From: an uncultured Bacilli bacterium
GTDB lineage: Bacteria; Bacillota_I; Bacilli_A; RF39; UBA660
Direction of reading: 5' to 3'
Length of the DNA stretch: 64,000 nucleotides
Assembly (NCBI GenBank): GCA_944329445.1
Contig: CALVIH010000002.1
Location: 8,242 to 72,241, forward strand
Part shown: positions 1 to 64,000 of the stretch, piece by piece
Layout: each line of letters begins with the position of its first letter
Position numbering within the stretch: the stretch's first letter is position 1
Program-made: the position numbers and the translations under genes
Notes under the pieces: generated by a model
Seen by the model: the letters and a program-made list of their open reading frames with translations, nothing else
Databases searched by the model: none
Told to the model about the DNA's origin: nothing

Positions 1-916
1 TTAAGTCCGCTAACTTTCCTTCAAAAAATAGTCTTATCTTTTTTTCAAAATCATCGATTGTCTTTGCTTTATAGACCGTTTTACCATCAATTAGCCATCC
101 ATCAAAAATAGGAATATCACGTACTATTGCGCTACACTTACATGCTAAAGCTTCTATTATTGGAATTCCTTCCGTTTCTTCTAACGTTGGAAATAAAAAT
201 AAGTCTCCTCCACTCATGGCGGCTTTTATCATTTTTGGCTCAACGTATCCCGCAAAGGTAAGATTATCTAATTTCGTTTTAACGGCCTTTTTTACTGATT
301 TTGTTGCAACCGCAAGTGGGCTATAACCAAACCATATGAATTTATACTCAGGGAGCCTTTTTGCAAGGTTAACAAAGTCTACGATACCCTTTCTTTCGAT
401 GTAAAGCCCTATACCAAAAATAACCTTATCTTCTTTTGTATAACCATATTTTTTTCTAAATTCATCCCCAAGTTTTTTATCACGCTTAAAAAAATCCAAG
501 TCAACGCCGTTTGAGACATCATAGATTTTTTTATTTTCTAATCCTTTATACCCTTCCAGTAACCTTTTCGAGTACAAAGTGGGAGTTACTATAACATCAC
601 CTAAACTATAACATTTTATTAGCCATTTTTTAAATAGTTTTGAGGTTTGTTTAGCAAGAATAAAACCATTTTTATAATCTTCTTCCGTAGAATGAGCATG
701 ATAAACTATTTTTTTACCATTTTTTTTAGCTTTTTTAGCTAGCAAGTACGATTTGGGAAAATACGTATTTATATGAAGAATATCATAATCATCCTTTGGG
801 TCCTTAGTGTAATCAATTTTCTCGTCATCCAAAGCTTTCATTTGATGTTTTATTGCTTTACCAAGCCCAGACTTTCCAACCATCCGTTCGTTTTCAGTAT
901 ATAAAAGTACCTTCAT
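1..916 (-). CDS. Glycosyltransferase family 4 (GT-B), partial; the C-terminus runs off the window start
   Basis: ATG at 916..914, reverse-strand translation begins MKVLLYTENERMVGKSGLGKA. GT4-like C-terminal EX7E-type region; ORF still open at position 1. Confidence 0.55.
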   Translation of the reverse strand, partial: MKVLLYTENERMVGKSGLGKAIKHQMKALDDEKIDYTKDPKDDYDILHINTYFPKSYLLAKKAKKNGKKIVYHAHSTEEDYKNGFILAKQTSKLFKKWLIKCYSLGDVIVTPTLYSKRLLEGYKGLENKKIYDVSNGVDLDFFKRDKKLGDEFRKKYGYTKEDKVIFGIGLYIERKGIVDFVNLAKRLPEYKFIWFGYSPLAVATKSVKKAVKTKLDNLTFAGYVEPKMIKAAMSGGDLFLFPTLEETEGIPIIEALACKCSAIVRDIPIFDGWLIDGKTVYKAKTIDDFEKKIRLFFEGKLADL

Positions 917-952
917 TTTATCCTACTTCCTTATGTATTTTAAAAGAAAACT

Positions 953-1531
953 TTAGTTTTCTTTCGTCATGTAAAAGTTAATCGTTCTTTCAAGCGGATC
1001 AACTGGAGGGTCTTCTTTCTTTTCATCTTCTTCGTACTCAAAACCAGTTAAACCATCATTTCTTTTAATTAATTTATTATATTCATCTTTTAACGAAGAA
1101 ATGTCATTTTGGCTTTTAGAAACGAAATTAATTGCATCTTCAATTTTCCTTATGTTACTTTTCTTTTCCTTTTTATTAGAAGAAAAAATACCAACCTTAA
1201 TACTATTCTTTTTAATTATCAAATCACTTATAATTGCGTCTATATCCGTGATTGTTTTATCAATATCCTCTATCTTATCTGATAAATTAATGGTATCTTT
1301 TCCTTCAGATAAAACCACCAAATGTTTAGTTATGTCTTTAATGGTTCTAGATAATTTATTCATTAACGTATTTATGTCTTTCTCAATTACAATTTTTAAG
1401 GCTTTATTAAAACCTTCTGAAGTTTTAAATTCTTTTTCTTCGTTTATCTTGTTTTCGCTATCAACCTTTAAATCTTCTATTTTACTGCCATCTATACTAT
1501 AAAATCTTATTTTTGGTTCTTCGTTATTCAT
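953..1531 (-). CDS. Hypothetical coiled-coil protein, K/E/D-rich
   Basis: 192-aa ORF from the track; no recognisable motifs. Confidence 0.35.
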   Translation of the reverse strand: MNNEEPKIRFYSIDGSKIEDLKVDSENKINEEKEFKTSEGFNKALKIVIEKDINTLMNKLSRTIKDITKHLVVLSEGKDTINLSDKIEDIDKTITDIDAIISDLIIKKNSIKVGIFSSNKKEKKSNIRKIEDAINFVSKSQNDISSLKDEYNKLIKRNDGLTGFEYEEDEKKEDPPVDPLERTINFYMTKEN

Positions 1532-1604
1532 GGATTTCCCTCCTTGCTATTATATAAACTAATTATATCACAAAAAAAATTAATGTACACACTTACATTA
1601 ATTT

Positions 1605-2105
1605 TTACTTGTTTTTATAATGTTTATCATCGTAGTCAAAATACGACTTTAAAGCACCATATTCATTCCACTTTGAAAAATAATCTAAGCAGGTTTCAGA
1701 ATTAAGATCAAAACTTCTTAGTTCTTCTTTTAATGAATCTTTTATTTTTCTTAATGACCTATCACCCATCATACCAATTAATTCTCCAACTAATCTAGCT
1801 TCCATTAATTTTAGGGCGCCATTTATATCAAATTTATCATAAACTGTTGTAATTGTTTTTTGGTTGCTTTCTGGATGATCAATTTCCTTTGATGTTGGTA
1901 AATGCTTTTTTAAGAAATAATAAGCGTCCTTTATCATTAAAGTTTTATTATTACTGGACCTTTGCTTATAGCTTTCATCTAACTCAGCTTCTGTAAAATT
2001 AGTATCCGATAATCCCATAACATCCATGGCAATCTTTAAATAATTAAGACTTGACACCGTGGTCTTCATACACGTTTCATCCCCTTTTTCAAATAAAACG
2101 TGCAT
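1605..2105 (-). CDS. Hypothetical protein
   Basis: 166-aa ORF, tightly spaced within the glycosyltransferase locus. Confidence 0.35.
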   Translation of the reverse strand: MHVLFEKGDETCMKTTVSSLNYLKIAMDVMGLSDTNFTEAELDESYKQRSSNNKTLMIKDAYYFLKKHLPTSKEIDHPESNQKTITTVYDKFDINGALKLMEARLVGELIGMMGDRSLRKIKDSLKEELRSFDLNSETCLDYFSKWNEYGALKSYFDYDDKHYKNK

Positions 2106-2144
2106 ATGTTATCATAACTGTAAAAATTTGTCAAATTAAGGCAC

Positions 2145-3242
2145 TTAGTTTTTCTTTTTATCTTTTTTCTTGAGATGTGATCTTTTAACAAATTTAATGT
2201 GTTTTAAATTTAACTTCGCGTTGTCTGTTAATATGTCCGTTGTTAAAACTACCCAAGTAATTAGAAGCATTAAAATAACATATATTATCGTTCCTATCTT
2301 TCTGTCTTTTAATACGTAAAAAATAGATGCTAATGAAAATAAAATACTTACTGCGTATATTATTAAAACCGTTGTTCTTTGAGAGAATTTTTTGTTTAAA
2401 AGCTGATGATGTAAATGCTGTTTATCAGCCTCGTAGATAGGTTTATGATGAATTATTCTTCTTAGTATAGCAAATAAGGTATCCAAAATTGGAATGGCTA
2501 AAATAATCATCGGTACAACAAGTGAAGTTAAAGTTACTCCCTTAAATCCCAACAAACAAACTACGGCAATCATAAATCCCAAAAACATCGAACCTATTTC
2601 GCCCATAAATATTTTTGAAGGGTTAAAATTAAATATTAAAAATCCTAAACAAGCACCAATCATTATAAACGCAATCGTTATTTCCAAACTTCCGATATTA
2701 TGTAAAATAAATGCTAACACACCAATTGTTGCAAAAAAGATAGTTGAAATTCCAGCTGCTAGACCATCCAAACCATCTATAAAATTTATACAGTTCATTA
2801 AAGCAACTATAAAAATTATTGTTAACGGATAAGCAAGCCAGCCAAAATCAAAGTAAAAACCAAACGCAGATATATCATTTAGCAAGATTTTACCATAAAA
2901 AACTATTATACAAGCCGCGACTAGTTGTCCAACAAGTTTTTCTCTTGCTCGAAGCGGTTTTATTACGTCTAAAATACCCGTTATTATAACGATAAAGCTA
3001 GCTATTAAAATAGCAAGCATCTGAGTGTTTTGAGGAGCAAAAAGCATGTATCCAAAAAGAAAACCTAAATATATCATAAGGCCACCCATAACAGGCATTG
3101 GTTTTTTATGGACCTTTCTTTCATTAGGATAGTCTAACGCTCCCACGTGATAACAAATCCACTTTACTATCGGAAACAAAGCGGCAGTAAAAACCATTAC
3201 TAATATAACTATTTTAAGTACTTCTATTATTTTATCCTGCAT
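2145..3242 (-). CDS. Polyprenyl-phosphate N-acetylhexosamine-1-phosphate transferase (MraY/WecA/TagO family)
   Basis: Polytopic membrane protein with NCINFIDGLDGLAAG and DVIKPLRAREK motifs typical of WecA/TagO. Confidence 0.75.
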   Translation of the reverse strand: MQDKIIEVLKIVILVMVFTAALFPIVKWICYHVGALDYPNERKVHKKPMPVMGGLMIYLGFLFGYMLFAPQNTQMLAILIASFIVIITGILDVIKPLRAREKLVGQLVAACIIVFYGKILLNDISAFGFYFDFGWLAYPLTIIFIVALMNCINFIDGLDGLAAGISTIFFATIGVLAFILHNIGSLEITIAFIMIGACLGFLIFNFNPSKIFMGEIGSMFLGFMIAVVCLLGFKGVTLTSLVVPMIILAIPILDTLFAILRRIIHHKPIYEADKQHLHHQLLNKKFSQRTTVLIIYAVSILFSLASIFYVLKDRKIGTIIYVILMLLITWVVLTTDILTDNAKLNLKHIKFVKRSHLKKKDKKKN

Positions 3243-3316
3243 TTTAAATCACCACTATTTTAATTTTAACACAAAAATTAAAAACGTCCAAATATTTTGG
3301 ACGTTCATAAATTATT

Positions 3317-4216
3317 CTACTTGTTACCAAAACCAATCTTTTTCTTTATGATATAGCAAGGTCTTCCTAATATGTTACTATATATTCTAGATATATATAA
3401 CGCTATTATACCAATTGCTAAAAACATAATTGACATAAGAAATATTATTGTTCTGTCACTTAAGTTTCCCATTAATATAAAGTTTAATAAACCTACCATA
3501 AAAACAATAACACTAACTATAAATACCATTTTAACTGGTTTAGTAGAAAAAGATATAATTCCTCCTAACGAATATTTAAGAAGTTTTACAAGTGACCATT
3601 TTGAAGTACCATGCATTCTTTTTTCCGGAGAATAAGGAACGTATATCGTATTAAAACCAACCCAAGAAAAGATACCCTTTAAAAACCTTGTTTTCTCTGG
3701 TAAAGATATAATTGCATCCTTAACACTAGCTTTAAACACCCTAAAATCGCTTGCCCCTGGTAGTAACTTAACATCTGATATTAAATTATTAAAACGATAA
3801 AATAAAGATGTTAACGTTCTCTTAAGTGAACTTTCGTCTTTCCTACTTGATTTATAAGCACATACAACATCATAATCGGGTTCACTTATTAATTTATTAT
3901 ACATTTCAACTAGTGTCTCTGGTCTATGTTGTAAATCAGCATCCATTATGGCTACGTAAGAACCACTTGCACATTCAAGTCCTGCTAACATAGCTGATTC
4001 TTTCCCAAAGTTTCTAGAAAAACTAATAACCTTAGAATTCTTATCTTCTTTAGCAATTTCTTCCAATTTTTTCTCGGTTTCATCATAACTACCATCATCA
4101 ACGAAAATAAGTTCATAAGTTAATTTTTCTTTTTTTAATACCCTTGTCACCTCTTCATGAAACTCTTTTACCGAATCAAATTCGTTATAACAAGGAACAA
4201 CAACAGATAGCGTCAT
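3317..4216 (-). CDS. GT2 polyprenyl-phosphate glycosyltransferase (CsbB/GtrB/DPM1-like) with C-terminal TM helices
   Basis: VVVPCYNE ... FVDDGSYDET ... MDADLQH GT-A signature; two C-terminal hydrophobic helices. Confidence 0.7.
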   Translation of the reverse strand: MTLSVVVPCYNEFDSVKEFHEEVTRVLKKEKLTYELIFVDDGSYDETEKKLEEIAKEDKNSKVISFSRNFGKESAMLAGLECASGSYVAIMDADLQHRPETLVEMYNKLISEPDYDVVCAYKSSRKDESSLKRTLTSLFYRFNNLISDVKLLPGASDFRVFKASVKDAIISLPEKTRFLKGIFSWVGFNTIYVPYSPEKRMHGTSKWSLVKLLKYSLGGIISFSTKPVKMVFIVSVIVFMVGLLNFILMGNLSDRTIIFLMSIMFLAIGIIALYISRIYSNILGRPCYIIKKKIGFGNK

Positions 4217-4218
4217 TT

Positions 4219-5352
4219 TTAAACCTTCTTTCTTTTATTAATTAATTTACTCCATTTAAGAGAAATTACTTCTCCACTAAAATCTTTTGATCTTGCTCTT
4301 GCTTCCTTACCCATTTTTTTTCTTAGCTTTTCATCCTCTATTAATAAATCGATTTTCTTTTCCATCTCTTCGTCGTTTCTATCACTTATTAAATAACCAT
4401 TTTTACCATCTTCTATTATTTCGTTCGCTCCCTGAGCGGAAGTATACGCTAAACAAGGAATACCATGGCTCATAGCCTCAATTAATACAAGACCAAAACT
4501 TTCGGTATGAGATGTCATTACGTACACGGAACTATTTAATAGTTGTTCATTTATGTAATCCTTGTTTTGATATCCATGAAAAATAACCTTGTCACGTAAT
4601 TTTAACTCCTCGGCAAGTTCTAACAGGTTATTTCTTTCCATTCCATCACCAATGATATTTAATTTCCAATCAGGATGTTTTGAACTTACTTTCTTAAATA
4701 ATCTTAATAAATCATCAAATCCCTTTTCCTTTGACAACCTACCAACCGAAATTAAATTTTTAGAATCCAACTTAGATAACTTACTTGGCATTTTATCCAA
4801 GCAATTTGGAATATAAAACACTTTGCTACCCAAGTAATCTTTATAAAACTCTGCTAGTTCCTTTGATACGGGTACGAAATAATCCATTCCCGAGCAAGAG
4901 GAAACAAGTGATTTTATATATTTTTTATTATTGTTATGATGATTATGCTCCCAAGCTATTTTTTTTATGTTTGAAGGAGCAAATTTAGATACTAAAAAGT
5001 TATGAACCGTACGCGTTGAAATAATTACGTCCGTATCTAATTTTCTTAAATAACAAGCAGTTTTAACGTATTTAACGTAACCTGTTTTTGCACTATCTCC
5101 CAAGCCCTTAAAGAATTTGCTAAAATTCTTCTTTTTTAAGTAATATAACATTTCCTTTTTATTTGGTTTAACATTAGATATATACTTTACTTTTACTTTA
5201 TCGTTTAAATCGAATACTGGCTCGTTATACAAACGATAAACCGATAAAATTTCTACATCATATTTTTCACACAACAAATTAGCAAGCGTTGCGATTGCAT
5301 TTTCTATTCCGCCGTACCCTAAATGAAGTGCTAATATCGTTATTTTTTTCAT
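4219..5352 (-). CDS. Glycosyltransferase family 4
   Basis: C-terminal ESFGLVLIEAMSHGIPCLAYTS..GANEIIEDGKNGYL GT4 motif. Confidence 0.7.
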   Translation of the reverse strand: MKKITILALHLGYGGIENAIATLANLLCEKYDVEILSVYRLYNEPVFDLNDKVKVKYISNVKPNKKEMLYYLKKKNFSKFFKGLGDSAKTGYVKYVKTACYLRKLDTDVIISTRTVHNFLVSKFAPSNIKKIAWEHNHHNNNKKYIKSLVSSCSGMDYFVPVSKELAEFYKDYLGSKVFYIPNCLDKMPSKLSKLDSKNLISVGRLSKEKGFDDLLRLFKKVSSKHPDWKLNIIGDGMERNNLLELAEELKLRDKVIFHGYQNKDYINEQLLNSSVYVMTSHTESFGLVLIEAMSHGIPCLAYTSAQGANEIIEDGKNGYLISDRNDEEMEKKIDLLIEDEKLRKKMGKEARARSKDFSGEVISLKWSKLINKRKKV

Positions 5353-5441
5353 ATTATCACCAACTTAATTATACTAAAAGCAAAATAAATCGTCAAAATA
5401 TAGGTTATTTTATGTTAAAAAAGCGTAAAGAAAAAGACAAG

Positions 5442-5933
5442 TTAAAATCTGTCTATGTATTCTTTTACCTTGTTTTTAAAACGTTCGGTATTAGATTCGT
5501 ATCGTACTGGTTTAAATGTTTTTATATCATCTAATGTCTTAGATAAGTTTTTAACATCATAAAGAGGTAGCACATATCCTTTAAGCGCAAATTCTTTTGT
5601 TATTTCAAGTTGATGATCATTAGTATGCTCACCATACTTTTTTAACCTTGGTACAACGATTACTTTTTTATCTTTACTTAAACACTCAGTTATCGTTCCA
5701 ACTCCAGCGTGAGTTATTATTATTCTTGCTTTATCAATTAATGATTCTATTTCATCTTTAGAAGTAAAATCAAACGTCTTTATTTTATCATCAGAAAACT
5801 TTGTACAACCTACTTGTGCAATTACTTTATCTTTAATACTACCTTTTTTCTTTTCTTTTGCAACCGCTTTTAATATTCTTTCAAAAGGTTTATCTTGCGT
5901 TCCCAATAATACTAATATCATTAAAATATCCAC
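5442..5933 (-). CDS. Alg13-like / Glyco_tran_28_C glycosyltransferase catalytic subunit (EpsF/Cps14G-like)
   Basis: MILVLLGTQDKPFERIL ... ITHAGVGTITECL ... resembles MurG C-terminal/Alg13; overlaps the upstream partner gene. Confidence 0.6.
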   Translation of the reverse strand: MDILMILVLLGTQDKPFERILKAVAKEKKKGSIKDKVIAQVGCTKFSDDKIKTFDFTSKDEIESLIDKARIIITHAGVGTITECLSKDKKVIVVPRLKKYGEHTNDHQLEITKEFALKGYVLPLYDVKNLSKTLDDIKTFKPVRYESNTERFKNKVKEYIDRF

Positions 5934-6391
5934 CCTTCACACACCGCTTTTGGGTATAGTTTTAACATCGAATGCCATTGTACTATAAAAACATCTGCGA
6001 TTGGATATACCAACCTACCGGTTAAGGTTTTAGTTTCGATGTTTGCAAACGATTCTATGTATATTACTTTTCGTCTAAATAATTTTGCTATGTAACACAT
6101 TGGAACACACGTATGCGCTCCCGTTGTAACAATTACGTCAGGTTTAAATTTTAAAAATAATATCAAACTTTTAATTACGTTAATCGGAATAATAAATAGA
6201 TACCTTAACATATGATCCTTATTTCCTGTTAAAAGGTAATCAATTTTACTTTTATATCTTGCCTTTAAACCAATCGTTGATTTATGTTTTTCAGTTACTA
6301 TCTTATAATCATAATCTTTAAAAATACCTTTAAGTTGCATAAGTTCCGTTAGGTGTCCACCCATACTTGATATAAACATTACTTTCTTCAT
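5921..6391 (-). CDS. Alg14-like glycosyltransferase accessory subunit (Cps14F-like)
   Basis: MKKVMFISSMGGHLTE N-terminus; 13-nt overlap with the Alg13-like gene, the typical Alg14/Alg13 pairing. Confidence 0.55.
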   Translation of the reverse strand: MKKVMFISSMGGHLTELMQLKGIFKDYDYKIVTEKHKSTIGLKARYKSKIDYLLTGNKDHMLRYLFIIPINVIKSLILFLKFKPDVIVTTGAHTCVPMCYIAKLFRRKVIYIESFANIETKTLTGRLVYPIADVFIVQWHSMLKLYPKAVCEGWIF

Positions 6392-6852
6392 AAATATCTC
6401 CTAAAAAGATTATATCACGTATAAAACTGGTTGTACACATCATTTAAAAATATACTAGTTCATATTCTCTTTCTATTACGTTATCATTTGTTACGTACTT
6501 TAAAATATATTTATTATCATTTTTGCACAAGATAATGCATAACTTAGGTTCTGGTTTAATTTCTTCTTTCTTTATTGGCTTTTTACTTTATTTCATTGTA
6601 ATAATTAAAAATTAAACTATATATTTCGCTATTTTCTAATATTATAATCGCTTCCCATAAAGCAGAAGACTCTCTAAAATCTTTATTAAATCATTCTTGT
6701 AATACTTTTTTATCTTCAACGATGTCTAATGTGAATGAAAGAATTATACATTTGAATTATTCATTAATGAACTATAATTTTTCTATGTTACTTTTCAAAC
6801 AAAAGATTTTATAGTCTTCACTTTTACCTAATCGCTATTAATATCATTTTTA

Positions 6853-7875
6853 TTATATCTGTTTTGATTTTTTTTGCGAATTTTCACCATCATCGAAATA
6901 TGATAATTCGTCATGATTCCATGCTACTCTATCTATTCGTTTTGATATGTCCACATCTATAATACTACCATCGTTCAAAATTGCTTCATTCCAAGTATGT
7001 TGTAAATTACCAGATTTACCTTTTACCAAAAAGCAAGGAACTCTCATATAAAAATTGTTTAGCAATACTTTTAATAGCCTTGCTCTACCTTCGCACACAC
7101 CTTCTCTTCTATTAAAAGTAAATAAAGGATCTTGTGAGTCTTTTCTGTCCCACCTCAACGAGCGATCAGGTTTAAGCGCTGTTTCATCATATGCTATATT
7201 GTCACAACACCACCTGTATGTAAATTCAATTTTTTCACTATTTGTTCCATTTTTTATTTTAACAGGTAAAAATCTATAAAAATTCAATGCTATTTCGCGT
7301 AGTTTAGAAATCCTTTCAGCTGTTCTAAAAGTTAATTTTGTAATTAATAATTCAAAATCTTCATTATTACAATTCAATGCCCAACTTTCAAATGATTCAT
7401 TAGAGAATTCATCTCGTTCTTCAATTGTATTGTTTAACAAAGAAGTTATCTTTACATTATTAGGTAATTTTCCAATATTAAGTGTAATTTTTTCTGAGAA
7501 AGAAAATTTTGATATATCAATAATTACATTTTTATTAACCGGAAAAACACTTAACCTATTAAACAACATATTATAGCCAGCAACATTGTTGGGTTTTGAT
7601 TTTATTTTTAAAACAACAGTAAAACCTTTTGGCAATTGATTTATATAATTTATAATAGAAAATCCATCTTCTGGAAAATAATCATTTGCAGTTATAAACA
7701 AAATATTATCTAGTAACTTATAATAATTCCCACTCTTGTCATACCATTCATTGTCTATTATTTTTACACTATTGTTTTCCAAATTTTTATTTCTGTCTGG
7801 TAATGGAGTTTCTATTCTATGATTTGCAAACTCATAAATTGTTCCTTTACCAATTTCTTTTATTTTACTTATCAT
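6853..7875 (-). CDS. Transglutaminase-like (papain-fold Cys-His-Asp) domain protein, no signal peptide
   Basis: C-terminal REGVCEGRARLLKVLLN ... LQHTWNEAIL ... IIDVD matches the C/H/D core of transglutaminase-like cysteine proteases. The N-terminal 200 aa are novel. Confidence 0.5.
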   Translation of the reverse strand: MISKIKEIGKGTIYEFANHRIETPLPDRNKNLENNSVKIIDNEWYDKSGNYYKLLDNILFITANDYFPEDGFSIINYINQLPKGFTVVLKIKSKPNNVAGYNMLFNRLSVFPVNKNVIIDISKFSFSEKITLNIGKLPNNVKITSLLNNTIEERDEFSNESFESWALNCNNEDFELLITKLTFRTAERISKLREIALNFYRFLPVKIKNGTNSEKIEFTYRWCCDNIAYDETALKPDRSLRWDRKDSQDPLFTFNRREGVCEGRARLLKVLLNNFYMRVPCFLVKGKSGNLQHTWNEAILNDGSIIDVDISKRIDRVAWNHDELSYFDDGENSQKKSKQI

Positions 7876-8130
7876 AATTAATACCTTTCCGATTTGATTC
7901 TTAACTTTACATTTTATTATAAAACAATTTCTTTGATTTTTTCGTTTTATAAATTATTCCGATAAAATATTTCTACATAAGCAGAAAAATCAAATATTTA
8001 ATTTCTAATATATATTGTTGTTTCTTTATAAGTATAATGGAACTAATAATAAATTATGGAAATTTTAATTAAGTCTTTCATTAATTGAAAATATTATATA
8101 TAAAAAATAAGATTAGTCAATATGTTATGA

Positions 8131-9687
8131 CTAATCTTCATCCTCTTCTAAAGATACTCTTCTATACTTAGGTTTACTTTTATTTAATCTTTTTTTAGCA
8201 TCTTCTAGTTCCTTTAACTTTTCTTTTCTAGATTTCTTAGGAACCACGTATTCATCTTCCTCTACCTTTTTAATAGATGGTCTTTCATCAACGTCGTCAA
8301 TATCATAATCATCGTTTTCTTCATCTGACTCATTATTTTTAGAAGTTTTATTATTTAATTTATCTATTTTCTTTTGATATTTCTTAATTTTCTTTTCTTT
8401 GCTTGTAAAAAACTTTTTGAATAGACTTATTAATATAATTAATAGCAAGATTAGCAATGATACTGCTAACGCACAAACCGAGTAAAAGATAATCTTATTT
8501 TTTATATTGCTTAAGTTTTCATAATACCTTTGAAAAGTTCCATCCTCTTTATCATAAACGTAAAAACCTTTATCTCCTGTTTGTAAGTTTTGAGCATATA
8601 CTAAATAAAAGTTTTTATCTTTATCAAAATCAAATTTGTAAGCGGTTACTTTATCATCGCCAATTTTTAAACTAGTTTTTTTAAAGCCTAAAGGAATATC
8701 ATCCGCTTCATCTAGAATAAGTAAATACGTTCCATTACCAGTTGCTTCACTAAATTTAGAGAATTCTTTCGTTTTATTATCATAAATAAATAGTCTAACG
8801 TCTCCTTCTTCATCCTTTAACGCAACTAAGGTAAGATCAGTTGCTTCACTTTTATATGCCGCAACCTCTTGGTCTTCTATCGTTATTTTTGTTTCTGTAA
8901 AACCAACGGGTATATTTTCTACCTGCCCCGCTTTTCTAACAATTGTATAGTTTTTACCACCAACTTTAACTTCTATAGGATCTAATTCTTCAACCGTCAA
9001 GTTTATTACGTAAGTCTTTTTTTCTCCATGCTGCGCGGTAACTACTATTTCAACTTTATTAAGTCCATCCACTACGTCTATTTCTCCTGCTCCAGTGATT
9101 GACGCGGTAGAATCCGCTGCCGTTGCAATTATTTTGGCCTTAGTTGTATCAACGGGAAGGGTTGCGGAGTATTCTAAGGTTGATGCGTTAAACGAAGGTG
9201 TTAGTTCAGCTCCTTCAACTGATAATGATGCCAAGTTATTGTTTCTGCTATAACCTGCTTCTATTTCAGCCCTTGTTTTCATACTAACTGATGCAGAGCC
9301 AGTTGAGGATAAACATTCGTTAGTTGAAGAATAATCTAAAACCGATGCGTTAACTGGTTTAAAGGTTGCCGTACCAGAAGTTAGAGCGGTAAACGTATAA
9401 GAATAACTAGCTGAAGTTTTACTTCCATTACCATAATCAACAACGTGAAGTGTTCCGCTGTTTAACCTTACCTTTGACGAGTCGTAACTTAACGTATACT
9501 CCCAAGATCCTATCGATGCGGAACCAGAAACCGTTACGGTTACTCTAAAACTTTGCCCTACCACCGCAGACGATGGTGCTGATACTCCTATTCTGCAGCT
9601 TGCGGCATCAACGCTTGGTAATTTAAATAAGAATACAAAAAGGAGGATGAACGCTCCTGTTAATATTTTTTTATATAACTTTCTCAT
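8131..9687 (-). CDS. Type-I membrane surface protein with cadherin-like beta-sandwich repeats and a highly charged cytoplasmic tail
   Basis: Signal peptide; LASLSVEGAELTPSFNASTLEYSATLPVDT cadherin-like motif; single TM helix (IFYSVCALAVSLLILLLIILISLF) followed by about 100 aa of K/E/D-rich tail. Confidence 0.5.
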   Translation of the reverse strand: MRKLYKKILTGAFILLFVFLFKLPSVDAASCRIGVSAPSSAVVGQSFRVTVTVSGSASIGSWEYTLSYDSSKVRLNSGTLHVVDYGNGSKTSASYSYTFTALTSGTATFKPVNASVLDYSSTNECLSSTGSASVSMKTRAEIEAGYSRNNNLASLSVEGAELTPSFNASTLEYSATLPVDTTKAKIIATAADSTASITGAGEIDVVDGLNKVEIVVTAQHGEKKTYVINLTVEELDPIEVKVGGKNYTIVRKAGQVENIPVGFTETKITIEDQEVAAYKSEATDLTLVALKDEEGDVRLFIYDNKTKEFSKFSEATGNGTYLLILDEADDIPLGFKKTSLKIGDDKVTAYKFDFDKDKNFYLVYAQNLQTGDKGFYVYDKEDGTFQRYYENLSNIKNKIIFYSVCALAVSLLILLLIILISLFKKFFTSKEKKIKKYQKKIDKLNNKTSKNNESDEENDDYDIDDVDERPSIKKVEEDEYVVPKKSRKEKLKELEDAKKRLNKSKPKYRRVSLEEDED

Positions 9688-9697
9688 TTCATACCTC

Positions 9698-11497
9698 CTA
9701 TTGTGTGATACTACCAGTACCTAATAAATACTTTTGTACTAATAATAAATCTTTTATGGTAATATTACCATCGTGTGATACGTCAGCAGCTTCTTTGTTT
9801 GACTCGGTTAAGCTTTGTGAACCAAGTAAGTATTTTTGAATGTATAACAAATCTTTAATCGTAACATTACCATCACCTGATGCATCACCATAAACTGCTA
9901 TTTCATAAGTTTTATCATTAATGGTTATCAAGTCTTCAGTAGATACTTTGCCAGAAAACTTAAAGTTTAGATTTTTATCGGTTATGTAAACTTCAGCTCC
10001 TAGGCTTTCTAAATAACTTCTAATAGAACTTACGTCCTCACCTAAAGTTACTTTAGTAAAGTATCCATTAACTATCTTATACCCGGTCTTAGCAAGTATC
10101 TGTTCTGCCGTTAAAGATGGATTTTCATTTGAGCCTCCGGAGTTATTACCAGAATCTGATGAAGAATTATTTCCATCTTGGTTTGAATCTGGTACATCTG
10201 GAGTTGTTGAACCACCTACCGTATCAGTTCTAGATACTTTAAACGCCGAATCTGGTCTGTTATTATAAACCGGTATTACAAACGTATAGTTATTATCTAA
10301 CTTACCACTTGATTTATAAGAACTGTATATACTAGATGCTTCTGATTCTGGTGCCATTATGTTAGTTTGATATTGGTGTGTATACTCGGTTCTTGTTGCA
10401 TAACTTGAAACGTTAAACTTTTGAAAATATATCGTATCTTGACCAAGACTTATGTATGAAGAACCAATAACCTTGGCACCACCGGTAATTGCTTTTTGAA
10501 TAGAATTCCATCCGTTATCCTTTGCGTATTGTAAACCCTTTAGATAGTTATCTTCTCCACTTGTTGCACCAATGTTATAGAAGTTATAGTATCCTTCATA
10601 ACCAGATACCATACCACTTGATGCGGAAGAACCATTAGTTCCAACTTCCTGAATTGCACGTGATGCTAAATGTACCGCCGATACGTTAGCTTCCTTACCA
10701 GCCTCTATAAAAGCCTGTGCATAAGTTTTCGTAACACCATTTTCAGTAAACGAACCCTCCATAAACGTTCCGTCCAATAAACTTTGAACAGATGAATCTT
10801 CACTCGAACTATAAGCTAGTGACTGAAACATAAAAATCCCTTTTTCCGTTAAAAAGTTTCTTGGGTCCATGTAGTACTTTACCGCGTCTTTAGCGGGAGC
10901 ATACCAACTTGTACCATCTACAATTATTCCGTTTGGATTTAAGCTATCCTTAAAAATCAAAGAAGGATATAAATAACTGATGGCACTTGTTCCTTTTTCA
11001 CTTTCTGCTTCTGCCGAAGCCTCCCAGTCAAGCCCTGTATAATCTGCTTTAAAAGTCCAGTTAGGGTGCATAGCATGTAATTTTCTTAAATACGGCTTAT
11101 AACTATCCGGGAAAGAACCAATCGATGCTTCAAATGAAGAATCATCATTATATGAATAAGTTTTTGTATTATACATACAAGCTTTAGCAACATAACCAGT
11201 ATATTCTCTTGCAGCATAATCAAACTTTACCGCGTACCAAGTTGCATTGTTATTGCCCTCATTAGGACCAGTTGCACTTTTTATGTACTCAAGCTGTTGG
11301 TTAGGATATACATAAACGGTATCATTACCATTTTTTATAGAAGATGACTTATCAGAAGCTTCCGTTCTAACTGGACATTTATATCTTACCTGATACAAGT
11401 CATAAGAAGCAGCACTAACTTCTCCTATCCCCACGGTAAACGTTAGCATAATGGTAAATAAAACACCTAAATAAAATAGTTTATTTCGTATCTTCAT
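9698..11497 (-). CDS. Secreted GH73 endo-beta-N-acetylglucosaminidase (LytD-like) with a C-terminal type-I dockerin
   Basis: Signal peptide; glucosaminidase block AQAFIEAGKEANVSAVHLASRAIQEVG...YNFYNIGA; two 22-aa dockerin repeats DASGDGNVTIKDLLYIQKYLLG and DVSHDGNITIKDLLLVQKYLLG. Confidence 0.6.
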   Translation of the reverse strand: MKIRNKLFYLGVLFTIMLTFTVGIGEVSAASYDLYQVRYKCPVRTEASDKSSSIKNGNDTVYVYPNQQLEYIKSATGPNEGNNNATWYAVKFDYAAREYTGYVAKACMYNTKTYSYNDDSSFEASIGSFPDSYKPYLRKLHAMHPNWTFKADYTGLDWEASAEAESEKGTSAISYLYPSLIFKDSLNPNGIIVDGTSWYAPAKDAVKYYMDPRNFLTEKGIFMFQSLAYSSSEDSSVQSLLDGTFMEGSFTENGVTKTYAQAFIEAGKEANVSAVHLASRAIQEVGTNGSSASSGMVSGYEGYYNFYNIGATSGEDNYLKGLQYAKDNGWNSIQKAITGGAKVIGSSYISLGQDTIYFQKFNVSSYATRTEYTHQYQTNIMAPESEASSIYSSYKSSGKLDNNYTFVIPVYNNRPDSAFKVSRTDTVGGSTTPDVPDSNQDGNNSSSDSGNNSGGSNENPSLTAEQILAKTGYKIVNGYFTKVTLGEDVSSIRSYLESLGAEVYITDKNLNFKFSGKVSTEDLITINDKTYEIAVYGDASGDGNVTIKDLLYIQKYLLGSQSLTESNKEAADVSHDGNITIKDLLLVQKYLLGTGSITQ

Positions 11498-11715
11498 ATA
11501 ACCAACTCCTACTCACCATAATTATAACACACAAAATAGTCAAATAAAGTTTAAAAAATAAAAATATGTTGGAATATGTCAAATGTTGTAAATTACTAAA
11601 TCGAATATTCCTAAGTTTTAAAAGCATCCTATAAATAAGGAAAACAGTGTAATTAACTAACGTTGTTTTTTGTATAATTTTGTTGTATAATTACTTGGTA
11701 ACATGAGGTGATATT

Positions 11716-13347
11716 TTGGAAAAGAAAAAAAGGAAATTTAAAAAGGCTGTGCTGCTTCTGTTCCCTTTATTAATTGCTTATTACATAGTCAGCTGCTTTT
11801 TTGTAAATGAAATTTTTTATTATAATTCATCAAAGAGTTTTATGGCTTATGTAGTTTATGGTGCAATATTTATAAATGCATTACTAATAGTTTTATTTAC
11901 GGTTAAAGGTTTTAAGTGCATAAAGAAAAATAAAACTAAAAGCTACGTGTGGTATTTCATATTCTTAATAATATTTATAGTTGGCGAATTATTCGTTACT
12001 ATAAACATGAATAAAATAAGTTCATCATTATCCAAAATAACAAGTAATGAAGCTGGATATTCAAGTAGTATAGTAGTACTTAAAGAATCTGACTACGAAT
12101 CCATTGATGACATAAAGAATGATGATGCAAAAATAGGTATCATAAATGATACTGAAAACCAAGAGGGATACGTTCTTCCTATGCAAATTGTTGAAGATGA
12201 AAAAATCAATGAAGAAAATCTAGCCAGTTATGATGAATACACACAAATGCTTAGTGATTTATATAATGGTGAAATAGATGCAATGTTCGTAAGTTCTTCT
12301 TACGTTTCACTTTTTGCTAACGAAGAAGGATACGAAAACATCGCTAGCGAAACAAAAGCGATATATGAAAAATCCGAAAAGACTAAAAAAGAAACAAGTA
12401 CAACTGGTAAAACGTTAGATGAACCATTTACCATACTTCTTATGGGCGTAGATAGTAACACTAACTCACTTGCTAAAAGTAACTCATTTAATGGTGATAC
12501 ACTAATGCTAATAACGTTTAACCCACACACCATGAACGCAACGGTACTAAGTATTCCAAGGGATACAAGGGTTCCTATCGTATGCACAAGATCGAAAGCT
12601 AAAAACAAAATTAACTCAGCTGCTTTATATGGTGCTGATTGTGTTATGGATACGATAACTAACTTTACCGGTATTGAAATAGATTATTGGGTAAAAGTAA
12701 ACTTCCAAGGTGTCATATCTTTAGTTGATGCATTAGGAGGAATAGATGTTGATGTTCCTTATGCATTTTGTGAAAGTAATTCCCAAAGAAAATTTGGTAA
12801 AAATACAATATATGTAGAAAAAGGATACCAAACCTTAAACGGTGAACAAGCACTTGCCTTTGCAAGAAATCGTCACACGTGGCCTCAATACTGTGGAAGA
12901 AAGTATTCAAATTATACTAGTAATGACTTCGTAAGAGGACAAAATCAACAACAAATAGTAAAAGCAATCGTTAATAAATTAAAAGATATTAGAAGTTTAT
13001 CAGAAATATATGATATCTTAGATATATTAGGTGATAACGTAGATACCAACATAGATAGAGAAACAATGATAACTGGTTTTGATACTTTTAAGAACATAAT
13101 CTTTAACTCAAAAAATATAACTAGCGATGATTTTATTGGTACCCAAAGATTATATTTATCAGGTTATGATAATACAATAAGTGGAATATATTACTTTGAA
13201 TATTATAAACAAAGCTTAAAAGAGATAACAGATGCAATGGAAATAAACCTTGAATTAAAAGAACCAGAAATGGATAAAGAGTTTAGTTTTTCAATTAACA
13301 ATCCGTATGAAGATACCCAAATAGGAAAAGGAACTTATAGTTACTAA
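11716..13347 (+). CDS. LytR-CpsA-Psr (LCP) family cell-wall glycopolymer ligase with a multi-TM N-terminus
   Basis: LCP core TILLMGVDSN...GDTLMLITFNP...SIPRDTRVPI...GGIDVDVP. Confidence 0.75.
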   Translation: MEKKKRKFKKAVLLLFPLLIAYYIVSCFFVNEIFYYNSSKSFMAYVVYGAIFINALLIVLFTVKGFKCIKKNKTKSYVWYFIFLIIFIVGELFVTINMNKISSSLSKITSNEAGYSSSIVVLKESDYESIDDIKNDDAKIGIINDTENQEGYVLPMQIVEDEKINEENLASYDEYTQMLSDLYNGEIDAMFVSSSYVSLFANEEGYENIASETKAIYEKSEKTKKETSTTGKTLDEPFTILLMGVDSNTNSLAKSNSFNGDTLMLITFNPHTMNATVLSIPRDTRVPIVCTRSKAKNKINSAALYGADCVMDTITNFTGIEIDYWVKVNFQGVISLVDALGGIDVDVPYAFCESNSQRKFGKNTIYVEKGYQTLNGEQALAFARNRHTWPQYCGRKYSNYTSNDFVRGQNQQQIVKAIVNKLKDIRSLSEIYDILDILGDNVDTNIDRETMITGFDTFKNIIFNSKNITSDDFIGTQRLYLSGYDNTISGIYYFEYYKQSLKEITDAMEINLELKEPEMDKEFSFSINNPYEDTQIGKGTYSY

Positions 13348-13354
13348 GTTCCTT

Positions 13355-13666
13355 TTATTTTTCTAATTTTTTTACCGCGCTTTCTATTAGTATTTCAAGT
13401 TCGGTATCGCTTACGTTTAAATTTTTACTAGAAAGCCAACTACTCGCCTTTTCTTTAGCTTCTTCAAATTTTTCATCACTACTTAATAAATTATTCTTGT
13501 TTACTTGTTCAACGTATAAAACCGTATCCTCGACAATCTCTTTTATTGTCTTGGTATCAGTGTATTTAGTAAATGCCTTTTTTATTTGCATTCCAATATA
13601 ACTTATGACCCCGGTTATTATGGTAGCTAAAAAAGGAAGTAGATACGTGGTTATAAATTCTTTCAT
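13355..13666 (-). CDS. Small membrane protein (one N-terminal TM helix, amphipathic C-terminus; holin-like?)
   Basis: 103-aa ORF; TM helix YLLPFLATIITGVISYIGMQI. Confidence 0.3.
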   Translation of the reverse strand: MKEFITTYLLPFLATIITGVISYIGMQIKKAFTKYTDTKTIKEIVEDTVLYVEQVNKNNLLSSDEKFEEAKEKASSWLSSKNLNVSDTELEILIESAVKKLEK

Positions 13667-13779
13667 TTAATACATCACCCATAAATATTATATTAATCAT
13701 TAAAATTTAGAGTTATAATAGATATCTTTTATTTTTACTTAAACAATATGTTATAATATTATTATATTGGAGGATAAAA

Positions 13780-14313
13780 ATGAAGTACCTAACAAAATTA
13801 AAAATGTATCTAATAAGTGATGCAAAGAAAAGAACTAACGTTTTAATTAAAAAAAACTTATTTAAAAGTGTCGGTAAAAATTTCTTTTTTCAACCAAGAG
13901 TTATTCCTGACGAACCAAAGCTAATTAGTTTTGGAGATAACGTATCGGTTGCATCAGGTGTTACTTTCGTTACCCATGATGTTATCGATAAGGTTTTAAA
14001 TAACATGAATTATAATTATACTTTTTATTATAATTGTGCCCCAATAAAAGTTGGAAATAACGTTTTTATAGGATGTAACGTAACCATCTTACCAGGAGTC
14101 GAAATAAAAGACAACGTAATTATCGCGGCAGGTTCCGTCGTAACTAAAGACGTTAAAGAAAACACTGTTGTAGGAGGTAATCCCGCTAAGGAGATAAGTA
14201 CTTTTGACGAATACGTAGAAAACAGGAAAAAAGATAACGTAGATGGTTTATACCCTAATTGTGATGCAGTAATAAATCAGGTATGGGATAAATTTTATAA
14301 TGAAAAAAAATAA
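13780..14313 (+). CDS. Hexapeptide-repeat (LbH) sugar O-acetyltransferase (maltose/galactoside acetyltransferase-like)
   Basis: IGNNVFIGCNVTILPGVEIKDNVIIAAGSVVTKDV...VVGGNPAK left-handed beta-helix repeats. Confidence 0.65.
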   Translation: MKYLTKLKMYLISDAKKRTNVLIKKNLFKSVGKNFFFQPRVIPDEPKLISFGDNVSVASGVTFVTHDVIDKVLNNMNYNYTFYYNCAPIKVGNNVFIGCNVTILPGVEIKDNVIIAAGSVVTKDVKENTVVGGNPAKEISTFDEYVENRKKDNVDGLYPNCDAVINQVWDKFYNEKK

Positions 14314-14318
14314 AAGAA

Positions 14319-15707
14319 CTACTCTTGTTCTTTTATTTTTTTATTATATTTTTTGCTATCTATAAATGAATTACAATAAATAGCATAACCTATTGCAAAT
14401 AAATAAATAACTTGTTTGGTATAAAATAAACCTTCCGTTATATTACCTAGTGCCAATCCAAATAGCATTAATAAAATAACATAAAAAATATTTTTATTTT
14501 CTTTTATAGAGTATTTTAATTTAATAATAGCAAGCGATAACACAAATGAAAATAACAATACTATTCCTATTACACCAGTTTCTTCTGTTAACTGTATATA
14601 ACAATTATGTGGATACATATATGGATACTCATCACTTATTACTGAATCATCTTTTAAATAATCCTTAGCATTTTGATTTTCATAAAGATAAGTAGCATTA
14701 CCTATTCCAATCCCAAATACTGGATATTCCTTTATAAAGGCTTTACCTACACTTTCATAGTACTTTCTAAAGAAATTAGAACCTTCTATATCCCCTACAC
14801 AGTCATCATCAGCACATTCTCCTGCTTCTACCTCTTCTATTTCACTACCCAATTTATCTAGCAAACTTAATCTTAAAACCTTAGGCATATGAACTGTTTC
14901 ATAAGCATAATCTAAAGCTGATTGTATAGAATATTTAGCTCCTGGTATTAATATCATACATATTACTAACAAAACAATTAAAATACTATTTTTAAATTGT
15001 TTTTTTAATAATGTAACAATAAAAAATATAAAACACATTACTAAATATATTAATTGGCCACTTCTTGAAAAAGTAAATGTTATTCCGAACATAGAAAGTA
15101 TTAAAAGAATTTTATAATACTTATTATCTTTATCATTTAATAATTCATAAGTAATTATTGGAAACATTAAAACAATGTATTTATCAAAAGTAGTTGCTAT
15201 GTAAAAAGTTGAATTTATTCTACCAAATATACCTGGATATTTATCATTATTATATGTATTAAGGTTATATTTAGTTACATATTGGAAAATTCCAAAACAC
15301 ATGCTAAGAGCGAATGAAATAAATAAGTGTTTTTTTATTCTATTTAAAGTTTCTTTTTCAAACTTACAATTAAAAATAACTAAAATAAGAGTAAGTAAAA
15401 CTGAATAATGAATAAAACCTTTTATTGAACTTAAATTAATATCTATTCCAAATATTAATGTTAAGAATAACCAAATAATAGTTAATATATATAATATTAA
15501 AGGAATTTTATTTTTTAATAAAATCTTCAAGTTTTTTATATTATCAAATAAAATTGATAACGAAATTAATGACGGTAAAATAACAAGCAAAGCATATCTT
15601 ATTTTATCTATAAACGTTATATTAAAAAAAGTATAAACTCCTAAAAATAATGTTATTATATATAACGATATAATTATTAAAACTTCACTTCTTTTTGTTA
15701 TTTTCAT
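14319..15707 (-). CDS. O-antigen ligase/Wzy-like polytopic membrane protein (glycopolymer polymerase or ligase)
   Basis: More than 10 TM helices plus a large extracytoplasmic loop. Start refined to MKITKR (ATG 15707) because AGAGGTGGAAGT-ATG is a strong RBS and an extended -10 TGGTATAAT lies just upstream. The track start at 15749 is probably too long. Confidence 0.5.
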   Translation of the reverse strand: MKITKRSEVLIIISLYIITLFLGVYTFFNITFIDKIRYALLVILPSLISLSILFDNIKNLKILLKNKIPLILYILTIIWLFLTLIFGIDINLSSIKGFIHYSVLLTLILVIFNCKFEKETLNRIKKHLFISFALSMCFGIFQYVTKYNLNTYNNDKYPGIFGRINSTFYIATTFDKYIVLMFPIITYELLNDKDNKYYKILLILSMFGITFTFSRSGQLIYLVMCFIFFIVTLLKKQFKNSILIVLLVICMILIPGAKYSIQSALDYAYETVHMPKVLRLSLLDKLGSEIEEVEAGECADDDCVGDIEGSNFFRKYYESVGKAFIKEYPVFGIGIGNATYLYENQNAKDYLKDDSVISDEYPYMYPHNCYIQLTEETGVIGIVLLFSFVLSLAIIKLKYSIKENKNIFYVILLMLFGLALGNITEGLFYTKQVIYLFAIGYAIYCNSFIDSKKYNKKIKEQE

Positions 15708-15793
15708 ACTTCCACCTCTATGTTGCAGAATAATTATACCATAAATCAAACTTATATAAAAGAAAAAATTAAAAGACTTAAAAATTAAGTCTT

Positions 15794-16456
15794 TTAATCC
15801 ATCTCTACTATGTATAATTTATTATCTTCTCTTACTATTATCATGTTAGCTTCATTTTCATAACCAAAATCTTCTTTATATTCCCACGAAATAGTAACCT
15901 TATAAGCATCAACCGTTGTACCTGACTGAGTAGTTGTTTTTCTTCGTGATGTAGTTGTAGTGGTGGTTGTATCTTTGATAACAAAAGTCGTATCCTCAAT
16001 CTCTACTTCTGTTATTTCACTCACTTCTGGTAAATCTTGAGTCCTCGTGTCAGATTTTACCTCTAAATACCTATAAAAAGTACTTCTTGCCTCTTCTATA
16101 AAATTATCTCTCATGCTTTCTTTTATAAAATCAGTACCACCTATATCATTTTTTGAAAGCTTATTATCTAAAGTATAAAAATCAATTATAAATAGTTTTG
16201 CAATTTGCTTAGCATATGCCTCATAATCAACTTCTTTTTTAGATAATATATCGTCTAAATTTTCGAATTCATCTTTATAAAGCTGCGTTTCATTCTCTTT
16301 TAATTCGTATCCATACTCAGGGATTGATTTGATGGTCTTAACTTCTTGCCCGTCATCACCTGAAAAATAGCTGTATAAAAGAATCCCTATTATTGCTAAA
16401 ACAACTATTACTATTAAAGTAATTAATATTTTCTTTGTCTTATTTTTCTTCTTCAT
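15794..16456 (-). CDS. Membrane-anchored hypothetical protein with a Thr-rich linker
   Basis: N-terminal TM helix; TTTTTTTSRRKTTTQSGTT low-complexity stretch. Confidence 0.35.
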   Translation of the reverse strand: MKKKNKTKKILITLIVIVVLAIIGILLYSYFSGDDGQEVKTIKSIPEYGYELKENETQLYKDEFENLDDILSKKEVDYEAYAKQIAKLFIIDFYTLDNKLSKNDIGGTDFIKESMRDNFIEEARSTFYRYLEVKSDTRTQDLPEVSEITEVEIEDTTFVIKDTTTTTTTSRRKTTTQSGTTVDAYKVTISWEYKEDFGYENEANMIIVREDNKLYIVEMD

Positions 16457-18503
16457 TTTGTTCTCCTGCCTCTAAATCATAAACTATTATTGCGTCTGAC
16501 ACTTCTAAGAGCTTATTTGCATATGCCTTGTTATTCTCTATTTCCTCATCATTAACCACGCTATCTTTTAAAAGTAAATATTCCTCTTTTTGGGCATTGT
16601 AATACATCTTATCAGTTACCCAATTACCATTAGGAAATACCACTATGTTATCATCTATATTAAATATGTCATGTCCTAATGCATACTCATAATCAAAATT
16701 AAGCATGTTAGCAAGCGTAGGCATAGCATCATACATTCCCATTACTTTATCTATCTTTTGATTAAGTGTTTTATTTCCTTTACTATCCTTTGTCCATATT
16801 ATAAATGGTACTTTTCTATTTAACTCATAATTATAATAATCAACGTCAACGTACCTTGGATCATCTTTCTCATACTGTTCACCAGTTTCAAAATCATAAT
16901 TATAAAAGTAAGAATACTCTTTTTTAGCTATCTTAGCATCATGATCGCCATATATTACCAAAACCGTATTTTCAAGTAACCCCGCAGCATCCAACTCGTT
17001 TACAAAGTCTCCAATAGCAGAGTCAGCATAATGTACCGATTTAAAATATCTTCCTAAATCAGTTCCTTCCATGTAAGGCAAAGACTTTTCTACGGTGTTT
17101 CCGTTTTCATCTGTTTCAGTATATTTATAATCAACGGTATAATCACCATACTTATCCTCATCATCCCAAGGGGTATGGTTAGTTAACGTAATTAACGTTA
17201 CGTAATAATTATTGTTTTCTTCACTTATCTTCTTTATTTTTTCTACTGATTGTTTAAAGAATTCCTTATCTGACAATCCCATTCCCATAACATTATCTTC
17301 GTTTGAGTAATCATAAGAATCACGTGCATAAAAATGATCATATCCCAACGTCTCATGCATTACATTACGATTCCAAAATGAAGCAGTATTAGCATGCATA
17401 CTAGCCGTATAATAGCCCTTTTGCCTTAACAAGTTTGGCATTGCTTCATACGTCCTTTTCCAGTAGTTAACAAATACCGTACCAGTTGATGCTGGCATTA
17501 AAGACGTATTGAAGGTAAACTCCGTATCAGAAGATGTTCCCACGCTCGTCTGAGAATAATAATTTGAAAAGAATAAGCCTTCACTAGCAAGTCTGTTTAA
17601 ATTAGGCGTTAACTCTTGACCATTAAATGATAAAGTCATGTTTTGGGTCATCATACTTTCCGCATGAATTACTATAACGTTTTTACCTTCAAATATATTG
17701 GTATATTCATTTGTTTTATCATTAACAGTATCAGTTTTTTGTTTTTCTTCATAAAACTCTCTAACTGTTTTAGCGGCACTATCATAACCGAACATACTAG
17801 AAAACTTAGATTGAGTACTCTTAATTGCGTCATTCAACTGATAAACATATATACCAAATCGCTGAACCAAATATTCTCTATTCCATTGTTTCTTTAATCT
17901 AGAGTAATCAGAAGACTCCATCATTGAAATGGTAAAAAATACCATTACGGCAGCTAAAACTGCGGTATTTAAAAACCTTTTTTTAGAACGTTCGATTTTT
18001 TCTACCTTATCGTAGTACTTTTTCTTTTTTAATAAAATATGTACTAGCAATAACACGATTGGTGGAAATAATAAAATTATGTCTTTTAATTGAATTAGAT
18101 TTGCTACTACGTTTCCATCCATCTCTCCTAAAAACGATGCCGTAGAAAGAAGTGAAAAAGAAGTGAATGATACGTAGTTTTCATAATACACCGCGTTTAT
18201 TATACAAGCCGCAGTCATAACGATGGTAAGCGGCATTAACACCCTAATTTGTTTTTTTGGCTTTAAAAGGTACGCAAATGAACCAACAACTAAAATGAAG
18301 GCTAAATCCGAAACCATTCCTTTAAAACTAAACAAGTTTCCCATCGTAACTATTCTTAGTAACCATGAATTAATCAAGTTTATTAAAACGTACGTAATAA
18401 ATAATACGTTTGTTTTTATATATAAAACTAAACTTATTTCTTTAAATCTTGTTAATATCTTTGAATATGTTTTTTTTAAAAAGTCCTTAACCTTAACTTT
18501 CAT
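16440..18503 (-). CDS. LtaS-family (sulfatase-fold) phosphoglycerol/glycopolymer transferase
   Basis: Five N-terminal TM helices plus an extracellular alkaline-phosphatase-superfamily domain (VIVIHAESMMTQN...SVGTSSDTEFTFNTSLMP). Confidence 0.7.
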   Translation of the reverse strand: MKVKVKDFLKKTYSKILTRFKEISLVLYIKTNVLFITYVLINLINSWLLRIVTMGNLFSFKGMVSDLAFILVVGSFAYLLKPKKQIRVLMPLTIVMTAACIINAVYYENYVSFTSFSLLSTASFLGEMDGNVVANLIQLKDIILLFPPIVLLLVHILLKKKKYYDKVEKIERSKKRFLNTAVLAAVMVFFTISMMESSDYSRLKKQWNREYLVQRFGIYVYQLNDAIKSTQSKFSSMFGYDSAAKTVREFYEEKQKTDTVNDKTNEYTNIFEGKNVIVIHAESMMTQNMTLSFNGQELTPNLNRLASEGLFFSNYYSQTSVGTSSDTEFTFNTSLMPASTGTVFVNYWKRTYEAMPNLLRQKGYYTASMHANTASFWNRNVMHETLGYDHFYARDSYDYSNEDNVMGMGLSDKEFFKQSVEKIKKISEENNNYYVTLITLTNHTPWDDEDKYGDYTVDYKYTETDENGNTVEKSLPYMEGTDLGRYFKSVHYADSAIGDFVNELDAAGLLENTVLVIYGDHDAKIAKKEYSYFYNYDFETGEQYEKDDPRYVDVDYYNYELNRKVPFIIWTKDSKGNKTLNQKIDKVMGMYDAMPTLANMLNFDYEYALGHDIFNIDDNIVVFPNGNWVTDKMYYNAQKEEYLLLKDSVVNDEEIENNKAYANKLLEVSDAIIVYDLEAGEQNEEEK

Positions 18504-18560
18504 AATAACCTCCTAAACATATCATTAGAATACTACCATTATATCACAAAAAAAAGTCTT

Positions 18561-19403
18561 TTAATCAAGACTTTTTATATTACCCGTTTTTTCGTTACTA
18601 AATTTATATTCATTCATCGTCATACCGAATACAAAAATGTAACACATCCAGTAAATCCAAATCATCAAAATTATTAAATTTGATAAGTTACCATAAAACT
18701 TAGTATAGTTTGCTAAGTGAGTAACATAAAACGAATAAACGAACGTTGTTAACACCCAAATACACGTCGTTAATAAAGCCCCTTTATTAACGCTGTGACT
18801 AGGAATAGTTACGTTTGGTGCAATCGTATAAATTACTTTTATCGCAACAAATATCATAAAGAAAACAAACGGCCATTTTAATATGTTATAAACCAGTGTT
18901 ACATAAGGAGATATTGATCCATTAACCTCCGCTACATAAGCTATTATTCTACTTCCAATAGTTAATATACCAATAACCGATAAAACAAGGAAAATAAGAA
19001 TCATAAGCATTATAATTGCCTTAATTCTTGTTCTGAAGAAATTTCTTTGCTTACCATTATATATTTGCGTTGAGGCAATTATTATCGAATGAGTGGCTTT
19101 CGCAGCGATATAAAAAGCGGTAATAATAAATACAATGTCTAAGGTACCAACTTTTTGCTGCTCAAATATCGAAAGAATTATTCCAGCAACACCACTCGGT
19201 AAATAATGATTAAAGAAACTCGTTACCGACTCAAAACTAAGTGAAAGCTTAGAAGCAAACATCACGAGTAAACTAACTAGTGGGATTACTGATAAAATAA
19301 CAAAAAATGATATTTGACCTGGTAATATTGACATTAAAGGCGTGTTCATAAGCCTTATGTTTTCTTTGATATGTCCCTTTATTTTTTCCTTACTCTTCTT
19401 CAT
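18561..19403 (-). CDS. YihY/BrkB family membrane protein
   Basis: Six TM helices; topology and length consistent with YihY (RNase BN-like misnomer family). Confidence 0.5.
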   Translation of the reverse strand: MKKSKEKIKGHIKENIRLMNTPLMSILPGQISFFVILSVIPLVSLLVMFASKLSLSFESVTSFFNHYLPSGVAGIILSIFEQQKVGTLDIVFIITAFYIAAKATHSIIIASTQIYNGKQRNFFRTRIKAIIMLMILIFLVLSVIGILTIGSRIIAYVAEVNGSISPYVTLVYNILKWPFVFFMIFVAIKVIYTIAPNVTIPSHSVNKGALLTTCIWVLTTFVYSFYVTHLANYTKFYGNLSNLIILMIWIYWMCYIFVFGMTMNEYKFSNEKTGNIKSLD

Positions 19404-19407
19404 TATC

Positions 19408-21471
19408 CTACTTACCTTTATTAGCCATTTCCTTGCTAGCTCTTATTTCAAGAACCGCCTCGTTTATGGCATCATCAATCGTTTTAATATCGTCTTCAAT
19501 CATACTATAACCAAGCGTTGCACCATATCCATACGGTAATTCGCTTAATTCTTTATAAAGTTTCCTCATGTAAGCTACAACTTTATTTTTTTCATACCCC
19601 ACCATGTATATTAAGTATTCGTTACCATCAGTTCTTATAATGTCGCTTTGTTCAAGCTGATTTCTAATTAAAATGTTTGCGGCAAGCTTGATTAACTTGT
19701 CCCCTTCTTCATGGCCATATACATCGTTAACATGACGTAAATTATTAAGGTTAACCACTATTATTGACTGAGGATATATAGCATTTGCTCCCCAACGTTT
19801 AAAGTTTTTGTTTAAATAGTTACGATTCTTAAGAGAAGTTAAAGGATCAACGTATCTCATCGTTTCTTCTCTTTTATTTTTCTTTTTGATTTTTATCTTC
19901 TTTCTTAAGAATAGCCATGCTATAAACAATACCAAAACAGCGATTAATACATAAATAAATCCATAACTTACCTCTTTCGAATCCTTGTAATAATCCTTCC
20001 ATGCAACATTATACATTTGCTTATAGTTAATTAGTTCCATATAAGTTGTAAACAAAGATTTAAAAGTACTATTTTCGTTAGTATCTCTTATTATATATCC
20101 ATATTCTAAGTTTTCTCTATCACTATATATAACACGGTAATCCGATAACCTGCTATCGTTATACATCTCATACACACTCTGGTCTAAAATAACGATACTA
20201 TCTTCATCTATTTTATTTATTAAATTACCAATTTTATCATAAGTAGTTACCTTTGCATCACCCTCTTTTTCAAGGAACTTAGCCAAGGTTGAGTTAGTCG
20301 TTATCACGTTTTTATTCCTTAAAGACTTAACCGAGTTAACAACCGTATCCGTCTTATCCTTATGAACTAATACAACGTATCTTTCATCATATGGTGAAAT
20401 CGTAGTAGTATAATCTCCACTTAAACCAGAATAATTATAATAATTTGGTGCTATATCAACTTTTCCGCTATTTAGATCATTCTTTAAATCTTTAACCGAA
20501 CGGTATTTTTTCAACGTAAATGACGCCCCAGATATTTCACTAAAAGAGTTTATATAAGTGCTATCCAATCCAATAAGTTTATTGTTTATTATGTTGGTAT
20601 AAGGTTCGTTTTCCAAATATCCAAACACGTATTTTTTACTTAAGAAATCAGCCTTTGATTTTTCTGATATGTTATTTTGGTTCATTAATAAGTTTATTAA
20701 TGACTCATCATATTTATCTTGTAAATCATTGTTTTTATATTCCAAGAATTTTTTGTTAACGATGCTAGCTAAATTTTTATCCACGTCTTTAGACGTTCTT
20801 AAAACATAAGCTTCTCTCATCTCAGTTATGTTATAAATAACATGATATTTATTCTCTAAAATAAAGGCCTCATACCTTGTCTTTGGGACTGCAATATAAT
20901 CAACATCCCCGTTTTTCATTGCATTTTGTAACTCAGAAGCATTTTGATAAGGGGTGTAAGTTACTCCGTTTTCTGATGAAATATAATAACTTACGTCCGC
21001 TAAATCATCGGATAATAATCCTATGTTTTTGTTCCTTATTTCTCCTGGTTCAGTTACCTTTAGGCTTTCCTTACTTACCAAGACATAATAATCCTTGTAA
21101 AACACCATGTCATCATCTTTTAAGTCATCTACCTCATCATGTTTTACAACTTCAAAATATATATCATTTTCCTCTAAGTCTCCAGCAGCGTCATATGGTA
21201 TTAAATTAAGTGATAAGTCAGTAGATTCTTCAAACTTATCAATAAAATCAAAGAATACTCCTTCACCTTCCATACTGAACACTGGGATATTATTTGCAAC
21301 TGATATGTTAATAACCATCTTTTTATTATTTTCAATCCATTTTTTCTCGGTTAAGTTCAAATTAGTATTAGAATCAGGTCCCTTACTAAGATTAATTAAT
21401 ACAATTAAAATAATCAATAATACTAATATAAAACCAGTGACTAACCACTTGTTACTCTTTTTCTTTCTCAT
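19408..21471 (-). CDS. Membrane sensor: two extracytoplasmic solute-binding (SBP_bac_3-like) domains, a TM helix, and a cytoplasmic GGDEF domain with a degenerate active site (DGNEY)
   Basis: GGDEF block RYVDPLTSLKNRNYL...IVVNLNNLRHVNDVYGHEEGDKLIK...IIRTDGNEYLIYM. The GG(D/E)EF position reads DGNEY. Confidence 0.6.
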   Translation of the reverse strand: MRKKKSNKWLVTGFILVLLIILIVLINLSKGPDSNTNLNLTEKKWIENNKKMVINISVANNIPVFSMEGEGVFFDFIDKFEESTDLSLNLIPYDAAGDLEENDIYFEVVKHDEVDDLKDDDMVFYKDYYVLVSKESLKVTEPGEIRNKNIGLLSDDLADVSYYISSENGVTYTPYQNASELQNAMKNGDVDYIAVPKTRYEAFILENKYHVIYNITEMREAYVLRTSKDVDKNLASIVNKKFLEYKNNDLQDKYDESLINLLMNQNNISEKSKADFLSKKYVFGYLENEPYTNIINNKLIGLDSTYINSFSEISGASFTLKKYRSVKDLKNDLNSGKVDIAPNYYNYSGLSGDYTTTISPYDERYVVLVHKDKTDTVVNSVKSLRNKNVITTNSTLAKFLEKEGDAKVTTYDKIGNLINKIDEDSIVILDQSVYEMYNDSRLSDYRVIYSDRENLEYGYIIRDTNENSTFKSLFTTYMELINYKQMYNVAWKDYYKDSKEVSYGFIYVLIAVLVLFIAWLFLRKKIKIKKKNKREETMRYVDPLTSLKNRNYLNKNFKRWGANAIYPQSIIVVNLNNLRHVNDVYGHEEGDKLIKLAANILIRNQLEQSDIIRTDGNEYLIYMVGYEKNKVVAYMRKLYKELSELPYGYGATLGYSMIEDDIKTIDDAINEAVLEIRASKEMANKGK

Positions 21472-21484
21472 CTTTTACCACCTC

Positions 21485-21955
21485 TTAAAGTACGTCAAAA
21501 CTAATTTCGGTTTTGTTTTTATGTTTATACCCCGTTACTGGATATTTTGTTGCACCATCTTGCTCTTGCTCAGAATAGAAAGTAACATCATAATATCCCT
21601 GAATCTTCTCGCTTAAAAATGATAACATCTCATTAAACTTGTTTTTCATATCATCAGTTGAAACTCCCTCATCAAAAGTAACGAAGAACTTTATTAACCT
21701 TCCCTTAATTTCTAACTTTACTTCTTTAACCCCTTCTATCTCTGATGATTTTGTTTTTATTTCACTTTTCTCATCATCAGAAATTTCATTTTGCTCTATA
21801 TCCCTTAACCTAACTCCATAAGTTGCCTTTTCGCTATTTGAATAAAATAATGACTTATATAAAACCAACAAAATAATTAGTGCAAGTATTACAATAATAC
21901 CTATTTTAACTTGTTTTTTATGGGTTTTTATAAATCTTTTAATTTTTGGTAGCAT
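21485..21955 (-). CDS. Membrane-anchored hypothetical protein
   Basis: 156-aa ORF with one N-terminal TM helix. Confidence 0.35.
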   Translation of the reverse strand: MLPKIKRFIKTHKKQVKIGIIVILALIILLVLYKSLFYSNSEKATYGVRLRDIEQNEISDDEKSEIKTKSSEIEGVKEVKLEIKGRLIKFFVTFDEGVSTDDMKNKFNEMLSFLSEKIQGYYDVTFYSEQEQDGATKYPVTGYKHKNKTEISFDVL

Positions 21956-22058
21956 TAAATCCGCCTCCTATACGATAAATATTATACTATAAATTATGTT
22001 TAATTTCCACTTTAATTAAAAAAAATAAGATACAAACTTCGTATCTTAACTTTATTAT

Positions 22059-22628
22059 TTAATTTTTATATTCGTCTTTCGTAATAGAATATGATAATAA
22101 ATCATTTCTTATTCCATCTGGATCAACGTACCTTGATCTTAATGTTCCTTCATACTTCAATCCACTTTTTATCATTACTCTACCACTTGCTGGATTTTCT
22201 GATAAATGTTCTGCACATATAACATAAGCATCACATTCGTCAAATAAGTATTTCATTACGGCTTCCAAACACTCCGTTGCATAACCTTTATTCCAGTATT
22301 TTTCACCATAACAATAACCTATTTCACAAACTCCAAACTCCAAAAACTTTTTAGATACAACATCTATTGAACCTATTATTTCTTTGGTATCTTTTATTTC
22401 AGCCACCCATTTATAAGTATCTATCTCATCATAGTTTTTTATCCATTCTTCTAATAATTTTTTCGTATCATTAACATCTTTATGAGGACTCCATGTCACA
22501 TATTTAGAAACATTAGGATTACTAGCCCAGTTGTTATACATATCATTCGCGTCTTCTATTTTAAATCTCCTTAAAATTAACCTATTCGTTTCTAACTTCT
22601 TAGTACCCTTATGTATCAATTTAATCAC
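22059..22628 (-). CDS. GNAT family N-acetyltransferase (RimJ/RimL-like)
   Basis: ETNRLILRRFKIEDANDMYNNW...VCEIGYCYGEKYWNKGYATE acetyltransferase fold motifs. Confidence 0.6.
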   Translation of the reverse strand: MIKLIHKGTKKLETNRLILRRFKIEDANDMYNNWASNPNVSKYVTWSPHKDVNDTKKLLEEWIKNYDEIDTYKWVAEIKDTKEIIGSIDVVSKKFLEFGVCEIGYCYGEKYWNKGYATECLEAVMKYLFDECDAYVICAEHLSENPASGRVMIKSGLKYEGTLRSRYVDPDGIRNDLLSYSITKDEYKN

Positions 22629-22978
22629 CTTCTTTTTAGTTTATAAATTTTTATTACTTTCATATCTTTTAAGTCATTAAAATTGCTTTTATCATATATT
22701 ATATCGTCAATTACACACATCATATGATACCAATCATTAATGTGAGCAAAAACTATATTAATATCTTTTAAACTAATATCCTTCAATAGTTTTCCTTTAA
22801 AATTATTATCTATTATAAAGCCATTTTTAAATAAATAGCCTTCAAATACAGATTCATCATTATAATTTATACCAAGTTCTTTTTTTACGAAGTTGTAATC
22901 TTTTTTTAAGGCTTTAGAAATGCTTCTTATTACGCAGGTACCATTTTCATCTACCGGATTATAATATATAACTTTCAT
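22625..22978 (-). CDS. Hypothetical protein
   Basis: 117-aa ORF overlapping the neighbouring GNAT gene by 4 nt. Confidence 0.3.
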   Translation of the reverse strand: MKVIYYNPVDENGTCVIRSISKALKKDYNFVKKELGINYNDESVFEGYLFKNGFIIDNNFKGKLLKDISLKDINIVFAHINDWYHMMCVIDDIIYDKSNFNDLKDMKVIKIYKLKRR

Positions 22979-22982
22979 ATCA

Positions 22983-23564
22983 TCAGTCCTTTACAATTAT
23001 TTTATCTTGATATTCTTTTTTACTTTCTAATGATTCTTCTACATTAATCCAATATCTGCCAAGCAAAACATCATTATCGTTTTCCTTTATCTTGTTTTCT
23101 AAAACACCATCAAAAGCCAATATAGTTTTAACGGATCCAATATTATCATCATACGCAGTAAGTAAAACTTTTTTAATGCCTAAGTTTTTACACTTTATTA
23201 AACCCAAATATAAATTTATTTTGTTATAACCCTTCATTCTTTCTTTTGGCCTTATTCCATACCCTATATGTCCTCCATGAATTAATAAAGCATCATTTAA
23301 CTTATGTCTAATATTAATCATACCTACTATCTTGTCATCATTTTCTCTAATAAGAAAATATGTGCTAGAGGGAACGAAATTATCGATTCCTTTTTTCATT
23401 TCTTCCAGGTATGATAACCATTTTTCATATGTTTTTTCTTTTATGTAAAAATCTAACTTTCCAGATCCATTAATGTTGGAACTACAATCCATATGTTCTT
23501 CAATATATTCTATTGCATCAGTTTTCCTTTTTATACTAGGTTTTTCTAAATAAAACTTTTCCAT
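22983..23564 (-). CDS. GNAT-like acetyltransferase (predicted)
   Basis: 193-aa ORF; IVGMINIRHKLNDALLIHGGHIGYGIRPKERMKGY resembles a GNAT motif A region. Confidence 0.4.
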   Translation of the reverse strand: MEKFYLEKPSIKRKTDAIEYIEEHMDCSSNINGSGKLDFYIKEKTYEKWLSYLEEMKKGIDNFVPSSTYFLIRENDDKIVGMINIRHKLNDALLIHGGHIGYGIRPKERMKGYNKINLYLGLIKCKNLGIKKVLLTAYDDNIGSVKTILAFDGVLENKIKENDNDVLLGRYWINVEESLESKKEYQDKIIVKD

Positions 23565-23599
23565 TTAAATCACCTTCTTTTAACAAATATATTTAATAA

Positions 23600-23643
23600 C
23601 ATAAAAACGGAGTCAAACTAGTAAATAATACTAGTGACTCCGT
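23600..23643 (-). terminator. Rho-independent terminator downstream of tyrS copy 1
   Basis: Inverted repeat ACGGAGTCAAACTAGTA/TACTAGTGACTCCGT followed by a U-run on the minus strand. Confidence 0.6.
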
Positions 23644-23791
23644 AATAATTACGTGTAGGCAATAACCCTTTGAGGCTAGATATAAATCATACTCAAACTC
23701 ACTTACTTGCTAATAAAATAACAAATATGATAATTCATGTCAAGTATTTCTACTAAATATTCTTTTTTTATAACTATAATGTCATATTTAA

Positions 23792-24988
23792 TTATTTTAT
23801 AACTATTTTTACAAATTTTTTCTTTCCTTTTTGAATTACAAGTTCGTTATTAACAAAATTTTTAAAAGTAATAATGGTATTAACATCATTTTCTTTTGTT
23901 CCATTTAAACTAATTCCATTTTGTCCAATCAATCTTCTTCCTTCTGACTTTGATGGAACAATTTTAGATAAGAGTAATAAATCCGGTAATGAAATACTAT
24001 TATCTATAATAGAACTTTCTACTTCTATTTCTTCAATATTATCAGGTATACCACCTTTAGCAACTGTTTTATATCTTTTTTCTGCTTGCTCTATAAGTTT
24101 TTCCTCATGATACATCTTAATTATTTCTCTGGCATACACTCTATGAGCTTCCACCACATCTTTTTCTATAATTTTTTTCGCTTTATCTAAATTTATATCT
24201 GTAGTAAGTTTAAAATAATCCATCAATACATTATCAGGAATTCTCATTGCTTTTTCATACATAATCTCAGGGCTTTCATCAACACCAATATAATTTCCTA
24301 ATGATTTACTCATCTTTTCTTTTCCGTCTAAACCCACTAATAATGGAAAACACATAACATCTTGAGGCTCTTGTCCATAATCCCTTTGCAATTCTCTTCC
24401 CACTAGCAAATTAAACGTTTGATCTGTTCCACCTATTTCTATATCCGCATGTAATGCGACAGAATCATATCCTTGCATTAATGGATATAAAAATTCATGA
24501 ATACCTATTGGAATGTTATTTTTGAATCTATTATTAAAATCGTCTCTTTCTAAGATTCTAGCAACTGTATATTTGCCAGTCAAATTAATTACATCTTTAA
24601 ATGACATTTTTGAAAGCCATTCAGAATTATAAACTATTTTAATTTTATTTGGATCTAGAATTTTAGCAACTTGCTTAAAATACGTTTCTCCATTTTTTCT
24701 GGTTTCTTCAAAACTTAGTGATGGTCTCGTTTTTGATTTGCCAGAGGGATCACCAATCATTGCAGTGAAATCTCCTATAACAAAAACAATTTCGTGACCT
24801 AATTCTTGCAATATTTTTAACGCTCTAAGTGGTACAGTATGACCTAAATGCAAATCTGGTCTAGATGGATCAGCACCAAACTTTACAACCAACTTTCTAC
24901 CACTATTTAATTTTTCAATCAAAGTATCTTTATTATGAACTTCTACTGTTCTTCTTAATATTAAATCTATTTGTTCTTTTTTATTCAT
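23792..24988 (-). CDS. tyrS: Tyrosyl-tRNA synthetase (type-2, TyrZ-like length), copy 1
   Basis: Class-I HIGH motif (PDLHLGH), KMSKS, GDPSGKSKTR tyrosine-specific block, C-terminal S4-like domain. T-box leader upstream. Confidence 0.85.
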   Translation of the reverse strand: MNKKEQIDLILRRTVEVHNKDTLIEKLNSGRKLVVKFGADPSRPDLHLGHTVPLRALKILQELGHEIVFVIGDFTAMIGDPSGKSKTRPSLSFEETRKNGETYFKQVAKILDPNKIKIVYNSEWLSKMSFKDVINLTGKYTVARILERDDFNNRFKNNIPIGIHEFLYPLMQGYDSVALHADIEIGGTDQTFNLLVGRELQRDYGQEPQDVMCFPLLVGLDGKEKMSKSLGNYIGVDESPEIMYEKAMRIPDNVLMDYFKLTTDINLDKAKKIIEKDVVEAHRVYAREIIKMYHEEKLIEQAEKRYKTVAKGGIPDNIEEIEVESSIIDNSISLPDLLLLSKIVPSKSEGRRLIGQNGISLNGTKENDVNTIITFKNFVNNELVIQKGKKKFVKIVIK

Positions 24989-24999
24989 AAATATTCCTC

Positions 25000-25235
25000 C
25001 TTCAAAAAAATACCGTGATAATTCTTATTCCATAAGGACGAATTATCGCGGTACCACCTTAATTTATGGTTAATAACCATACACTCAAAGTTATAAAGTA
25101 ACTAACTAATAAACTCATAATGTGTAATTCAAATGTATTATATGTTTAATTCCACCAAACTTAAACTCTCTAAAATATAACTAATACACTTTACTTTATC
25201 ATTAATCAGCATCTATTTAATATAAGACAATTATA
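25000..25235 (-). promoter_or_regulatory. T-box riboswitch leader (terminator/antiterminator) controlling tyrS copy 1
   Basis: Minus strand reads AAUUAAGGUGGUACCGCG at 25064..25047, against the T-box consensus AAUUAGGGUGGNACCGCG. This overlaps the 5' arm of a terminator helix (CGCGATAATTC...GAATTATCACGG) followed by UAUUUUUUU just before the RBS. An AGAGAG stem-I motif lies upstream. Confidence 0.75.
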
Positions 25236-25273
25236 TTATATCATATAATTACTCTTTTAACATTATTTTTAAA

Positions 25274-26524
25274 TTATTTTTTTATTAATTTTTTATTTAC
25301 TTCTTGGTTTTGAGCTAATCTAAACATATTTCCTTTACCAATTTGAATAATTGTTCCGTCAATTGGTTTAAATACCAAATTTTCAAACCTTTCCCCATTT
25401 AGCTTAACAGCACCTTGTTGAATTAATCTTCTAACTTCACTTTTTGATTTATACTTTCCTGTAGAAAAAATACAATCAATTAATGAATATAAATCATTTC
25501 CATCTGCTAAGTTACTATCATAATTAATAATTGGTAATTCAATATTATTCACATTCTTTTTTTGATATATTGCTTGAAAACTAGCCTCAGCTTCTTTCAA
25601 CTCTTCTTCTGAATGATATAAAGAAACTATACTTCTTGCTAAATGCATTTTAATATCTCTTGGATTTGTTTCTCCATTTTGTAATAGTTTTTGTATTGAC
25701 TTTATTTTATCAGGATGCAAATCAGTTGTTAAATTATAATAATTAATTATCAGTTCATCTGGAACTCGCATAACTTTTTCATACATAGTTTTTGCATCTT
25801 CATCAACGCCAATATAATTACCAAGTGATTTACTCATTTTTTCTTTTCCATCAAGTCCAACTAATAATGGAACAAACAAAGCGACTTGTTGTGGCTTATT
25901 AAAATATTTTTGAATATTTCTTCCTAACAAAATATTAAATGTTTGATCTGTTCCTCCCATTTCTATATCAGAATTGACAACGACAGAATCGTAAGCTTGC
26001 ATTAAAGGATAAATAAATTCATGTAACGAAATAGGTTTATGAGAATTAAATCTATTTTTGAAGTCATCTCTTTCAAGCATTCTTGCTACAGTAATATTAC
26101 TACATAAGTTTAAAACTTCCGAAAAAGATATTTTATTATACCATTCACTATTAAAATGAATTTCTGTTTTTGATTTATCTATAATTTTAAATATTTGTTC
26201 AAAATAAGTTCTGGCATTTGCTTCAACTTGTTCTTTAGTAAGTTGATTACGAGTTTTTGATTTGCCTGTTGGATCACCAATTGCACCTGTAAAATCACCA
26301 ATTATTATAACTGCTTTATGACCTAAATCTTGCAATTGTTTTATTTTTCTTAATGAAACTGCATGACCAAGATGAATATCTGGTGAAGATGGGTCCATTC
26401 CGAATTTAATTCTTAATGTTCTACCTTCATTATAGACTTCTTCAACCTTATCTCTAATAGCCTGTTCATCTACATCTGTAATTCCCTTTAATAAATATTT
26501 AATTGTTTCTTCTTTGTTAAACAC
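25274..26524 (-). CDS. Tyrosyl-tRNA synthetase paralog, copy 2 (GTG start, strong RBS AAGGGGG)
   Basis: PDIHLGH, KMSKS and GDPTGKSKTR motifs; collinear with copy 1 over the full length (about half identical by eye); no T-box upstream. Confidence 0.8.
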   Translation of the reverse strand: MFNKEETIKYLLKGITDVDEQAIRDKVEEVYNEGRTLRIKFGMDPSSPDIHLGHAVSLRKIKQLQDLGHKAVIIIGDFTGAIGDPTGKSKTRNQLTKEQVEANARTYFEQIFKIIDKSKTEIHFNSEWYNKISFSEVLNLCSNITVARMLERDDFKNRFNSHKPISLHEFIYPLMQAYDSVVVNSDIEMGGTDQTFNILLGRNIQKYFNKPQQVALFVPLLVGLDGKEKMSKSLGNYIGVDEDAKTMYEKVMRVPDELIINYYNLTTDLHPDKIKSIQKLLQNGETNPRDIKMHLARSIVSLYHSEEELKEAEASFQAIYQKKNVNNIELPIINYDSNLADGNDLYSLIDCIFSTGKYKSKSEVRRLIQQGAVKLNGERFENLVFKPIDGTIIQIGKGNMFRLAQNQEVNKKLIKK

Positions 26525-26553
26525 AAAATCCCCCCTTAATGAAAATTTGTGCT

Positions 26554-26582
26554 ATTGTAACACTTAATCTTATTTTTGTCAA
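26554..26582 (-). promoter_or_regulatory. Near-consensus sigma-A promoter for tyrS copy 2 (TTGACA-17-TACAAT)
   Basis: On the minus strand, TTGACAaaaataagattaagtgtTACAAT lies about 30 nt upstream of the GTG start. The leader is too short for a T-box. Confidence 0.55.
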
Positions 26583-26586
26583 ATTT

Positions 26587-28113
26587 AACATTTGATAGTT
26601 GTGTAAAATAGTTTGGGGAAAGAGTATGAAAAAAGGAAGACCTCTGTTAAAATGTAGTTGTACAAAACATTAGAAAGGAGTCTTCCATATGAGCATTGTA
26701 CCACAAAATTATAATAATTTGTTAAAAAATATCATTTTAAATACTTTTTCTTCTAATTTAGAAAGTATATTACATAACATCTTTGATTCTTCAAATAACG
26801 TCTTTAATTATGTTAACCTACTTTCCAATTTAGATAATTCTCTTTGTAATATTGCAAAGCAATCCCTTATCACTTGTTTTGAATCCATTGATAAATCTTT
26901 TAAATATTCTTTAGGAAGAAAACGTAAATATGAGATTAAATCTTATCATCCTAGAACTATTCTTACTGTTTTTGGTGAAATTACTTTTTATAGAACTTTC
27001 TATAAATCTAAACTAACTGGTAAAAACTTCTGTTATGTTGATAGATTATTAGGCCTTCATAAATATGACTATTTTGATCCTTATTTAAAATCTATTGTTA
27101 TTGAGTATTCTTCTTTTATTTCTTATCCTAAGGTGGCTAAATATCTTAATGATTTAATTGGTAATAGAGTATCCATTAATGATAAACAAAAATATTTTTC
27201 AAGACAAACCATCAGAAACATTATTTTAAATTCCAATCTTTCTATCGTTAATTATGATCCTAAGCCTGTTACACCAGAAACATTATACATCATCGCTGAT
27301 GAAAAATGGATTCCTACTCAAAATAATGACAATAATAAAATAATGGAAAAATCCGTTGTTATCTTTGAAGGTATTAAAAATCATAAACTTTTAAATAAAA
27401 GAATCTTCGCTTCTTATGATAATTCTTTTATAAATGATTCTTTAGATTATCTTTTTTATACTTATGACATTGATAAAATTAAAAACATTTTCGTTATGGG
27501 TGATGGTGCCAAATGGATCTATAAGTTAAAACATGAATATAAAATTGCATCTCATATAAATGTTACTTTTTGTTTAGATAAATTCCATTTTAAACAAGCC
27601 ATTCATCATATATGTTTAAACAAAGACTTAGAAGATATTCTTTCCTTTTATGTTTTAAATGATATGAAAAATGATTTCATAGATTGTTGTTCTTCTTTAA
27701 TTGATTCTTTCCCACACAGAACCGAAACTATTAACTTAAAAATGAATTACATTTTAAATAATTGGAAAAATATCAACAACTTATATTCTCATAATTTAAG
27801 TTGTCCTATGGAATCTCAAGTTTCTCATAACATCGCTGATTTATTTACCTCTAGACCTAAAGCTTATTCTGTTAATATGATTAATAAATTAATTGAAATC
27901 AGACTTCACTATAAAAATAATGATAATTTAAAAGAGTTATACTTAAATAACTTTAATTCAAGTACAACTCTTACTCTCGATAATCATTCTCTTAACTTCA
28001 ATATTTTTGATAATTTTCAATCGTATAACTTTTTAAATAACTTAATTTTTAATCCTACATTTTAACTTTTTCTATTATTTTCCCCAAAACTCTTTACATT
28101 AACATTTGATAAT
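26587..28113 (+). mobile_element. IS-like element (about 1.5 kb) bounded by imperfect terminal inverted repeats
   Basis: Left end AACATTTGATAGTTGTGTAAAATAGTTTGGGGAAAGAG (26587-26624) and right end TTTTCCCCAAAACTCTTTACATTAACATTTGATAATG (28077-28113) share an inverted TTTCCCCAAA.../...TTTGGGGAAA core and an ACATTTGATA block. A single transposase ORF lies inside. Confidence 0.4.
26689..28065 (+). CDS. Putative DDE transposase (ISLre2/UPF0236-like)
   Basis: 458 aa. YIIADEKWIPTQ and MGDGAKWIYK blocks resemble DDE-transposase catalytic motifs of the ISLre2/UPF0236 type. An 11-bp inverted repeat GGAAGACCTCT/AGGAGTCTTCC spans its RBS. Confidence 0.45.
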   Translation: MSIVPQNYNNLLKNIILNTFSSNLESILHNIFDSSNNVFNYVNLLSNLDNSLCNIAKQSLITCFESIDKSFKYSLGRKRKYEIKSYHPRTILTVFGEITFYRTFYKSKLTGKNFCYVDRLLGLHKYDYFDPYLKSIVIEYSSFISYPKVAKYLNDLIGNRVSINDKQKYFSRQTIRNIILNSNLSIVNYDPKPVTPETLYIIADEKWIPTQNNDNNKIMEKSVVIFEGIKNHKLLNKRIFASYDNSFINDSLDYLFYTYDIDKIKNIFVMGDGAKWIYKLKHEYKIASHINVTFCLDKFHFKQAIHHICLNKDLEDILSFYVLNDMKNDFIDCCSSLIDSFPHRTETINLKMNYILNNWKNINNLYSHNLSCPMESQVSHNIADLFTSRPKAYSVNMINKLIEIRLHYKNNDNLKELYLNNFNSSTTLTLDNHSLNFNIFDNFQSYNFLNNLIFNPTF

Positions 28114-29336
28114 GCATCAAATACATATCCAGAATTACCAATATTTATTAAATATTTACTAATTTTTTCAATATTTAACTTTGTTTCTTTAAAATCTGGA
28201 TAAACAATTTTAAAGATAACTTCTAGTTTGCTTTTTAATTTTTCATAAAAACATTCTTCATCATTATTAAAACAATAATAATTTAATTCATCATTAAAAC
28301 TACTATTTAAATTTACAGAATCAATTGAATAAAGCAATACTGGTAATAAAGCAGAAACTAATTTTAAGTTTTCTCTATATGCATGAATAATAGTATTATT
28401 AAATAATATTAAAATTTTTTTGTATAATTCTTTATTTGTTTTTCTAATTGCATAAAATGTCATATCCATTATTGCATCCATATTATAACCAAATAAATCA
28501 GAAATAATCGATGCCATATCAATAGGTAATAAGCAATAATCATCATATGTAATAATTTCCTTTTTCTCTGCAAACAAAACTATTTCCATAATTTTTTTTC
28601 GTAATTCCAAATCACTTTCTGAATAGCCTAATATTTCTTTAAAGTTGGATTCATAAGTATTTAATTGTGGTTCCATTCCATTATGTGTTTGCAAATCAAT
28701 TACTATATCTCTTATTAATTTCAAGTCATATAAATAACTCCAATTAATAAACAAATTTGTTCTATAAAGTAAATTAAAATATTGTATTCTTTCAAAAAAA
28801 CTAGCATTTTCAAAATCAAATAAGTAAATTTTTTGTTTTTCTTTAGAAACAACCATATTTCTAGGACAAAATCCTGGGTATTCAATTCCTAATTCACACA
28901 ATAATTTCAACATTTTTTCAAAATCATTTATTGTAAAACATAATTCATCCTGTGAGTATAAATGCTCTTGTAAAGTATTTCCCATATAATTAGTTGCAAT
29001 ATAATTTTTACCATCAACATTATATAATTTAGGTTCTATAACTTCAAGTTGAAAATTATTAATTTTTTTTCCTGTTATTAATGTAGAAGCCAACAAAGTA
29101 TTTGACATTTCTATTTTTGATTTTTTAGGATTCATATACTTTATAAGATATTCAACATTTCTATATCTAAAGATCCTAAACCTGTTATTTACATCTAATA
29201 ATTCAGAATTGTGAAAAAAATTATATATTGGATCTTTGTATGCAATTCTTATTGCATCTTCAAAATTATCAGTTTCAACAATATTGATATCATTGCTTTT
29301 ATGTAACGCACTATATAACTTACCCATTTTCACCAT
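28062..29336 (-). CDS. Kinase-fold (choline/Kdo-kinase-like) protein with a C-terminal helical extension; last gene of the 7-gene operon
   Basis: GFCPRNMVV ... KIYLFDFENASF resembles the catalytic loop and the DFE (Brenner) motif of choline/APH-type kinases, but the catalytic Asp is not evident. The 3' end overlaps the IS right inverted repeat. Confidence 0.4.
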   Translation of the reverse strand: MVKMGKLYSALHKSNDINIVETDNFEDAIRIAYKDPIYNFFHNSELLDVNNRFRIFRYRNVEYLIKYMNPKKSKIEMSNTLLASTLITGKKINNFQLEVIEPKLYNVDGKNYIATNYMGNTLQEHLYSQDELCFTINDFEKMLKLLCELGIEYPGFCPRNMVVSKEKQKIYLFDFENASFFERIQYFNLLYRTNLFINWSYLYDLKLIRDIVIDLQTHNGMEPQLNTYESNFKEILGYSESDLELRKKIMEIVLFAEKKEIITYDDYCLLPIDMASIISDLFGYNMDAIMDMTFYAIRKTNKELYKKILILFNNTIIHAYRENLKLVSALLPVLLYSIDSVNLNSSFNDELNYYCFNNDEECFYEKLKSKLEVIFKIVYPDFKETKLNIEKISKYLINIGNSGYVFDALSNVNVKSFGENNRKS

Positions 29337-30297
29337 CTTCTAAAAATTCATTCATAAATGCCGCGCCTATCATTCCTGCACTATTACCAAGTTTTGCTTG
29401 AATAACATTAACCTTCGGAGTACATTTATAACCATAATCTCTCTTAGCAATATATTCATTGATTTTTTTAAACAAAAAATCTCCTGTTTCTGAAATTCCA
29501 CCGCCAATTATTATTGCTTCTGGTCTAAAGCAATTACATATGTTTAATATACCTTCACTTAAATATTTTACATATTTATTGATTACCTTATTAGCCGATT
29601 TATCATTTAATTTAGCACAAGTGAAAGCTAAAGTCCCATCAACATTTTCGATATTGCCATAAACATGACTCCACATCAAAGAATTTTTGTTATATAACAT
29701 TTCTTCTTTTGTATACCTAATTAATGCTTTTGCAGATGCATATGCTTCAAAACATCCATGCCTACCACAAGTACATAATTCGCCATTCATCATTAATAGA
29801 GTGTGTCCAACTTCTCCGCCTTTATCTCCATTTCCTTCAAATAATTTCCCGTTTATAACAATTCCAGCACCTATTCCAGTTCCTATTGTCATAACAATCG
29901 CACTTTTATATTGCATACCAGCCCCAAACATCATTTCACCTATACAAGCTGATCTTGAATCATTACAGATTTTCATAGGAATAGTTATTCCTTTATCTTT
30001 TAATAATCCAATTATAGGAACATTATTCCACGATAAATTCCCAGAAAATTCAGCTAACCCTTTTTTTCTATTAACAATTCCTGGTATGCCTAATCCAATA
30101 AAAGATAGAAATGTATCACTTATACTCTTATTTTTTTTTATTAAATAATTTATTAAATTATATAAATTATCAACAACACTTATTTTTTCATCATCATTGA
30201 AAGTTTGGACTTTGGTAGAAAATAAAACATTTCCTTTATCATCTATAATTCCACCTTTTATAAAAGTCCCGCCAACATCTATACCTATTCTATTCAT
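29320..30297 (-). CDS. ROK-family sugar kinase (glucokinase/N-acetylhexosamine kinase-like)
   Basis: RIGIDVGGTFIKGG N-terminus and the zinc motif CTCGRHGCFEAYAS. Confidence 0.75.
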   Translation of the reverse strand: MNRIGIDVGGTFIKGGIIDDKGNVLFSTKVQTFNDDEKISVVDNLYNLINYLIKKNKSISDTFLSFIGLGIPGIVNRKKGLAEFSGNLSWNNVPIIGLLKDKGITIPMKICNDSRSACIGEMMFGAGMQYKSAIVMTIGTGIGAGIVINGKLFEGNGDKGGEVGHTLLMMNGELCTCGRHGCFEAYASAKALIRYTKEEMLYNKNSLMWSHVYGNIENVDGTLAFTCAKLNDKSANKVINKYVKYLSEGILNICNCFRPEAIIIGGGISETGDFLFKKINEYIAKRDYGYKCTPKVNVIQAKLGNSAGMIGAAFMNEFLEDGENG

Positions 30298-31321
30298 ATC
30301 TTAACACCTTATCCTTCACATTTAGATCGATAGCAAAATCCAATGAACGTATTGGAATTTTCTTCATTGTTTCTTCTCTTTTTAGCCATATATTTTCAAA
30401 ATATTCCTCAAATGTTTCAAACTCGTAGTATTCCTTTCCAATAGTCGGTAATACACCTAAATCAATTATAATCCATTGCTGTTTTTCTTCGCACCAAATA
30501 AAATTACCAGGATGAATATCTAGAATAATTTTATTAAATAATAATGAATACGTAGAGTAAAATAATCTTAAAGATTTTATTTGTTTTTCCGTAAAAGGAA
30601 TATGATTAAAAAGATAATACTCTCCATTCTCTCCGCTTACAAAATTGTGCATCAAAAATTTATTCACAGCATCAAAAGTATAATTTTCGGGTAAAAATTT
30701 ATTTAAATCTGTTTTTGATAAATAGTTATACGAATCCATTTCCTGTTGCATCAGAAATAATTTAGATGCAACAGTTTTTGGATATTTTATAATTACATTT
30801 TTTTCTAAATAAATATTTGATATAGCACCAGTATCATTGAGCAGAAACAAATTTTCTAATTTGTTTTTTTTTAATGTTACTACCCTATATAAATACATAA
30901 GTGAAAACTCAATTATGTTTTTTATATCTTTTTCAGTTATAGGCATTGTATAAATAATATTATTGAATGCATATAAAACAAGAGGACACAAACCATTGTC
31001 TGCCAAAATATTATTCAGTAATAAACTGTTTTCAAAAAGGTTATCTTCTGGTTTCATAACATTATTAAACAAAACTACTATATCATTTACATTATTAATC
31101 TTAATGTTTCTTTTACTTTTTAAAAAAGTCCTGTTATCGTATAATAATTTTTCTAAAAAAGCATAATAATAATCGTATTTTTTAGAATCGTTCTCTTTTA
31201 AATACATTAAATGATTTTTATAAACCACAAAATTAATTTTATTTTTTTCTTCATAAGTCATTTTAGAATAAAACAACATATAATTAAATAAATCTTGATT
31301 ATTTAATTCACTAAGTTTCAT
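30290..31321 (-). CDS. APH/choline-kinase-family phosphotransferase
   Basis: ILDIHPGNFIW (D-x-H-P-G-N catalytic loop) and IIIDLGV (metal-binding Asp) in the C-terminal lobe. Confidence 0.5.
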   Translation of the reverse strand: MKLSELNNQDLFNYMLFYSKMTYEEKNKINFVVYKNHLMYLKENDSKKYDYYYAFLEKLLYDNRTFLKSKRNIKINNVNDIVVLFNNVMKPEDNLFENSLLLNNILADNGLCPLVLYAFNNIIYTMPITEKDIKNIIEFSLMYLYRVVTLKKNKLENLFLLNDTGAISNIYLEKNVIIKYPKTVASKLFLMQQEMDSYNYLSKTDLNKFLPENYTFDAVNKFLMHNFVSGENGEYYLFNHIPFTEKQIKSLRLFYSTYSLLFNKIILDIHPGNFIWCEEKQQWIIIDLGVLPTIGKEYYEFETFEEYFENIWLKREETMKKIPIRSLDFAIDLNVKDKVLRYE

Positions 31322-31322
31322 A

Positions 31323-33251
31323 TTACCTTTTTAGACCATTTGGATATTTATCTAAATATTCTTTAGTTTTTTTCTTTATATATTTTACATCTGTTTCATT
31401 TTTTAAAGACTTATCAAAGAAATAATTAGAATTATCAAAATAATATGTTACTTCTTCCAACGAAAGTCCAAAAGGATTTTCATTATTTATAAATTGTTCA
31501 ACGTCTAAATCCTTTGGAGGCTTATGATACTTTAATTCTCTCATTTTGAATCCAGAATTTATTAATTTTTCATCATGATATAATTCTATTTTATACTTAG
31601 CATCTACATAAATCGCATCTATGCCTTTTTGTAGTGCGAATTGAATAGCTTCATTAATATTATTAATAATTGGTTCTCCAGCATCGTTCAAAGAAGTATT
31701 ACATAAAACAGGAATTTTTGTCCTAGCATAGAATGATTTCAATAACTCATATAAATTTTTATTACTTTCTGAACTAACACTTTGAATTCTCGCAGTTCCG
31801 TCATAATGAGTTACAGCAATTAAGTCATCTCTGTATTTTTGTTTAATACTCAAGTTCAATAACATATATGGTGAAAATCTATAATCTTCAAATATTTCTG
31901 AACCATGTTCATCCATTATTAATGGCGCTACTGGTCTCCACCACTGTCTTTTTTTAATAACATTAAGTTTATCTTTTATTGCTTGATATCTTGGATCGCC
32001 TAAAATTGATCTATCTCCCAAAGCACGAGGACCTATTTCTGCTCTTCCATCAATCCATATCATAATGTTATTTTCTAATTCAGCAGCAATTTTATCAATT
32101 GTAATCTCTTTAATTTCTTTTATATATTTTTTGTTTTCTGCGTTTATGGAATTAATACCACCATGATATTGTCCATAATATACTGTATTCAAGTTAACTT
32201 TTGCTTTTCCAGTAGAAAGTAATGGATAAAATGCCGCTAGGCCTACTCCTAAAGCAATACCTGTATCACTTGCACATGGAGGAATTTGATAGTTCTTAAA
32301 TTTGTATTTTTTTAATATTGAACTGTTAGTTGGACAATTTAAAGCAAAACCTCCTGCTAAAGCAATTGTTGTTTCCTTAGGATCCAATTTAAATGTTGAC
32401 AATATTTTATCAATATGTTTAAATACCATTTTTTCAGAAAGAACAGAAATTATTTTCATAACCATACTAATATAATTTTCTTGTTCTGTAAAATTCTCAT
32501 TAAATTTTGAACATTTTATACCTATATCCTCTTTTTTTATAGATAAAACTTGATTGCATATATCTTCAACAATAAATTGTGCATTTCCTCTAGCTTCTTC
32601 ATTATAGAAAGTTATACCATCATATTTTGAATAATCAAAATTATAAAATTCTGTGTCCATAGCTGTAGCCAATGCCATTAATGACCCTTCTCTTAAGCCA
32701 AATTTTTTATATGAATAACTCCAAAATCTTGCAGGTGATTCAACTTCAAAAAATTCAATTTTACCATTATTTATAACAGCACCTGAATAATATTGCAAAT
32801 CATATGCATTATTTTCAAAGCAACTATCTGGTCCTGCATCCAGAGCCAAAGCAATAATTTTATCAGAAAAAGGGGTACTATTTGAATAAAGTATACTTGT
32901 TAATAAATGTGCAATATTATGAAAGCATACTCTTGAGTCAATATAATTCATATAATTATTATCTATTTCTATACCTTTAGTACCCCAGATCCCTTTAATA
33001 TCATTTAGCGTTAACTGCTCTTCTTCTAATAATTTATTTATTAATTCTAATAAATAATCTTTGCTATACGCCGCAATTTGATGTTGCTTTATACCAGTAA
33101 TTCTTTCTAACTCCCAATATTTTACTAATTTAATTTCATCGTCAAAATAACTCCATAATGCGATAGTATGATCATGCCTAACTTTTACCTTTAAAATATT
33201 TTGCAATTCTCCAAAAGATAAAAATGTTGATATATAATAACCTTCTTCCAT
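31323..33251 (-). CDS. NodU/CmcH/TobZ-family O-carbamoyltransferase
   Basis: ERITGIKQH, ALAGGFALNCPTNS, and C-terminal GPRALGDRSILGDPR...KRQWWRPVAPL (Carbam_trans_C-type block). Confidence 0.7.
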   Translation of the reverse strand: MEEGYYISTFLSFGELQNILKVKVRHDHTIALWSYFDDEIKLVKYWELERITGIKQHQIAAYSKDYLLELINKLLEEEQLTLNDIKGIWGTKGIEIDNNYMNYIDSRVCFHNIAHLLTSILYSNSTPFSDKIIALALDAGPDSCFENNAYDLQYYSGAVINNGKIEFFEVESPARFWSYSYKKFGLREGSLMALATAMDTEFYNFDYSKYDGITFYNEEARGNAQFIVEDICNQVLSIKKEDIGIKCSKFNENFTEQENYISMVMKIISVLSEKMVFKHIDKILSTFKLDPKETTIALAGGFALNCPTNSSILKKYKFKNYQIPPCASDTGIALGVGLAAFYPLLSTGKAKVNLNTVYYGQYHGGINSINAENKKYIKEIKEITIDKIAAELENNIMIWIDGRAEIGPRALGDRSILGDPRYQAIKDKLNVIKKRQWWRPVAPLIMDEHGSEIFEDYRFSPYMLLNLSIKQKYRDDLIAVTHYDGTARIQSVSSESNKNLYELLKSFYARTKIPVLCNTSLNDAGEPIINNINEAIQFALQKGIDAIYVDAKYKIELYHDEKLINSGFKMRELKYHKPPKDLDVEQFINNENPFGLSLEEVTYYFDNSNYFFDKSLKNETDVKYIKKKTKEYLDKYPNGLKR

Positions 33252-33262
33252 ATTTTCCTCCT

Positions 33263-35524
33263 TTATCTAAATACAAATGGTCTTGGTTTATGCGGAACTT
33301 CTTTTGCTTCAAAAGTATCTTTTATTTTATCAAAATCCTTAATGTGTTTCATTAATTCATCAACAAATTTATCAACATATTGTCTATTAAAATGTGCAGA
33401 CATTGGATAAGCTTTTAAAACACCTATCTTTTTTCCATTGGATAAAACGTGATATCCTGATGAATAATCAATAGTGAACGAACACTTACCTTGTTTTTCC
33501 TTTTCAAGTAAATATGTATAAAATTTGTAATTATACTCGCCAAATTTTTTGGCATATTCCAAATCTCCATTACCTAAATCAAAGAAAGATGGAACATTGT
33601 TTTTTTCTTTTGCAACAAATAATGTTACAAATCCATTACTATCTAAGTCATTTATTACTTCAAATTTTCCAGTTTGTTCAAGTTTTTCTTTCAAATATTG
33701 TGAAGAATCCAAGAGATTTGCCATTATTTTTTGATATCCTTGAATACCTAACATTTTCAAATTAACATAAGCCGAAATAGGTCCACTTAATGGTCTCGAC
33801 AATTCAAGAGTATATTGGAATGGTGAATAATTGCCAAATTCTAATTCATCATATGGAATATTAGGAGCATCACCTTGTTCATATAATTCAGTTTTATCTT
33901 TAGTAATATATAGACTTGCTAGATAAGAACAAAAACCAGTTTTATGGAAGTCTACTCCAAATGAATCAGCGTATTTTATATCTTTAATTTGCTCTGTTAA
34001 AAACTTAATCTTATTTAAAGCTTTTGTATGAATATTTAATGGATTTTCATTAAAATCATAATCTTTAAAGAATAACCATACCCAACCAATTACTGAATCA
34101 ACATGAACTCTTGGAATATAATCAAGGTTATATTTTTTTACCATTTTATTTCTTAATTCAACAATTTTTTTTATAGGATCAATAGTCATTTGAATAGTAG
34201 TACATCCATTTACAATGATTGTAGCCACCTTTTTTCCTAAAGATAGAGCTTCATCAAATTCCTTCTCCAATTCATTTAAATCCACAACACCCATAGAATC
34301 TATTTTTATTCTTTTACAATTATTTTCACCTATACCTAACCATCCACAAACTTCAACATGGCAGATATGACCTTGAGTATTTGAAAAAACAATTATTTCA
34401 TCTTTTATTCCTGTTTTTCTAAAATCCTTATTTACTCTTTGGATACCATGTTTAACTGCATGCATATTTGTTGATTTGCCTCCAAATGTAAATATACCGC
34501 CGGATTTTTTATAGTCAATATCAGCTAATTCACTTATCATTTTTATAGTTGCAAGTTCAGTAGTCATCAATAATCCGCACGATAAATCTTGTGCTGCATT
34601 TGGATTATATAATGAGAAATAACTACTTGCTGCTAAAGATTCAATTGTAGGAACAGGATTAACGTTTGTTAAAGTACCTGGATTATTCCATAAAACCATA
34701 CCTTCTGTATATTTAGTTAATTGTTCATATACTTCATCAACACTTTGTGATTCAAATTTTAAATTTTCGTATTCCAAAAATTCTGCATATTTTTTATTTG
34801 TATTTTTAGGAATTCTTGAATAAGAATGGATTATGTTTTTGTCAACTTTCTTATGTAATAACTCAATATCATTCAAAAATTCAGCTATATCCATTGTTTC
34901 TGGATTTAAAAAATGTTTATTCATATTTAATTTTTCCTTTTCATAATTAATTTTTTCTAATGCATCTTCAATATTGCTTATTTCTCTTTTGTTTTTTATA
35001 TACATTGTTTTAAAGCCTAAAAAACTTGCCGGCTTTATATCAACCATATAATTATCACCTATTACATAAATTTGTCGTGGTGACAATTTATATTTTTTTA
35101 CGATTTTTTTGTATATTTCAAATTTATTTTTATGTTTATCAGTACAATAAATTTCGTCAAATAATTTTTCAACACCTAAATTTTTAAGTATTTCTTTAAC
35201 ATGATACTCACATGAATTAGAGCAAACGATCTTTTTACCATCTAACTTACACAATTCTTTTTTTAAATTATCATTTTTATCAAAATATTCATTGTAATTT
35301 ATATCTTTATATACTTCTTTATAAAAATCCTTTTTATCAATCTTTAACTTTTCTAAAGCAATTAATAAATCAGGAATTTCTTTTTCTAAATTTTTATATT
35401 CGTTTTCTGTTAAATGTCCTTTTTGCTTTATATAGTTTTTAATTCTTTTGTCAATTATTTTCGAAATGCGATTACTTTCATCATATAATGTTCCATCTAA
35501 ATCAAAGATAAATAATTGTTTCAT
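33263..35524 (-). CDS. Fusion protein: N-terminal HAD-superfamily phosphatase plus PLP-dependent group-II decarboxylase
   Basis: HAD motifs FIFDLDGTLYDE, CSNS, YVIGDNYMVD (residues 1-200); decarboxylase motifs SGGIFTFGGKSTNMHAV, HVDSVIGW and the PLP-lysine block SFGVDFHKTGF. Confidence 0.65.
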   Translation of the reverse strand: MKQLFIFDLDGTLYDESNRISKIIDKRIKNYIKQKGHLTENEYKNLEKEIPDLLIALEKLKIDKKDFYKEVYKDINYNEYFDKNDNLKKELCKLDGKKIVCSNSCEYHVKEILKNLGVEKLFDEIYCTDKHKNKFEIYKKIVKKYKLSPRQIYVIGDNYMVDIKPASFLGFKTMYIKNKREISNIEDALEKINYEKEKLNMNKHFLNPETMDIAEFLNDIELLHKKVDKNIIHSYSRIPKNTNKKYAEFLEYENLKFESQSVDEVYEQLTKYTEGMVLWNNPGTLTNVNPVPTIESLAASSYFSLYNPNAAQDLSCGLLMTTELATIKMISELADIDYKKSGGIFTFGGKSTNMHAVKHGIQRVNKDFRKTGIKDEIIVFSNTQGHICHVEVCGWLGIGENNCKRIKIDSMGVVDLNELEKEFDEALSLGKKVATIIVNGCTTIQMTIDPIKKIVELRNKMVKKYNLDYIPRVHVDSVIGWVWLFFKDYDFNENPLNIHTKALNKIKFLTEQIKDIKYADSFGVDFHKTGFCSYLASLYITKDKTELYEQGDAPNIPYDELEFGNYSPFQYTLELSRPLSGPISAYVNLKMLGIQGYQKIMANLLDSSQYLKEKLEQTGKFEVINDLDSNGFVTLFVAKEKNNVPSFFDLGNGDLEYAKKFGEYNYKFYTYLLEKEKQGKCSFTIDYSSGYHVLSNGKKIGVLKAYPMSAHFNRQYVDKFVDELMKHIKDFDKIKDTFEAKEVPHKPRPFVFR

Positions 35525-37458
35525 CTATTTTTATTCAACCTCTTTAAAACCATTTTTTTTATCCCTTCATCATCAAATTGATAATGTTTAATCAAATCAT
35601 CAACTTTACCAGACGTACCTTCATAATACCCATGTCCATATATAAATTTAGGTCTTGGTAATGTTTCACTACTCAATATTGTGCTTGATACATGTTGTGG
35701 AAGTATTTCTGGACTACCATTATATAATGTAATAATAGGAGCATCATTAACTAATAATTCATTTGCTTTTTGTTCAAACTTATTTGGGCATACCATGTTT
35801 ATTACATTTGTTGGAATTCCATAATTTATTTCCAAATCTTTTGCAACTTTTACAGCATTTTCTCCCATAAAACCAGTAGAAATTAGCACAAGCCTAGGTT
35901 CTTTATCAGTTTGATGAATATAATAGGCAATAATATTATCTTTATCACTATCGTTTCGTTCAATATTTAAAGTCCCATGATGTATTCTAACATAATTCAA
36001 ACCAGTATTTTTCTTTAAGATTGATGAATATATATTGTATAAATCCACATTATCAGCCGGTTCATAAAAATTCACATCTGGTATGGTCATTAAAGCACCT
36101 GGCTGTGATACAGTTTGATGTGTTTTTCCGTTATGTCCTTGAAATATTCCTGAATTTTCTCCAATAACTAATATATTACTTTCGCCCGTTGCTGCTGCAT
36201 TAAGTTGATCCATAAACCTGTACGAAAAAGCATCTCCACTACATAATATAATTCTTGCATCACGATTTTCCACTGAAATGCCATGAGCCATTGCTATAGC
36301 ATGTTGTTCTCTAATTCCTGTATTAATAAAATGCGTAAAATTTTTAAAGTCTGCTAAAGTCTCTGTATCCTTTCTTATCAAATCAGGTGTAATAAAATAT
36401 ATATTTGACTTATCATGACTTTGTATTACATTTTTTCTTAATTCTTCAAAAAACTGATCTTGTGCATCTTCAACATTTATACCAGTATGATCCGTATGTA
36501 TGTCAAATACATCAGAATCAATATAGTTATTCTTAATAATTACATTAGACGGAGTAGAAATAAGTTTCTTTGCAAGTGAAGAAATGTTTTCACAACTTAA
36601 TCCTTGCTGTTCTAACGCTGTTTTCATTTCTTTATAAGTCTCTATTATAAGTTCTTTTTCTTTTTTACTAGCACCTGATAATGTATGATATCCATTAAAA
36701 TGTTCAATGGCATTTTTAATTCCATAAGCTTTTGTTGTATTTGCAATAATCATAATTGGTTTATTTTGTTTTTGTGTCTTACTATATGCATCTAAAACTT
36801 CTTGTATATTATTACCATCTTCTATAGATATAACATCCCAGCCATATCCTCTCCATATTTCTTCAATATTTGCTCCAGAATCATGATAACTTGTTGCTCC
36901 TGATAATTGTTTACCATTTTTATCCAATATACATATTAGATTATTTAAATTTAAATTAGCTGCATGACGAGCTGCTTCAGAAATATTTCCTTCTTGTTCT
37001 TCACCATCCCCTAGGAAAACAACTATTTTTGAATCAATACTTTTATCCTTATTTGCTATTGCAGAACCTACTCCATAAGAAAGAATCATTCCTAATGAAC
37101 CACTTGGTGTAATATCTACTCCAGGAACAAAAAACATATCCTCGTGTCCTTGCAATCTAGACCCTAATTGTCTGTACCCTTTTAATTCATCTGGTTTAAT
37201 GTATCCTAATAGTGAAAATATTGTATATCTCAAAGGGCCTTCATGACCTCTTATCAAAACTCTATCTCTATTTGGATTTTTCGAGTCTTCTGGATCAAAA
37301 TTAAAAACTCCTCCAAAATACAAAGCTGTTAACAACTCTACTGAAGACATATTTCCTCCAAGATGCCCATTATTTGCATTTAGAATTGTTCCTAATGCTG
37401 TTGTTCTAACATAATTAGCGATCTTCTTTAATTCATCTAATCTTTCTTTTTCCGTCAT
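35521..37458 (-). CDS. Transketolase-family thiamine-diphosphate enzyme
   Basis: GHLGGNMSSVELLTALYF, NPNRDRVLIRGHEGP, GYRQLGSRLQGHED, and the TPP motif GDGEEQEGNISEAARHAANLNLNNLICILDKN. Confidence 0.7.
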   Translation of the reverse strand: MTEKERLDELKKIANYVRTTALGTILNANNGHLGGNMSSVELLTALYFGGVFNFDPEDSKNPNRDRVLIRGHEGPLRYTIFSLLGYIKPDELKGYRQLGSRLQGHEDMFFVPGVDITPSGSLGMILSYGVGSAIANKDKSIDSKIVVFLGDGEEQEGNISEAARHAANLNLNNLICILDKNGKQLSGATSYHDSGANIEEIWRGYGWDVISIEDGNNIQEVLDAYSKTQKQNKPIMIIANTTKAYGIKNAIEHFNGYHTLSGASKKEKELIIETYKEMKTALEQQGLSCENISSLAKKLISTPSNVIIKNNYIDSDVFDIHTDHTGINVEDAQDQFFEELRKNVIQSHDKSNIYFITPDLIRKDTETLADFKNFTHFINTGIREQHAIAMAHGISVENRDARIILCSGDAFSYRFMDQLNAAATGESNILVIGENSGIFQGHNGKTHQTVSQPGALMTIPDVNFYEPADNVDLYNIYSSILKKNTGLNYVRIHHGTLNIERNDSDKDNIIAYYIHQTDKEPRLVLISTGFMGENAVKVAKDLEINYGIPTNVINMVCPNKFEQKANELLVNDAPIITLYNGSPEILPQHVSSTILSSETLPRPKFIYGHGYYEGTSGKVDDLIKHYQFDDEGIKKMVLKRLNKNR

Positions 37459-37475
37459 GTATTTTTCTCTCCAAT

Positions 37476-38921
37476 CTACTTCCTATTGAACTCTCTTATT
37501 CTTCTTTTCGCATACGTCGTAACTGCTTTGTCTTCCCAATCTTCTCTTGGTCCAAATGATAAATCGTCTGTTATTATTCTTACTCTATCTTTGTTTTTAA
37601 GTGGCTTATCAACATCCACATACTCATCATTTACAATAGCAGCCACCATGGTATTACCAATATCAGTATGTATTTTATAGGCAAAATCTATTGGTGTTGC
37701 TCCTACTGGTAACTCAACTATTTCTCCTTTAGTTGTGTATACATATATTTTGTTTGCAAATAATTCATTTTTCACTTGATATACAAATTCTTTATTGTCT
37801 CCAAAAACTTTATCCATTTCAACAAGTGATGTAAAAAACTGATATTTATCTTTTAGTTCTTGTTGCATAACTTCTCTTGCTTTCCCCTTTTCAATATCCC
37901 AATAAGTTGATAGTCCAAACGATGCTACTTTATCCATATCAAATGTTCTTATTTGTGTTTGTACTAATCTATCATCTGGTGCAAATACGGTTGTATGAAG
38001 TGATCTGTACATGTTTGTTTTTGGATTGCATATAAAGTCTTTAAACTTGCCATTTACCGGATTATACTTACTATGAACAAGTCTTAATGTTTGATAACAA
38101 TTATTAACCGTATCAACCATTACTTTAAGAGCTAACAAATCATGTATGTCAGATATTTTTCCACCTTCATTTAACTTTTTATATATTCCATATATATTTT
38201 TTGTTCTTACTTTTATTTCATTTGGAATTGATTCATCATTAAGCATACTTTGTATCGTTTGTAACATTTCTTTTAAACATGATTCACTTTCTTCTTCAAT
38301 TCTTATTTTCTTTTCACCAATCATCTTATACATATCAGGCTTTAAATACCTAAGTGATAAATCCTCTAATTCTTGTTTTATTCTATATGCTCCAATGTAA
38401 TATGCCATAGGAACAAATATCTCAAGTGTTTCTAGAGCATTTTCTTTTTGTTTAAACTCACTTTTAAATTGTAAAGTCCTCATGTTATGAAGCCTATCAG
38501 CCAGTTTTATTAAAATAATTCTTACATCATTTGTTATACTTGTTATTATTTTTCTTGTATTAGCCAAATTCTGATCTTGTTTTGATGAAAAGTTCATCTT
38601 ACTTATCTTTGTTACTCCGTCAACTAAGTTTGCAACATCACTATTAAAGTTTTCTGCAATTTCTTCTTTAGAAATATTAGTATCTTCTAAAGTGTCATGT
38701 AAAAGACCCGCACATACTGTGTCACCATCCGCTCTTAATTCAGCTAATATGTAAGCTACATTTAACGGATGAATTATATAAGGTTCGCCGCTTTGTCTTT
38801 GCTGGCCTTGATGAAGAGTATTTGCCATATTATAGGCCCTTCTTACTTCTTCAACCTCATCAGGATTATATGATTTAATAATACCTATTAAATCATTAAT
38901 ATCTAGACTTTCTTTACTCAT
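37476..38921 (-). CDS. RelA/SpoT homolog truncated after the TGS domain (HD hydrolase + synthetase + TGS; no ZFD/ACT C-terminal region)
   Basis: HD motif HPLNVAYIL...LLHDTLEDT; synthetase motifs RTKNIYGIYKKL, DLLALKVMV, YRSLHTTV, QTQIRT; TGS motif IYVYTTKGEIVELPVGATPIDFAYKIHTDIGN. First gene of the operon. Confidence 0.7.
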   Translation of the reverse strand: MSKESLDINDLIGIIKSYNPDEVEEVRRAYNMANTLHQGQQRQSGEPYIIHPLNVAYILAELRADGDTVCAGLLHDTLEDTNISKEEIAENFNSDVANLVDGVTKISKMNFSSKQDQNLANTRKIITSITNDVRIILIKLADRLHNMRTLQFKSEFKQKENALETLEIFVPMAYYIGAYRIKQELEDLSLRYLKPDMYKMIGEKKIRIEEESESCLKEMLQTIQSMLNDESIPNEIKVRTKNIYGIYKKLNEGGKISDIHDLLALKVMVDTVNNCYQTLRLVHSKYNPVNGKFKDFICNPKTNMYRSLHTTVFAPDDRLVQTQIRTFDMDKVASFGLSTYWDIEKGKAREVMQQELKDKYQFFTSLVEMDKVFGDNKEFVYQVKNELFANKIYVYTTKGEIVELPVGATPIDFAYKIHTDIGNTMVAAIVNDEYVDVDKPLKNKDRVRIITDDLSFGPREDWEDKAVTTYAKRRIREFNRK

Positions 38922-38937
38922 AAAACACCTCCTTTTA

Positions 38938-38989
38938 TAACAAAAAGGCAGTAACTCACAAGGTCATACGACCTTAAAAGTTACTGCCT
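38938..38989 (-). terminator. Strong hairpin plus U-tract in the leader of the Rel-headed operon (terminator or attenuator)
   Basis: GGCAGTAACT-caca-AGGTC-atac-GACCT-taaa-AGTTACTGCC followed by UUUUUG on the minus strand, about 20 nt upstream of the rel RBS. Confidence 0.5.
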
Positions 38990-38994
38990 TAAAG

Positions 38995-39093
38995 TTATTT
39001 GATTAAGAAGCAGAATAAGCATAAGAAAATTAAGCCAACAAATTTGCTAGCCAAAAATATTTTATCTTCTGAAAGCAGTCTATAATTTCTCAT
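38995..39093 (-). CDS. 32-codon hydrophobic leader ORF (MRNYRLLSEDKIFLASKFVGLIFLCLFCFLIK) preceding the attenuator hairpin
   Basis: Strong RBS AAGAGGTGAG 6 nt before the ATG; the ORF ends 5 nt before the hairpin. Confidence 0.3.
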   Translation of the reverse strand: MRNYRLLSEDKIFLASKFVGLIFLCLFCFLIK

Positions 39094-39189
39094 GCTACTC
39101 ACCTCTTAAAATATTTTAATTATAAACTACTCTTTATTTTAGAACTTGTCAAGCTTTTTTTGACAAATTTTTCCATTTTTTTAGATTTG

Positions 39190-39218
39190 TCAAAAAAAAC
39201 AAGATATTAAATCTTGTT
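39190..39218 (-). terminator. Rho-independent terminator after the 64-aa membrane protein gene
   Basis: AACAAGAT-ttaat-ATCTTGTT perfect 8-bp stem followed by UUUUUUUU on the minus strand. Confidence 0.55.
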
Positions 39219-39411
39219 AATTTCTATTTTTAGTAAGTATAAATCCAATCAATCCAACTATTACGATTATCATTCCAACAATTAAAATACCACCATTACT
39301 TTCTTTACCAGCTGTTGCTTCTTTAGCAATTGATGCCGTATATAAATAATCATAATACTTAACCGTTAATTTATCAAATAAATTTAAAGTTTTTGTAACA
39401 CCTTGTTCCAA
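39217..39411 (-). CDS. Small protein with a C-terminal TM helix
   Basis: 64-aa ORF; GGILIVGMIIVIVGLIGFIL hydrophobic tail. Confidence 0.3.
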   Translation of the reverse strand: MEQGVTKTLNLFDKLTVKYYDYLYTASIAKEATAGKESNGGILIVGMIIVIVGLIGFILTKNRN

Positions 39412-39440
39412 TTTAATTCCTCCTTAAAAAAGAAAAGTTC

Positions 39441-40124
39441 TTACTTCTCTTTCTTCTCTAGTTTTTGTACTGCTTCTTTATCTTCTATCGTAAAATATAT
39501 TAAAAATGTAACTAGCGCTTCAGTTGATGTTATTAATAATAATTGAGGATACATGGCTTGAATCACCATTACTAAAGCACCTCCTGCTATAAAAATAAAT
39601 AATGGGGCATACCTAGTTCCTTTAATATTTTTAGAATTCATAAACATAAAAATCAAGCATAAAACAATACATAATTCTGAATAAAAATATACTAAATTAG
39701 CCGCAGGTCCTTGAGAGTATACCATACCTTTTTCACTAACATATTCTAGAGGTAAAGTATAAGCTAAAATAGAACAAATTACGGAGCAAGCCAATAAAAA
39801 CCACTTGATTTTATTACTATTTTTACCTTTAAAAGAAATTAAATATGTATACATCGTAAATAAACTTATCCATACTATCAAATAAACTAAATACAATCTA
39901 GATATAATATAATTTGTTATAGGATTTTGTTCATAATTTTGAACTGTGAAAAAGCAAGCAACAGCAATAATTAACCCTAATAAATTAGTTATAATAAGAC
40001 CACCATAAACGCTTTGTATTTTATTTTTTGACCTTTTTTTAGAAAAATAAACAAATGTAAGCAACAATATATAGAAAAAACTACATATCGAAAAATAAGA
40101 GTTACTCATATTATAAACCTCCAT
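39441..40124 (-). CDS. Polytopic membrane protein (about 6 TM), unknown function (transporter or immunity candidate)
   Basis: 227-aa hydrophobic ORF between the adenylating enzyme and the small membrane protein. Confidence 0.4.
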   Translation of the reverse strand: MEVYNMSNSYFSICSFFYILLLTFVYFSKKRSKNKIQSVYGGLIITNLLGLIIAVACFFTVQNYEQNPITNYIISRLYLVYLIVWISLFTMYTYLISFKGKNSNKIKWFLLACSVICSILAYTLPLEYVSEKGMVYSQGPAANLVYFYSELCIVLCLIFMFMNSKNIKGTRYAPLFIFIAGGALVMVIQAMYPQLLLITSTEALVTFLIYFTIEDKEAVQKLEKKEK

Positions 40125-40172
40125 TACTAATTAAATAGTACCATTTTTTCTTCATTTTTTTTATTTTTTTTA

Positions 40173-42230
40173 TTAAATTTTACATTTTTTTACAAAAGAA
40201 GAATCTTTGTTTTTTGAATTTTCTTCATCGTCAATAAAATCAAAGCTTATAATACTTCTATTATTTTTTGGAATATCATCTTGCATAGATTGTATATATG
40301 CACTTATCTGTTGCCTTTCTAACAAATTATCATTCTTTAACTTTATCGTTAAATCAATATCGGTTTTATTATTCTCATCTTTAATTTCACATTTTTCTAC
40401 ATTTGGATTTGAATTTATTTTTTGTTCAATTGTTAAAGCATTAAAATTTTTCTTTCCCATATTTGTTAGAGGAATTTTATCTCTAACAACAACATCATAA
40501 ATTCCATATCTTTCATTTATATTTCTGTTAACGAAATCTATTAAATCATTTTTTATATCAATGTTTTTATTTTTATATTCGGGCTTTAAAACAACATGAG
40601 CCACTAAGACTTCTCCCGAATTATGAACTGGGTCTTTTATTGCCACAATCGCACATGATTCAATCATAGGATGAGACTCTATTACATTTTCTACTTCGGT
40701 AATTGGGACGTTACATCCATCAAACTTCTTAGCTATTCTACTCTGTCTAGAAATTGGTTTTAAATTTCCATTTTCATCTATAGTACATATGTCTCCAGAA
40801 CAATACCAAGTAATACCTTTTTCATCTTTTGCTAAAACCTTGTTAGTTTCCTCCGGATTATTTAAATAACCTTTCATAATAGTTGGGCCACTTACATATA
40901 ACAATCCTGGTTCATTATAAGGTAATTCTTTTTTGGTTTCTGGATCAACAACCTTTATGATATTATCTGCATAAGGAATTCCAGCTTTATTTGGATCACT
41001 ATCTCCTAATGCAGTGCAAGTTATGGCAGAAGCTCCTTCGCTAAAACCATAACCCACTTCTATTCCACTTTTCTTTCCTCTTTCTTTAAAGAAAGCATTT
41101 AATTCTTTTGAATTATCAACAGAAGGACTTTCTCCACCCACTATAGCATAAATCCAATAAGATAAATCGTATTTTTTACCAGTTTGTTTTTCTAATTCAA
41201 TTATATAATTTTTTAATTGTATTAAAAATTCTGGAGTGGTAAATGTAATATTAGGTCTATATTTTAAGAAATATTTAATAAATTGTTCTGGAGAATAAAT
41301 TATCTGCATAGGAAGTGATATACCTTTACATAAAGGCAAATGCATATTATTGCATGAACCAAAAGGAGCATACATATTAATGGTTTGCAAACAAGTCATA
41401 TCTGATGATAAATTTAATTTTTTTGCTTTATCATGTTCAATTACCATTGCATTATAATTATCATTAGTTAATTCAATTGGTTTTGGTTTGCCAGTAGTTC
41501 CACCAGATCTAACTATTACAGCAGTCTTGTTTTTTTCATATGGTTCATAAGTTTTGCCCGTATATTTTTTACCTTTTTTTATAAAAGTTTTCCAATCAAT
41601 AAATTCCGTTAAGTCTTTTGTATTTTTTATATAATTTCCTTTATTTTCTTTAGATAACTTCCTAACATTTTTATTACTTGCATTTTTTAAAATTTCACCT
41701 ATTGACATAGAGTTTGTAAGTGAAACTGATATTACTAAATCTATATCAATTTCATCTTTTTGTCTAACCGCTTTAGCCATCTCCTCACATTTTGCATCCA
41801 AAATAATAGCCTTATGAGAATCAGATTCCTTCATATATTTTATTATCTCATTTTTATTAGCCGTAGGAAGTACCATATTAACAATTGCCCCAATTTTATT
41901 TAAAGCATAGAAACTATAAATAAATTCTGGCGTATTTACAGGGCACATTGTAACAACCTCATTATTTTTTATTCCTATAGATTTAAAAGCCTTAGCAGCT
42001 TCTTCAATTTTCATAAACATTTCATCAAAGGTAATTTTTTTACCTTCATAGACTAAAGCTGCTTTAGCCTTATGCTTATAATTTCTTGAATATAAAAAAT
42101 CATATAAAGTCATTTGTGGGATTTTTTTATCAATATCTTCTTTATCATAATTTACTAACCATGGTTTATCAATAGAAGCATAACCAGTTAAATTTTCTAT
42201 AGCTTTATTCAGTTCCATAAAACCCTCCAT
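40173..42230 (-). CDS. Adenylate-forming enzyme (acyl/aryl-CoA synthetase-like, ANL superfamily) with a 130-aa C-terminal extension
   Basis: VRSGGTTGKPKPI (AMP-binding P-loop), GYGFSEGASAI, YVSGPTIMKGY. The true start may be the second ATG (MELNK), since GGAGGG precedes it. Confidence 0.65.
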   Translation of the reverse strand: MEGFMELNKAIENLTGYASIDKPWLVNYDKEDIDKKIPQMTLYDFLYSRNYKHKAKAALVYEGKKITFDEMFMKIEEAAKAFKSIGIKNNEVVTMCPVNTPEFIYSFYALNKIGAIVNMVLPTANKNEIIKYMKESDSHKAIILDAKCEEMAKAVRQKDEIDIDLVISVSLTNSMSIGEILKNASNKNVRKLSKENKGNYIKNTKDLTEFIDWKTFIKKGKKYTGKTYEPYEKNKTAVIVRSGGTTGKPKPIELTNDNYNAMVIEHDKAKKLNLSSDMTCLQTINMYAPFGSCNNMHLPLCKGISLPMQIIYSPEQFIKYFLKYRPNITFTTPEFLIQLKNYIIELEKQTGKKYDLSYWIYAIVGGESPSVDNSKELNAFFKERGKKSGIEVGYGFSEGASAITCTALGDSDPNKAGIPYADNIIKVVDPETKKELPYNEPGLLYVSGPTIMKGYLNNPEETNKVLAKDEKGITWYCSGDICTIDENGNLKPISRQSRIAKKFDGCNVPITEVENVIESHPMIESCAIVAIKDPVHNSGEVLVAHVVLKPEYKNKNIDIKNDLIDFVNRNINERYGIYDVVVRDKIPLTNMGKKNFNALTIEQKINSNPNVEKCEIKDENNKTDIDLTIKLKNDNLLERQQISAYIQSMQDDIPKNNRSIISFDFIDDEENSKNKDSSFVKKCKI

Positions 42231-42240
42231 ATTTTCTTAA

Positions 42241-42285
42241 CTCTTTTTCTTTAAAGAAAAAGAGTTTTGTTTGCAAACAAAACTC
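42241..42285 (-). promoter_or_regulatory. Two overlapping perfect palindromes in the 5' leader of the adenylating-enzyme gene (candidate terminator/antiterminator switch)
   Basis: GAGTTTTGTTTGCAAACAAAACTC (42262-42285) and CTCTTTTTCTTTAAAGAAAAAGAG (42241-42264) share the CTC/GAG arm. A TTGACA-17-TAATAT promoter sits at 42349-42377. Confidence 0.4.
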
Positions 42286-42418
42286 TAACTAGAATTGCCT
42301 GCACTAGTATGTTTCTGTACAAGCAAACATTAACAAAAATTACGAGAATATATTATCATAATTTTTTTATTTGTCAAGTTTTGCTAGCTAATGTTATTTT
42401 TTTATTATTTTAAAGTTA

Positions 42419-44407
<1,989 letters not shown>

Positions 44408-44569
44408 CTAATAATATTATAACATGTTATTTCAAATTAAACTATTAATTAACTGTAAAAGATTAACAATAAATTTTAGTATCATAAGTTTTACACTATT
44501 TTTGTGTTTATTAAAAAAATACTGATATTTTTATTAAATCTTGTTATAATCATAATAGCGGAGGTTAAT

Positions 44570-45958
44570 ATGAAACTAGATGAGTCAATATTAAGAAAAT
44601 GGGACGTAAGGGGCATTTACCCAGACCAAATAAATGAAGAAGTTGCAGACGTTATAGGAGCAGCTTTCGCTTGCTTTTTAAAAGAAAAAAAACAGGATAC
44701 TTGCATAGTAGGAAGAGATAACCGAATCGGTGGAGAAAAACTAGCGAAAAACTTAATAAAGGCGCTTATAGAAAATGGTGTTAATGTTATATATCTAGAT
44801 ATTGTAACAACTCCCATGCTTAATTTTGCGTGCCATAAATTAAATAATCCGTACGGAATCATGATAACAGCAAGCCATAATCCCAAAAACGAAAATGGGT
44901 TTAAACTTTTTGGGGAAGAATGCCTACACTTAAATAGTAATGATTTGAATTACTTTTACAACTTAGTAAAAGAACAAAAGAAATTATCTAACGAAAATAA
45001 GGGCACAATAAAAAAATATCAGATTAAAGAACCATATATAGAGTATTTAATAAATAACATAAACCTAGAGAAAAAAAGATTAAAAGTAGTAGTTGATTGT
45101 GGTAACGGCACGGCATCAACAATTATTAGAGACGTTTATAAAAACTTTAATTGTAACGTTATATACCTATACTCGGAAAGTGACCCAACGTTTCCAAACC
45201 ATCATCCAGATCCAAACGTTCGAGAAAATCTTATGGATTTATGCAAAATGGTAATAGAAACAAAATCAGACTTGGGAATTGCATACGATGGAGATTGTGA
45301 TAGGGTTGGTATTGTTGATGATAAAGGCAATATAATCGAAACGGATAAATTAATGAGCATATATGCTAAAAACATAATAAACGATAACGAGAATAAAAAC
45401 GTTATCATCGACGTAAAATGTTCGATGGCACTAGAAAATGCAATTAAAAGTTATGGCGGTAACCCAATAATGGTATGCAATGGAAGTGCTTTCATAGAAA
45501 GTTACGTACATAATTACCCGGCTATTTTTGGTGGTGAATATTCAGGACATGTATTCTTTAATGATGGACACTATGGATATGATGATGGTATTTATGCCGG
45601 ATTACGACTACAAGAAATTTTATGTAACGAGAATAAAAACTTAAGTTCTCTTACGAGCGATTACCAAACGTTATTTAATACTCCTGAAATAAAAATACCT
45701 TGTGATGACAATGTAAAATTCGAAGTAATAGAAAAAATTAAAGATTATTGTAATGAAAAAAAATATGAATACTTAGACATCGATGGTGTAAGAGTGAAAT
45801 TTAATGATGGTTGGGCACTAGTAAGAGCTAGCAACACCGGACCTAACTTAACCGCTAGGTTTGAAGCAAAAACAGAAAAAAGGTTGGAAGAAATAAAAAA
45901 GGAATTTATTAATTTAACTGATAAAATACTATATATGAAAAAAGAGCCTAGCTATTAA
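44570..45958 (+). CDS. Phosphohexomutase (phosphoglucomutase/phosphomannomutase family)
   Basis: TASHNP active-site serine loop, DGDCDR metal-binding loop. Start refined to ATG 44570 (GGAGG RBS; extended -10 TGTTATAAT upstream). The track N-terminal extension was rejected. Confidence 0.8.
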   Translation: MKLDESILRKWDVRGIYPDQINEEVADVIGAAFACFLKEKKQDTCIVGRDNRIGGEKLAKNLIKALIENGVNVIYLDIVTTPMLNFACHKLNNPYGIMITASHNPKNENGFKLFGEECLHLNSNDLNYFYNLVKEQKKLSNENKGTIKKYQIKEPYIEYLINNINLEKKRLKVVVDCGNGTASTIIRDVYKNFNCNVIYLYSESDPTFPNHHPDPNVRENLMDLCKMVIETKSDLGIAYDGDCDRVGIVDDKGNIIETDKLMSIYAKNIINDNENKNVIIDVKCSMALENAIKSYGGNPIMVCNGSAFIESYVHNYPAIFGGEYSGHVFFNDGHYGYDDGIYAGLRLQEILCNENKNLSSLTSDYQTLFNTPEIKIPCDDNVKFEVIEKIKDYCNEKKYEYLDIDGVRVKFNDGWALVRASNTGPNLTARFEAKTEKRLEEIKKEFINLTDKILYMKKEPSY

Positions 45959-46067
45959 GCTAGGCTTTACCATATGGTAATGTAGATAGACTTATAAGTT
46001 CATCAAATACATTTTCTCTATGCTATCCGCATTACAATAGTATCTTACTCAAAAATAAATATTTTAT

Positions 46068-46490
46068 TCATCGAAGTATGTTTTTTATAAACTTATTAAA
46101 TGCTGTTTTTATTTTACTTAATTCCAATGTTGATAAAACTACTTTTTGGTTTGTTTTTAAGTCCTTATATTGAGATTCAATTCTATTTTTAGAAATGGTG
46201 CGAAACTGTTCCATTAAAATTATTGAATCTGTTTCTTTTATATAGTATAGATGAGGATACTTCAAATCATTATAATTTCTAGTTTTATATCCTTCAAGAG
46301 TTTTAAAGTGTTTTTCTTTTGGACTAGTTAATGGTAAACAAAAAATCATGTTCTCTGTAGAATTAATAGGAAATAATATCCCTAAGTGTTTCGACTTTAA
46401 TTCAGGATGAAATGTTCTTCCATAATTTATATGATAAACACTTCCCTCTTCATAATTTTTATATTTTTTTCTTGTAGACTTTTTTACCAT
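46068..46490 (-). CDS. MazF/PemK-like endoribonuclease toxin homolog, apparently orphan
   Basis: GSVYHINYG...HLGILFP...IFCLPLTS...ILMEQFRTISKNRI parallels the MazF/PemK blocks. Start refined to ATG (MVKKSTRK); the track used an upstream TTG. Confidence 0.45.
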   Translation of the reverse strand: MVKKSTRKKYKNYEEGSVYHINYGRTFHPELKSKHLGILFPINSTENMIFCLPLTSPKEKHFKTLEGYKTRNYNDLKYPHLYYIKETDSIILMEQFRTISKNRIESQYKDLKTNQKVVLSTLELSKIKTAFNKFIKNILR

Positions 46491-46791
46491 AAAATTTTCC
46501 CCCAAAAAAATAATAGAAAAGGAGAAGTAAAACTTCTCCCCTGAATAGACTTATACATTCATCACTTACGTTTCATGCTGCTATTCGCTCAATGTACAAT
46601 ACCTGATTGACTAACAGATTCATCGTTACCTTCACCATGCAACCAACATTGTACCTATAATTTACCATTTTTTTACTTAAAAGTCAATTTACATAGACTT
46701 TTTAAAAAATGTGTTTATTATTATACACATATTTAAATAAATGTCAATAAAGGTGCTAAATAAAATTATCTTATCTCTTTTTAGTAACTTT

Positions 46792-47523
46792 TTATTTTTT
46801 TATTATTGATTCTAACGCCAGTTTAATCATATCGTTTAAAGCTGTTTGCCTATCCTCATTTGATACCACTTCATCAATGTAAGGTGAATCAGTAACAGAC
46901 AATAAAACAGTAGCATCAGCATTAAACTCTTTTGCAGTTAAACAAACGGCAAACCCTTCCATTTCTTCTGCTATTATATTAACATCTTTTGGCACCCGCT
47001 TATAAATATCTTTTGAATCACCATATGGACCAAATACTGAAGTAGTATTAGTGGTTCCAATGGTAATAGGTATATTTAAATCGTCTGCGGTTTTCTTTAT
47101 GGTACTATTTAACTTATCAGATGATTTAACTAATAATAAATCTTCGTTCAAAAATTGAGTATCATAATCCGTTTCACTATAAATTTGATCAGCCAAAACA
47201 ACATCCAACAACTTAAGATCTTTTGATACGGCTCCGCACGTTCCTATTCTTATTATTTTTTTCACCCCAAAATAATAAAGTAGTTCGAATACGTATATTC
47301 CCGCTGAGGCCACTCCCATACCTGATGGTACAACGCTTATTTTTTTACCTTTATAAGTCCCCGTATAAGCGTTCATGTTACGCACGGTATTAACTAACTT
47401 TACGTTACTTAAGAAATTATCAGCAATGTATTTAGCACGTAAAGGATCCCCTGGTAATAATACAAGTGGAGCTATGTCTTTCTTTTTCGCATCAATATGT
47501 ATCGGCTTTTTTTGTGGTTTCAT
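46792..47523 (-). CDS. deoD: Purine nucleoside phosphorylase, DeoD type
   Basis: LLPGDPLRAKYIADNFL...YTGTYKGKKISV...GMGVASAGIY...KKIIRIGTCGAV is closely collinear with E. coli/Bacillus DeoD. Confidence 0.8.
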   Translation of the reverse strand: MKPQKKPIHIDAKKKDIAPLVLLPGDPLRAKYIADNFLSNVKLVNTVRNMNAYTGTYKGKKISVVPSGMGVASAGIYVFELLYYFGVKKIIRIGTCGAVSKDLKLLDVVLADQIYSETDYDTQFLNEDLLLVKSSDKLNSTIKKTADDLNIPITIGTTNTTSVFGPYGDSKDIYKRVPKDVNIIAEEMEGFAVCLTAKEFNADATVLLSVTDSPYIDEVVSNEDRQTALNDMIKLALESIIKK

Positions 47524-47583
47524 TTATTTACCTCCTTGTTTTTAGTATAGCATTTATAATAGTAAATATAAACTTAAATCAGG

Positions 47584-48459
47584 TCATTTTACATTCGTTT
47601 CACTTGCCTTAATTAATCTCTTTATATTATTATTTTCATACTCATAACTTAAATTGTTATTTTTAGAAATAGCGGATCTTTTGGTTTCTTTTTCATACAA
47701 ACTTCTTGTTACTTTAGCAACCTCTCCACCTCTTTTTGCTACTTTTATATTTTCTTTAAGACCTTTTGGCTTTTCTTCTTGAGCAATATCTCTAGTTGTT
47801 ATCTCCCCAATATTTGTAAGAGCAATTTCTATATCACTCATGTTATCCCTTAGTGATTCTTTTCTTATTCCTTTAAACTTTTTGTATTCTGATGCTTTCA
47901 TACCAGACCAAGCCTTATATATTTCATTTGTTAATATACCATATTCATAATCTTTTTCTATTCCATTATCTTTCCATACTTTAGTTAACTTGTTTCTATC
48001 TAAAATAGCTTTTAGTCTTCGTTCTATCCAATCAAGAGAGTATCCATGATTAACGTAGTACTCTATTCCTCTATGAATTGCTTTTTCAGGATCAAATACC
48101 TCATCTATTCTTTCTTTTCCTAAAGATGCTAACCACATCTTAAAGGGTTCTGCTTTAGGGCTTGGTACCGACTCTATAAGTCTAAAGATTCCTTCTGTAT
48201 CTAACATATCTGTACTACGCATTTTTCCATCTTTTGCTTTCAGTTTGAAAGTGTCACAATTTGTGACGGTTTGATTCCCTTCTTTAATCATTCTTGATTT
48301 CAATGTTCTCCAATAATGTGATGGATCATTACTTTCAGTTAAAACTTTAATTACATCAACCACACTAAAATAATAATCTTCTTTGCTATTGTCCCACACA
48401 CTTCTTATTTCGTTTCCTTCAAATAAATTTGTTATTGTTTTTAGTTTATTTTCTACCAT
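47584..48459 (-). CDS. BRO-N domain protein (phage antirepressor-like N-terminus, unknown C-terminal domain)
   Basis: IRSVWDNSKEDYYFSVVDVIKVL...EGIFRLIESVPSPKAEPFKMWL matches the BRO-N consensus. Confidence 0.5.
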   Translation of the reverse strand: MVENKLKTITNLFEGNEIRSVWDNSKEDYYFSVVDVIKVLTESNDPSHYWRTLKSRMIKEGNQTVTNCDTFKLKAKDGKMRSTDMLDTEGIFRLIESVPSPKAEPFKMWLASLGKERIDEVFDPEKAIHRGIEYYVNHGYSLDWIERRLKAILDRNKLTKVWKDNGIEKDYEYGILTNEIYKAWSGMKASEYKKFKGIRKESLRDNMSDIEIALTNIGEITTRDIAQEEKPKGLKENIKVAKRGGEVAKVTRSLYEKETKRSAISKNNNLSYEYENNNIKRLIKASETNVK

Positions 48460-48501
48460 TATATCCTCCTTTGGTTAAAAAAAACTAAGTAGTTTTGCTT
48501 A

Positions 48502-49524
48502 CTACTTAGTTTCTTTTTTGTTATCTTTTTTTAATATTCCGTGGCTTTCACGAACTTTGTTTTCTATTTCTAAGGCAATCTTCGGATTATCCCTTAAGAA
48601 CTGTTTTGCATTTTCTTTACCTTGCCCTATTTTTTCTCCATTGTATGAATACCATGCACCACTCTTATCAACGATTCCAATTTCCGATGCTAAATCAAGA
48701 ATTTCGGCCTCCCTTGAAACCCCTTGACCATACATTATTTCAACCGCTGCCGTTTTAAATGGTGGCGCAACTTTGTTTTTAACAACCTTAACGTTTGTTT
48801 TGTTTCCAATAACGTTATCACCATTTTTTATTTGTTCTCCACGCCTTACGTCCAGCCTTATTGTAGAGTAGAACTTAAGTGCTCTACCACCAGTAGTGGT
48901 TTCAGGATTACCAAATAAAACACCAACCTTTTCCCTTAATTGGTTAATAAATATTGCAATTGTGTTGGTTTTATTAATCGTACCAGATAATTTTCTTAAG
49001 GCCTGGCTCATTAATCTAGCCTGAAGGCCAACGTGAGAATCACCCATCTCTCCTTCTATTTCTGCTTGCGGAACCAATGCCGCAACCGAATCAATCACCA
49101 CGATGTTAATCGCTTCACTTTTAACTAATGCATCACAAATTTCTAGTGCTTGTTCCCCAGTGTCTGGTTGTGACAATAACAAATCATTAATGTTAACTCC
49201 TAAGTTTTTTGCATAAATAGGATCAAGTGCGTGCTCCGCATCAATGAACGCTGCTTTACCTCCTGCCTTTTGTACCTCTGCAATCGCATGAAGGGCAAAG
49301 GTGGTTTTACCAGATGATTCTGGCCCATATATCTCTATTATTCTTCCTTTTGGGTATCCACCAACACCAAGCGCTATGTCCAAGGTAAGTGAACCACTTG
49401 ATACCACGTCCACCTCGTTATGGCTATCCTCTCCTAGTTTCATTATTGATCCCTTACCAAACTGCTTTTCTATGTCTGCAAGAACTTGTTCTAAAGTCTT
49501 GTCGTTTTCAGCTTTTTTTACCAT
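48502..49524 (-). CDS. recA: Recombinase A
   Basis: GPESSGKTT Walker [33 protein letters not shown]; 340 aa. Confidence 0.95.
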
Positions 49525-49662
49525 AAATATCCTCCCAATAATTAATTACAGTAACATTATAATCCATAAAAAAAGAAAAATCAAGTGTTTTTTCGAACAA
49601 TTGTTTGAACATTTACAACCTGATTTTTCTACAATATTTAAATTTTTGTTATAGCAAAAAAA

Positions 49663-50292
49663 CTATTTTTGCTTGTTTGGCTCTTCAATTTCTAATTTTT
49701 CTTCTCTTGAAAAAATTATGTCTTTATTCATTACGTAATATTGAATACCTGAGATTAAAGAGAAAACAGTTGCTAAAACAAGTAAGAAGTTAGCTATATC
49801 TAAGTTAAATAACTCAAATGGTAAATTATAGCATAACGTTAGTATTATACCTAACATTAAAAAGGTTGTTTTTACCTTTCCGCTTTTAATTGCTGCTACT
49901 ACTTTACCTTTACTTCCAGCAATCATTTTTATCGTATCAACCACGGTATCTCTGAATACTATTATAACCGTTATTACCGGTGATACCATTCCTTGCGCCG
50001 TCAAGATAATTAAAGTAGAATTTACAAGCATCTTATCAGCAATTGCGTCAGTCATTTTTCCAAAGTCAGTTACCATGTTACGGCTTCTTGCGATGTGTCC
50101 ATCAAGTGCGTCAGTAATTGATGCAATCGCAAATATTCCAGCCGCAATAAAATATTTTATATCCACGGATATCGTTCCTATTAATACCTTAGGAAACTCT
50201 ATGTTTACCATGTAAAAAGGAAATAATAAAAGTACTATTAATAATACCGTTAAAAATATTCTTACCATTGTTATTTTGTTAGCTAAATTCAT
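49663..50292 (-). CDS. pgsA: CDP-diacylglycerol--glycerol-3-phosphate 3-phosphatidyltransferase
   Basis: CDP-alcohol phosphatidyltransferase motif DALDGHIARSRNMVTDFGKMTDAIADK. Confidence 0.85.
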   Translation of the reverse strand: MNLANKITMVRIFLTVLLIVLLLFPFYMVNIEFPKVLIGTISVDIKYFIAAGIFAIASITDALDGHIARSRNMVTDFGKMTDAIADKMLVNSTLIILTAQGMVSPVITVIIVFRDTVVDTIKMIAGSKGKVVAAIKSGKVKTTFLMLGIILTLCYNLPFELFNLDIANFLLVLATVFSLISGIQYYVMNKDIIFSREEKLEIEEPNKQK

Positions 50293-50303
50293 TTTTCCAC
50301 CTC

Positions 50304-50783
50304 TTAATTCTCTAAGTAACTTATAACGTTTTCTTCTTCTGTTTGCGGATTTATATACTCCGTTACCACGATGTAACTTATTAAAAATATTAATAATATA
50401 ATGATTAACGTAACGATAATAGGAATTAACTTTGACTTTGGCTTATCAATCGCCGTATACGGAGAAACAATCTTTTTTTCTCCTGCCTTTTCCTTTTCTT
50501 TTTCCTTTGATGCTTTTTCTATTTCCGCAATTGGTATCTTTGAGGTTTCTTCAAAAAAATACTCATTAAAATCATCCATGATTCGTTCTTCATCAAGTCC
50601 AAGATACTTTGCGTATCCCCTTATGAAAGATTTTAAATAAAATACGTCTTTAAAAACCTTTAAGTTACCCTCTTCAATGTTCTGTATTTGTGAAGCCCTT
50701 AAGTTAAGATCCTCGGCTGCTTCCTCAATACTTACTCCGTGTTCTTCCCGGGCAGCCTTTAACTCTTCACCTATTTCCTTCAA
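50304..50783 (-). CDS. XRE-type HTH plus single-TM protein (RodZ/YmfM-like)
   Basis: N-terminal HTH (EELKAAREEHGVSIEEAAEDLNLRASQIQNIEEG), C-terminal TM helix; sits upstream of pgsA-recA as in Bacillus. Confidence 0.6.
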   Translation of the reverse strand: MKEIGEELKAAREEHGVSIEEAAEDLNLRASQIQNIEEGNLKVFKDVFYLKSFIRGYAKYLGLDEERIMDDFNEYFFEETSKIPIAEIEKASKEKEKEKAGEKKIVSPYTAIDKPKSKLIPIIVTLIIILLIFLISYIVVTEYINPQTEEENVISYLEN

Positions 50784-50811
50784 CTTGATTCACTCCTTTA
50801 TTAAAAATAAT

Positions 50812-51165
50812 AGTTTTAATAAGCCACGTTCTGTACCAGCATAACTGGTCGTAAACATTTATCTATGCTAAAATTAGCATCCCTTACTCCGTTCGTTTCC
50901 TTCGTAAGGGTTCCCCTACCAAATTTGGGTTTCTCACTCATGGGGTTTACCCTCGTTCCACCTTCTTGGTTTCCCAAGAAAATCGTCACTATGGCACTTT
51001 ATGCCTAACATAACCATATCACAAGGACTATAGGTTACTTCGGCGCCGTTAGGATTAATCCTACCAAAGGTTATTTATTCCCTTTGCATGAACACTACGG
51101 CCATCACAGAACCGTGTGAGCGTGGACTTTCCTCTACTTAAAACAAGCAGCGTTTACGTAAAAAC
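50812..51165 (-). ncRNA. rnpB: RNase P RNA (bacterial type B)
   Basis: Minus strand reads GUUUUUACGUAAACGCUGC...UAGAGGAAAGUCCACGCUCACACGG... AAAGUGCCAUAGUGACG ... GGAACGAGGGUAAACCCCAUGAGUGAGAAACCCAAAUUUGGUAGGGGAACC ... ACAGAACGUGGCUUAUU. This is collinear with B. subtilis rnpB including the P4 sequences, and it lies directly downstream of gpsB as in Bacillus. The ends are accurate to about 5 nt. Confidence 0.8.
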
Positions 51166-51167
51166 CA

Positions 51168-51491
51168 TTATTCATCTTTATCATATATATATTTTTCCAG
51201 CTGTGATAAACGTCTTAATATATCTACGTTCGTAATTTCTTTTTCGCTTTTCTTAACTATATCAATGTTTGCTTTTAAATTTCTAAGTTCGTGTTTTAAA
51301 TCTAAGTTTTCTCTAGCAAGTTCTTTGTTTTCAGCCCTAAGTTCTTTTATTATGTTAATAAACTCAACATAATCTTTTATTATCTGATCAAGGTATTTAT
51401 CAACTTCTTGAAGTCGGTATCCCCTTGTATCAATCTTAAAGTCTTTATCATAGATATCTTGCGGCGACAAAGCTATTCTTCCGTTAAACAT
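51168..51491 (-). CDS. gpsB: Cell-cycle protein GpsB (DivIVA-domain)
   Basis: ALSPQDIYDKDFKIDTRGYRLQEVDKYLDQIIKDYVEF DivIVA/GpsB N-terminal domain plus coiled coil. Confidence 0.75.
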   Translation of the reverse strand: MFNGRIALSPQDIYDKDFKIDTRGYRLQEVDKYLDQIIKDYVEFINIIKELRAENKELARENLDLKHELRNLKANIDIVKKSEKEITNVDILRRLSQLEKYIYDKDE

Positions 51492-51561
51492 TATTTACCA
51501 CCTCTGTAATTAACATTATCGCAAGTTTTTTTACGTTTGTCAATTTACATCTGGTTTATCA

Positions 51562-51831
51562 TTATTTACTTTTTCTTATTTTGTTAGAGCATTTTATTAA
51601 ATCATACGAAGAGACCGAAAAACTAAAGGTAACAAAGCCAACAAAAAAACTTTCAAAACTAACGCCAAAAAACACGAAATTAATGACTATGCTCGCTAAA
51701 AGAAGGATCCAAACAATATACTTACTTGGCACCTTAAAAGTCATTTTAATCGTGTTTCCTAAAATGTTCAATACCACCCAGACACATACGATATGTGGCA
51801 ATAAATTATACAACTGTTTTATTTCTTCCAA
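51562..51831 (-). CDS. Small two-TM membrane protein, unknown
   Basis: 89-aa hydrophobic ORF. Confidence 0.3.
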   Translation of the reverse strand: MEEIKQLYNLLPHIVCVWVVLNILGNTIKMTFKVPSKYIVWILLLASIVINFVFFGVSFESFFVGFVTFSFSVSSYDLIKCSNKIRKSK

Positions 51832-52059
51832 GTTATATCACCTAATTAATTGTATGTGTAATAATTAGGTTTTCTTCCACCTTTGTAACCTCATCAATTA
51901 AATCATCGATTAAAACCAGCATCAAACTTAAATCCCTCATGTTCACCCTCCAAGGCGATAATATCATATTTATAATTTTATTTTTTATTTTCGACAATTC
52001 TTCTCATTATTTTATATAAAAAAAACATTATTTGTAGTATAATTATTTATGGTGATTAA

Positions 52060-52629
52060 ATGATAAATAAAAATGTCTTATCCCGGTTTAATCAAAAAAA
52101 CAAAACCAGTTTTGCAAACCGTGGAATGGGACTTGAAAACGACATAAATTTAGCCAATGAATATTATAAAATTAATGATATAGCCTACATATATAAAAAA
52201 CCTACACCAATAAAACTTGTTAACGTTGATTATAAATTAGGAAAAATAAAAGAAGCTTATTTCCAAACACCGTCAACAACTGATTATAATGGTATTTATA
52301 ATGGGAAATACGTTGATTTTGAAGCGAAGGAAACTAATAGTAAAACGTCATTCTCGCTTTCTAACATTCATAAGCACCAAATTGATCATTTAGTCAACGT
52401 TTTAAACAAAGGGGCCATATCATTTATTATCGTCAGGTTTAACAAGCTTAATGAAACATATTTCTTAAGTACTGATGATCTCGAACGTTTTATTAAAAAT
52501 AATAAAAGAAAATCAATTCCCATCGATTTTTTTAGAAGTTATGGTACAATGATTAAAATAAAGTATAGTCCTAGAATAGACTATATAGAAGTAATAGATA
52601 AATTATACTTTGGAGGTAATAAATCATGA
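52060..52629 (+). CDS. recU: Holliday-junction resolvase RecU
   Basis: FANRGMGLENDIN...YVDFEAKETNS...HQIDHL; overlaps ponA by 4 nt as in Bacillus recU-ponA. Confidence 0.75.
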   Translation: MINKNVLSRFNQKNKTSFANRGMGLENDINLANEYYKINDIAYIYKKPTPIKLVNVDYKLGKIKEAYFQTPSTTDYNGIYNGKYVDFEAKETNSKTSFSLSNIHKHQIDHLVNVLNKGAISFIIVRFNKLNETYFLSTDDLERFIKNNKRKSIPIDFFRSYGTMIKIKYSPRIDYIEVIDKLYFGGNKS

Positions 52630-55394
52630 TGAAGAAAAGAAGCAATAGGGCAAACAGGATTGCTAATAACATAAAGAAAAAGACAAACGAAGTAAAAAGA
52701 AAGGTTACGTCTAATAAAAGTTCTAAGTCAAAGACAACATCTAGTAAGATGAGTAAAAGAAAAAGAGTAGTTCTTAACGTCTTATTAGTATGCGTTATTG
52801 CTTTTGTTGCGCTCGTATCGGTGTTCTTTACCTACGTTATAATAAAAGCACCAAAGTTCGATCCTGACAACTTAAAATTCACCCAAATGTCAGAAATCTA
52901 TGATGCTGATGGTAACCTAATTACCAAAATGGGAAATGAAAACAGAACCGAAATAACTTATGATGATTTGCCAGAGGTTTTGATTGACGCGATAATCGCA
53001 ACCGAAGATGCTCGTTTCTTCCAACATAATGGATTTGATTTGGCCAGGTTTGTAAAAGCCGGTATTGGTCAAGTTTTAGGCCAAGATTCAGGTGGGGCAT
53101 CTACCCTTACGATGCAAATCGTTAAGAACAATTATACTTCTACCGTATCTTCTGGTTTTGAAGGAATAGTAAGAAAGTTTACTGATATATACCTTTCAAT
53201 ATTTAAGGTTGAAAGAAAGTATACAAAAAAAGAAATAATAGAGTTTTATGTTAACGATTCATATTTAGGAAATGGGGCTTATGGTGTTGAGCAAGCTTCA
53301 CTAAATTATTTTGGAAAATCAGTTAGTGAACTTAATTTAGCAGAAGCATCATTCATCGCTGGTTTATTCCAATCACCTACTTATTATAACCCTTATAACT
53401 ATCCTGAAAGAGCCGAAGAAAGAAGGCAAACCGTTTTATACCTAATGGAAAGGCACGGATACATAACTAGTGAAGAAAGAAAGATAGCACAAGCAAATCC
53501 AATTACTTCATATATTAAAACAACACAAACAAATAATACGTATTCAGAATACCAAGGATACATTGATACCGTGGTTGAAGAACTTGAAGAAGAATATGAT
53601 TTAAACCCATACACTACCCCACTTAAGATATACACCGCCATGAACAGGAGCAAGCAAGACTTCGTTAATAAAGTAATGAATGGCGAGGCATGGAACTGGG
53701 AAAACGACCTGGTACAAGCTGGTATAGTTATGACTGAATCAGAAACCGGAGAAGTCATTGCGGTAGGTGCTGGAAGAAACAAAAACACGGAACGATCATA
53801 TAACTACGCAACTATGACAAATAGGCAAATAGGATCAACCGCTAAGCCAATATTCGATTATGGTCCAGCCGTTGAATACTTGGGTTGGGGAACTGTAAAT
53901 TACATAAAAGATGAACCATGGACGTATACCGGTGGGCAAAAAATGAATAACTCAGACGGAGGATATAAAGGAATTCTTCCTATGTATCAAGCGCTTGGTT
54001 TATCTAGAAACGTAACTGCTTTAAAAACTTTCCAACAAGTATCAAACGAAGCAGGAAACGAAAAAATAAAAGAATTTGCAGAAAATCTTGGAATAACACC
54101 AGAAGTTGATAAAAATGGTAAAATTCATGAAGCCCATAGTATTGGATCATTTACTGGTTCAGAAAAAGATGATGAATCAAAAAACAGTCCAATGACCATG
54201 GCCGGTGCATACCAAGCATTTTCAAACGGAGGTTACTACATAAAACCTCATACCATAAAAAAATTCGTTTATAAAGAAACCGACGAAGTAGTTGAAACAA
54301 AAGCAAATAAAACGCGGGTAATGAATGACTCAACGGCGTACATAATAAACTACGCATTAAGTTGGTCAGTAACCGATGGACTTGCTAAAAGTGCTGCTAA
54401 CATAGGAGGTGTTCAAGTAGCTGCCAAAACTGGTACTAGTAACTTTGACGAAGCAACCAGGAAAAAATATGGATTATCAAGCAGAGCGGTTAACGACCTA
54501 TGGGTATGTGGATACACTCCTAAGTATACCCTTACGATGTGGTACGGATATGACCAAATATACAAAGAACATTACAGTACAACATCAACATGGACAACAC
54601 GTGGTAGGTTCTATAAAAACTTAGCTGAAAATTTATTTGATAAAGATGGAAGTACGTTTGAAGTACCTTCTAGCATAGAAGAAGTTTACGTGGTTAAAAA
54701 CTCTGTTCCACTTAAAAGAGCGGTATCAGGCGGAGTAGCAGGCTACTTTAGAAAGGGAACTGCTCCTGAAGAAACAGGTTCAGAAACACCAGAAACATTA
54801 CCAAGTGTTACTGGAGTAACAAGTAGTGTATCAGGTAACACGGTAAGATTAAGTTGGAATGGTATAAGCGCAGAAGAACTCGTCAACCTTGAGTTTGATG
54901 AGAGTTATGGAACAATTGGTTATGATATATACATAAAAGATGGCTCCGGAGGAAACGAGACATACGTAGGAACCACAACGTCTACTTCGTATACGCACAC
55001 AACTAATTATTCAAACCCAGTGTACGTAATATATACAGCTTACTCGAATTACAAAACCAACCGAAGTAAGGGCGTCGAACACAGTGTATCCGTATCGGCT
55101 GACTTTGACGTTAGAGCAAGTAACGAAACAATAAACCAGGGCGATAATTGGAGTGATAACAAACCAATTATAGTATTATATAACTCAGTAGACGTAACGG
55201 ATCAAGCTACCATAACGTTAACCTCTGTATCAGGCCCAGTATCCGGGAAGGTGGATACTAGTGTTCCTGGAAGTTATAAATTAACGTATAAGGTAACTTA
55301 CTCGGGAAGTAGTAAAACAGTAACTAGAACAGTTACCGTAAGAGCTAATAGTACAACAACTACTACTACACCACCAACAGATCAAACACAATAA
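52626..55394 (+). CDS. ponA: Bifunctional class-A penicillin-binding protein 1A (glycosyltransferase + transpeptidase) with a long C-terminal Fn3/Ig-like extension
   Basis: GT51 motifs EDARFFQHNGFD and GASTLTMQ; transpeptidase STAKP and KTGT; a further 230 aa that are T/S/V-rich. Confidence 0.85.
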   Translation: MMKKRSNRANRIANNIKKKTNEVKRKVTSNKSSKSKTTSSKMSKRKRVVLNVLLVCVIAFVALVSVFFTYVIIKAPKFDPDNLKFTQMSEIYDADGNLITKMGNENRTEITYDDLPEVLIDAIIATEDARFFQHNGFDLARFVKAGIGQVLGQDSGGASTLTMQIVKNNYTSTVSSGFEGIVRKFTDIYLSIFKVERKYTKKEIIEFYVNDSYLGNGAYGVEQASLNYFGKSVSELNLAEASFIAGLFQSPTYYNPYNYPERAEERRQTVLYLMERHGYITSEERKIAQANPITSYIKTTQTNNTYSEYQGYIDTVVEELEEEYDLNPYTTPLKIYTAMNRSKQDFVNKVMNGEAWNWENDLVQAGIVMTESETGEVIAVGAGRNKNTERSYNYATMTNRQIGSTAKPIFDYGPAVEYLGWGTVNYIKDEPWTYTGGQKMNNSDGGYKGILPMYQALGLSRNVTALKTFQQVSNEAGNEKIKEFAENLGITPEVDKNGKIHEAHSIGSFTGSEKDDESKNSPMTMAGAYQAFSNGGYYIKPHTIKKFVYKETDEVVETKANKTRVMNDSTAYIINYALSWSVTDGLAKSAANIGGVQVAAKTGTSNFDEATRKKYGLSSRAVNDLWVCGYTPKYTLTMWYGYDQIYKEHYSTTSTWTTRGRFYKNLAENLFDKDGSTFEVPSSIEEVYVVKNSVPLKRAVSGGVAGYFRKGTAPEETGSETPETLPSVTGVTSSVSGNTVRLSWNGISAEELVNLEFDESYGTIGYDIYIKDGSGGNETYVGTTTSTSYTHTTNYSNPVYVIYTAYSNYKTNRSKGVEHSVSVSADFDVRASNETINQGDNWSDNKPIIVLYNSVDVTDQATITLTSVSGPVSGKVDTSVPGSYKLTYKVTYSGSSKTVTRTVTVRANSTTTTTTPPTDQTQ

Positions 55395-55421
55395 AAGATA
55401 ACTTTTTAAAAGTTATCTTTT

Positions 55422-56078
55422 TTATTCTTCATTTAACCAATCATACTCATAAGTTTCACTAGCTTTTTCCTCTTCCTCTTTTTTCTCTGTTTGAGTAACT
55501 TCGGAAGGTTTTTTTATTCCTTTTTTATTCCACTCATAAATAATTTTATCCACGTACCTCAAATTATTAACACCATTAAATACCGCTTCCTTTAACGCTG
55601 ATAAAATAAGTTCATTACTTATCCCCTGCTCTAACCAACTATTTATTATTTCGTATTCCATAGGAGATAAAGTCCTTCCAAATTCTTTTTCAAAATTATC
55701 ATACAAATCCTTTTCCACGTTTTCCTTGGATTCATTATTTAGTATTTTTGAAAATATAATTTCATAAAATAAACTTATATCAACCTTTTCTTCAAGTACT
55801 CCAGAATCATTCTTTTCCATTAAGATCAAAAAAATGTTTTTATCTTTTAACACCGACATTGAGTCGAGTAACTCTTTTTCGGTAAAATTAAGATCACTAA
55901 TTATTTTTTTGTAGTCAAATATCGTTTTATTAGGTTTGTTTAAAAAATAAATAAGAAGGATAAGTGCATTCATATCTAATCCCAAGTCTTTAGCATAGGT
56001 TAAAACGTACTTAGGAACGGTATAATGATTTTCATTGTTTAGTTGTTCTAAAAGCTCTTTTTTTAACATGAATATCAC
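55422..56078 (-). CDS. DnaD-domain protein (replication initiation/membrane attachment family)
   Basis: C-terminal YVDKIIYEWNKKGI matches the DnaD/DnaB-domain YxxxIxxxW motif. Confidence 0.5.
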   Translation of the reverse strand: MIFMLKKELLEQLNNENHYTVPKYVLTYAKDLGLDMNALILLIYFLNKPNKTIFDYKKIISDLNFTEKELLDSMSVLKDKNIFLILMEKNDSGVLEEKVDISLFYEIIFSKILNNESKENVEKDLYDNFEKEFGRTLSPMEYEIINSWLEQGISNELILSALKEAVFNGVNNLRYVDKIIYEWNKKGIKKPSEVTQTEKKEEEEKASETYEYDWLNEE

Positions 56079-56128
56079 TCCTTATTACGAATTATAACAC
56101 ATTGTAATAATTATTTAAACAAACTTAT

Positions 56129-57232
56129 TTACTTGTTAACATAATTTTTTAAAACATATTTTCTTAGCTTACCTATTTCGTTTTTAAGTTCACGATTTAT
56201 TATTTTCTCTTCTATGTCCTTTAAAATGGTACTCACTATGCTTTTATCATTAGGTTTAAGTAAATCTATTATGTCCCTACCACTTATCACTATGTCGGAC
56301 ATTTTTTTAATTGGTAAGTCATCATACCTATCATAAATATTATCACTATTATTTAGTATCTGTGAAGCAATATAACATACGTACGTACCTTCTTTATACA
56401 GCTCCATATCACTTATATATCCATCGTTTAAAACTCTTAAAATAGCGTTTAAATAGTCTTTCTCATTAGTTGTAAATTGATACTTATCACCTGGATTAAC
56501 CTGCGCCCACATACCGATTGGATCACTTGTTTTATTTATTTTTCCAGATAAATCAATTTCAAGGTATTCATCCAGGCCAAACTCTTTTAAAAGCGCTATT
56601 CCCTTTAAAGCGTTTTCGGATGAAAAAATCTTATTTAACTCTTCCTTTTTTCTGTAAAACGATAACATTTCTAACGAACTACGATTATTTATAATAGCAT
56701 CCTTTAATTCAACGTCTAACTCAAAGTCTAATTCGGTTGCAAACCTGATGGCTCTTAGAATTCTAAGAGCATCTTCACCTATTTTTTTGCTTGCACTACC
56801 AATGGTTTTTATAACCTTATTTTCAATATCTTTTTTTGCATCTAATAAATCAACTACGTTCCCTTCTTTATCCATACAAAGCGTGTTTATGGTAAAGTCA
56901 CGCCTTCTTAAATCAATTATTAAACTGTCCGTATAAACTATTTTAGAAGGCTTTCTTTTGTCTTTATATTCAAGATCCATACGATAAGTAGTTATTTCGA
57001 AATTAGTTTTCTTATAAGTAAGGTGAACCGATCCATAATTCTCAAATGGAAGTTTTACACCATCAAAAATTTCTTTGATTTGTCTTGGAGTTGCGTTGGT
57101 AGCTATATCAACGTCAAAACTTTTTTTATCTATTAGCATATCTCTTACGAAACCACCAACAACGTAAGCTTCATATCCGTTCTCATAAAATATATTTAAA
57201 AGTTCAATTGCTTTTTCCTTCAACGATATCAC
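56129..57232 (-). CDS. cca: CCA-adding tRNA nucleotidyltransferase (poly(A) polymerase head-domain family)
   Basis: GGFVRDMLI, DVDIATNA, RRDFTINTL motifs. Confidence 0.7.
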   Translation of the reverse strand: MISLKEKAIELLNIFYENGYEAYVVGGFVRDMLIDKKSFDVDIATNATPRQIKEIFDGVKLPFENYGSVHLTYKKTNFEITTYRMDLEYKDKRKPSKIVYTDSLIIDLRRRDFTINTLCMDKEGNVVDLLDAKKDIENKVIKTIGSASKKIGEDALRILRAIRFATELDFELDVELKDAIINNRSSLEMLSFYRKKEELNKIFSSENALKGIALLKEFGLDEYLEIDLSGKINKTSDPIGMWAQVNPGDKYQFTTNEKDYLNAILRVLNDGYISDMELYKEGTYVCYIASQILNNSDNIYDRYDDLPIKKMSDIVISGRDIIDLLKPNDKSIVSTILKDIEEKIINRELKNEIGKLRKYVLKNYVNK

Positions 57233-57286
57233 CTATATACATTATATCATTTTACAAAAGAAAAAAACCATTTTCATGGTTTTTCA

Positions 57287-57562
57287 TTATTTGTTTACAG
57301 CTTCTTTTAACTTAGAACCAGCCTTGAATGTAACTGCAGTTCTAGCAGCAATCTTAACAGTTTCTCCAGTTCTTGGGTTACGACCTTCTCTAGCTGATCT
57401 TTCTGAAGTTGCAAAAGTTCCGAAACCAACTAATGAAACTTTGTCTCCAGCCTTTAAAGCATCTGTAACAGCACTAGTAAATGCATCTAGTGCACGAGCA
57501 GCATCAGCCTTAGTTAATCCAGCCTTTTCAGCCATTTTTTCTACTAATTCTTGTTTTGACAT
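57287..57562 (-). CDS. hup: DNA-binding protein HU
   Basis: [28 protein letters not shown]...GFGTF...RNPRTGE is near-identical to the Bacillus Hbsu pattern; locally GC-rich. Confidence 0.9.
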
Positions 57563-57677
57563 AATTTTTACCTCCGTCTATTTATGTTCATCTATAAGCT
57601 ATCTTGCTTACAATATAAGTGTACTATTTTTAACGGAATAATTCAAGTATTTTAGGTATAAAAATATCATTTTTTGC

Positions 57678-58232
57678 TTATTTTTTAAGGGTTTGAACGT
57701 TATTTATGGTTAATTCAACCACCAATCGTTTATTTTTGTTTGATTTTTCACACGTAATAAGTAACATTACCCCTTTTTTATCATTATTTAAAATGCCAAG
57801 TTCAGTGTCAAATACGCTGTATATTTTACTTACCTCGTAAGAAATTTTATGTCTATCCTTATATAAATAAACATCATCTCCAGTTCCTAGTTCATCTAAT
57901 CGGTTAAAATAAGTACCATACCCAACTCCAGAGTGACCAAACACGATTAACTTTTCTTTATAATTATCATATTTATAGTAAACTAAAGAATCATCAAGGT
58001 TTTTAAAATCAGCATCGGCCTTTTTTATAACCGATTCTAAGTTTATTTTCGGTATTTCAATTATAAAATCACTTTTATAATTGAAACTTGTATCATTTTT
58101 AAAATAAGCATCTACACTTTTTTTATTGTTATATCTTGCAATTGATACCAAAACTACTTCTCTTACTAGTATTATAACCAGAACAATAAAAACAATTTTA
58201 AGTAGTCTTTTTCTCATAAAGTAAGCCAACAA
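57678..58232 (-). CDS. Sortase (dedicated to the adjacent LPNTG protein)
   Basis: N-terminal TM anchor, His in FGHSGVGY, catalytic LITCEKS (TLxTC-type); overlaps the adhesin gene by 35 nt. Confidence 0.6.
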   Translation of the reverse strand: MLAYFMRKRLLKIVFIVLVIILVREVVLVSIARYNNKKSVDAYFKNDTSFNYKSDFIIEIPKINLESVIKKADADFKNLDDSLVYYKYDNYKEKLIVFGHSGVGYGTYFNRLDELGTGDDVYLYKDRHKISYEVSKIYSVFDTELGILNNDKKGVMLLITCEKSNKNKRLVVELTINNVQTLKK

Positions 58233-59661
58233 AACATAGTGACGCTAACAAAAATATTGTTGTTATACCATTTTTACCCGTGTTTGGTAAAGTTTTTTCC
58301 TCAAAATGTAGTTCCGGTAACTTATGATTTACTAATGTAATATTTTGCGTTATCCCATCTTTTGTAACTTCTATTATTCTGTCTTTTACTTTATCCACCC
58401 CTTCAATGGTACTTTCTTGCTTTAGTACGTATTTTCCGTAAGGAAGGGTTAACGTTATAAGACCTTTTTCGTCCGTCTTTGCCGTGGTAACTAAATTACC
58501 ATTTATATCATATATACCAAATAATATGCCTTCTTCTGGTGTACATATTTTGTTTACCGGGTCATCCAAAACCTTTGTTATTATGATTATATTTTCTATT
58601 ATTTTCTCATACGACTTGATTGTTACCTTCTTAGTTCCTGTTCCGACGTAAGTTTTAGTTACTGTTTTACTTATGGTGTAACCAGGACTTGGTGATATTT
58701 CTTTTACCGTGTAATTATCCTCGGTAAGGTTATCAAAAATAACCATTCCGTTCTTATCGGTTTTCTTTGACATGATCAAGTTGCCATCTTTATCATATAA
58801 TCCATATTCAGCGCCCTCCAAAGTAGCCTCAGTTGAAGATGGTTCTTTACTTTTATTATCATCATCCATTTTATCAACGATAATTTCACCATAAAAGTGA
58901 TTTATGCTATAATCTTTTTCATAATTATACGGAAACTCAAATGTTCCGATTGTTTGATAGCCATCCTTATAATAGTACATTGTTGTTTTTCCATTTTGCT
59001 TTCTTCTTAAAGTGAAGCTGTTATCATTATCTTCTACTTTTACGTTAAGATTATTACCACTTATATTCACGTTTTTTCCTTGAGCAACTTCATAGTCCTC
59101 TAAAACGTTATTCTTATCGCTTATGGAAAACTCATCCCCAACCATGTACTCTTTCTTAAAATCAAAACTTGGTGCAACCTCATAATTATTAACAAGTCTT
59201 AATATTTCATTTTTATAATAATCTATGTTAATTATGTTACCACCGTCTTTTTTATCGGTCCACCAAACGTTTGAAACGCCCATTTCTCGCCATATTAGCT
59301 CCTGAGCAGCCATATAATATTCCCTTTGTTCATGACCCGGGTAACCATATCCATAATATCCTATCAAGCTTAATTTTTTTGTATTTGCATACCCTAGGTT
59401 AGTGTCATAAATGTTAGTTGTTGACGAATAATAAGAAGCTTTATCCGCGGTAACACCTGGTTCTATGCAATAAGCAACCTTACCGTTTACCGTAATCATC
59501 GCAAGGTTTGTTACGTGATCACTTCCGTTTCTATATTGGTGGGCAAAAATACTTCTGTCCAAATTCCAATCAACGTACGAATCAAGATTGCCAGCCTTTA
59601 CGCTCATAAAAGGTAAAAACAATATTATTGATAAAAGTACAACCAAAACCCTCTTTTTCAT
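58198..59661 (-). CDS. LPNTG-anchored adhesin with an N-terminal thioester (TED) domain and Cna-B/SpaA-type domains
   Basis: Signal peptide; thioester-type motifs AYCIEPG (Cys) and AAQELIW (TQxA[IV]W-like Gln); C-terminal LPNTG, TM helix and a basic tail. Confidence 0.55.
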   Translation of the reverse strand: MKKRVLVVLLSIILFLPFMSVKAGNLDSYVDWNLDRSIFAHQYRNGSDHVTNLAMITVNGKVAYCIEPGVTADKASYYSSTTNIYDTNLGYANTKKLSLIGYYGYGYPGHEQREYYMAAQELIWREMGVSNVWWTDKKDGGNIINIDYYKNEILRLVNNYEVAPSFDFKKEYMVGDEFSISDKNNVLEDYEVAQGKNVNISGNNLNVKVEDNDNSFTLRRKQNGKTTMYYYKDGYQTIGTFEFPYNYEKDYSINHFYGEIIVDKMDDDNKSKEPSSTEATLEGAEYGLYDKDGNLIMSKKTDKNGMVIFDNLTEDNYTVKEISPSPGYTISKTVTKTYVGTGTKKVTIKSYEKIIENIIIITKVLDDPVNKICTPEEGILFGIYDINGNLVTTAKTDEKGLITLTLPYGKYVLKQESTIEGVDKVKDRIIEVTKDGITQNITLVNHKLPELHFEEKTLPNTGKNGITTIFLLASLCFVGLLYEKKTT

Positions 59662-59915
59662 TTTCTTCTCCTTCTGTTTCTATTATGTTTATATTTATTT
59701 TGTGTTTCTTTAAATCTTTTAAATATAGTTGGTAATTCTTCTATACCACCTTGTTTTAAAGTTGTTACATTTTCTAATTCTTTCCTTTTGTAACCTCTAT
59801 AAAAGCTTTTACTTAATGCGGATAATATTTGATTTTTTAACATCTCATCCGCCTCTTTAGATTTATCTTCCCCTACAGGAATTACTTTTATATTTATTTC
59901 TATATCATCATTCAT
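59658..59915 (-). CDS. 85-aa hypothetical protein with a poly-Arg/Lys tail; first gene of the adhesin-sortase operon
   Basis: ORF with RBS AAAGGAGAAAG; stop overlaps the adhesin start (ATGA). Confidence 0.3.
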   Translation of the reverse strand: MNDDIEINIKVIPVGEDKSKEADEMLKNQILSALSKSFYRGYKRKELENVTTLKQGGIEELPTIFKRFKETQNKYKHNRNRRRRK

Positions 59916-59990
59916 TTTCTTTCTCCTTTATTTTGTTTTGTCTTTTTTCTACAAGTGAATTTACTATTGTTTTTAGCTTGTTTTCATAAA

Positions 59991-60085
59991 TTATTCCTCC
60001 TTTCAATTAAATTGTTTAGTCGCTACTATAACAAAAATCTTTATCGAAACTTAAAATATTTTGTCGTAAATCAATCTATATTTTA
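59991..60085. repeat. Upstream copy of a degenerate direct repeat carrying promoter, RBS and a vestigial start (see 60942-61035)
   Basis: TTATTCCTCCTTTCAATTAAATTGTTTAGTCGCTACTATAACAAAAATCTTTATCGAAACTTAAAATATTTTGTCGTAAATC aligns with the leader of the DinD-like gene. Confidence 0.5.
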
Positions 60086-60086
60086 A

Positions 60087-60941
60087 CTATTTATCATTAT
60101 TTGGAAGTTTATTTTCTTTTTCTAGCTGTCTTAAGTTTTTTCTAGGTGTAGGCATTTCTTCAGGCATAGTTCCACCTAGCTCTTTTATTGTATTTCTTAT
60201 TTTACTACCTACCTTATAATGAGTTTCATTTGCATCTGTTTCCGTTTTTATCTTTTCATTTTTTAACTTTTGCTCAGTTTGAGATATTCTAAAAAGATTA
60301 GCGACTAATTCGTCACTACCCATGTTATCTAAAATATCCTCTCTGTATCTAAGTTTTTTTCGTTTAGCAATATCATTTGCTGTTTCACCACCATATAATC
60401 CTTTGTAACCATAGTTATGAAACTTATCAAAATTTTTAACGCCAGATTTTCTAGCAGTCTGATTTAACAAGTAGTTTCCTTTTCTGGTTAAATTCCTTTG
60501 ATAAAGCCTTTTTTCATCTTCACTTAAATTTTCATATTCTCTTTCAAACAACTCTTGCCTTCTTGTTTGTACCGCAAAATATGTTTGCCCAAGTGCTACT
60601 ACTTCTTTTTTAGGGTCAGCATTTTGTACAATCAGATAACAAGCATATCTTGATAACTTATAATCAACAATACTTCTTGATGTTTTAGATCCAATATCAA
60701 CCATCTTACCCACTTGGGTAAAATGGTTATCAATTATAAATTTACTTTGTTCACAAGCAATTTTTGCATTTTCTATTACATTCATAAATTTTTGCCATTT
60801 TTTATAATCTAAAGCTACTTGCAATTCTCTTGCTAACCAATACTCGTTTCCATTTTCATCAATATGTTTAATTTCTTCAAACGTATTATAACTAATTTCT
60901 TTTTCTTTAACTTCTACCGCCATAGTACTTTTATCCATCAT
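60087..60941 (-). CDS. DNA-damage-inducible protein D (DinD) homolog
   Basis: Extended collinearity with E. coli DinD as I recall it (YACYLIVQN, GQTYFAVQTRRQEL, EDEKRL, HNYGYKGLYGG, GTMPEEMPTP). Start refined to ATG 60941; the track used an upstream GTG. Confidence 0.55.
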   Translation of the reverse strand: MMDKSTMAVEVKEKEISYNTFEEIKHIDENGNEYWLARELQVALDYKKWQKFMNVIENAKIACEQSKFIIDNHFTQVGKMVDIGSKTSRSIVDYKLSRYACYLIVQNADPKKEVVALGQTYFAVQTRRQELFEREYENLSEDEKRLYQRNLTRKGNYLLNQTARKSGVKNFDKFHNYGYKGLYGGETANDIAKRKKLRYREDILDNMGSDELVANLFRISQTEQKLKNEKIKTETDANETHYKVGSKIRNTIKELGGTMPEEMPTPRKNLRQLEKENKLPNNDK

Positions 60942-61035
60942 ATTTTCTCCTTTCACTTAATTTGTTAGGCGTTACTATAGCAAATCATGTAATCGAAATT
61001 TGATAAATATTGTCGTCTTTCTCATAAAATTATTT
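60942..61035. repeat. Downstream copy of the direct repeat: native promoter and leader of the DinD-like gene with an extended -10 (TGCTATAGT)
   Basis: ATTTTCTCCTTTCACTTAATTTGTTAGGCGTTACTATAGCAAATCATGTAATCGAAATTTGATAAATATTGTCGTCTTTCTC is about 75% identical to 59991-60085. Confidence 0.5.
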
Positions 61036-61092
61036 TCATTTACATATTCTTTTTATTTTGATAGAATAAAAGTGTAGAATAAAGGAGGACTT

Positions 61093-62379
61093 ATGAACGA
61101 TAAAATAATCTACTCAGAAAAGAAAAATCAGGAAAAAAAGTCAATAATAGTTGTTGTTTCAATATTGTTAATAATACTAATTATTGTTATTGGTTTTTTA
61201 ATATCAAACTCTAATAAATCAATAATAAAAAGGTCTTTATCCCAAATAGAGAAAAAAACCAACTACTATGCAAAAATAGTTAATGAAAACACATTAAATA
61301 AGGATAAATACAAATTAGAAGGAACAATTACACCAGATGTAAAAATAGATTCTCAAGATACACTTAACACCGGGTTTAACGTTGATAAACTTAACGATAC
61401 CAGCATAAATTACGTAGTAAACCAAAACAATAAGGATTTAAGTGTAAGCTATGACGTTTTAATTAATAATGAGTCAAAAGGAATAGTAGAAGCCATCTTA
61501 AAAGATGAAATAACTTATTTAAACCTTGGCAATTCTTGGTCAAAAGTAAATCAAGAAAACATGATGAATAAAGAAGACTTAGAATACTTAAAAGGTGTTA
61601 TTTTAAAGAGTTTAAGTAATAATATAGATAGTGACTTATATTCTTCTAAAAAAGAGGCAATAACAATCGATGGCGAAGAGATAAACGCAAAAAAAGTATC
61701 AGTAACTTTAAAGGATAATGATCTATGCAAAGTTGTTAACCAATTAGTAAAAGACTTAAATGAAGACAAAAAAGCAAGCAACATTCTAGAAGATAACAAC
61801 ATTGACTTAAAAGACGTAAAGTTTAACAAAGAAGACTTCGAAGGTTTTGAAGTTGTATACTCCACTTATAAAAAAAGTACGTATGGAAAATACGTAGCAT
61901 TTAATCTAAGTTTATCCGATGATAACAACGAAATTAATATAACTTATAAATCTGATAAGAACGATGAATTAGAAATTAATACAAATGATTTAAAAATGAT
62001 AGTTAACGTCCAAAAAGAAGATGATTCATTTACTGCAAAACTAAACGTAAATGATCAAGAAGTAGCCACTTTAGAATATAGTATAAAAGAACTTAAAGAA
62101 AATCTGTCATTAAGCATTTACTTCGACTTGTACAATATTGACATGTCAGTAGCCAATGAATATAAAAAACAAGGAAATAATTATAACCTAAATGGTAATG
62201 CTAATGTTCTAGTGAAATACGATAACCATAGCGTATTGGACATTAGTTTAGAAAATAAAGGCACTTTAACAAACAAGGTAGATGATATAGAAAAGCCTAA
62301 AAATGCTGACGAATCATTTGATATAACAAGCTTAACAGATTTTTTAAACCCTATTATGAACGAATATCTAGTAGATTAA
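61093..62379 (+). CDS. Membrane-anchored extracytoplasmic hypothetical protein
   Basis: 428 aa; single N-terminal TM helix (SIIVVVSILLIILIIVIGFLI), hydrophilic remainder. Confidence 0.4.
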   Translation: MNDKIIYSEKKNQEKKSIIVVVSILLIILIIVIGFLISNSNKSIIKRSLSQIEKKTNYYAKIVNENTLNKDKYKLEGTITPDVKIDSQDTLNTGFNVDKLNDTSINYVVNQNNKDLSVSYDVLINNESKGIVEAILKDEITYLNLGNSWSKVNQENMMNKEDLEYLKGVILKSLSNNIDSDLYSSKKEAITIDGEEINAKKVSVTLKDNDLCKVVNQLVKDLNEDKKASNILEDNNIDLKDVKFNKEDFEGFEVVYSTYKKSTYGKYVAFNLSLSDDNNEINITYKSDKNDELEINTNDLKMIVNVQKEDDSFTAKLNVNDQEVATLEYSIKELKENLSLSIYFDLYNIDMSVANEYKKQGNNYNLNGNANVLVKYDNHSVLDISLENKGTLTNKVDDIEKPKNADESFDITSLTDFLNPIMNEYLVD

Positions 62380-62415
62380 AAAAGCATAGTTTTAAAAAAA
62401 CTATGCTTTTTTATT
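62380..62415. terminator. Bidirectional rho-independent terminator between convergent genes
   Basis: AAGCATAGTTT-taaaaaa-AAACTATGCTT with a T-run on one side and an A-run on the other. Confidence 0.55.
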
Positions 62416-62449
62416 TATAAATAATACTCAATTTTTAAGAAAATATAGT

Positions 62450-63364
62450 TTATAAAGTACTCAAATCAAAATAATCTTTATATTTTTTAGGGCTTATTGT
62501 TTCTCCTGGTTTAGTTTGTTTCCAACCAGCAAACTCATGTGACCATAAAGATAATTCTTTTGCACTTTTACCTTTTAATTTATTTTTTACTTTTCTCATG
62601 CATTTTATTTCATCTTCCGTAAAAAAGTCTAAATCAAACTTAATATTGGATAAATAAACATCAGCTTTATCCTCATCAAATGAAGGATCTATTGTTATAT
62701 AATTATTATGTAATAAATAATTAATAATCCATTTATAATTATCAATTATAGGGCCATGTGTTCCATTAGCATAAGTTAAAGTTGTAATTTTACTTTCAAA
62801 CTCTTTATAGCTTTCAAAATCAAGTGCAAACATATTTTTCATTATTTGCGTTTTACCAAGAGGATTATCATCTAACATGTATAAAAAGCTATTTATGGTT
62901 TTTACATGATCAAATAATTCAGCTTTTTTCAAGATAACATAATAATCATCTTTTAACCTTTCTTTATTATCATTTAAAATTTTTATAAATTCCTCAAAAC
63001 CATTTTTTAATTTTTTATATGTATCTAAATACCCTTTTTGAGGAAAAGATTCCTTATTTTCATATCTTTCGATGGTTTTCTTTCCCCATCCTAAAAGACG
63101 CGCAAACAACTCCTGTGAAAGATTATACTTACCTCTTATCTTTTTAAAATCTTCAAAAGAAAGACCATAACGTTTTAAGTATTCTTTATATATGTTATTT
63201 ATAGAATCGCACTCCTTAACTTCAATTTCATTATTACAATTAGGGCATTTATAAACAGATTCCTCAACCACAAAACTTTCACCATTTATTTTATAAACAT
63301 TCTTTTCTTTATATGAAACAGGACAAACTTCCTTTTCACAATTAAAACAATATTCTTTCTTCAT
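62450..63364 (-). CDS. Antitoxin candidate: MqsA-like zinc-ribbon + HTH fused to a Panacea (DUF4065)-like domain
   Basis: N-terminal CFNCEKEV...CPNCNN zinc ribbon; HTH LSQELFARLLGWGKKTIERYE; C-terminal TLTYANGTHGPIIDNYKWI ... SAKELSLWSHEFAGWKQT resembles Panacea domain blocks. Confidence 0.5.
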   Translation of the reverse strand: MKKEYCFNCEKEVCPVSYKEKNVYKINGESFVVEESVYKCPNCNNEIEVKECDSINNIYKEYLKRYGLSFEDFKKIRGKYNLSQELFARLLGWGKKTIERYENKESFPQKGYLDTYKKLKNGFEEFIKILNDNKERLKDDYYVILKKAELFDHVKTINSFLYMLDDNPLGKTQIMKNMFALDFESYKEFESKITTLTYANGTHGPIIDNYKWIINYLLHNNYITIDPSFDEDKADVYLSNIKFDLDFFTEDEIKCMRKVKNKLKGKSAKELSLWSHEFAGWKQTKPGETISPKKYKDYFDLSTL

Positions 63365-63379
63365 TTTGAATTTCTCCTT

Positions 63380-63754
63380 TCAATTTCTATTACTTTCATG
63401 AAAAGATAAACATACTAATATATCATTATTTCTACTAGTTCTTAAGGTTAATTTTATATACACATCTTTGCCATTTATATTTTTAATAAATTCAAACATC
63501 TCAGAGTTAAAATCTCTTTTACGATCATGGTCTATAGAAACATTTATGCATTCACTTTCTTTTAAATCTAAAACATAATTCCATACATCATCTGTTTTTA
63601 CAATTCCAATATCAATAATAGCTTGCTTGTAATTAATAATCTTACCATTAATTATATAATCTCTAGGAACAATAATTCTTTTTCTTTTTTTTATTAAATC
63701 TTTACTTATTTTTAAAAAGTATTTTAATGCTGCGTTATCTAAAGTTGTTAACAC
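63380..63754 (-). CDS. MqsR-like toxin (putative mRNA interferase)
   Basis: C-terminal ESECINVSIDHDRKRDFNSEMFEF...GKDVYIKLTLRTSRNNDILVCLSFHES parallels E. coli MqsR ESDFYKSMTTYSDHTIWQDVY...GQVYLKITVIHDVLIVSFKEK. Confidence 0.45.
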   Translation of the reverse strand: MLTTLDNAALKYFLKISKDLIKKRKRIIVPRDYIINGKIINYKQAIIDIGIVKTDDVWNYVLDLKESECINVSIDHDRKRDFNSEMFEFIKNINGKDVYIKLTLRTSRNNDILVCLSFHESNRN

Positions 63755-63874
63755 ATTTTACTCCTTTCAATGGATATTTTATTACTGCAAAATTATATTA
63801 TCATATTTTTATATTAGCGTCAATTGTCTTCAAATGTTTCTTTGCAAAAAAGTACGGATTATGTATAATCTGTA

Positions 63875-64000
63875 CTACTCGTTTATCATTAAATTGTTTT
63901 CTTTTATATAATTTTTTATAACGTCTTTATATAAACTAGAATAATTTTTAGTTTCATCCTCTAAAGCATCAGCATACATCTTTGCCTCTTCATAATCCAT
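63875..64000 (-). CDS. Partial ORF (C-terminal 41 codons; upstream part lies beyond the window)
   Basis: Reverse strand reads MDYEEAKMYADALEDETKNYSSLYKDVIKNYIKENNLMINE then stop; the frame is open at the window edge. Confidence 0.2.
   Translation of the reverse strand: MDYEEAKMYADALEDETKNYSSLYKDVIKNYIKENNLMINE

Follow-up and report, generated by a model that had tools for sequence, protein, structure and literature searches.

Long RelA/SpoT homologues (RSHs) carry an N-terminal HD hydrolase domain followed by a RelA_SpoT synthetase (SYNTH) domain in one polypeptide, with a TGS domain after them; the six-domain form also includes helical (HEL), zinc-finger (ZFD)/CC and RRM/ACT domains. The HEL, zinc-finger and RRM/ACT domains anchor Rel to the ribosome. 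In laboratory constructs of Bacillus subtilis Rel (residues 1-583 and 1-373), removal of the ZFD and RRM increased hydrolysis and decreased synthesis, and hydrolysis by the NTD alone was nearly abolished (PMC7797070). A natural long RSH that only hydrolyses, SpoT[Hs] of the Moraxellaceae (Acinetobacter baumannii, PDB 7qpr), combines an active HD with a retained but inactive pseudo-SYNTH domain. There, the HD is supported by the TGS and by the Core, a helix-turn-helix region between SYNTH and TGS that takes its name and its assigned role from the SpoT structure (PMC9974481). Within Bacilli, RshC ends within the helical domain, keeping the TGS but no CC or ACT (Atkinson et al. 2011, PMC3153485).

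Here, we analyzed an RSH encoded in a 64,000-nucleotide stretch of DNA (the window) from an RF39 bacterium; RF39 is a widespread, uncultured gut order with reduced genomes, and the window is close to Candidatus Aphodocola. We consider it likely that this RSH is a long Rel of the RF39 lineage reduced to a monofunctional (p)ppGpp hydrolase, with expression probably gated by an upstream leader.

Domain content and family-wide truncation

The gene and the domains of its product are as follows.

37476..38921, minus strand: RSH open reading frame (ATG start, TAG stop, 481 amino acids)
38403..38837, minus strand: HD (p)ppGpp-hydrolase domain, residues 29-173 (Pfam HD_4, E = 2.6e-41)
37896..38207, minus strand: pseudo-synthetase (SYNTH-fold) domain, residues 239-342 (Pfam RelA_SpoT, E = 5e-29)
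37752..37889, minus strand: Core linker, residues 345-390, aligned to B. subtilis Rel 347-392
37569..37748, minus strand: TGS domain, residues 392-451 (Pfam TGS, E = 8.6e-22)
37479..37568, minus strand: C-terminal 30 residues, corresponding to helix 1 of the helical domain (alignment end at B. subtilis 483)

The protein therefore consists of HD, SYNTH-fold, Core, TGS and a single helix. It has the domain order of a long RSH, with an N-terminal HD, then RelA_SpoT in the same polypeptide and the TGS after, and its three further domains separate it from small alarmone hydrolases of the single-HD type (Mesh1/SAH). The rest of HEL, the ZFD/CC and the RRM/ACT of the six-domain structure are absent. 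Against the TIGR00691 model (spoT_relA), the protein scored 528 bits (cut-off 499) over model positions 1-450 of 687 only. The best matches were Firmicutes Rel enzymes, including 6yxa/8acu and RelSeq (1vj7), with E values between 1e-124 and 1e-84. Aligned with B. subtilis Rel (6yxa; E = 1.6e-124), the protein showed almost no gaps over B. subtilis residues 9-483. With 6yxa scoring 419 bits and the A. baumannii SpoT 7qpr 205 bits, the RSH is a Firmicutes Rel derivative outside the beta/gammaproteobacterial SpoT clade. It is about 250 C-terminal residues shorter than the Firmicutes enzymes. The extent of the gene, its stop about 30 residues past the TGS and the missing helical, ZFD and RRM regions had been read in the initial annotation, and both the open reading frame list and the end of the alignment agreed with it.

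The truncation is shared by the whole family, a large and diverse clade in which the complete HD site and the replaced SYNTH residues are fixed as well. All 120 of the closest database homologues are 474-484 amino acids long with Gln at the catalytic Glu position and an HDTLED motif, and in 40 genome loci from RF39-type Bacilli MAGs the RSH is likewise about 480 amino acids with Gln. The initial annotation had suggested that its reading would fail if the substitutions were a register error and this were the only rel gene of a reduced genome in which truncated Rel is the norm. In this lineage of reduced genomes, truncation of Rel is in fact the rule, yet the register is correct and both the Glu and the Arg have been lost. 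On the sequences compared, the RSH is the order-wide standard alarmone enzyme of the small-genome RF39 gut bacteria. Public annotation names members of this family "bifunctional (p)ppGpp synthetase/hydrolase" or "GTP pyrophosphokinase."

Length below that of canonical Rel and loss of catalytic residues would also be expected of a decaying remnant or pseudogene, or of a full-length rel fragmented by assembly or annotation. This explanation is hardly credible here, since the open reading frame is intact, stops at one common alignment position in the 120 database proteins and the 40 genomes, and leaves no C-terminal-domain (CTD) remnant downstream. Neither frameshifts nor variable ends were seen among the relatives, and no detached CTD remnant was found among the open reading frames of the window and the family loci (phmmer with canonical CTDs, E ≤ 0.01). 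The HD is 100% conserved at its catalytic residues, a conserved promoter and leader dedicated to the gene precede it (described below), and within-family identity was 0.63 to 0.78 across the four named domains (HD, 0.78; SYNTH, 0.67; TGS, 0.64) versus 0.51 in the 29-residue C-terminal tail. These identities show that purifying selection maintains the pseudo-SYNTH domain.

Among described truncated forms, RshC has the same outline as the RSH; however, its published description sets it apart, in that RshC is [HS] with intact synthetase motifs and the window family is [Hs], and in that RshC is a second copy beside Rel in six Bacillus strains only, whereas the present family occurs throughout RF39-type MAGs (PMC3153485). 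Relative to the laboratory constructs of B. subtilis Rel, the RSH ends at about residue 483, between 1-583 and 1-373, and in addition has a dead SYNTH site. From the behavior of those truncations (PMC7797070), a natural form made of the NTD plus TGS is predicted to be a good hydrolase. A structure model of the RSH (AlphaFold, 24-sequence alignment) reached a pLDDT of 58 and a pTM of 0.43, with SYNTH and Core below 50, and was unusable for domain packing.

Hydrolase, synthetase and TGS residues

In the HD, all catalytic residues are intact at the codon level (R42, H51, H75, D76, E79, D80, D142 and N146), and the eight equivalents in RelSeq (R44, H53, H77, D78, E81, D82, D144 and N148) showed 100% conservation across both the family and its canonical relatives. 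The HDTLEDT motif noted initially lies at residues 75-81. The SYNTH site differs from that of Firmicutes Rel at the following positions.

37959..37961, minus strand: Q321 (CAA codon) at the catalytic Glu position (RelSeq E323, SpoT E319, B. subtilis E324); VQTQIRT versus LEVQIRT
38124..38126, minus strand: K266 (AAA codon) replacing the Arg of D-x4-R, five residues past RelSeq D264; DLLALK versus DLLAVR
37902..37922, minus strand: S334...Y340 in ASFGLSTYW, where the motif A-E-x-G-x-A-A-H-W has an invariant E and H; B. subtilis, AEYGVAAHW

Each of these three readings, made initially by eye, proved to be in register against B. subtilis Rel, and the codons were checked. For DLLALK, the Arg-to-Lys substitution is real; however, the "G-loop" label given to it was wrong, since the D-x4-R Arg is part of the adenosine/ATP-recognition site (PMC9974481). 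Outside these positions, the HD site and most SYNTH substrate contacts are identical to those of the bifunctional Firmicutes enzymes, R239, K241, D261, K294, K301, N303, Y305, H309, Q323 and R325 being kept. GKFKD is in register with GRFKD of B. subtilis Rel. In contrast, the Glu and three other invariant SYNTH residues are replaced. Of the two synthetase carboxylates (RelSeq D264 and E323), D261 is present and the Glu has become Q321, which sets the protein apart from the bifunctional [HS] type.

The same four positions read E/R/E/H in 37/37 full-length relatives, whereas 41 truncated family members carry Gln (41/41), Lys (40/41), Ser or Thr (40/41) and Tyr (41/41) there. Since they are fixed in the truncated family against E/R/E/H in the full-length relatives, the substitutions are not due to chance. 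The association also held in the best 150 cluster representatives, distant sequences from a library of 1.84 billion proteins: the Glu was absent in 44/47 truncated representatives and kept in 102/103 long ones (Fisher P = 4e-33). The Glu-to-Gln exchange is the classic laboratory mutation for a synthetase-dead, hydrolase-proficient enzyme. E323Q in RelSeq and E319Q in Escherichia coli SpoT abolish synthesis, and SpoT E319Q leaves the ppGpp decay rate unchanged. The RSH thus resembles SpoT[Hs] in that residues critical to SYNTH are lost and the HD site is retained.

Most substrate-binding residues of the SYNTH domain are invariant, which may leave room for nucleotide binding or residual chemistry. 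An altered nucleotide product had been entertained in the initial annotation; in that case the SYNTH domain would still be catalytic, its Gln, Lys, Ser and Tyr site forming another nucleotide or pyrophosphorylating another acceptor such as a tRNA end. In keeping with such chemistry, Q321 is invariant, with no drift, in more than 160 close sequences, and the ten other substrate contacts are invariant in a domain under purifying selection. Nevertheless, we regard it as highly unlikely: the same Glu-to-Gln change abolishes synthesis by RelSeq and SpoT, the Arg that contacts adenine in ATP recognition is also lost, and in the more distant truncated lineages the Glu position drifts to Lys, Leu, His or a gap. 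Four members (L042, L045, L063 and L066) show further decay of the QIRT, D264 and R241 equivalents.

Hydrolysis as the sole activity, suggested at the outset, is instead the best reading of the alignment, the site table and the E323Q/E319Q data. Because both the ribosome-sensing tail and the alarmone-making residues are lost, the RSH can probably only destroy (p)ppGpp, as a "mini-SpoT[Hs]." It would act as an Mn2+-dependent (p)ppGpp 3'-pyrophosphohydrolase, with neither alarmone synthesis nor ribosome-dependent activation, and ribosome-dependent synthesis, as in Firmicutes Rel, is not expected. The closest match to its working mode is probably A. baumannii SpoT; by analogy with that enzyme, the pseudo-SYNTH, Core and TGS would have been retained because they hold the catalytic site of the HD in an active conformation. 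The behavior of the B. subtilis Rel truncations is consistent with such a role. The two proteins differ in that A. baumannii SpoT has the full C-terminal region (HEL, ZFD and RRM) and a far more degenerate SYNTH (R249K, R277E and Y329N equivalents; PMC9974481). They also differ in origin, A. baumannii SpoT belonging to the gammaproteobacterial SpoT clade and acting alongside RelA, and the RSH host belonging to Bacilli/RF39.

A hydrolase of this kind would require the alarmone to be made by a separate enzyme, for example, a small alarmone synthetase. No second RSH or small alarmone synthetase was detected by phmmer among all open reading frames of the window (E ≤ 10). A SYNTH-domain HMM run with filters off (E ≤ 1) on the open reading frames of the window and 80 loci, a small and biased sample in which the survey for synthetases covered about 20 kb per genome, returned nothing beyond the genes already known and a single cut fragment in L042; the power of these searches, and of the CTD search above, was low. 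The animal SAH Mesh1 has been reported to hydrolyse NADPH. The HD may likewise have been repurposed in a lineage that makes no (p)ppGpp, with another 3'-phosphorylated nucleotide, (pp)pApp or foreign alarmones as its substrate. The lack of a SYNTH-competent RSH in the window or the fetched RF39 loci fits this idea, as do the second copies within single MAGs, which are also of the Gln type (L005/L015 and L026/L038), and the reduced genomes (1.07 to 1.33 Mb of contigs; a circular MAG of 1.26 Mb). We nonetheless consider repurposing unlikely, given that every HD residue of the (p)ppGpp site is the same as in true Rel enzymes, that the starvation-type leader before the gene suits alarmone control and that about 20 kb per genome is a narrow span for a synthetase search.

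Hydrolysis of (p)ppGpp could itself remain under the control of tRNA. The RSH retains TGS H418, equivalent to B. subtilis H420, the His that reads the CCA end. Sensing of tRNA CCA ends by the TGS, raised initially, is nevertheless weakened: among relatives, the His is kept in only 25/41 family loci and 23/47 truncated representatives, compared with 37/37 and 102/103 full-length enzymes. It is nearly invariant among relatives at least 74% identical to the RSH. If the TGS bound free 3' CCA ends off the ribosome, uncharged tRNA would switch hydrolysis off during starvation, an arrangement compatible with a hydrolase-only enzyme and not exclusive of it. The precedent is B. subtilis Rel, in which tRNA inhibits hydrolysis via H420, an effect that survives the tested C-terminal truncations, disappearing only when the fragment is reduced to the NTD (PMC7797070). 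We hold such gating to be possible but doubtful, since the His is replaced in 16/41 family loci and 24/47 truncated representatives, and since an isolated TGS without the helical domain binds no tRNA stably (PMC7797070), and one helix is left in the RSH.

Upstream leader and gene neighborhood

Directly upstream of the RSH ribosome-binding site lies a leader composed of a promoter, a Cys-rich short open reading frame (sORF) and a terminator.

39124..39152, minus strand: sigma-70-type leader promoter, TTGACA-17 nt-TAGTTT, with a perfect TATAAT 5 nt further downstream
38995..39093, minus strand: leader sORF of 32 codons plus TAA (MRNYRLLSEDKIFLASKFVGLIFLCLFCFLIK), SD AAGAGGTGA, with a pair of TGC (Cys) codons close to its end
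38941..38990, minus strand: intrinsic-terminator hairpin and U-run (folding energy, -34.6 kcal/mol; z = -7.55)

Counted from the sORF stop codon, the terminator starts 7 nt past its first base and 4 nt past its last, and it ends just 5' of the RSH SD (AAAGGAGG, 38928-38935); the terminator position is conserved in family loci, in which the sORF stop codon lies at a median of +11 relative to the stem start and overlaps the stem. The full arrangement is found in about 85% of family loci. A promoter of the form TTGAC[AT]-N16-18-TAnnnT ends 19 to 33 nt (mostly 28 to 33 nt) upstream of the sORF start in 34/36 sORF-bearing loci. An SD-bearing sORF with a terminator precedes 36/41 RSH genes and 90/433 control genes (Fisher P = 7e-18), and a Cys-containing sORF with a hairpin precedes 29/41 RSH genes but only 7/433 other genes of the same loci (P = 3e-30); as the loci are related, such statistics overstate independence. 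Cys makes up 78 of 1,267 sORF residues (6.2% versus a background of 1.1%), in patterns that include CC, CCC, CxC and CxxC; this enrichment may in part reflect an RNA-level motif, YCAUGCUU, which pairs with the region around the sORF start. Full-length Rel genes have no such leader upstream. This conserved leader upstream of the RSH is new here.

Other origins for these elements were considered. A search of the 340-nt upstream region for known riboswitch or leader families gave nothing at the gathering threshold, and a permissive search gave chance-level hits only (the best, mir-268, E = 0.083, and PyrR, 21.6 bits versus a cut-off of 54), with none of the ykkC/ppGpp type. A lipoprotein signal peptide as the source of the "FSC" motif in the sORFs was rejected because many sORFs have no hydrophobic core. 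A conserved trp-type antiterminator was likewise not found: when leaders were folded with the 3' arm removed, the 5' arm did not pair consistently with any other segment.

Cys-codon attenuators are known from other genes. uORFC-8-2, upstream of cysS in Rhodobacterales (PMC8632094), also combines a short ORF, tandem Cys codons with UGC favored, and a terminator, and the polycysteine sORFs of mycobacteria (bioRxiv 10.1101/834739) pair a short tandem-Cys ORF with an intrinsic terminator. Unlike these, the gene regulated here is an RSH rather than one of cysteine metabolism, and the sORF stop lies in the terminator. The leader suggests ribosome-mediated attenuation of the RSH, such that RSH expression would be gated by the promoter, the Cys-rich sORF and the terminator. 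From the geometry only, we infer the direction: the sORF stop lies at or within the terminator's 5' arm, and a ribosome that reaches it would block termination, allowing RNA polymerase to continue into the RSH, whereas one stalling on the Cys codons, some 22 nt before the stem, would leave termination unblocked. Since no antiterminator was found, the logic may be of the coupling type, in which translation prevents termination, and not stall-induced read-through.

The genes on the other side of the RSH were less informative. In this genome, a transketolase-like gene follows 17 nt 3' of the RSH with no terminator between, so that the RSH does lead an operon as first described; however, the downstream genes vary among the 40 related loci. 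Clustering of flanking ORFs in 44 loci yielded no conserved neighbor, and operon partners were set aside as a functional clue, because a downstream operon that is not conserved with the RSH is uninformative on its function.

Alarmone turnover in RF39

A literature search on the stringent response of RF39 found nothing. If the only long RSH of RF39 is a hydrolase, the bifunctional and GTP pyrophosphokinase annotations would be wrong for the whole order, and metabolic models built on a stringent response triggered at the ribosome would not hold for it. Synthesis would then have been lost from a long RSH once more, independently and in nature, in addition to the loss in Moraxellaceae SpoT; plant RSH1 offers one more case. 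With HD, pseudo-SYNTH, Core and TGS only, the RSH would also provide a natural minimal construct for the idea that the hydrolase needs the Core and TGS. More tentatively, starvation sensing in RF39 may have shifted from the Rel protein to its mRNA, with a hydrolase-only mini-Rel, left after loss of the ribosome-binding CTD and of synthesis, switched at the transcript level by a Cys-codon leader peptide that has to be translated as far as the terminator before the gene is read, and with alarmone levels set by regulated degradation instead of ribosome-activated synthesis; we would not count on this. The Cys-rich leader nevertheless offers a possible, testable tie between tRNA charging and alarmone turnover.

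Domain architecture and substituted sites of the truncated RSH

The RelA/SpoT homologue (RSH) under study scores 528 bits against NCBIfam TIGR00691 (spoT_relA), above the cutoff of 499, with a match confined to model positions 1 to 450 of 687. In a PDB sequence search, its top match was Bacillus subtilis Rel (6yxa; E = 1.6e-124), to which RSH residues 8 to 481 align nearly without gaps (Rel residues 9 to 483).

RSH ORF and its Pfam domains
37476-38921, minus strand: RSH ORF, 481 aa
Residues 29-173: HD_4
Residues 239-342: RelA_SpoT
Residues 392-451: TGS

Aligned to 6yxa, every motif quoted in the initial annotation was in register. The HD motif HDTLEDT is intact, as had been claimed, and the substitutions reported in the synthetase (SYNTH) domain are all present, with codons verified: Gln at the catalytic Glu (VQTQIRT versus LEVQIRT; Q321), Lys in place of the Arg of the D-x4-R motif (DLLALK versus DLLAVR; K266), and Ser and Tyr in the downstream motif (ASFGLSTYW versus AEYGVAAHW; S334 and Y340). 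The early stop was likewise confirmed, the protein ending 30 residues past TGS, inside helix 1 of the helical domain. RSH and the next gene are 17 nt apart, and we found no trace of the absent C-terminal domains in either the window or the related loci.

Family spread and genomic neighborhood

The best 120 matches to RSH in a collection of 5.8 billion proteins (74 to 98% identity, 474 to 484 aa) all carry Gln at the Glu position together with HDTLED. Scanning a single genome for each species added 40 family loci at 54 to 80% identity, with an ORF of ∼475 to 494 aa in 40/40, from metagenome-assembled genomes (MAGs) labeled uncultured Bacilli or Mollicutes, "Mycoplasma sp. CAG:611," or "Firmicutes bacterium CAG:460." The 90% cluster of the window RSH includes a protein of Candidatus Aphodocola excrementigallinarum, which NCBI lists as Bacilli incertae sedis and GTDB places in order RF39, family CAG-433. 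Consistent with an RF39/Bacilli placement, the window has a G+C content of 28% and encodes a class B bacterial RNase P RNA (50815-51165, minus strand; 298.7 bits), which fits a Bacilli/Mollicutes-type host; no tRNA genes were found in its 64 kb.

We compared individual sites in 41 members of the family with those in 37 full-length relatives (661 to 764 aa; a few ORFs cut by contig ends). The position of E323 in Streptococcus equisimilis Rel (RelSeq) is Gln in 41/41 family members versus Glu in 37/37 full-length proteins; the R269 position is Lys in 40/41 versus Arg in 37/37; the Glu of A-E-x-G is Ser or Thr in 40/41 versus Glu in 37/37; and the His of A-A-H-W is Tyr in 41/41 versus His in 37/37. 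At the eight HD catalytic positions, every sequence in either group has the same residue. We extended this comparison with a profile search over 1.84 billion cluster representatives, whose best 150 hits comprised 47 truncated forms (ending at most 25 residues from position 481) and 103 long forms, and Glu was missing in 44 of the 47 truncated representatives (mostly Gln; also Lys, Leu, His, or a gap) but kept in 102 of the 103 long ones (Fisher P = 4e-33). Loss of the synthetase Glu therefore accompanies truncation across many lineages sharing <50% identity. The window RSH belongs to a family and is no isolated accident.

Among the representatives from the profile search, three truncated forms (P0125, P0210, and P0226) retain the catalytic Glu (E-R-E-H or E-R-K-N) and could be gene fragments or active truncated forms like RshC, and P0122 is a Q-type protein of 545 aa whose profile match is limited to positions 5 to 376. 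Two MAGs each contain two Q-type family copies, 76% identical to each other in CAKPBH01 (loci L005 and L015) and 53% identical in CAKOIF01 (L026 and L038). Locus L042 has a degenerate truncated RSH and, 5 kb downstream, a second RSH N-terminal fragment (16263-16724) that runs off the contig. Paralogy or mixed binning may explain these extra copies.

The proposal that RSH leads an operon holds for the window, where six tightly packed genes follow with no terminator between.

Genes within 28062-37458, minus strand
645 aa: transketolase-like gene
753 aa: HAD hydrolase fused to a PLP-decarboxylase-like domain
642 aa: NodU/CmcH-type carbamoyltransferase
343 aa: gene of unassigned function
325 aa: ROK kinase
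424 aa: second gene of unassigned function

This cluster resembles a pathway for small molecules or for the modification of sugars or amino sugars. However, clustering of flanking ORFs at 44 loci showed that RSH neighbors vary between genomes, with single members of the six-gene set near RSH in L028, L020, and L019 alone. Because the neighboring genes differ from genome to genome, the operon arrangement is local and uninformative about RSH function. Farther along in the window are two tandem tyrosyl-tRNA synthetase paralogues (416 and 398 aa; 23792-26524, minus strand), with a T-box leader (25031-25218) ahead of the downstream paralogue only, and a UPF0236 (transposase-like) gene (26689-28065, plus strand) between this pair and the six-gene cluster. 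A TyrRS homologue also occurs near RSH in L025, L032, L007, L027, L033, and L040.

Predicted activity of the family

Glu-to-Gln substitution at the synthetase site is the standard route to a synthetase-dead RSH. Synthesis is undetectable in RelSeq E323Q and D264G, and Escherichia coli SpoT E319Q shows ppGpp0 behavior in a relA null background with an unchanged ppGpp decay rate. The Rel Arg corresponding to K266 is listed among the residues coordinating adenosine and guanosine (PMC9974481). The Glu position drifts to Lys, Leu, or His in deeper truncated branches, and the motif decays further in L042, L045, L063, and L066; both observations argue for a SYNTH site that is inactive rather than one with new chemistry, and they disfavor the altered nucleotide product that had been considered possible.

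Within the window's family, the pseudo-SYNTH domain is nevertheless not in free decay. Ten other substrate-contact residues are invariant and within-family SYNTH identity is 0.67 (HD, 0.78; TGS, 0.64), indicating that the domain is kept for a reason. Such a reason may be supplied by analogy with the hydrolase-only SpoT of Acinetobacter baumannii, in which the pseudo-SYNTH domain is a regulatory module and Core and TGS align the HD active site (PMC9974481).

The initial annotation had also noted that TGS domains sense tRNA CCA ends. Uncharged tRNA acts through TGS H420 of B. subtilis Rel to inhibit hydrolysis, and stable tRNA binding by the isolated TGS requires the helical domain (PMC7797070). 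The window RSH retains this residue as H418; across the family, however, the His is patchy (25/41 family loci and 23/47 truncated representatives versus 37/37 and 102/103 full-length enzymes). Given this distribution and the requirement for the helical domain, tRNA gating is possible in the window's subclade but is not what keeps TGS in the family.

Removal of the C-terminal ZFD and RRM domains from B. subtilis Rel raises hydrolysis and lowers synthesis, whereas cutting to the catalytic N-terminal half almost abolishes hydrolysis (PMC7797070); the natural end of the window RSH falls between these two laboratory constructs. Taken together, the dead-type substitutions, the SpoT precedent, and the Rel truncation data suggest that RSH is most likely a monofunctional (p)ppGpp hydrolase without ribosome activation. 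We infer this activity, like all functions assigned to RSH here, from its sequence combined with experimental results for other RSHs; the hydrolase-only reading was among those first proposed and is the best fit. The alarmone itself could come from a small synthetase or another Rel, or there may be no source at all. Public names of family members (P0032, P0272) include "bifunctional (p)ppGpp synthetase/hydrolase," "GTP diphosphokinase," and "GTP pyrophosphokinase," of which the synthetase part is probably wrong. RshC of six Bacillus strains is also truncated within the helical domain, but it is a second-copy protein described as [HS], with intact synthetase motifs (PMC3153485); Moraxellaceae SpoT, a long RSH, combines a pseudo-SYNTH domain with hydrolase-only activity, the activity predicted for the window protein, but its C-terminal region is complete (PMC9974481). 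Our literature search found no description of the truncated, synthetase-dead combination, its RF39 spread, or the leader.

A Cys-codon leader upstream of RSH

Beyond the reported ORF coordinates, a conserved leader (38941-39152, minus strand) lies upstream of the RSH ATG.

Layout upstream of RSH, minus strand
39216-39192: terminator of the preceding gene
39152-39124: promoter TTGACA-17-TAGTTT
39093-38995: short ORF (sORF) of 32 codons, MRNYRLLSEDKIFLASKFVGLIFLCLFCFLIK, preceded by a Shine-Dalgarno (SD) sequence
38990-38941: hairpin (-34.6 kcal/mol; z = -7.55), then UUUUUGUU
Directly past UUUUUGUU: RSH SD sequence and start codon

The gap between hairpin and RSH is too short for a promoter. This layout recurs upstream of RSH in L001 to L040 and at the divergent truncated RSH of L045, and is missing upstream of full-length Rel genes, including those of AT-rich L041 and L046 to L048. 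An sORF of 16 to 49 codons with an SD sequence is present at 36/41 RSH loci; in 34 of these 36, a promoter (TTGAC[AT]-N16-18-TAnnnT) ends 19 to 33 nt (mostly 28 to 33) before the sORF start. The hairpin and U-run end ∼18 to 30 nt ahead of the RSH start codon, constant in position and variable in sequence.

Cys accounts for 6.2% of sORF residues versus 1.1% of those encoded by long ORFs at these loci, and its codons are often tandem. A Cys-containing sORF with a hairpin precedes 29/41 RSH genes versus 7/433 other genes of the same loci (P = 3e-30, which overstates independence because the loci are related). TGC makes up 50% of sORF Cys codons versus a background of 16%, and a YCAUGCUU motif, which may explain some of the Cys signal, recurs in the leaders; together these suggest that part of this signal is an RNA-level constraint. 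In the window, the sORF SD/start region (∼39075-39111) is predicted to pair with the distal Cys-codon region (∼39003-39030; minus strand; duplex -26.1 kcal/mol, z = -5.7); over 34 loci the mean z for this pairing was -1.5. No conserved antiterminator was found in the leaders.

We consider the leader a candidate for ribosome-mediated attenuation. Attenuators built on a Cys-codon uORF have been described ahead of cysS in Rhodobacterales (PMC8632094) and in mycobacteria (bioRxiv 10.1101/834739); we found no report of one ahead of an RSH gene. Relative to the start of the stem, the sORF stop codon falls at -9 to +25 nt (median, +11), and the last Cys codon sits upstream by a median of 22 nt. Regulation may be of either polarity, but this geometry points to coupling-type attenuation, in which a ribosome at the sORF stop codon would melt the 5′ arm of the terminator and permit read-through into RSH. 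Under such coupling, ribosome stalling over the Cys codons would leave the terminator free, so that scarce charged tRNA(Cys) would lower expression of the hydrolase.
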